The notes below the pieces were generated by a model. That model made no database searches, was not told the origin of the DNA, and saw only the letters and a list, made by a program, of their open reading frames with translations. A stretch of DNA of 64,000 bases from Leucoraja ocellata (lineage: Eukaryota), in assembly GCA_036785375.1 (NCBI GenBank), contig JAWMAR010000894.1, positions 1 to 64,000 of the forward strand, given 5' to 3'. This document shows, one piece after another, positions 1-64,000 of this stretch; the first letter of the stretch is position 1, and the number at the start of each line of letters is the position of its first letter. The position numbers were made by a program, and so were the translations under genes.

Positions 1-148
1 CAGATTTATCACTTCTGAAACTTTTTGATGTCAAAGGAATCAAGAAAAAACACAAATAATGCTTTAGTGTTGATGAAATGTAGTGAGCAAACAGCCAATG
101 TTCGCTAAGCACTCTGTTTATTGTCCCTTCAGCTCTCACTTCTATCTA

Positions 149-773
149 GATTCAGATTCAGATTCAGATTCAATTTTAATTGTCATTGTAAGTGTACAGT
201 ACAGAGACAACGAAATGCATTTAGCATCTCCCTTGAAGAGCGACATAGCAAACGATTTGAATTAAAAAAAAAAAATAAGTGTCCGGGGGGGGGGGGGGGG
301 TGATTGGCAGTCACCGAGGTACGTTGTTTAGTAGAGTGACAGCGGCCGGAAAGAAGCTGTTCCTCGACCTGCTGGTTCGGCAACGGAGAGACCTGTAGCG
401 CCTCCCGGATGGTAGGAGGGTAAACAGTCCATGGTTGGGGTGAGAGCAGTCCTTGGCGATGCTGAGCGCCCTCCGCAGACAGCGCTTGGTTTGGACAGAC
501 TCAATGGAGGGGAGCGTGGAACCGGTGATGCGTTGGGCAATTTTCACCACCCTCTGCAATGCCTTCCGGTCGGAGACAGAGCAGTTGCCATACCATACTG
601 TGATGCAGTTGGTAAGGATGCTCTCGATGGTGCAGCGGTAGAAGTTCACCAGGATCTGACGAGACAGATGGACCTTCTTCAGTCTCCTCAGGAAGAAGAG
701 ACGCTGATGAGCCTTCTTGATCAGAGTAGAGGTATTGTGGGTCCAAGAGAGGTCATCGGAGATGTTGACTCCC
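149..773 (-). mobile_element. 5'-truncated Rex1/Babar-type LINE (C-terminal region of RT ORF)
   Basis: ORF 311-799 reads DLSWTHNT..KKAHQRLFFLRRLK..FYRCTIESILT..WYGNCS..SHPNHGLFTLLPSGRRYRS..SFFP. (TGAATC)n tail at 149-172. Interrupts the foldback element. Confidence 0.88.
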
Positions 774-942
774 TGTCTACTGACATTATCTACTGTCATT
801 ATCTACTGACATATCTACTGTCATTTCTCCTCACTTTTGGAATTCTGAAGTTGGCTAAATGTCTCACATGCTCATCCCGATATCCATAATTATTTGCAGC
901 TCAAAAATGGACATATTCAGCGGGTTTTAACGGATCCGCTAC

Positions 943-1038
943 GTTCAGGTTCAGATTCAGATTCAGTTTCAACTTTAATTGTCGTTGTCCGTGTACAGTA
1001 AACAGAGACAACAAAATTCGGTTAGCATCTCCCTGGAA
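943..1038 (-). mobile_element. Short Rex1-type 3' tail fragment
   Basis: (GATTCA)n plus 3'UTR similar to 149-235. Shared with the copies at ~11790-11880 and ~25190-25285. Confidence 0.6.
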
Positions 1039-1155
1039 CATGGAGTTGGAAACGATGGTAAGTGCCTACCTGCAGTACATCGCGTGTAATCCATTTGGTG
1101 TAGCGTAGCAACAGTACGGGTCATGGGTCGTGACCCGACTGCCGTGAAACCTCCC

Positions 1156-1156
<1 letters not shown>

Positions 1157-1186
<30 letters not shown>

Positions 1187-2560
1187 ATATATGTGTGTGT
1201 GAATATTTACATGNNNNNNNNNNNNNNNNNNNNNNNNNNNNNNNNNNNNNNNNNNNNNNNNNNNNNNNNNNNNNNNNNNNNNNNNNNNNNNNNNNNNNNN
1301 NNNNNNNNNNNNNNNNNNNNNNNNNNNNNNNNNNNNNNNNNNNNNNNNNTGAGTGAATATGTGTGAGCGATTATATGTGTGTGTGCATATGTGTGTGAGT
1401 TCATGTGAATATATATGTGTGTTTGAAATAATATAATATTTTGTAGTTCAGAGCTTATTTGTTAAGTTTAATAGTGTGATGGCTGTCAGGAAGAAGCTGT
1501 TCCTCTATGTAGATGTTACAGTTTTCAGTTTACATAAGTCGGACGTGACTCGAGAAGTCGGGCATCAGTCAGTCCACAAGCTGTGAGAGTCAGTCCAAAG
1601 GCCATGAGTTAATCCCAGGGCAGTGAGTCCACACGTCATGAGTAAATCGCTCACTGCCCCCTCTACTCCACTGACACCTCAAGACGCTGCCCTCCGCCTG
1701 GCTATAGGATGCACCCCCTACTGAAGCCGTCCACATCCCTTGCATGAGGACACCCCATCCCCTTCTCATCAGTTCACGACAACCCCCGCCTGAAGCTGCC
1801 CTTGGCTGCACTACATTTACCACCCATAGGGCAGTGTCTTGAGGTGGGGGATGAGTCCGTATATATGTGTGTGTGATTAAGTCTGTGTGTGTGAGTGAGT
1901 CTGTGTGTGTGTGTGATTGAGTTTGTGTGTGCGTGAATGAGTCTGTTTGCGAATATGTGTATGAGAATGTGTGAGTGTGAATATGTGTGAGAATGTGTCT
2001 GTGTGTGAATATGTGCGTGTATGTGTGTGTGTCTGAGTGTGTATGAATATATGTGTGTGTGTGTACGTATGAGTGAATGTGTGTGAGTGAATGTGTGTGT
2101 ATGAATATATGTGTGAGTGCGTGTGAATATATATGTGTGTGTGTGAAACAATAGTATATCGTAGTTCAGAGCTTATTTGTTAAGTTTATTAGCGTGATGG
2201 CTGCCAGGAAGAAACTGTTCCTCAATGTAGATGTTACCGTTTTCAGTTTACAAAAGTCGGATGTGACTCCAGAAGTTGGGCGTCAGTCAGTCCACAAGCC
2301 GTGAGAGTCAATCAGTCTAAAGGGCATGAGTTAATCCCAAGGCAGTGAGTGAGTCCACAGATAATGAGTAAATCGCTCACTGCCCCCTCTCCTCCACTGA
2401 CATGCCCCACATCCGCCTGGCAATAGATGCACCCCCTACTGAAGCCGCCCTCATCCCCTGCATGAGCCCTCCCCCACACATTTCTCATCAGCTCACGAGA
2501 ACCCCCACCAGAAACTGTGCCCCTCCCTTGGCTGCACGATGTTTACCACCCCCCCCCACC
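1157..2560. repeat. (GT)n-rich microsatellite blocks and a ~720-bp-period internal duplication (1435-1850 vs 2155-2560)
   Basis: The block GTAGTTCAGAGCTTATTTGTTAAG...CAGTCAGTCCACAAG...CCCCCTACTGAAGCCG occurs twice, separated by GT-rich tracts. Confidence 0.8.
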
Positions 2561-2667
2561 CCACCCTGAGAGCCCCTACCTCAAAAAAAATGTTTTCCAC
2601 AAAATTTTCAGTGTTCATTAACAACTGACATTGTCTTTGGGCTGCTTTTTGAACATCATGTCAGGAA

Positions 2668-3140
2668 ATGTTATGTGATGTGGCTATTGCTGTAGTATCC
2701 TCTAGGATAGCAGCTACATTTCTGCCTGGTGGAAGAACGACACATTCTCGATTCAAGATACCCATCCAAGTGGCCGAGGATACATTGTGCAACATCGAGA
2801 AGAACTCTAAGACGGCACATTTCACGAGGCAAGTGAAAGTCATTGTTTGGGATGAATGTCCAATGATTAGGAGAGAATGCTTTGAAGTTGTGGACAGAAC
2901 TCTTCCAGATGTCTTCAGCAACACCAAGCATATTGGTGCCCCCCTGCCAGTACAGGCCTCAGTGACTGAGCTGTCCGCCCAAAAATCCATTCCGCCAACA
3001 AACTCCATACTAGCCCTCTGGAAACCAGTACCTTTGCCCCAACATACTAGCTCAACAGAAATATGAAGGGAAATGTCAAAGGTTTCCTGAAGGATGGAAC
3101 ATCGCCCAAGAATGTTGTCATTAATAGCGTGCTTCGTTGA
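2668..3140 (+). pseudogene. Helitron Pif1-family helicase fragments
   Basis: AIAVVSSRIAATFLPGGRTTHSRFKIPI..C.I..VIVWDECPM..FEVVDRTLPDV matches SF1B helicase motifs Ia-II. A C-terminal-like piece KNVVINSVLR* ends at ~3140. Confidence 0.85.
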
Positions 3141-3991
3141 ATGATGACTTCTGAGGTAAATTCTCAGATTTTCCTTCTTAAAATCTGATCGCTGGCTTTC
3201 TCTATATTAAAATTGTCTCTTTTTATCAACAGGAAATAGTCATCAAGAGGCAGTGAACAGCAGAACACAACAAGACGCAACAAGACACAACAAGTAAAAA
3301 TTTAATAAATCTCATCTTTAAAATTTAAATTGTCCTTATATTTTAAGAGTCATTCACATTTTAAACTTTAATAACACCTTTTTACACTTTTAATGCCGTA
3401 TGTTCTTCATCACAATAGAACCTAATAGGCAGGAATGGCTGCTCTGTGGGAGAGCCACCAAGAGTGCATGGAGGGGAGATTGTTTGGAGATGCACTGAAT
3501 GTGTGGGTGGGAGGGGAATGGCAAGGAGCAGAGTGGGGGGGGGTGAAGGTAGGTGGGGTGACTGAGTGAACTGCCAGCGTACCAGGCGTGAGTGACTGCA
3601 CTGCCAGCCCACGAGCCGTGAGTTAGTGAACTGCCAGCCCAATAATCCATTAAGTCCACACTCTCCCCCTTCTCTCTATTACTGTCTGTCACCTGTTTTG
3701 GGCTCAATTTCTGGCAGTTTCTCAGCCGCCAGCCTGCCAGGTCAGAGTGATTGTACTGCCAGGCCTCAGTGATTGAGCTGCCAGCCCAAAAATCTATTTG
3801 GTCCGCAAACTCCATTCTAGCCCTCTGGTAATCAGTACCTTCGGCCCACAACGCTCATACTAGCGCAACAGAAATCCCCCCTCCCTTTGGCCAGCAATAT
3901 TGGAATTGCTGCAGAGGTGGAATATTGTATTGGGTGTCCTGCCCTCCCGTGTGATGCTGGGACCCAAAGGGTCCCACTTAGACTAGTATGT

Positions 3992-3995
<4 letters not shown>

Positions 3996-4026
<31 letters not shown>

Positions 4027-4736
4027 TTTATTTGTTAAGCACTTTAAAATCAACCAAAGCTGACCAAAGTGTTGTACAGAAAAAAAAGCAAGACATCATA
4101 AAACAGGCAGAATAACAGAACATACAGCCAACATGAGGCGCATAAATTACATACGAAATTCAACAATAAATTAAAAGACATAAAACATGAGTATGAACCA
4201 TGCAGTAAAATTAAGCAAATAAAGTTAACACATATGTCGACACCTTACTGATCTACAAAGGCCACGGAGAATAGATGTGTCTTCAGGAGTGATTTAAAAA
4301 CAGCTAGAGAATGGGCCTGTTTAACGTGTAGAGGCAATTCATTCCATAATATCGGTGCTGACACAGCAAAGGCACGGTCCCCTCTGAGCTTCCGCTTAGT
4401 TTTAGGCCCACTCAGGAGCAGCTGATCATCTGACATGAGAGAGCGGGTGGATGTATAAGGGTGAAGAAGCTCAGATAGGTAGGACGGGGCAAGACCATTT
4501 AGAGATTTAAAAACAAATTAAATATTTTTTAAATGAATCCTATACTGAACAGGCAGCCATTGGAGTGAGGCTAAAATGTGTGAAACGTGATCATGTTTTC
4601 GTGTGCCAGTTAAGAGACGAACAGCTGCATTCTGTACCATCTGGAGATGGGCGATGGAGGACCGACTAACCCCCATATACAGTGCATTGCAGTAATTCAG
4701 CCGGGTGGTAACAACGGCATGGATTACCATCTCAAA

Positions 4737-4740
<4 letters not shown>
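3996..4740 (-). mobile_element. L2-clade LINE 3' end with (TTA)n tail
   Basis: IHAVVTTRLNYCNALY.G..LQMVQNAAVRLLT..LASLQWLPV..GDRAFAVSAPILWNELP..FKSLLKTHLF. (TAA)n on the + strand at 3996-4024. Confidence 0.88.

Positions 4741-4789
<49 letters not shown>
4740..4789. repeat. (TA)n microsatellite
   Basis: Direct read of the sequence. Confidence 0.95.
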
Positions 4790-4793
<4 letters not shown>

Positions 4794-4885
4794 TTGGGCA
4801 CGGATTAATCGGATCGCGCACGGCCACCGAGGTTCATCCGTTCCCCAAAGCCACTGAGCTCGATAGTCAGCGGCTTAAACACATT

Positions 4886-5010
4886 AGTCTGAAGAAGGGT
4901 CTCGATCCGAAACGTCACCCACTCCTTCTCTCCAGTGATGCTGCCTGTCCCGCAGAGTGACTCCACCATTTTGTGTCTACCTTCGGTTTAAACCAGCATC
5001 TGCAGTTCCT
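4886..5010 (+). mobile_element. Penelope-like pseudo-LTR fragment with hammerhead-ribozyme-like core
   Basis: CTGAAGA-AGGGTC-TC-GATCC-GAAACGTC at 4889-4916. Same repeat recurs at ~18045-18280, 36075-36200, 36920-37105 and 55480-55600. Confidence 0.6.
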
Positions 5011-5300
5011 TCATGCAGCTGAAACCAAGGTTTCTTTGGTGGAAGACGACTAACACGCGGGATACGGACGAGGACATTTCGACCAGCTAGCGAGTGAGAT
5101 GAAGAGAAACAGGATGATTACAAACGGCCTCTAGAACGACATAGGTTACTATAAAGCTGGGAAAGGAAAGACGAACGGACACATGACATGAGCAGCAGCG
5201 AGACTGCTAATCCCAAATGGGAACATAGGTTAAAGTTATATCAGAACGCGGAGCACATGGTACAAAGCTTCAACACGTTGAACAAGGTGAAAGGATTTAC

Positions 5301-5370
5301 CAGGAATTCCAAACGCCGCCAGAATCGGATAGGCAATCTCCTTCATGTACAGAATCGGAGCCCGCTCCAT
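5301..5370 (-). CDS. First coding exon of a GPR139-like class A GPCR paralog (remaining exon not visible in window)
   Basis: 70-nt ATG exon encoding MERAPILYMKEIAYPILAAFGIP followed by G|GTAAAT donor. Homologous to 17725-17794. Confidence 0.7.
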
Positions 5371-7577
5371 TCTGGAAGTATTTCAGCAGCATTATCGGTT
5401 GACACAATGGAGCAAGAATAGTGGTACCGATCCTCAGTAATACTCGCTGAAATCCACTGCTGGGAACGAGCCATTACATTAGTGACAGGTTCTTTAACAA
5501 ACATGTTTTTTTCCCCACACAATTAATTTAATTTCAACAATCTCACAGAGGAGATGGGGGGGGGGGGGGGGGGGGGCGATGAATTCAGTGCAACGAGTAG
5601 TGTAGGTTACAGGCGCATTTCTGCTACTTTTCTGAATCCAAAATTCAGTGTAATGGACTTCTGCTGTGGCGGGAATCGCTTCATTCACAGGGCAACGGGC
5701 CTGTTGGAGATTTAGGGATTGAACACATGGAAGCCTAAAATAAAAAATATCCGAAGCAGAGACGGGTAAAAGCTCTGAAATGTAAATTGCTAAATGGAAA
5801 GGTTATAAAGTGAAAGGAGGAAAGTTTAAATTAGATTTTCCAGTACAGTTATTCTTTATGTGCCTGGATGCGCGCCTTGGGCAGTTGGTAGATGTAGATC
5901 CCATGGCAACATTTAGGAGGGATTTAACCGCACGTGTACAGGCAGACAATGGAGGTGCACACATCGTATGCACCCAGATAAGACCAGAGGCGCTGACATC
6001 ATAATCGGCGCAGACATGGTGGGCGGTATTTCTTCCAACCCTGAACTGATTAGGTTCACGATGGGCCAGCAAACCGAAGGACTTGAGGGGAGCTTATGTC
6101 TGTGGCATGAATGTAAACCAGGCCAAAGATGTTCAGACAGATGTGGGGAAAACCGTGCACATATTTGGAATTGCACGCGCATGGCCACAAATGGAAAATG
6201 AGGCTGGAGAACCGAACTGAAGTTTGCTATGAGGAGGACGTCGATGGTGCTTCAGGGATGAAATGCCACTATGGTCTATAATCCAGATGAAATGGATCTG
6301 CGAAGGATTGGTGTTTAATGGCAAATAGGCGCAATATTACGAGTAGCCTTTTAAAGTATTTTGACGACCTCAGTGTGTTGACCTGTTTCGTATGTTGGTG
6401 GTTTGAGGAAACGGGAGTCTCTCCCACTGTTGATGCCGCAAATGCATCAAAGAGCACACGACGAGCAGACAGTTCATCAACTTGTGGCTGAAGCAATGAA
6501 GCAAACTCTAACACGTTATCTCCCAGAATTAACGTGGAAACTATTGAACGGGTTAAAGTAAGAATATATCCGTTAGCAGCCCGCCAATGGTGGACTTGGC
6601 ACCCACCCTGCCTCTTGAGAGAAAGGAGAGAGCGTGGTCTTCGACGGGAGACAAATGTCGGAGAGAGTGGACGAGCGCTCCGGCTGGAAGGGGAAGGAGG
6701 GGGTGTGGGGTTAGGGGTTCTAAAGAGGACGCGAGTCTCTGACGGCTCCCACTGTTCGAATGCCGATACTTTTCAACAAACATTAAAGACGATTTGCTCA
6801 ACAGGTCGTTGGTAGACGGAATATTTGACTTCAATCTGTGCATCCTGATGTCTGCCTGCATTGAGCTGAGGCTGGTGACTGAGAACTGGATTTAAGGCTC
6901 CTGTAGTCAAAACGTTCCCTGCTCTGGGGCTCCGGTCTCGGTGCCTGATCAGAACACATCTGCTGGGCGAGGCGGCCATTGACAGGAAGGTGGTGAGCAT
7001 CTCCCAAGGTATTGCGCCTGTACAGGGTTCAAACGCTTGATCTCGTCCTCCTCTCCAAATGTTTCTGCGAATCGTCAACATAGCTTGAAGACCGCAGCCG
7101 TGACGCGACACCACTTCCTGTGGCTTGATGTCAAGTAGTCAACCCGCAGCAGAAAACAAAAGCGACCAAAACTCAACCATTGACGGGAAATGAAGCCAAC
7201 ATTGGTAACAGGTCGGCCCGAGAAGATATCTCAGCGACAGAGAGAAGATAAGATCTAACCTTTACGGAAAACGTCGGTCTCCAAAAAACGGCTCCATGTT
7301 AAACTGCCTACAGACCGCGTGTGGAGATGAAACTGAGATAAACAAATGCACCAGAGGCCAATAACTAACCCTGGCATCTCCATGCGAAACGCTGTCGTGC
7401 ACTTTGATCTTCTTCACGCACTCCATGCACCGGTCCCACATACCCCAGCCTGTATATTCTGACCGCTGTAAAATAACTACCCGATATTTCGGAGAGTACA
7501 AATCAGCCAGATATCGCCTCCTGCACCCGCCGCTCCATTGAACTAATAATTTGTTTACTCATTTCCATCCAAATCCA

Positions 7578-8512
7578 GAACAAAAGGCAATTAGGAAAGG
7601 GAAAATTGATTATGAAACAAAACTGACAGGGAACATAAAAACTGAACGCAAAACTTTTTATAGATATGTGAAGAGAAAACAATTAGTTAAAACAAATGTA
7701 GGTCCTTTGCAGTCAGAAACAGGTGAATTGGTCATGGGGAACAAGGACATGGCAGGCCAATTCAATAACTACTTTGGTTCTGTCTTCACTAAGGAAGACA
7801 TAAATAATCTACCGGAAATAGCAGGGGATCGCGGGTCAAATGAGATGGAGGAACTGAGTGAAATCCAGGTTAGCCAGGAAGTGGTGTTAGGTAAATTGAA
7901 TGGATTAAAGGCAGATACATCCCCAAGGCCAGATAGGCTGCATCCCAGAGTACTTAAGGAAGTAGCTCCAGAAATAGTGGATGCATTAGTGATAATTTTT
8001 CAAAACACTTTGGGTTCTGGAGTAGTTCCTGAAGATTGGAGGGTAGCTAATGTAACCCCACTTTTTAAAAAGGGAGGGAGAAGAAAACGGGGAATCACAG
8101 ACCAGTTAGTCTACCATAGGCAGTGGGGAAACTGCTATAATCAGTTATGAAAGATGGGATAGCAGCACATTTGGAAAGTGGTGAAATCATTGGACAACGT
8201 CAGCATAGATTCATGAAAGGTAAATCATGTCTGACAAATCTTATAGAATTTTTCGAGGATGTAAATTGTAGAGTGGATAAGGGATAACCGGTGGCAGTGT
8301 TATATCTGGACTTTCACAAGCCTTTCGACAAGGTCCCACATAAGAGATTAGTATACAAACTTAAAGCACACGGTATTGGGGGTTCAGTATTTATGTGGAT
8401 AATGAACTGGCTTGCAGACAGGAAGCAAAGAGTAGGAGTAAACGGATCCTTTTCACAATGACAGGCAATGACTAGTGGGGTACCGCATGGCTCAGTGCTG
8501 GGACCCCAGTTA
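7578..8512 (+). mobile_element. CR1 LINE ORF2 fragment (5' part, split by Helitron)
   Basis: YFGSVFTKED..SPRPDRLHPRVLKEVA.EIVDALVIIFQ..VPEDWRVANVTPLFKKG, then LDF.K.FDKVPH and SGVP.GSVLGP at nucleotide level. Confidence 0.9.
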
Positions 8513-8911
8513 TCTACATTACTAAAACTCAGTTCTTGACCGCTTTTCCCGATCTGTGCTGCGATTTCCGAGAGAACGCCGCCACCTACGGCCGTCATTT
8601 TTGGCCACCTCCCTCAGAGCCCCCCTCTGCCGCACGTGTGCCGAGGATTTGTCCTCTCGATGAAATATGACCGAGATATTAATGTTTTTACATAATTCCC
8701 CATTCTCTCTGCAGCCCCCGATGGCGGCAGGGGAGGGAGGGGTTATAAAACCCGGTAGCGACCCGCTTCAATCACTTTCTTCCCGACCACGAAGTGGAAG
8801 GGTCGCGGTTCTCTGAGCTGCAGCTCTGCTCCCAGGTGAGTGCTTTTTCACCCAATTGATATGTACGTTATTCACCATGCTCTGAAGTTTCTTGGAATTT
8901 TGTTGGAAAGA

Positions 8912-9305
8912 GTTTGTATATTTGTCTACTATCTATATTGTTTTTGAACTGTGAATTGAAAATAAAAAACATTTGTATACTTGTCTATCTATATTGTGTT
9001 TGAACTGTGAATTGAAAATAAAAACCATTTGTATATGTCTATATATATTGTGTTTGAACTGTGAATTGAAAATAAAAACCATTTGAATATTTGTCTATCT
9101 ATACCGTGTTTGAACTGCGAATTTGAAAATAAAAACCATTTGTATATTTGTCTATCTATACTGTGTTTGAACTGTGAATTGAAAATAAAAACCATTTATA
9201 TATTTGTCTATCTACATTGTGTTTGAACTGTGAATTGAAAATAAAAACCATTTGTATATTTGTCTATCTATACTGTGTTTGAGCTGTGAAATGAAAATAA
9301 AAGCC
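8912..9305. repeat. AT-rich minisatellite, ~56-bp unit, about 7 copies (2 more at ~9778-9895)
   Basis: TTTGTATATTTGTCTATCTATATTGTGTTTGAACTGTGAATTGAAAATAAAAACCA repeated head to tail. Confidence 0.9.
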
Positions 9306-9569
9306 AGTTGTTATTGATGTAAAGCGTTTTGCATATTTTGTTTCTCTTGGGTTTTAAAATGGTTGCACCGGTTTTCAGGTAACTAAAGCATGATGTTTAT
9401 TGTGTTTGAAATGGTGATGTAAATTGAAATGCATTTGTTGCAACGGTTTCAGGCCAGTAATGCGCGAAAGAACCTTTTTTATTTCGATCAGACTGTGTTT
9501 AAATTTAAAATTGGCGGACATTTTGTGATTTTGGCGGTTTGAAGATGGCGGCGATGACGTCATTTCCGA

Positions 9570-9602
9570 CAAAGATCTTATAGCTTTGCTATAAGATCTT
9601 TG
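9570..9602. mobile_element. 33-bp collapsed TIR-only DNA element with 8-bp target duplication
   Basis: CAAAGATCTTATAGC-TTT-GCTATAAGATCTTTG flanked by ATTTCCGA on both sides. The same TIR begins a longer element at 10080. Confidence 0.7.
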
Positions 9603-10744
9603 ATTTCCGACGATCGGTAAGATGGCGGCGATGACGTCATTTCCGGCGAGCCGCGAAGTGAAAAAGTCACGGCTCTCTGAGCTGCAGCTCTGCTCCCAGG
9701 TGAGTGCTTTTTCACCCAATTGATATGTATGTTATTCACCATGCTCTGAAGTTTCTTGGAATTTTGTTGGAAAGAGTTTGTATATTTGTCTATCTATATT
9801 GTGTTTGAACTGTGAATTGAAAATGAAAAGCATTTTCAGTTGTATATTTGTCTATCTATATTGTGTTTGAACTGTGAATTGAAAATAAAACCATTTCTTT
9901 TTGTTATAAAGCGTTTTGCAAATTTGTTTCTCTTGGATTTTAAAATGGTTGCACCGGTTTTCAGTTAACTAAAGCATGATGTCTATTGTGTTTGAAATGG
10001 TGATGTAAATTGAAATGCATTTGATGCAACGTTTTCAGGCCAGTAATGCGCGAAAGAACCTTTTTATTTCGATCAGCACCAAAGATCTTATAGCAAAGCA
10101 AGACAGACTACTCCTGCTAAATTCAATGGACTGACGTGTAGTACGCTATGGAGGGGATCATGGGCATTTTTTCCACACCCATTTTAGCAACCTGAGCCTA
10201 CCTGACCCGACCCGACTCGCACTGTAATCAATGTTGCGGGGCACCAGTTTGTGTGGGTCAGATTCATAAATCTGTCAGTTCAAACTTCTTGTCAAGAATA
10301 AAATTTGATTCTGGTAGTTGTCTTTTTTAATGTTTTTTAAATCATTTCTTTTTAAATGGCTCACAAGCAGTGTTTGAGTTGATTTTGTAGTAACCGGAAC
10401 CGACCCGACTCGCAGGGTGATTGACAGGGGGGGGGGGGGGACTTTTTGTGCGTGATATAGGGTTAGATTCATAATTCTGTTAGTTCATAATTCTGTTGAT
10501 TCTTGTTAAAGAATAAAATGTTTATAAACACACATACATGACAATTATATAAATGTATATAACACACACAATTATATTTCTTCTAATCCAATAATGAACT
10601 TTATTTCAGACTAGACAAGGGACATTAAATAACAAACATTGTAAATAAGAAACATTGTAAACCTCCCTGCAACTTTATACACACTAGGCCTTATCCCCCC
10701 CGGCACTCTCTCGCCTGCCCCCTTACTCCAATGCCCACCCTCCT

Positions 10745-11090
10745 ATGCCCCTCTGCTCGCTGCCCCGGGCACCGCACTCTCTCTCCTCGCTGCCCCGGAC
10801 CCCGCACTCCCTCTCTTCGCTGCCCCGGACCGCGCAGTCCTTCTCCCCGCTGCCCCGCACTCTCTCTCCCCGCTGCCCCGGACCCCGCATTCCCTCTCCC
10901 CGCTGCCCCGGACCGCGCACTCCTTCTCCCCGCTGCCCCGCACTCCCTCTCCCCGCTGCCCCGGACCGCGCACTCCTTCTCCCCGCTGCCCCGCACTCTC
11001 TCTCCCCGCTGCCCCGGGCCCCGCACTCTCTCTCCTCGCTGCCCCGGACCCCGCACTCTCTCTCCCCGCTGCCCCGGGCCCCGCACAGAG
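10745..11090. repeat. GC-rich minisatellite (30-bp and 22-bp unit variants)
   Basis: CCCGCTGCCCCGGACCCCGCACTCTCTCTC repeats. Confidence 0.92.
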
Positions 11091-11998
11091 CCGCTCAAAC
11101 CATCTGAAGACATCTGTCACTTCCAGTATATGTTATTAATGCAAGAAACGCGTACTTTTCTATCTGTTAAAAACCGCCAAATTGTTGAATGTGTGCTCTG
11201 AAAATAAATGTGGAAATTGGGGTAAGTGTGAGAGACATGTACCCAACATTAGCATTCTAAACGTGAAATGAAATGAAGGTAAGGGGCTGCGAGAATTGAA
11301 GGGAAAACAGCAACTAAAGTGCTTGGTAAAGATTGGCTGTGCAGATATCGTAATTGAAAATATTGGAATGATCGTGTTTGCTCACTGCATTTCATCAACA
11401 GTAAGGCATTATTCGTGTTTTACTTGATTCCTTTAGTATTTAAAAATTCTCAGAAGTGATACATCTGGCTGTAAATTTTCCTTCAGATGCGCTTTCATTT
11501 TATACGTAAAAACCCACTTGAGAACCATGGGCGATTTATTTTTAAAAAATACAGCCAGATTTATCACATGAAACTTTTTAGATGCCAAAGGAATCAAGAA
11601 AAAAACACAAATAATGCTTTAGTGTTGATGAAATGTAGTGAGCAAACGGCCAATGTTCGCTAAGCACTCTTTGTTGTCCCTCCAGCTCTCTGAAGTAGGC
11701 TAAATATCTCATATGCTCATCCCAATTTCCATAATTATTTGCAGCGCAAAACTGGACATTTTCGGCGGGTTCTAACGGATCCGCTACGTTCAGGTTCCGA
11801 TTCAGATTCAGATTCAACTTTAATTGGCGTTGTCAGTGTACAGTACAGAGACAACGAAAATGGTTAGCATCTCCCTGGAAGATGGAGTTGGAAACGATGG
11901 TAAGTGCCTACCTGCAGTACATCGCGTGTAATCCATTTGGTGTAGCGTAGCAACAGTACGGGTCATGGGTCGTGACCCGACTGCCGTGAAACCTCCCT
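11090..11998 (-). mobile_element. THAP-derived foldback DNA element inside the Helitron (one terminus lost)
   Basis: Internal inverted repeat centred near 11510. TIR ...AAACCTCCCT at 11998. Matches 62217-63020. Confidence 0.7.
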
Positions 11999-13583
11999 CT
12001 GTGTATGCGTGTGTGTGTGAATATATATGTGTTCGTGTGAATATGTGTGTGTGTGTGAATATTTACGTGTGTGTGCGAATATGTGTGTGAGTGAATGTGT
12101 GTGTGTGTATGTGTGTGTGTGTGTGAATATGTGCGTGTGTCTATATGTATGTTTGTGTACATGTGTGTGTCTGAATATGTGAGTGAATATGTGCAAGCGA
12201 TTATATGTGTGTGTGCATATGTGTGTGAGTGCATGTGGATATATATGTGTGTGTGAAATAATATAATATTTTGTAGTTCAGAGCTTATTTGGTGAGTTTA
12301 ATAGTGCGTTGGCTGTCAGGAAGAAGCTGTTCCTCAACGGAGATGTTACAGTTTTCAGTTTACATAAGTCGGACGTGACTCCAGAAGTCGGCATCAGTCA
12401 GTCCACAAGCTGTGAGAGTCAGTCCAAAGGCCATGAGTTAATCCCAGGGCAGTGAGTCCACACGTCATGAGTAAATCGCTCACTGCCCCCTCTACTACAC
12501 TGACACCTCAAGACGCTGCCTTCTGCCTGGCTATAGGATGCACCCCCTACTGAAGCCGTCCACATCCTTTGCATGAGGACACCCCACCCCCTTCTCATCA
12601 GTTCACGACAACCCCCGCCTGAAGCTGCCCTTGGCTGCACGACATTTACCACCCATAGGGCAGTGTCTTGAGGTGGTGGATGAGTCTGTNNNNNNNNNNN
12701 NNNNNNNNNNNNNNNNNNNNNNNNNNNNNNNNNNNNNNNNNNNNNNNNNNNNNNNNNNNNNNNNNNNNNNNNNNNNNNNNNNNNNNNNNNNNNNNNNNNN
12801 NNNNNNNNNNNNNNNNNNNNNNNNNNNNNNNNNNNNNNNNNNNNNNGTGAGTGTCATTGAGTTTTTGTGTGCGTGAATGAGTCTGTTTGTGAATATGTGT
12901 ATGAGAGTGTGNNNNNNNNNNNNNNNNNNNNNNNNNNNNNNNNNNNNNNNNNNNNNNNNNNNNNNNNNNNNNNNNNNNNNNNNNNNNNNNNNNNNNNNNN
13001 NNNNNNNNNNNNNNNNNNNNNNNNNNNNNNNNNNNNNNNNNNATATATATGTGTGTGTGTGAAATGATAGTATTTCGTAGTTCAGAGCTTATTTGTTAAG
13101 TTTATTAGCGTGATGGCTGTCAGGAAGAAACTGTTCCTCAATGTAGATGTTACCGTTTTCAGTTTACAAAAGTCGGATGTGACTCCAGAAGTCGTGCATC
13201 AGTCAGTCCACAAGCCGTGAGAGTCAATCAGTCTAAAGGGCATGAGTCAATCCCAAGGCAGTGAGTGAGTCCACAGGTCATGAGTAAATCGCGCACTGCC
13301 CCCTCTCCTCCTCTGACATGCCCCACATCCACCTGGCAATAGATGAACCCCCAACTGAAGCCGCCCTCATCCCCTGCATGAGCCCCCCCCCCCCCCACAC
13401 ATTTCTCATCAGCTCACGAGAACCCCCATCTGAAGCTGTGCCCCTCCCTTGGCAGCACGATGTTTACCACCCCCCACCCCACCCTGACAGCTCTACCTCA
13501 AAAAAATGTGTTGCACAAAATCTTCAGTGTTCATTAACAACTGAAATTGTCTTTGGGCAGCTTTTTGAACATCATGTCAGGAA

Positions 13584-13845
13584 ATGTTATGTGATGTGGC
13601 TATTGCTGTAGTATCCTCTAGGATAGCAGCTACATTTCTGCCTGGTGGAAGAACGACACATTCTCGATTCAAGATACCCATCCAAGTGGCCGAGGATACA
13701 TTGTGCAACATCAAGAAGAACTCTAAGACGGCACATTTCACGAGGCAAGTGAAAGTCATTGTTTGGGATGAATGTCCAATGATTAGGAGAGAATGCTTTG
13801 AAGTTGTGGACTGAAGTGTTCAGCAACACCAAGCATTTTGGTGCC
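13584..13845 (+). pseudogene. Helitron Pif1 helicase fragment
   Basis: IAATFLPGGRTTHSRFKIPI..IVWDECPM, with a premature stop at 13814. Confidence 0.85.
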
Positions 13846-14784
13846 CCCCTGCCAGTACAGTGACTGAGCTGCCCGCCCAAAAACCCATTCCGCCCACAAA
13901 CTCCATACTAGCCCACTGGAAACCATTACCTTTGGCCCAGCATACTAGCTCAACAGAAATATGAAGGGAAATGTCAAAAGTTTCCTAAAGGATGGAACAT
14001 CGCCCAAGAATGTTGTCATTAATAGCGTGCTTCGTTGAATGATGATCTGAGATACTCTCAGATTTTCCTTCTTAAAATTTGACCGCTGACTTTCTCTATA
14101 TTAAAATTGTCTCTTTTTATCAACAGGAAATAGTCATCAAGAGGCTGTGAGCAGCAGAACACAACAAGACACAACAAGTAAAAACTTAATAAATCTCATC
14201 TTTAAAATTTAAATTGTTCTTATATTTTAAGAGTCATTCACATTTTAAACTTTAATAAAACCTTTTTGCGCTTTTAACGCTGTGTGTTCTTCATCACAAT
14301 AGAACCTAATAGGGAGGAATGGCTGCTCTGTGGGAGAGCCACTAAGAGTGCGTGGAGGGGGGAGATTGTTTGGAGACGCACTGAATGTGTGGGTGGGAGG
14401 GGAATGGCACGGAGCAGAGTGGGGTGGGGGTGAAGGTAGGTGGGATGACTGAGTGAACTGCCAGCGTACCAGGCGTGAGTGACTGCACTGCCAGCCCACG
14501 AGCCGTGAGTTAGTGAACTGCCAGCCCAATAATCCATTAAGTCCACACTCTCCCCCTTCTCTCTCTTACTGTCTGTAACCTGTTTTGAGCACAATTTCTG
14601 GCAGTTTCTCAGCCGCCAGCCTGCCAGGTCCGAGTGATTGTACTGCCAGGCCTCAGTGATTGAGCTGCCAGCCCAAAAATCCATTCGGCCCACAAACTCC
14701 ATACTAGCCGTCTGGAAATCAGTACCTTCGGCCCACAACGCTCATACTAGCGCAACAGAAAGCCCCCCCCCCCCCTCCCACTGG

Positions 14785-15369
14785 CCAAGTTTGCGGATGA
14801 CATGGCGCTGGGGAGAGGGGCGGGGGGGGGGTGTGGTAGCTGTCAGGAGGTTGCTAGGAGGCTGCAAGGTGACTTGAATAGGCTGGGTGAGTGGGCAAAT
14901 GCATGGCAGATGCAGTATAATGTAGATAAATGTGAGGTTATCCACTTTTGTGTACAAAAGTGCAAAAACAGGAAAGTAGACTATTATCTGAATGTTGGCC
15001 GATTAGGAAAAGGGGAGATGCAACGAGACGTGGGTGTCAAGATACATCAGTCATTAAAAGTAGGCATGCAGGTGCAGCAGGCAGTGAAGAAAGCAAATGG
15101 TATGTTAGCATTCATAGCAAAAGGATTTGAGTATAGCAGCAGGGAGGATCTACTGCAGTTGTACAGGGTCTTGGTGGCCAGTTCATTGGCTATATTTAAG
15201 ATGGTTAGATGTGGCCCTTGTGGCTAAATGTATCCGGGGGTAGGGAGAGAAAGCAGGTAAAGGATACTGAGTTAGATGATCAGCCATGATCATATTGATT
15301 GGGGGTGAAGACTCGAAGGGCCGAATGGCCTACTCCTGCACCTATTTTCTATGTTCTATGTTTCTATGT
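14785..15369 (+). mobile_element. CR1 LINE 3' part
   Basis: KFADD motif, RLQGDLNRLGEWANAWQMQYNVDKCEVIHF, KANGMLAFI, and a (TTCTATGT)n tail. Confidence 0.9.
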
Positions 15370-15811
15370 CTGTGTAAAACTGTGGAAGGGACAGGGTGTG
15401 AAATAAATGACAATTGGCTGAGATTCTGGGTGGACAGATGAGAGTGCGAAGGAGAACAGTGGGTGTGGGTTACCTGTAATGGGAAAATATGTCACTAATG
15501 CCATTGGGTTGTAAAGTCCAATACAACCAACGCTGAAACATGTGTCCGTGCAGGATGGAAGAGAGTAATAAGGTGAATAGAGCAATACGCATCCCGAGGA
15601 AGGTCAAAGGTAGGTCCAAGGAATTTGGAAGGGATAGAAACATAGAACAGCAAAATAGGTGTAGGAGTAGGCCATTTGACCCTTCGAGCTACATCTAACT
15701 CTCTCTTGAAAACATCCAGTGATTTGGCGTCCACTGCCTTCTGTGGCAGAGAATTCACAACTTTCTGAGTCAAAAACGTTGTATTGGCAGATATTGTCAA
15801 ATTGTTGATTC

Positions 15812-16187
15812 GTAGTTCCAGGATGTTTAGTCACTAAAACACTGAAATAGGCGGCAAAAAGGGATAATAACATTACAAAAAAAGCATGAATAAGGCATTT
15901 ATTGACAAAACAAGGCATCAAAAGGCATTTGTTTCCACCACCAAATATGGTTTAACATGATAATATAAAGGTATACGACATTAAATGACCAAAGTTATAT
16001 CTTGTGCATTACAACTACCTTTGAGAACTTTAGCTATGTTTTGTATTTCTTCAAGATCTTGGTTATCTGAAATCACTCTCACATTTTCCTGGTATGTCTT
16101 TGCCTACATCGCCAGGAACTTTACGAATATCGTCAGTTACTTTGTTGAAAACCTGCAGGTTATTCACTAATGTTTCGCCACGTTTTT
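15812..16187 (-). mobile_element. Probable hAT-like (hAT19/CGGBP-type) transposase 3' fragment
   Basis: Frameshifted peptide GETLVNNLQVFNKVTDDIRKVPGDVGKDI..CE../VISDNQDLEEIQNIAKVLKG resembles the region before the hAT dimerisation domain. GCCTATT/GCCTTTT subterminal motifs. Recognised from memory only. Confidence 0.4.
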
Positions 16188-16189
16188 CA

Positions 16190-16490
16190 AGGGAGGAAAA
16201 GAGGACATGACTTCAGAATTAAGGGACAGAAGTTTAGGGGTAATATGAGGGGGAACTTCTTTACTCAGAGAGTGGTAGCGGTGTGGAATGAGCTTCCAGT
16301 GGAAGTGGTGGAGGCAGGTTCATTGGTATCATTTAAAAATAAATTGGATAGGCATATGGATGAGAAGGGAATGGAGGGTTATGGTATGAGTGCAGGCAGG
16401 TGGGACTAAGGGTAAAAAAAAATGTTCGGCACGGACTTGTAGGGCCGAAATGGCCTGTTTCCGTGCTGTAATTGTTATATGGTTATATGG
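16190..16490 (+). mobile_element. CR1 LINE 3' fragment
   Basis: RGHDFRIKG.KFR..RGNFFTQRVVAVWNELP..FKNKLD with (GTTATATG)n tail. Confidence 0.88.
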
Positions 16491-17724
16491 AAGTGATAGC
16501 TTGTGGTAACTTTGCAACATTTGAGGCAATAAACACAAGATCTCGGTGGAAGGGCTTTATCTGCATTATTTCACTGACGATCCTGACTGCAACAGATTAT
16601 TCTTCAAAACAATTGACCATATATTTAGCAGCATAGTGGAGTACAACATGGAGCCATGTATCCCGCCGTCAAAACGGGCAGAGGAGGTAGCGGAATCTCG
16701 GGTGCCATTTCGTTGAACAACTGCACACGTGGCGATGCGTTGAGGAAGACATTGGAAACTAGGCGTTCGAATTTTGGAAACAAGCTACGTATGTGCTTGG
16801 TAATTCTATGAAGTCCTTGAGCTAAGCATGTCAAATGAAACATTTTGGGGAATAAAATCACAAACGTAAGAACATTCTCGTGTTTTATAACTTCTGGCCA
16901 AAGTACAGCAAGGGAAAATGTAAACAACTGAGCAATAGTTGAGCTGTTTGACTTCCGATGTCAACAAATATTCATTTGATGGTTGACTTGCCTGCAGTGT
17001 ACCGATGACCACATTGGTAACATATCCCACCACAGCATCTGTCGTCTCGTCTATTGAGATCCATATTTTGTTGCTGCAACTTCATCTCTATTTTTTTTGC
17101 GCACCAATGTTGAAGTTGCTGTCATGATTTTCCGTAATAATGACTCGATTGGTCTATGTTCCTCTGTGTATTTCTCTAAAAAAAAACCTCGGAGAGATTT
17201 GTTTTCCAATTTCCACAGTGGAATTCCCGCATCAATGAATGCGTTGCACAGATCACGCGAAAACTCAGATTTGCGACTGGAGCCAGCATTAAATGTAGTG
17301 AGGAGAAAGATTGGGTATTTCGCTTGGTTAGTCTACACCCCAACGGTATCAACATTGACTTCACTAACTCTTGTCTTCTCCCTCCTCCCCTTCCCCCTTC
17401 CCAGCTCTCCTTCCAGTCCTACTGTCTCCGCCTCTTCCTTTCATCCCCACCCCCTCTCCCCCCCCCCCCTCCCCCCCCACACACACACACAAATCAGTCT
17501 AATTTTGCATTGAGTATTCCCACACCAAGAAGTGGGGAATGGCTTCATTTGTCTGGAAATGTTTGTTAAAGGGTCCGTGACTAATGTAATTGCCCCGTGA
17601 CTCCCAGTGGCCACTGGAGGATTAGCGCGAGTATGAATGAGGAGAGGAGCAGCGCTCTACTCTGTTCTTGAGTTTGATCCACTGTGTTCTCCGGTTTGCT
17701 GCCGACACTGAGGCTCTTGCTTGA

Positions 17725-20382
17725 ATGCGGCGGGCTCCGATTCTGTACGTGAAGGAGATCGCTTATCCGATTATGGCGGCGTTTGGAATCCCCGGCAAGA
17801 CCGATCATTTTAGATTTAGGGTTATTATCTTCACGTGTACCGACGTAAAGCGAGGGCTATATTTTGCATGTTATCCAATCTGATCACAGAAACATTTACA
17901 TACATACAATCAAGTCAAACGTGTACAATCGGTAGCGAGATTAGATTTGAGGACGTAAAGGCGATTTTATCTGACAATCCTAGATACTTCGCAGGTAAGT
18001 GCATAACCGGCGCCATGTCCCAGTCATGTTGTTCCATGTGTAGCAAGGAACTGCACATGCTACTTTCGACCGAATATGATCACAAAATGCTGTAGTAACA
18101 CAGCGGGACAGGCAGCATCACTATAGAAAAGGAATGGGTGGCGTTTTGGGTCGAGACCCTTCTTCAGGTTCTGAATCATCTTCGGAAAAAGGGTCTCCAC
18201 TCGAATCGTCACCCATTCCTTCTCTCCAGAGAGTCTGCCTGTACCGCTGAGTTACTCCAGCATTTTGTATCTATCTTCATTGCGTACATATGAGTGAGAT
18301 GAGATTTAAGTCTCCTCAGGCTTAAGAACTATTTCGTTTACAAGTTGGCAGACAGACCACGGAGAGCATGAAGAAGTAAACTGAAGAAAGAAAACTTAAT
18401 TCAATCCCTGATTTCAATTTGGAGTTGTCATTTCCGCGGCAGTTAATAACACAACGAAATGATAATTTAATCGGCGAGAAGCAAACGACTTAAGATGGCG
18501 ACAAGATATATATTTGTAATGCTGGAAAAAAACACCTAACTGGTCACGCATCATGAGTGTGTAATGGAACAACATCGTTGTTTCAGTTCAGTGGCCATGT
18601 TAACACAGGAACAGACTCGCGTTACTGGTAGGTAACAGGCCGTTGTAAATTGTGCTGAGTATATTGGCCAGTGGCATGCTCTGGCAAGGTAGAAAAAAAA
18701 GAGGTTGGAGACAATGTGAAGTGATCATGTGGAGGGACTGGTGTTGGATCTGTTTGACTGGGAGTTTGTGGGTCGATGAGGAAGGCATAGACAGTGCAAC
18801 ATGTCTCTATTTTCATGATGAGTTTCTCATTGTGCAGCCCATATTATTTCCTTCATGGATCGGTGACGGTGTTATTGAAAGCCTCCCGCCAATAAATATT
18901 TTGGTATAATTCACTAAGTCCTTCAGTTTCGAAAGCCCAGAACATAGAGTAGTACAGCACAAGCACAGGCCCTTCAGCCCAGAATGTGCGTCAAACATAA
19001 TGCAAATCCCATCTCTTATCTAGCTGCACATAACCAATATGCCGCCATACACAGCATATCCATATGCTTATCCTTTAAAATCCCACTACCGTATGTGTGG
19101 CCTTCACGATCCACGCATTGATTTAGTTAAACATTGCGTTACAGCATTGAAACTGGCCCTTCAACCCACCCAGTTCATGCACACCCGTGCGCGCTATTTT
19201 AATATAATCCTACTTTGACATCCCCTCCCTAGAAGATAGGGACGATTTTCATGGAGACCAATACACCAACAAACGGTCAAATTTTTGAGAAGTGGGAGGA
19301 TGTCTGAGCATCAGGAGGAAACCCATGTGTCACAGGGAGTTCGTGCAAACTCCACTTAGCGAGCCCCCGAGACCAGGGTCGATTTCTGACGCAGATGCTG
19401 TGAGGCAGCGGATCCACCGGCTGCGTCTCTAAGCCGGTCTCTCCAATGAGGTTTAATCGCAGCCTTTGTCGTCTCTATTTCGTGTAATATAGAGGACAAT
19501 AGAGTCGGCGAAGTACCTGGTCATCCTCCTCTTCATTCTGTCTTCTGCAGCCAACGTGCTGACGGCTTCGATCTTGTACCGGGGAAAGTGCAGACTCTCC
19601 AGAGGTAACATGGTGGCGATGGCAATTTCCGACATGCTCGTCATCTTCTTTCACGTATTGCTCCAAGGAATCTACGTTCACTACACCCCTGACTCCTACC
19701 TGAGCCACACCACGGTGTGCCCTTCGTACGTATACATGCGCATCCTCACGCTGGACTATTCCGTCTGGTTAACCTTGTCCTTCACCTTTGACCGTTTCGT
19801 CAGCATTTGCTGCCCGAAGCTTAGACTCACGTATTGCACGGATAAGACGGCCGCCGTTGTCATTGGGTTCTTGTTGCCGCTGAGTTGTTTAAAGTACATC
19901 CCATTTTACTTCATGTACGAGCCACGATTCAACGTGGACAATGTGAACTGGGGTTGCCGGCCCAAACCCGCCTACTTCACTTCCATCTGGAGGGTGGCGT
20001 TTTCTTGGATGTTTAACATCTCTCTCTACTTACTCAATTTCGTTTTAACGCTGCTTCTGAACGGGCTGACGGTCAGGAACATCATAGCGGCCAGCAGGGT
20101 CCACCGGCGCTTGAAAGGACTGGAAGGCAAAGACTTCGAGGTGGAGAATCGGCGCAAACCCATCGTCTTACTCTTCACTGTGTCCGGCACCACCATATTA
20201 CTGCGGACGACGGGAGGGTGACTTTCATCTGTACCCGAATTACAATTAATTTTGGCGGCTCTGATCTCACAAGTCCCTCAAACATCTCAAATGAGGTGGG
20301 GGTCTTGCTCATTCGGCTCAGCTCCTGCGCCAACACGTGTATCTACGCAATGACGCAAAGCAGATTCAGGCAGGAACTTTAG
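17725..20382 (+). pseudogene. GPR139-like class A (rhodopsin family) GPCR pseudogene, two exons: 17725-17794 and 19551-20382
   Basis: Exon 1 MRRAPILYVKEIAYPIMAAFGIP splices in phase 1 to TTCTGCAG|CC giving ANVLTASILYRGKC..MAISDML..SVWLTLSFTFDRFVSICCPKL..YCT..LLLNGLTVR..ENRRK. Frameshift at ~20218, then LSSCANTCIYAMTQSRFRQEL*. The donor is GC rather than GT. Confidence 0.88.
19125..19430 (-). mobile_element. Degenerate HE1-like tRNA-derived SINE in the GPCR intron
   Basis: Similar to SINE copies at 31200-31510 and 39290-39600. Confidence 0.6.
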
Positions 20383-21696
20383 CAATTTACATTTTGACGG
20401 CGGGATACATGGCTCCATGTTGTACTCCACTATGCTGCTAAATATATGGTCAATTGTTTTGAAGAATAATCTGTTGCAGTCAGGATCGTCAGTGAAATAA
20501 TGCAGATAAAGCCCTTCCACCGAGATCTTGTGTTTATTGCCTCAAATGTTGCAAAGTTACCACAAGCTATCACTTCCATATAACCATATAACAATTACAG
20601 CACGGAAACAGGCCATTTCGGCCCTACAAGTCCGTGCCGAACATTTTTTTTTACCCTTAGTCCCACCTGCCTGCACTCATACCATAACCCTCCATTCCCT
20701 TCTCATCCATATGCCTATCCAATTTATTTTTAAATGATACCAATGAACCTGCCTCCACCACTTCCACTGGAAGCTCATTCCACACCGCTACCACTCTCTG
20801 AGTAAAGAAGTTCCCCCTCATATTACCCCTAAACTTCTGTCCCTTAATTCTGAAGTCATGTCCTCTTTTCCTCCCTTGAAAAACGTGGCGAAACATTAGT
20901 GAATAACCTGCAGGTTTTCAACAAAGTAACTGACGATATTCGTAAAGTTCCTGGCGATGTAGGCAAAGACATACCAGGAAAATGTGAGAGTGATTTCAGA
21001 TAACCAAGATCTTGAAGAAATACAAAACATAGCTAAAGTTCTCAAAGGTAGTTGTAATGCACAAGATATAACTTTGGTCATTTAATGTCGTATACCTTTA
21101 TATTATCATGTTAAACCATATTTGGTGGTGGAAACAAATGCCTTTTGATGCCTTGTTTTGTCAATAAATGCCTTATTCATGCTTTTTTTGTAATGTTATT
21201 ATCCCTTTTTGCCGCCTATTTCAGTGTTTTAGTGACTAAACATCCTGGAACTACGAATCAACAATTTGACAATATCTGCCAATACAACGTTTTTGACTCA
21301 GAAAGTTGTGAATTCTCTGCCACAGAAGGCAGTGGACGCCAAATCACTGGATGTTTTCAAGAGAGAGTTAGATGTAGCTCGAAGGGTCAAATGGCCTACT
21401 CCTACACCTATTTTGCTGTTCTATGTTTCTATCCCTTCCAAATTCCTTGGACCTACCTTTGACCTTCCTCGGGATGCGTATTGCTCTATTCACCTTATTA
21501 CTCTCTTCCATCCTGCACGGACACATGTTTCAGCGTTGGTTGTATTGGACTTTACAACCCAATGGCATTAGTGACATATTTTCCCATTACAGGTAACCCA
21601 CACCCACTGTTCTCCTTCGCACTCTCATCTGTCCACCCAGAATCTCAGCCAATTGTCATTTATTTCACACCCTGTCCCTTCCACAGTTTTACACAG

Positions 21697-22283
21697 ACAT
21701 AGAAACATAGAACATAGAAAATAGGTGCAGGAGTAGGCCATTCGGCCCTTCGAGTCTTCACCCCCAATCAATATGATCATGGCTGATCATCTAACTCAGT
21801 ATCCTTTACCTGCTTTCTCTCCCTACCCCCGGATACATTTAGCCACAAGGGCCACATCTAACCATCTTAAATATAGCCAATGAACTGGCCACCAAGACCC
21901 TGTACAACTGCAGTAGATCCTCCCTGCTGCTATACTCAAATCCTTTTGCTATGAATGCTAACATACCATTCGCTTTCTTCACTGCCTGCTGCACCTGCAT
22001 GCCTACTTTTAATGACTGATGTATCTTGACACCCACGTCTCGTTGCATCTCCCCTTTTCCTAATCGGCCAACATTCAGATAATAGTCTACTTTCCTGTTT
22101 TTGCACTTTTGTACACAAAAGTGGATAACCTCACATTTATCTACATTATACTGCATCTGCCATGCATTTGCCCACTCACCCAGCCTATTCAAGTCACCTT
22201 GCAGCCTCCTAGCATCCCCCTGACAGCTACCACACCCCCCCCCCCCGCCCCTCTCCCCAGCGCCATGTCATCCGCAAACTTGG
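21697..22283 (-). mobile_element. CR1 LINE 3' part (mirror of 14785-15369)
   Basis: ORF 21839-22192 and (CATAGAAA)n tail. Confidence 0.9.
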
Positions 22284-25200
22284 CCAGTGGGAGGGGGGGG
22301 GGGGGCTTTATGTTGCGCTAGTATGAGCGTTGTGGGCCGAAGGTACTGATTTCCAGACGGCTAGTATGGAGTTTGTGGGCCAAATGGATTTTTGGGCTGG
22401 CAGCTCAATCACTGAGGCCTGGCAGTACAATGACTCGGACCTGGCAGGCTGGCGGCTGAGAAACTGCCAGAAATTGTGCTCAAAACAGGTTACAGACAGT
22501 AAGAGAGAGAAGGGGGAGAGTGTGGACTTAATGGATTATTGGGCTGGCAGTTCACTAACTCACGGCTCGTGGGCTGGCAGTGCAGTCACTCACGCCTGGT
22601 ACGCTGGCAGTTCACTCAGTCATCCCACCTACCTTCACCCCCACCCCACTCTGCTCCATGCCATTCCCCTCCCACCCACACATTCAGTGCGTCTCCAAAC
22701 AATCTCCCCCCCTCCACGCACTCTTAGTGGCTCTCCCACAGAGCAGCCATTCCTCCCTATTAGGTTCTATTGTGATGAAGAACACACAGCGTTAAAAGCG
22801 CAAAAAGGTTTTATTAAAGTTTAAAATGTGAATGACTCTTAAAATATAAGAACAATTTAAATTTTAAAGATGAGATTTATTAAGTTTTTACTTGTTGTGT
22901 CTTGTTGTGTTCTGCTGCTCACAGCCTCTTGATGACTATTTCCTGTTGATAAAAAGAGACAATTTTAATATAGAGAAAGTCAGCGGTCAAATTTTAAGAA
23001 GGAAAATCTGAGAGTATCTCAGATCATCATTCAACGAAGCACGCTATTAATGACAACATTCTTGGGCGATGTTCCATCCTTTAGGAAACTTTTGACATTT
23101 CCCTTCATATTTCTGTTGAGCTAGTATGCTGGGCCAAAGGTAATGGTTTCCAGTGGGCTAGTATGGAGTTTGTGGGCGGAATGGGTTTTTGGGCGGGCAG
23201 CTCAGTCACTGTACTGGCAGGGGGGCACCAAAATGCTTGGTGTTGCTGAACACTTCAGTCCACAACTTCAAAGCATTCACCCCTAATCATTGGACATTCA
23301 TCCCAAACAATGACTTTCACTTGCCTCGTGAAATGTGCCGTCTTAGAGTTCTTCTTGATGTTGCACAATGTATCCTCGGCCACTTGGATGGGTATCTTGA
23401 ATCGAGAATGTGTCGTTCTTCCACCAGGCAGAAATGTAGCTGCTATCCTAGAGGATACTACAGCAATAGCCACATCACATAACATTTCCTGACATGATGT
23501 TCAAAAAGCTGCCCAAAGACAATTTCAGTTGTTAATGAACACTGAAGATTTTGTGCAACACATTTTTTTGAGGTAGAGCTGTCAGGGTGGGGTGGGGGGT
23601 GGTAAACATCGTGCTGCCAAGGGTGGGGCACAGCTTCAGATGGGGGTTCTCGTGAGCTGATGAGAAATGTGTGGGGGGGGGGGGGGGCTCATGCAGGGGA
23701 TGAGGGCGGCTTCAGTTGGGGGTTCATCTATTGCCAGGTGGATGTGGGGCATGTCAGAGGAGGAGAGGGGGCAGTGCGCGATTTACTCATGACCTGTGGA
23801 CTCACTCACTGCCTTGGGATTGACTCATGCCCTTTAGACTGATTGACTCTCACGGCTTGTGGACTGACTGATGCACGACTTCTGGAGTCACATCCGACTT
23901 TTGTAAACTGAAAACGGTAACATCTACATTGAGGAACAGTTTCTTCCTGACAGCCATCACGCTAATAAACTTAACAAATAAGCTCTGAACTACGAAATAC
24001 TATCATTTCACACACACACATATATATTCACACGCACTAACACATATATTCATACACACACACACATTCACTCACACACACGTACACACACACATATTCA
24101 CACACACACTCAGGAACACCCACATACACACACGCACATATGCACACACTCACATTCTCACACATATTCACACTCTCACACACATTCTCATACACATATT
24201 CACAAACAGACTCATTCACGCACACAAAAANNNNNNNNNNNNNNNNNNNNNNNNNNNNNNNNNNNNNNNNNNNNNNNNNNNNNNNNNNNNNNNNNNNNNN
24301 NNNNNNNNNNNNNNNNNNNNNNNNNNNNNNNNNNNNNNNNNNNNNNNNNNNNNNNNNNNNNNNNNNNNNNNNNNNNNNNNNACAGACTCATCCACCACCT
24401 CAAGACACTGCCCTATGGGTGGTAAATGTCGTGCAGCCAAGGGCAGCTTCAGGCGGGGGTTGTCGTGAACTGATGAGAAGGGGCGGGGTGTCCTCATGCA
24501 AAGGATGTGGACGGCTTCAGTAGGGGGTGCATCCTATAGCCAGGCGGAAGGCAGCGTCTTGAGGTGTCAGTGTAGTAGAGGGGGCAGTGAGCGATTTACT
24601 CATGACGTGTGGACTCACTGCCCTGGGATTAACTCATGGCCTTTGGACTGACTCTCACAGCTTGTGGACTGACTGATGCCGACTTCTGGAGTCACGTCCG
24701 ACTTATGTAAACTGAAAACTGTAACATCTCCGTTGAGGAACAGCTTCTTCCTGACAGCCAACGCACTATTAAACTCACCAAATAAGCTCTGAACTACAAA
24801 ATATTATATTATTTCACACACACATATATATCCACATGCACTCACACACATATGCACACACACATATAATCGCTCGCACATATTCACTCACATATTCAGA
24901 CACACACATGTACACAAACATACATATAGACACACGCACATATTCACACACACACACACATACACACACACACATTCACTCACACACATATTCGCACACA
25001 CGCACGTAAATATTCACACACACACACATATTCACACGAACACATATATATTCACACACACACGCATACACAGAGGGAGGTTTCACGGCAGTCGGGTCAC
25101 GACCCATGACCCGTACTGTTGCTACGCTACACCAAATGGATTACACGCGATGTACTGCAGGTAGGCACTTACCATCGTTTCCAACTCCATCTTCCAGGGA

Positions 25201-28200
25201 GATGCTAACCATTTTCGTTGTCTCTGTACTGTACACTGACAACGCCAATTAAAGTTGAATCTGAATCTGAATCGGAACCTGAACGTAGCGGATCCGTTAG
25301 AACCCGCCGAAAATGTCCAGTTTTGCGCTGCAAATAATTATGGAAATTGGGATGAGCATATGAGATATTTAGCCTACTTCAGAGAGCTGGAGGGACAACA
25401 AAGAGTGCTTAGCGAACATTGGCCGTTTGCTCACTACATTTCATCAACACTAAAGCATTATTTGTGTTTTTTTCTTGATTCCTTTGGCATCTAAAAAGTT
25501 TCATGTGATAAATCTGGCTGTATTTTTTAAAAATAAATCGCCCATGGTTCTCAAGTGGGTTTTTACGTATAAAATGAAAGCGCATCTGAAGGAAAATTTA
25601 CAGCCAGATGTATCACTTCTGAGAATTTTTAAATACTAAAGGAATCAAGTAAAACACGAATAATGCCTTACTGTTGATGAAATGCAGTGAGCAAACACGA
25701 TCATTCCAATATTTTCAATTACGATATCTGCACAGCCAATCTTTACCAAGCACTTTAGTTGCTGTTTTCCCTTCAATTCTCGCAGCCCCTTACCTTCATT
25801 TCATTTCACGTTTAGAATTCTAATGTTGGGTACATGTCTCTCACACTTACCCCAATTTCCACATTTATTTTCAGAGCACACATTCAACAATTTGGCGGTT
25901 TTTAACAGATAGAAAAGTACGCGTTTCTTGCATTAATAACATATACTGGAAGTGACAGATGTCTTCAGATGGTTTGAGCGGCTCTGTGCGGGGCCCGGGG
26001 CAGCGGGGAGAGAGAGTGCGGGGTCCGGGGCAGCGAGGAGAGAGAGTGCGGGGCCCGGGGCAGCGGGGAGAGAGAGTGCGGGGCAGCGGGGAGAAGGAGT
26101 GCGCGGTCCGGGGCAGCGGGGAGAGGGAATGCGGGGTCCGGGGCAGCGGGGAGAGAGAGTGCGGGGCAGCGGGGAGAAGGACTGCGCGGTCCGGGGCAGC
26201 GAAGAGAGGGAGTGCGGGGTCCGGGGCAGCGAGGAGAGAGAGTGCGGTGCCCGGGGCAGCGAGCAGAGGGGCATAGGAGGGTGGACATTAGAGTAAGGGG
26301 GCATGCGAGAGAGTGCCGGGGGGGATAAGGCCTAGTGTGTGTAAAGTTGCAGGGAGGTTTACAATGTTTCTTATTTACAATGTTTGTTATTTAATGTCCC
26401 TTGTCTAGTCTGAAATAAAGTTCATTATTGGATTAGAAGAAATATAATTGTGTGTGTTATATACATTTATATAATTGTCATGTATGTGTGTTTATAAACA
26501 TTTTATTCTTTAACAAGAATCAACAGAATTATGAACTAACAGAATTATGAATCTAACCCTATATCACGCACAAAAAGTCCCCCCCCCCCCCCCCTGTCAA
26601 TCACCCTGCGAGTCGGGTCGGTTCCGGTTACTACAAAATCAACTCAAACACTGCTTGTGAGCCATTTAAAAAGAAATGATTTAAAAAAACATTAAAAAAG
26701 ACAACTACCAGAATCAAATTTTATTCTTGACAAGAAGTTTGAACTGACAGATTTATGAATCTGACCCACACAAACTGGTGCCCCGCAACATTGATTACAG
26801 TGCGAGTCGGGTCGGGTCAGGTAGGCTCAGGTTGCTAAAATGGGTGTGGAAAAAATGCCCATGATCCCCTCCATAGCGTACTACACGTCAGTCCATTGAA
26901 TTTAGTAGGAGTAGTCTGTCTTGCTTTGCTATAAGATCTTTGGTGCTGATCGAAATAAAAAGGTTCTTTCGCGCATTACTGGCCTGAAAACGTTGCATCA
27001 AATGCATTTCAATTTACATCACCATTTCAAACACAATAGACATCATGCTTTAGTTAACTGAAAACCGGTGCAACCATTTTAAAATCCAAGAGAAACAAAT
27101 TTGCAAAACGCTTTATAACAAAAAGAAATGGTTTTATTTTCAATTCACAGTTCAAACACAATATAGATAGACAAATATACAACTGAAAATGCTTTTCATT
27201 TTCAATTCACAGTTCAAACACAATATAGATAGACAAATATACAAACTCTTTCCAACAAAATTCCAAGAAACTTCAGAGCATGGTGAATAACATACATATC
27301 AATTGGGTGAAAAAGCACTCACCTGGGAGCAGAGCTGCAGCTCAGAGAGCCGTGACTTTTTCACTTCGTGGCTCGCCGGAAATGACGTAATCGCCGCCAT
27401 CTTACCGATCGTCGGAAATCACAAAATGTCCGCCAATTTTAAATTTAAACACAGTCTGATCGAAATAAAAAAAAGGTTCTTTCGCGCATTACTGGCCTGA
27501 AACCGTTGCAACAAATGCATTTCAATTTACATCACCATTTCAAACACAATAAACATCATGCTTTAGTTACCTGAAAACCGGTGCAACCATTTTAAAACCC
27601 AAGAGAAACAAAATATGCAAAACGCTTTACATCAATAACAACTGGCTTTTATTTTCATTTCACAGCTCAAACACAGTATAGATAGACAAATATACAAATG
27701 GTTTTTATTTTCAATTCACAGTTCAAACACAATGTAGATAGACAAATATATAAATGGTTTTTATTTTCAATTCACAGTTCAAACACAGTATAGATAGACA
27801 AATATACAAATGGTTTTTATTTTCAAATTCGCAGTTCAAACACGGTATAGATAGACAAATATTCAAATGGTTTTTATTTTCAATTCACAGTTCAAACACA
27901 ATATATATAGACATATACAAATGGTTTTTATTTTCAATTCACAGTTCAAACACAATATAGATAGACAAGTATACAAATGTTTTTTATTTTCAATTCACAG
28001 TTCAAAAACAATATAGATAGTAGACAAATATACAAACTCTTTCCAACAAAATTCCAAGAAACTTCAGAGCATGGTGAATAACGTACATATCAATTGGGTG
28101 AAAAAGCACTCACCTGGGAGCAGAGCTGCAGCTCAGAGAACCGCGACCCTTCCACTTCGTGGCCGGGAAGAAAGTGATTGAAGCGGGTCGCTACCGGGTT

Positions 28201-28436
28201 TTATAGCCCCTCCCTCCCCTGCCGCCATCGGGGGCTGCAGAGAGAATGGGGAATGATGTAACAACATTAATATCTCGGTCATATTTCATCGAGAGGACAA
28301 ATCCTCGGCACACATGCGGCAGAGGGGTGCTCTGAGGGAGGTGGCCAAAAATGACGGCCGTAGGTGGCGGCGTTCTCTCGGAAATCGCAGCACAGATCGG
28401 GAAAAGCGGTCAAGAACTGAGTTTTAGTAATGTAGA
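22281..28436 (-). mobile_element. Composite Helitron (mirror of 8513-14787)
   Basis: Contains the Pif1 fragment 23225-23485, foldback element 25074-25985 and minisatellites 25985-26275 and 27645-28040. Confidence 0.75.
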
Positions 28437-29371
28437 TAACTGGGGTCCCAGCACTGAGCCATGCGGTACCCCACTAGTCATTGCCTGTCATTGTGAAAAG
28501 GATCCGTTTACTCCTACTCTTTGCTTCCTGTCTGCAAGCCAGTTCATTATCCACATAAATACTGAACCCCCAATACCGTGTGCTTTAAGTTTGTATACTA
28601 ATCTCTTATGTGGGACCTTGTCGAAAGGCTTGTGAAAGTCCAGATATAACACTGCCACCGGTTATCCCTTATCCACTCTACAATTTACATCCTCGAAAAA
28701 TTCTATAAGATTTGTCAGACATGATTTACCTTTCATGAATCTATGCTGACGTTGTCCAATGATTTCACCACTTTCCAAATGTGCTGCTATCCCATCTTTC
28801 ATAACTGATTATAGCAGTTTCCCCACTGCCTATGGTAGACTAACTGGTCTGTGATTCCCCGTTTTCTTCTCCCTCCCTTTTTAAAAAGTGGGGTTACATT
28901 AGCTACCCTCCAATCTTCAGGAACTACTCCAGAACCCAAAGTGTTTTGAAAAATTATCACTAATGCATCCACTATTTCTGGAGCTACTTCCTTAAGTACT
29001 CTGGGATGCAGCCTATCTGGCCTTGGGGATGCATCTGCCTTTAATCCATTCAATTTACCTAACACCACTTCCTGGCTAACCTGGATTTCACTCAGTTCCT
29101 CCATCTCATTTGACCCGCGATCCCCTGCTATTTCCGGTAGATTATTTATGTCTTCCTTAGTGAAGACAGAACCAAAGTAGTTATTGAATTGGCCTGCCAT
29201 GTCCTTGTTCCCCATGACCAATTCACCTGTTTCTGACTGCAAAGGACCTACATTTGTTTTAACTAATTGTTTTCTCTTCACATATCTATAAAAAGTTTTG
29301 CGTTCAGTTTTTATGTTCCCTGTCAGTTTTGTTTCATAATCAATTTTCCCTTTCCTAATTGCCTTTTGTTC
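28437..29371 (-). mobile_element. CR1 LINE ORF2 fragment (mirror of 7578-8512)
   Basis: ORF 28799-29281. Confidence 0.9.
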
Positions 29372-31199
29372 TGGATTTGGATGGAAATGAGTAAACGAAT
29401 TATTAGTTCAATGGAGCGGCGGGTGCAGGAGGCGATATCTGGCTGATTTGTACTCTCCGAAATATCGGGTAGTTATTTTACAGCGGTCAGAATATACAGG
29501 CTGGGGTATGTGGGACCGGTGCATGGAGTGCGTGAAGAAGATCAAAGTGCACGACAGCGTTTCGCATGGAGATGCCAGGGTTAGTTATTGGCCTCTGGTG
29601 CATTTGTTTATCTCAGTTTCATCTCCACATGCTTAACACGCGGTCTGTAGGCAGTTTAACATGGAGCCGTTTTTTGGAGACCGACGTTTTCCGTAAAGGT
29701 TAGATCTTATCTTCTCTCTGTCGCTGAGATATCTTCCCTGGCCGACCTGTTACCAATGTTGGCTTCATTTCCAGTCAATGGTTGAGTTTTGGTCGCTTTT
29801 GTTTTCTGCTGCGGGTTGACTACTTGACATCAAGCCACAGGAAGTGGTGTCGCGTCACGGCTGCGGTCTTCAAGCTATGTTGACGATTCGCAGAAACATT
29901 TGGAGAGGAGGACGAGATCAAGCGTTTGAACCCTGAACCGCCGTCAGAGACTCGCGTCCTCTTTAGAACCCCTAACCCCACACCCCCTCCTTCCCCTTCC
30001 AGCCGGAGCGCTCGTCCACTCTCTCCGACATTTCTCTCCCGTCGAAGACCACGCTCTCTCCTTTCTCTCAAGAGGCAGGGTGGGTGCCAAGTCCACCATT
30101 GGCGGGCTGCTAACGGATATATTCTTACTTTAACCCGTTCAATAGTTTCCACGTTAATTCTGGGAGATAACGTGTTAGAGTTTGCTTCATTGCTTCAGCC
30201 ACAAGTTGATGAACTGTCTGCTCGTCGTGTGCTCTTTGATACATTTGCGGCATCAACAGTGGGAGAGACTCCCGTTTTCTCAAACCACCAACATACGAAA
30301 CAGGTCAACACACTGAGGTCGTCAAAATACTTTAAAAGGCTACTCGTAATATTGCGCCTATTTGCCATTAAACACCAATCCTTCGCAGATCCATTTCATC
30401 TGGATTATAGACCATAGTGGCATTTCATCCCTGAAGCACCATCGACGTCCTCCTCATAGCAAACTTCAGTTCGGTTCTCCAGCCTCATTTTCCATTTGTG
30501 GCCATGCGCGTGCAATTCCAAATATGTGCACGGTTTTCCCCACATCTGTCTGAACATCTTTGGCCTGGTTTACATTCATGCCACAGACATAAGCTCCCCT
30601 CAAGTCCTTCGGTTTGCTGGCCCATCGTGAACCTAATCAGTTCAGGGTTGGAAGAAATACCGCCCACCATGTCTGCGCCGATTATGATGTCAGCGCCTCT
30701 GGTCTTATCTGGGTGCATACGATGTGTGCACCTCCATTGTCTGCCTGTACACGTGCGGTTAAATCCCTCCTAAATGTTGCCATGGGATCTACATCTACCA
30801 ACTGCCCAAGGCGCGCATCCAGGCACATAAAGAATAACTGTACTGGAAAATCTAATTTAAACTTTCCTCCTTTCACTTTATAACCTTTCCATTTAGCAAT
30901 TTACATTTCATCATATTGCTTATGCATAAAATGCCCTGGCCTTCTCCTTCATTATACTTGCCTGGAAACGTCCATGGCTTTCTTGTTTAAATTATTTCCT
31001 GCTTTCTTTATGTTCGGCTGCCTACCGTTTCCTAACTTTACATTTGGTTCTTCTTTGATTAAGGTTACAATATTTCTTATCATCCAAGGTTTACAATCTC
31101 GCCATCATGTCGTCATTCCAACTAGGCTCTAAACTCTGATTATCTGGCTTTCAAAGTATTCCCACCAATTAGACGAGGATACATTAAAAAGGCCAGTTC

Positions 31200-31512
31200 A
31201 ACCGGTGAAGCAGCGGTAGAGTTGCTGCCTGGCAGCGCTTGTAGCGCAGGAGTCCCGGGTTCGACCCCGAATACAGGTGCTGTCCATACGAGGTTTGTAC
31301 TTTCTCCCCGTGGCCGCTTCTCGGAAAACTTCAGTTTCCTCCCACGCTCCAGAAGCGCACAGTCTTGTCGGTTGAGCGGCTTGGTCCACGTGTATATTAT
31401 CCTTAATATGTGTAGGATAGTGTTAATGTGTGGGATCACTCGTTAATGCGGCGTTAGTGGGATGAAGGGCCTGTTTCAATGCTGAATCTCTAAACTAAAC
31501 TAAATCTAAACC
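31200..31512 (+). mobile_element. HE1-like tRNA-derived SINE
   Basis: A-box-like GGTGAAGCAGCGG, B-box GGTTCGACCCC, body TTCTCCCCGTG..TTTCCTCCCAC, and (TAAAC)n tail. Confidence 0.75.
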
Positions 31513-31809
31513 TAATTTTTCCAGTGCTTGTCTGATAATAATGTGATCAGACTTCCACCACGTTAGTTTTTTTTTTAAATCAATATCCATTTTTTATTAC
31601 GTATCAAATTATGATCAATGTCCGCAATATGCAAAACAATTAAAATTCGATCACCAGATCATACGAATTCCTAAAATATTTTAGTGCTGCCCTATCCCTC
31701 GTTTGCGTGTTTACATATTATTTCAAGAATCATTTGAAAGGCATCTAACAAATTGTGCCCAATCTGAGCGTCACTCTATAAGTGAGTTCGAGTCAATAAA
31801 GGCAAAGTC

Positions 31810-34800
31810 AAATAGTAAGATTAAACGTGAACTTACCAGTTTGAAGTTTGATCTTGATTTTACGAGGAGTTGCGATGAGGGATTACACGAAGAGCCCGCC
31901 AGCCCGCATATGCGTAAATCTTCAAAGCAGCGATGTGGAATCACAGTGGAATAAAGGTTGTTGAACTGAATATAGGAAGATTCGAGAAACTAAAACTACT
32001 AGCTGACCTTTATGAGAGAGGGTTGGGAGTGGAGGGCACGTAATCCCTCATCGTAACTCCTCATAAAATAAAGATCAAACGTCAAACTGGTAAATTTTCG
32101 TTTAATCTTACTATTTTACTTCGGAGTCACGTGAGTGACTAGGTGAATATTTCAAAGCTCTGCGATTTCATGCCGTGGACACGAGTCCATGCGTCACACA
32201 CTGCATCAATTGACCAGGATGGGTGAAATTTAATAAAGCATGACATAGCTTTAAACATGCTGATGCTTTTTAATGACGAAATTATAATCATAGTAATCCC
32301 ACTCATCCAGGAGGAATTATAAAACAGAACCTAAAATAGAGTTAGCAAATACCCCCGGTCTGACAATGGGTCAGTTATAACACATTTGGAAATTCGCTTG
32401 TTTGACCAACCTGCAGCCGTTAGGATGTGGTCCAGCGAAACATCCATAACCCTCGCTGCTGACGTTGTTGCAGCCCTTGTGGGGTGAGTTTTGAAAAGAT
32501 CAGTGTTCACTCCTGCACAAACCAAAACCCGTTTGAATCACCTTGGGATGGTCTATACCGATACCTACGTATGAGGTTTTATGTAACTTACAAACAATGC
32601 TAGTTCAGAGCCTCTAAGGCTCTAGGTGACACAATGACTGTTGTAGACCACACGCACAAAAAAAAAGGTCCATGTGGTATGCCATTAAACTAGATTGAGA
32701 GCTGACGCCCCGGGTCTACTCTGCAAGACTAAGTCATGAACATAAAGTATCATCTTATTTGCGGATGTAACCATCCTGTCCAGTCGTAGCTTATGCAACG
32801 AATGCCCCGTTGTTCTGCGTTTGGGAACAGCCATAAAATGCTCTGATATGATTCCCAGTATGAGTGGACCCATGACTGTGTAGGCCAGTCAGGCACTATC
32901 AAAACCTCAGGCGGAGTCTTGCTGGATTTTAAGCAAGCACCGACTGATGAGGCAAGATGGAGGAAAGACATAAAGAACATTCCTCCGCAGCATAGCGAGA
33001 ATGCACCCATCGTCTCTGCCCATGAGAATGGCCACCATGCCAGATATTTTTTATGGTGATTGAGACTAGATGCAAACAAATCGATATTTGGTGTTCCATC
33101 ACGCCACAATATCAATAAATACTTTGTGATACAACATACATTCTGTGTTGTCATTGTATTACGTGATGATATACCAGCGCCAAATGAGGTTAGGTAAATT
33201 TATCACAGGATATTGACTTGATTGCACCCATGTGATTAATATATGTCACCACCCGTGTGTCAACTTGTAGTTGAGCATGCAGACATGCATATTCGCACAA
33301 TAAGCCTTTAACCCATAGAACGCACCTAGTGACTTTAGGTAGTTGATACCATGTAACTGAGGGATTGGTAACTCATGCACACCCCATCGCCTCTGTGGCT
33401 AGAGATGGGATAGTAATTTCCCATATTTGAGTACTAGCATCAGTTTGTAATATAACTGAAGGTGTATTGACCAATAGTACTGGAGCAATGTAGAATACTG
33501 TCTGCTCATCATTGTGACTTTATATCTTCAGCTGGTAATAGCATAGACCTGTTAACAATGACCTACATTGTACTTGAGAGCTTGCTCCTTTGCGCGATGT
33601 AAGTTCTGATAATGCAAAGCCCCAATTATGCAGCTGAAAAAAACAGCCATTATTTTGCCAATTACACTGGCCACTTGATGAATAAACAACCAGATTGTTA
33701 CAAACGTTCATTAATCCTAATCCCTTGCCACAGGGCGGAGTCACAGACAATTAATGGAGTTAAAGATAAATCGCAATCTATAACTCCAGTTGATAGCAAC
33801 TTAAATTCAATTGGATGGATGAGAAACCCCAATTTCCCAAATATTAGGTTTGCGGCTGAAACAGTTAATTTAGCAAATTTTTAGAATTCAGCGTTTTTAG
33901 AATATCATCCAGATAGGCCATAAATATGTATTTTCGAGCTTTGAGCAGCCCTAGCACTGGCTTGGTTATTTTGGTAAATAACCTTGGAGCTGAAGTTAGC
34001 CATTTTGCAACGCTTTAAATGCTATCGTTGCCCATCCAGCTAGATTTCAAATGTCTTCAGTGAACCATGTGAATGGGTGAATCTTTGAGATCGATGCATG
34101 CCATAAATTATCATATGGACATCCGTTGTTAGACAGTAACGAAGTTTCCCATTCTGAAAAAAAGTATATACTGCACATGTGAATGTGGGTTAATCAAGGG
34201 TGATCTGACATCATCCATCTTCCGCTTATGTCGATATCTGCTTGTATACCCAAGCCATTTGTTTGGAATGAATGGATGTCCAATTTGGTGTATATTGTAT
34301 GGGTGGCAATGAGTTAACGGAAATTCAATTTGGAATCCTGTGTACTGTGCAGCACAAACTGATCTGATGTTATTCGTCGACATTCGTGCAAAAAACAAGC
34401 GTAATCTATTACCAACTCGCAACTAGTCCACACACCTCGTGTTTCGCAAATACCAGACCCACCTACCTCCATGGTTACCGGTGGTCTTATGGTAAGCCCA
34501 AGGCCCCTGATGCGGGTTCTCTTTCCGTCTTCAGGTAGTAATTCCTTCCTTGATTTGGAGGATAGGACTGCTAGGGTGCGCGGATTGCACATTTTCCCTC
34601 AGGGCCGGCCTGGGCATTGGCCTAAAAGACCTCTTCCCAGAGAATCAGCGTTCAAGGTGCCACCAGCTTCAGTGAACCGCTTAGGAGGCGCAGGGGTGTT
34701 GTCGCCGCAACGGCGAGGCTTTTGCCTGTCGTAGATACCTTGACTAGTCCGACAGCTTTACTTCCTCATCCAGATTTTTTACCTGTTTGGCTAGGTCTTT

Positions 34801-35591
34801 CCCAAGGAGAAGATTCGGCGGCTGGACATTGCTGGCCTCGCCATCCATAGTCTCCCCAGATAGCGCTGTTCACTGCCGGCACTTTGTTCCTGTAATGATG
34901 TGACGTGAGGTCACTGATGCTCACCAAGCTCCAGCTTTTCTGCAGTGGCTCCTCCGTTTGCATTGCTATCGCAACAATTGATACCATGACAGAATTTTTG
35001 AACCTCACGCATGCACTCCAGTATGTTTCGCAGACATGCCCCCGAGTTTGGACTCAGCCACACACTGACTGCCTACGCTCCCCTCCTCAGAGAGGGAGAT
35101 ATAATGCAGCCGTGCACCAGGCGCTGTCGCGGGCCCGCGAGACCCGCGCTGATATGACTCAGTTCCTTGGAGTATATCATGGTGGAGTATATTTTCCATG
35201 AGATGCTCTATCCGGGAAAGACGTCCGAAGACGCTCTCCACTGCAGGAGGCGAACTCTCCCGGCCGGACTCGTCCGAGTCAACAGGACGGCCGAGCCGGG
35301 TCTCCCCGCGGAGCCGGGTACCCCTCGCGGAGCCGGGATTCCCCACGGTCTCCGTAGCCGGGTTTCCCTGCGGAGACAGGATTTAGACCAAGGAACGTCA
35401 TCCAACAGGAACTCTGTAAAAGAGCTTCATGCAAGACAAAAAGCGCAACCTGATAAATAAGTTCGAAACTTGCTTTCCGGTTTAAAACTTACCGCTGGAG
35501 GAGCGAGGACAGCCAGCCGTGCGCCATGCGTGAACGCGCATGCGGGCTGGCGGGTTCTTCACGTAGTCACTCACGTGACCCCGAAGTTAAA
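31810..35591 (-). mobile_element. DIRS1-like tyrosine-recombinase retrotransposon, structurally complete, ORFs decayed
   Basis: Inverted terminal repeats (~35535-35591 and 31810-31915) and an internal complementary region 32037-32147 equal to the joined termini. RT motif AYLDD (~33904-33918), RNase H LQTDAST (~33430-33450), DLFAS methyltransferase-like motif (ORF 32750-33154), YR motif FKTHPTRAA..ILTAAGWS (32331-32525). Confidence 0.92.
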
Positions 35592-35980
35592 TTCAATAAC
35601 CGTCAGGCACATTGTACAGGTCAGTCGAATCCGCAGCGCCCTGAAGCGTCGCGTGGACGGTAATATCTGTCATCCCGAGATCAGAAACCGGAGGACTTCA
35701 ATTATTCTGTTATTTGCCATCTCGGGGAGTTTCACTGCGCTTTGGACTACGGTTATGATACTCGACGTGTTTTGAAGTCACGCACAGTTTTGTGGTCAAC
35801 GCCTCGAGGTCCCGTTATCTTGCGATTAGAATATCGCTTCTGCTAATGTATTTGAGTTCCTGTAAAAACACTTGTATTCAAGCACTTGGCCAGAGGAGGT
35901 TCCGGGAGGAAGCGAAGAAAGTGATAGCATATACATTTATTATTATTGTCCGGTTTTTACAAAACAAATTAGATCGTTGA
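35588..35980 (+). pseudogene. GPR139-like GPCR fragment (TM5 to C-terminus only)
   Basis: LNSITVRHIVQVSRIR..PEIRNRRTSIILLFAISGSF..LWTT, stop and frameshift, then LLMYLSSCKNTCIQAL.QRRFREE. Confidence 0.85.
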
Positions 35981-36341
35981 ATCGAAGCTCGTTGCCAGGT
36001 TTCGTGCTTTACCAGCCGTGTAACTGCCCTTCCCATTCCCGTAGGTACACAGCATCTATGGCGTGAATGAAATAGTCTGAAGAAGGGGTTCGGCCCGAAA
36101 CGTTGCCTATTACCTTCGCTCCATAGATGTTGCTGCACCCACTGAGTTTCTCCAGCATTTTTGTGTACCTTCGATTTTCCAGCATCTGCAGTTCCTTCTG
36201 AAACACTTCCCATTCCCGTACCGATTCATCTGTCCTTGCCTCCTTCGTTGTCAGATGTAGACCACACGCAAACTGGAGGAACGGAACCTCATATTCCGCT
36301 GGGTTCGCTTAGCAACGGTGTGCAGATTGATGTGTAGCAAT

Positions 36342-60081: not shown

Positions 60082-60104
60082 CTTCGCTTGCGACCAGTTT
60101 CCTC
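60082..60104 (-). CDS. TRIM gene 23-nt micro-exon
   Basis: TTTCTTTCAG|GAGGAAACTGGTCGCAAGCGAAG|GTACG. A 23-nt phase 0-2 exon is typical of TRIM-B30.2 genes. Confidence 0.78.
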
Positions 60105-60307
60105 CTGAAAGAAATAAAACACAAATCTCAATTGACTGAGATGGACCGTCCTCATCCCGACAGCGGGTATTTCACCAAGTTTCTACAACGCTCTGATAAT
60201 TCCCATTTCCCAACTCTTATCGCCACTGTCATGCAGAGAGAACACGGATATTGTCGCAGAGATGTAGAACGATGGCTGAAAGCACAAAGCACGTTAATGA
60301 GAATGAC

Positions 60308-60842
60308 GTCTCCTAATCTGAGGAAAGACATTCTTGCCATAGAGGGAGTACAGAGACGGTTCACCAACTGATTCCTGGGATGGCAGGACTTTCATATGAA
60401 GAAAGACTGGATAGACTCGGCTTGTACACGCTAGAATTTAGAAGATTGATGGGGGATCTTAAAGAAACTTACAAAATTCTAACGGTTGGACAGGCTAGAT
60501 GCAGGAAGATTATTCCCGATGTTGGGGAAGTCCAGAACAAGGGATCACAGTTTAAGGATAAGGGGGAAGTCTTTTAGGACCAAGATCAGAAAACCATTTT
60601 TTACACAGAGGGTGGTAAATCTGTGGAATTCATTGCCACGGAAGGTATTTGATGCCAGTTCATTGGCTACATTTAAGAGGGAGTTAGATGTGGCCCTTGT
60701 GGCTAAAGGGATCAGGGGGTATGGATAGAAGACAGGTACGGGATACTTAGTTGGATGATCAGCCATGATCAAATCGAATGGCGGTGCAGGCTCGACGGGC
60801 CAAATGGCCTACTCCTGCGCCTATTTTATATGTTTATATGTC
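60308..60842 (+). mobile_element. CR1 LINE 3' portion
   Basis: SPNLRKDILAIEGVQRRFT..GLSYEERLDRLGLYTLEFRR..FFTQRVVNLWNSLP. Confidence 0.9.
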
Positions 60843-61438
60843 ATAATTGAGAGGATGGAACTTAATGAAAAGACTGGACAGGTCGTGGGATTTCATCTGT
60901 AGAAATGTTCAGGAATGATGAGAGGGAATTTAATATTATCGGTGGATTTAAACGTGTGGGGATGAAATAATATCTCATATTGAAGGGGAGACTAATAATC
61001 AAAGTTGAAATGTAACGTGGTCTTCAATAAATACCTAAAGAAATGCAGTCATGAGAACATGGACTTCACTTGCATTGCAGGGACTGAAGCCAACAGCAGA
61101 GATACATTTAAATGCAAGCGGTGATAATTGCTCGGTTCTCAGCTTCCCCCCAGTATAGTTTCAGTAAAAACACTGAATCAAGCACTTGAATCAATTAATT
61201 GTATTCTAGCAAAAGCGAGTCACAGATCACACACTGTACCTATCCCACCGTGGGTTCGATCCCTGCGTCTATCTGTTCAAGCCATCAAGGCCTCGCACAG
61301 ACAGAGGCACTCCAGAAGGGGACCTGGTCCTGAGCGCTCTTCCAGAAGATTGGCCCTGTGCCTCGTGACCAGGGACTTTTATATGCCCCGCAAACTCGAG
61401 GGCCGAACCACATGGGGGTTGTCTCTTAATCACCAAAT

Positions 61439-63066
61439 AGGGAGGTTTCACGGCAATCGGGTCACATAGAAACATAGAAACATAGAAATTAGGTGCAGGA
61501 GTAGGCCATTCGGCCCTTCGAGCCTGCACCGCCATTCAATATGATCATGGCTGATCATCCAACTCAGTATCCCGTACCTGCCTTCTCTCCATACCCCCTG
61601 ATCCCCTTAGCCACAAGGGCCACATCTAACTCCCTCTTAAATATAGCCAATGAACTGGCCTCAACTACCCTCTGTGGCAGAGAGTTCCAGATATTCACCA
61701 CTCTCTGTGTGAAAAAAAGTTCTTCTCATTTCGGTTTTAAAGGATTTCCCCCTTATCCTTAAGCTGTGACCCCTTGTCCTGGACTTCCCTAACATCGGGA
61801 ACAATCTTCCTGCATCTAGCCTGTCTAACCCCTTAATAATTTTGTAAGTTTCTATAAGATCCCCTCTCAATCTCCTAAATTCTAGAGAGTACAAACCAAG
61901 TCTATCCAGTCTTTCTTCATAAGACAGTCCTGACATCCCAGGAATCAGTCTGGTGAACCGTCTCTGCACTACCTCTATGGCAATAATGTCCTTCCTCAGA
62001 TTTGGAGACCAAAACTGTACGCAATACTCCAGGTGTGGTCTCACCAAGACCCTGTACAACTGCAGTAGAACCTCCCTGCTCCTATACTCAAATCCGTTTG
62101 CAATGAAAGCTAACATACCTTTCGCTTTCTTTACTGCCTGCTGCACCTGCATGCCTACCTTCAATGACTGGTGTACCGTGACACCCAGGTCTCGCTGCAT
62201 CTCCCCTTTCCCAATCGGTCACGACCCATGACCCGTACTGTTGCTACGCTACATGCGATGAACTGCAGGCAGGCACTTACCGTTGTTTCCAGCGTAGCGG
62301 GCCCGTTAAAACCCCACCGCTGAAATTGTCAATTTATGCCTGTAAATAATTATGGAAATGGGGATAAGCGTGAGGGACATTTAGCCTGCTTCAGAATTCC
62401 AAAAGTGAGGAGAAATGGCTGTAGATAGAAGCGAGAGCTGAAGGGACAACAGCAGACAGAGTGCTTGGCGAACATTGGCCTTTTGCTCACTGCATTTCAT
62501 CAACTAAGGTGTTTTTTCTTGATTCCTTTGGCATCTAAAAAGTTTCAGAAGTGATAAATCTGGCTAACTTTTTTTAATCGCCCATAGTTCCCGTGGGTTT
62601 TACATACAAAATGAAAACGCATCTGAAGAAACATTTACAGCCAGATTTATCACTTCTGAGATTGTTTAGATGCCGAAGGAATCAAGAAAAAACACAATAA
62701 TGCCTGACTTGATGAAATGCAGTGAGCAAACGTGATAATTCCCAACATGTTTTATTCTGATATCTGCACGGCAAATGTTTATCAAGCACTTTAACTGCTG
62801 TTGTCCCTTCAATTCTCGCTTCTCTATACCTTCATTTCGCTTCACATTTGGAATTCTAAAGTTGGGTACATGTCTCTCACACTTACCCAGACTCCCACAA
62901 ATGTTTTCAGCGCAAAAATGCAACATTTTGGCGGTTTTTAACAGGTGGGAAAGTACGTGATTTCAGCATTAATAACATGTACCGAAAGTGACGGATGTCC
63001 TCCAGATGGATTTAGCAGCTCCGTGCGTCGAGCCCTCTGACCCAGTGACCTTTCGTGCAACCCCCT
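61439..63066. mobile_element. Complete THAP-derived foldback non-autonomous DNA transposon (ISL2EU-like), interrupted by CR1
   Basis: AT|AGGGAGGTTTCACG ... CGTGCAACCCCCT|AT. Inward-facing THAP remnants; ORF 62666-62926 reads C...C..FRIP..ICRAD..YHVCSLHFIKSG. Confidence 0.72.
61466..62216 (-). mobile_element. 5'-truncated CR1 LINE nested in the foldback element
   Basis: ORF 61661-62200 is the CR1 C-terminus; (CATAGAAA)n tail; CAATCG(G)GTCAC on both sides. Confidence 0.92.
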
Positions 63067-63259
63067 ATTACAAATATCGATTAACCCCATACATAACAGG
63101 CATTTCCCTAAGCCAATGATACAACAATTCAATACATTGTATTCACAACGGACTTCAAGATGAAGTCAACTTGGAAACATTTACCCTGATGAACAGAACT
63201 TTCAGACAAGGTTCAACACCCCCATCCAATCAACACTTAGCAGTCAGACTCTGCAACAA

Positions 63260-64000
63260 CAGACTACAGACCCTCCAACATCACCCCCACATCCAGCGAC
63301 GCCTCCTTCCTTGAGGAGCTTAATCACTTCTATGGCCGCTTCGACAGGGACAATCTAGAGACAGCCATCAAGGCTGTGCTACCTGCCGATCACCAACCCC
63401 TCACACTCACCCCCTACGACGTGTACGTGGCACTGAGTAGGACTAATGCACGTAAGGCTGCTGGCCCTGACGGCATCCCCGGGCGCGTGCTCAGTGCCTG
63501 TACTGCGCAGCTGACAGACGTCTGGACTGACATCTTCAACCTGTCACTTGCCCAAGCAGTTGTCCCCACTTGCCTTAAAGCCACCTCCATCGTGCCAGTG
63601 CCAAAACACTCCACTGCGGCAAGCCTCAACGACTTCCGCCCAGTTGCACTTACCCCCATCATCACCAAGTGCTTCGAGAGGCTGGTCCTGGCACACCTCA
63701 AAAGCTGCCTACCCCCCACACTGGATCCCTATCAGTTTGCCTACCGCAAGAACATGAGTACGGAGGATGCCATCTCAACGGCACTTCATTCCGCCCTCTC
63801 CCACCTTGACAACAGAGACACTTATGTAAGAATGCTGTTCATCGATTACAGCTCAGCATTCAACACCATTATTCCATCAAAACTGATCACCAAACTCGGT
63901 AACCTGGGCATCGACCCCTCCCTCTGCAACTGGATACTGGACTTTCTAACCAACAGACCCCAGTCTGTGAGGTTAGACAAGCACACCTCTTCAACCCTCA
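63260..64000 (+). mobile_element. Rex1/Babar-type LINE reverse transcriptase, open frame running off the window
   Basis: Manual translation: [89 protein letters not shown]. Confidence 0.92.

What the first reader, a model, noticed from the sequence alone, without database searches (positions are those of the whole stretch)
20378..20394. 17-nt junction signature: the far end of the arm is copied in front of its near end
Seen: TTTAGCAATTTACATTT occurs at 20378-20394, just before the right arm, and again at 30892-30908, the distal end of the arm (mirrored at 5778-5794). It supplies the TAG that truncates the GPCR. Inference: the two ends of a ~10.5 kb segment were joined through TTT microhomology, as expected from an excised circular DNA that reintegrated nearby in inverted orientation, or from a multi-step replication template switch. 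An alternative is a true 17-bp target-site duplication, with the left arm copied later from the right arm.
Basis: partly seen in the sequence, partly recalled or inferred. Interest (0 to 1): 0.8.

Follow-up and report, generated by a model that had tools for sequence, protein, structure and literature searches.

The report
Repair scar at an inverted duplication
A 17-letter string in front of the right copy of a 10.5 kb inverted duplication in a skate genome repeats that copy's far end; it looks like an ordinary scar left when a copying enzyme switched templates, not a transposon footprint.

Summary
The 17-mer lies at 20378-20394, 30892-30908 and, reversed, 5778-5794 (0.03 expected by chance). 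The arms are 5776-16674 and 20392-30910, 99.64% alike, and each has changes of its own. The 17-mer's last TTT is also the first three letters of the right arm, so the junction is 14 extra letters plus 3 shared.

A hAT-type transposase pseudogene reads straight across the left arm's inner edge. Left arm and spacer are therefore anciently contiguous. The right arm's inner junction is the new one.

That junction cuts off a GPR139-like receptor after ...RFRQEL. All 46 relatives whose tail I could locate (of 50) continue for 13 or more residues. The missing tail is nowhere in the window.

A read contig from a public run crosses the junction.

A plain target-site duplication is refuted. A unit-length circle does not fit. 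The best reading is a templated insertion made by serial, microhomology-primed template switches during a fold-back-type inverted duplication with a 3.7 kb spacer. This is a known kind of scar and of modest interest.

The scan's notes list nothing like this on other DNA.

The parts
5776..16674 (+). Left arm (L) of the inverted duplication, 10,899 nt. Its inner edge is anciently contiguous with the spacer.
   Evidence: arm limits and identity; transposase frame crosses 16674|16675
5778..5794 (-). 17-mer at the far (outer) end of the left arm, followed outward by the 2 shared letters at 5776-5777
16069..17398 (-). hAT-type (DUF659) transposase pseudogene that crosses the left arm's inner edge. 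It is interrupted by a very abundant short repeat at about 16300-16490.
   Evidence: 636 relatives at E<=1e-3; P0051 aa 26-140 on 16957-16667, aa 141-207 on 16668-16486, aa 206-247 on 16194-16069; P0062 from 17398; the motif LPPxPVLT-RWGTW straddles the edge; Pfam; depth
16675..20377 (.). Single-copy spacer between the arms, 3,703 nt
17725..17797 (+). GPR139-like receptor, exon 1 (MRRAPILYVKEI...)
19550..20381 (+). GPR139-like receptor, exon 2. One G is missing near 20215. The frame ends at TAG 20379-20381, about 20 codons short of its relatives.
20378..20391 (+). 14-nt templated insertion, an exact copy of 30892-30905 (= reverse complement of 5781-5794)
20392..20394 (+). TTT shared by the end of the 17-mer and the start of the right arm (exit microhomology)
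20392..30910 (-). Right arm (R), 10,519 nt, the inverted copy. Its inner end begins in the middle of the transposase frame.
30892..30908 (+). 17-mer at the far end of the right arm. The arm homology ends 2 nt later, at 30910.

Best explanation
The 17-mer at 20378-20394 is a junction scar, and it was made in the same event that made the inverted duplication.

Proposed sequence of events:
1. A DNA end arose inside the 3' end of a GPR139-like receptor gene, at about 20377-20379.
2. Its 3' strand primed on the far end of a 10.9 kb segment lying upstream and copied 14-17 letters.
3. It came off and re-paired through the TTT it had just made with the AAAA at the segment's near end (16671-16674).
4. 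It then copied the whole segment in reverse orientation.
5. The new copy was joined to the DNA that now follows 30910. The receptor's last ~20 codons were lost.

Both copying tracts stop at the same place on the template, 5778 and 5776. This suggests the template strand physically ended there, at a break, a nick or a fork, so that both were run-offs. If so, the 2-nt difference is a clipped flap.

What is shown: the exact repeat, the 3-nt overlap, that the junction is derived, the loss of the tail, and that real reads hold the junction.

What is inferred: the order of the switches, the run-off idea and the enzymes. Candidates are break-induced or fork-restart replication (MMBIR/FoSTeS) or polymerase-theta-type end joining.
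For: 1. The 17-mer occurs only at the three arm-end positions (0.03 expected).
2. The arm homology starts at 20392, inside the 17-mer. This gives 14 inserted letters plus 3 of microhomology.
3. Relatives of the transposase read ...LPPxPVLT-RWGTW.... The window reads LPPLPVLT, with codons straddling 16675|16674, and then RRDTWLHVVLHYA inside the left arm. Collinear tblastn segments confirm this: P0051 aa 140 to 141, P0054 aa 308 to 312. The right arm holds only the part from aa 141 (P0051) or 312 (P0054) onward. So L|spacer is ancestral and spacer|R is new.
4. The receptor is 89-91% identical to P0001 up to ...RFRQE, and then stops. All 46 relatives with a locatable tail, of 50, go on for 13 or more residues. 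tblastn finds no such tail elsewhere in the 64 kb.
5. Contig record 24 of run X19 (282 nt, 3 differences, no gaps) lies on 20216-20497. It spans the receptor, the 17-mer and 103 nt of the arm. It carries G at 20287, where the window has T, so it is not simply the assembled haplotype.
6. The arms differ at 37 sites. Polarised by an older copy, 6 changes are R-derived, 3 are L-derived and 1 is unresolved, of 10. This is a real duplication with some age.
7. The layout matches human fold-back inverted duplications (PMC3907307, passages read). There the spacer is 766-70,466 bp with a median of 3,428. Thirteen of 18 junctions have 2-8 bp of microhomology. Five have insertions, mostly copied from within 1 kb of a breakpoint.
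Against: - The ancestral order at the outer ends (5775|5776 and 30910|30911) is therefore unknown.
- Microhomology at the entry into the 17-mer is 0 nt, unless the receptor's own Leu codon supplies one or two T. That is untestable here.
- The template of the insertion lies 10.5-14.6 kb from the junction along the DNA. That is further than the 'usually within 1 kb' of the human series, although it lies next to the other new junction.
- Read support is one short contig from a run of coded identity. It could be the same animal or a paralogous copy.
- The run-off idea rests on two end points 2 nt apart and has no independent test.
Confidence: 0.65

Rival explanations
1. Circular intermediate. The 10.9 kb segment was excised or copied as a circle closed through the TTT/AAA overlap. 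It was then either opened and re-inserted nearby in reverse, or copied for slightly more than one turn.
For: The string ...ACATTT|TGACGG... at 20389-20399 reads exactly as a head-to-tail joint of the segment's two ends with a 3-nt overlap. A copy of one turn plus 14-17 nt would give the observed right arm.
Against: - A reopened circle gives a permuted copy of unit length. The right arm is unpermuted, runs from the first to the last letter of the segment, and has 14 extra letters.
- A copy that overshoots one 10.9 kb turn by only 14-17 nt, or a staggered cut placed exactly beside the circle joint, is a coincidence of roughly 1 in several hundred.
- The 2 letters CA shared beyond the 17-mer belong to the left flank and would not be on such a circle. 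The chance of that match is 1 in 16.
- The left copy is intact, so nothing was excised.
Confidence: 0.12
2. Same scar, different large event. The spacer was inverted and the 10.5 kb segment next to it was duplicated at the same time. This would be an inversion flanked by inverted duplicates, made by staggered breaks or by template switches. The right arm would then be the original and the left arm the copy.
For: - The layout arm-spacer-inverted arm is what that model yields (PMC1885836, passages read; 17 of 29 Drosophila inversions).
- The transposase continuity survives in this model too, because spacer and left arm would have moved as one block.
- Undoing the inversion would place the receptor and the exon-1 relic at 5296-5437 in the same orientation.
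Against: - The model predicts the receptor's missing tail on the minus strand just left of 5776. The in-frame peptide there scores 19 against 46 relatives' tails, equal to the mean of 20,000 random peptides from the window; 52% score as high.
- For a gene 90% identical to P0001, the tail should be obvious. An extra deletion of 60 nt or more must therefore be assumed.
- Staggered nicks 10.5 kb apart are long for that model.
Confidence: 0.25
3. Plain 17-bp target-site duplication. The 10.5 kb segment inserted as a unit, and the left arm was copied later from the right arm.
For: Two direct 17-mers flank 20395-30891.
Against: - The left arm is not a later drop-in. One transposase frame crosses its inner edge.
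- The left arm carries the 17-mer, so the 17-mer belongs to the segment and not to the target.
- The receptor's relatives do not have these letters after RQE(L), and the rest of the tail does not resume after 30910.
Confidence: 0.02
4. Assembly artefact. A mis-joined or haplotype-duplicated inverted copy, with the 17-mer as an assembler stitch.
For: - Near-identical 10 kb inverted repeats are hard to assemble.
- N runs lie inside both arms.
- Only one listed short contig crosses the junction.
Against: - The X19 contig crosses the junction with 161 nt on one side and 103 nt on the other.
- The arms differ by 37 substitutions and 13 indels, and both arms carry derived changes.
- The inner 1,579 nt of the arms are identical up to a sharp edge inside a coding frame. 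That is not the look of two haplotypes collapsed or doubled.
Confidence: 0.05

Closest known systems
Fold-back inverted duplications with a single-copy spacer (human germline series, PMC3907307; passages read)
   Same: - An inverted copy separated from the original by a spacer of a few kb: 3.7 kb here, median 3.4 kb there.
- 2-8 bp of microhomology, or a short insertion copied from the rearranged chromosome, at the spacer-to-inverted-copy junction.
- Sequence beyond the break is lost.
   Different: - Here the copy is only 10.5 kb and interstitial, joined back to chromosomal DNA. There it runs on to a dicentric or a terminal deletion.
- The insertion's template is the far end of the copied segment, 10.5 kb away, rather than within 1 kb.
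- This one is fixed or segregating in a wild elasmobranch, not found in a patient.
Templated insertions from serial template switching: MMBIR/FoSTeS, synthesis-dependent MMEJ, polymerase theta (PMC2621351, PMC2943611, PMC4912351, PMC11724301; search listings and abstract openings only)
   Same: A short exact copy of nearby sequence sits at a new junction. Its exit uses a few bases of microhomology created by the copied tract itself.
   Different: No enzyme can be named from sequence. The tract and the long copy end at the same template position, a detail I did not see described in the passages read. I did not search for it specifically.
Inversions flanked by inverted duplications, staggered-break model (PMC1885836; passages read)
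   Same: Two inverted copies of formerly unique sequence flank a short segment.
   Different: Whether the spacer is inverted relative to the ancestor could not be tested. Only one side is duplicated.
Target-site duplication of a mobile element
   Same: Direct repeats of 17 bp stand at both ends of a 10.5 kb stretch.
   Different: The repeat belongs to the segment itself. The segment is contiguous with its other neighbour through a shared reading frame. The interrupted gene does not resume.

Membership tests
Target-site duplication of an insertion | Identical direct repeats immediately flank the inserted stretch | tested here: met
   20378-20394 and 30892-30908
Target-site duplication of an insertion | The repeat comes from the target: other copies of the inserted stretch lack it, and the interrupted sequence resumes after the second repeat | tested here: not met
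   The left arm carries the 17-mer at its far end. Relatives' tails differ from the 17-mer's reading, and no tail follows 30910.
Target-site duplication of an insertion | The stretch is a discrete unit, not anciently contiguous with its neighbours at the other copy | tested here: not met
   A hAT-type transposase frame crosses 16674|16675
Fold-back / template-switch inverted duplication | An inverted copy separated from the original by a single-copy spacer of about 0.8-70 kb | tested here: met
   The spacer 16675-20377 is 3,703 nt. The range is from PMC3907307.
Fold-back / template-switch inverted duplication | Microhomology and/or a short templated insertion at the spacer-to-inverted-copy junction | tested here: met
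   14-nt exact copy plus a TTT overlap
Fold-back / template-switch inverted duplication | The spacer-to-inverted-copy junction is derived, and the original-to-spacer adjacency is ancestral | tested here: met
   The receptor is truncated at the junction. The transposase frame is continuous at the other edge.
Fold-back / template-switch inverted duplication | An ancestral allele or outgroup has one copy only | not testable with these tools
Re-inserted circular DNA | A head-to-tail joint of the segment's two ends is present | tested here: met
   ...ACATTT|TGACGG... at 20389-20399
Re-inserted circular DNA | The copy is a circular permutation of exactly one unit | tested here: not met
   The right arm is collinear with the left arm end to end and has 14 extra letters
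Inversion flanked by inverted duplicates | The segment between the duplicates is inverted relative to the ancestor | tested here: inconclusive
   The only internal test, for the receptor tail left of 5776, gave a score no better than random. No outgroup DNA was available.
GPR139-like rhodopsin-class receptor (the interrupted gene) | A 7tm_1 domain and close identity to annotated members | tested here: met
   Pfam 7tm_1 scores 49.2 bits against a cut-off of 30.5. Identity is 89% to a Leucoraja erinacea protein that its source names 'probable G-protein coupled receptor 139'.
hAT-superfamily transposase (the gene that crosses the left edge) | Relatives carry hAT-type domains | tested here: met
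   DUF659 is above its cut-off in 4 of 5 relatives scanned. P0051 scores 33.6 against a cut-off of 34.7, but has Dimer_Tnp_hAT at 21.5 against 21.4. The window's own four pieces gave no Pfam hit.

The most novel reading that the evidence does not exclude
Two features stand out: the two arms end at exactly the same letter, and the short tract stops 2 nt from that same letter. On this reading they record run-off copying on a free DNA molecule. A 14.6 kb piece (segment plus spacer) would have been broken out of the chromosome or looped into a circle. It folded back on itself twice to build the second arm and was then put back. That would be germline re-insertion of an extrachromosomal intermediate in a vertebrate.
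Probability: 0.12. Interest if true: 0.55.

Novelty: new member of a known kind. Interest (0 to 1): 0.3.

Why it matters
It is a clean, base-resolved natural example, in a cartilaginous fish, of how an inverted segmental duplication forms. It shows one ancestral edge proved by a reading frame, one new edge with a 14-nt templated insertion and 3-nt microhomology, and the loss of a receptor gene's tail.

Such scars are the main evidence for replication-based or polymerase-theta-type rearrangement in germlines, and most documented cases are human or fly. It adds a data point and does not open a new question.

Its practical value is in annotation. The receptor at 17725-20381 is a truncated copy, and the 10.5 kb arms are a recent duplicate, not a mobile element with a footprint.

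Tried and rejected
- Orthologous DNA. I asked look-up of encoding contigs for the loci of P0001 and P0002.
- Receptor tail left of 5776. The in-frame reading there looked like some relatives' tails (AFTRL against AFTHL). Its best local score of 19 equals the null mean, and 52% of 20,000 random window peptides score as high. I rejected it as evidence.
- Repeat continuity across the outer edges. blastn with 9-letter words and nhmmer found no other copy in the window spanning 5775|5776 or 30910|30911. The open frames that span them have only 9 residues on the arm side. No conclusion.
- Pfam on the window's own transposase pieces: no hit for 4 of 4. The family was named through relatives instead.
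- Asymmetry of changes between the arms, as a sign of error-prone synthesis: 6 against 3 substitutions, too few to say.
- Earlier notes of the scan. Nothing under 'inverted duplication palindrome arm junction'. The other look-ups gave only unrelated notes.
- Supplements of the two papers were not opened. Figure S1 and Table S1 of PMC3907307 hold the junction sequences and could show whether an insertion copied from the far end of the duplicated segment has been seen before.
Full report
**What is there**

The 17-mer TTTAGCAATTTACATTT occurs three times in the 64 kb and nowhere else, even with two mismatches allowed. The sites are 5778-5794 on the minus strand, 20378-20394 and 30892-30908. The chance expectation is 0.03.

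The three sites are the ends of a large inverted duplication:
- The left arm is 5776-16674.
- The right arm is 20392-30910.
- Between them lies a 3.7 kb single-copy spacer.

A full alignment gives 37 substitutions in 10,195 compared positions (99.64%) and 13 indels of 1 to 272 nt. There are no differences in the inner 1,579 nt or the outer 632 nt. The arms hold N runs, which I left alone.

**The junction, letter by letter**

The right arm opens with TTTTGACGG, the mirror of CCGTCAAAA at 16666-16674. The 17-mer ends with TTT at 20392-20394. So 14 letters (20378-20391) are extra and 3 are shared with the arm.

At the far end, the two arms agree for 2 letters (CA) past the 17-mer and then part.

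**Which edge is old and which is new**

The spacer's left part and the adjoining end of the left arm encode, on the minus strand, one decayed transposase.
- A search with the piece 16628-16960 found 636 relatives at E<=1e-3, the best at 5e-24.
- Four of five relatives scanned carry Pfam DUF659 above its cut-off. The fifth carries the hAT dimerisation domain.
- Local tblastn places P0051 residues 26-140 on 16957-16667 and residues 141-207 on 16668-16486. It places P0054 residues 64-308 on 17332-16667 and residues 312-375 on 16659-16486.
- The relatives read LPPxPVLT-RWGTW. The window reads LPPLPVLT, with the codons lying across 16675|16674, and then RRDTWLHVVLHYA in the next frame.

One gene therefore runs through the left arm's inner edge, and that adjacency is ancestral. 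The right arm contains only the part from residue 141 (P0051) or 312 (P0054) onward. It is preceded by the 14 letters and an unrelated gene.

**The interrupted gene**

The spacer's right part is a two-exon GPR139-like receptor: exon 1 at 17725-17797 and exon 2 at 19550-20381.
- It scores 49.2 bits on 7tm_1 and is 89% identical to a Leucoraja erinacea protein. The genome is therefore that of a skate or a close relative.
- It lacks one G of a G-run near 20215. Contigs with the extra G occur in all four runs laid. In run X18, only 7.81 of a total depth of 34.8 carries the extra G.
- Its frame ends ...RFRQEL*, and the TAG lies inside the 17-mer.

Of 50 relatives, my pattern located the tail in 46, and all 46 continue for 13 or more residues (K-N-G-I-K-S-L...). 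The four that were dropped have either a longer tail or no anchor motif. None stops after QEL.

tblastn with eight tails found nothing beyond 20379, apart from a distant paralogue at 35.9 kb and a weak relic inside the arms (E 0.075). The tail was lost at the junction.

**Is it real DNA?**

Contig record 24 of X19 is 282 nt long with 3 differences and no gap. It lies on 20216-20497 and so bridges the receptor, the 17-mer and 103 nt of the arm. It has G at 20287, where the window has T, as do all four runs.

Polarised by an older 92-96% copy at 844-3885, the arm substitutions are 6 right-derived, 3 left-derived and 1 unresolved. An assembler stitch is unlikely. Still, support from one short contig of a coded run is thin.

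**Mechanism**

*Target-site duplication is out.* The repeat belongs to the segment, because the left arm carries it. The segment is anciently joined to the spacer. The gene does not resume after the second repeat.

*A reopened circle is a poor fit.* It predicts a permuted, unit-length copy. The right arm is collinear with the left arm from end to end and is 14 letters longer than one unit.

*What fits is serial template switching.* A 3' end in the receptor's tail copied the last 14-17 letters of the segment. It let go, re-paired by TTT at the segment's near end, and copied all 10.9 kb.

Both tracts end at 5778 and 5776. I read this as a physical end of the template, with a 2-nt flap clipped at the re-pairing. 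That part is inference.

The overall layout matches the human fold-back series: a spacer with a median of 3,428 bp, 2-8 bp of microhomology at 13 of 18 junctions, and insertions at five (PMC3907307, passages). For MMBIR, synthesis-dependent MMEJ and polymerase theta I saw only search listings.

**What stays open**

I could not tell whether the segment was simply copied to the right of the receptor with a small deletion, or whether the spacer was inverted while the segment was duplicated (the staggered-break or dup-inversion type; PMC1885836, passages).
- The second model predicts the receptor's tail just left of 5776. The peptide there is no better than random. This speaks mildly against that model.
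- No repeat in the window crosses either outer edge.
- Orthologous DNA was out of reach.

**Verdict**

The thing is a known kind of rearrangement scar: well preserved and nicely anchored by two broken genes, but not surprising.

Noticed in passing
window 16069-17398 (-): A decayed hAT-type (DUF659) transposase gene. It is split by a very abundant short repeat at about 16300-16490. Contig depth there is 1e5-1e6, against tens for unique DNA.
   Followed up: partly
window 5286-5579 (-) against 17455-17809 (+): A second GPR139-like exon 1 with in-frame stops at 5296-5437 (minus strand), plus about 140 nt upstream as far as a poly-G run. It is paralogous to the spacer's exon 1 region (nhmmer E 9e-29) and lies head to head with it. 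No matching exon 2 was found to its left.
   Followed up: partly
window 844-3885 against 11689-14772 and 22296-25383: An older third copy, 92-96% identical, of an inner part of the arms. I used the copy only as an outgroup.
   Followed up: partly
window 6746-7023 against 29936-29941: The left arm has about 272-278 nt where the right arm has 6 letters. Those 6 letters partly repeat the neighbouring letters. This may be a deletion with a small filler in the right arm.
   Followed up: no
window 16490-16674 (run X1, record 1): A 185-nt contig of another organism's run has 11 differences and a depth of 45, against about 20-27 for the other listed X1 contigs. It ends exactly at the arm's inner edge. 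This hints that the same two-copy edge exists in a related skate. If so, the palindrome is older than its 0.36% arm divergence suggests, and gene conversion would be keeping the arms alike.
   Followed up: no
window 20231-20374 (runs X18 record 16 and X20 record 32): A 406-nt contig matches the receptor at about 92% up to 20374 and then runs on for 263 nt unlike the window. This is probably a paralogue with an intact tail.
   Followed up: no
window 11484-11567 (+) and 25505-25588 (-): A weak receptor-tail-like reading inside both arms (11 of 28 residues identical to P0001's tail, E 0.075). It may be a relic of another family member.
   Followed up: no
window 35575-35926 (+): Another, distant GPR139-like fragment covering TM6-TM7 (42-47% identical to P0001). 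Earlier notes of the scan describe large clusters of this family elsewhere in the genome.
   Followed up: no
window 8873-9332 / 27617-28076 and 10717-11101 / 25966-26289: Tandem arrays inside the arms, with units of about 56 nt and of 23/30 nt. Two of the larger arm differences (75 and 53 nt) lie in or beside them.
   Followed up: no
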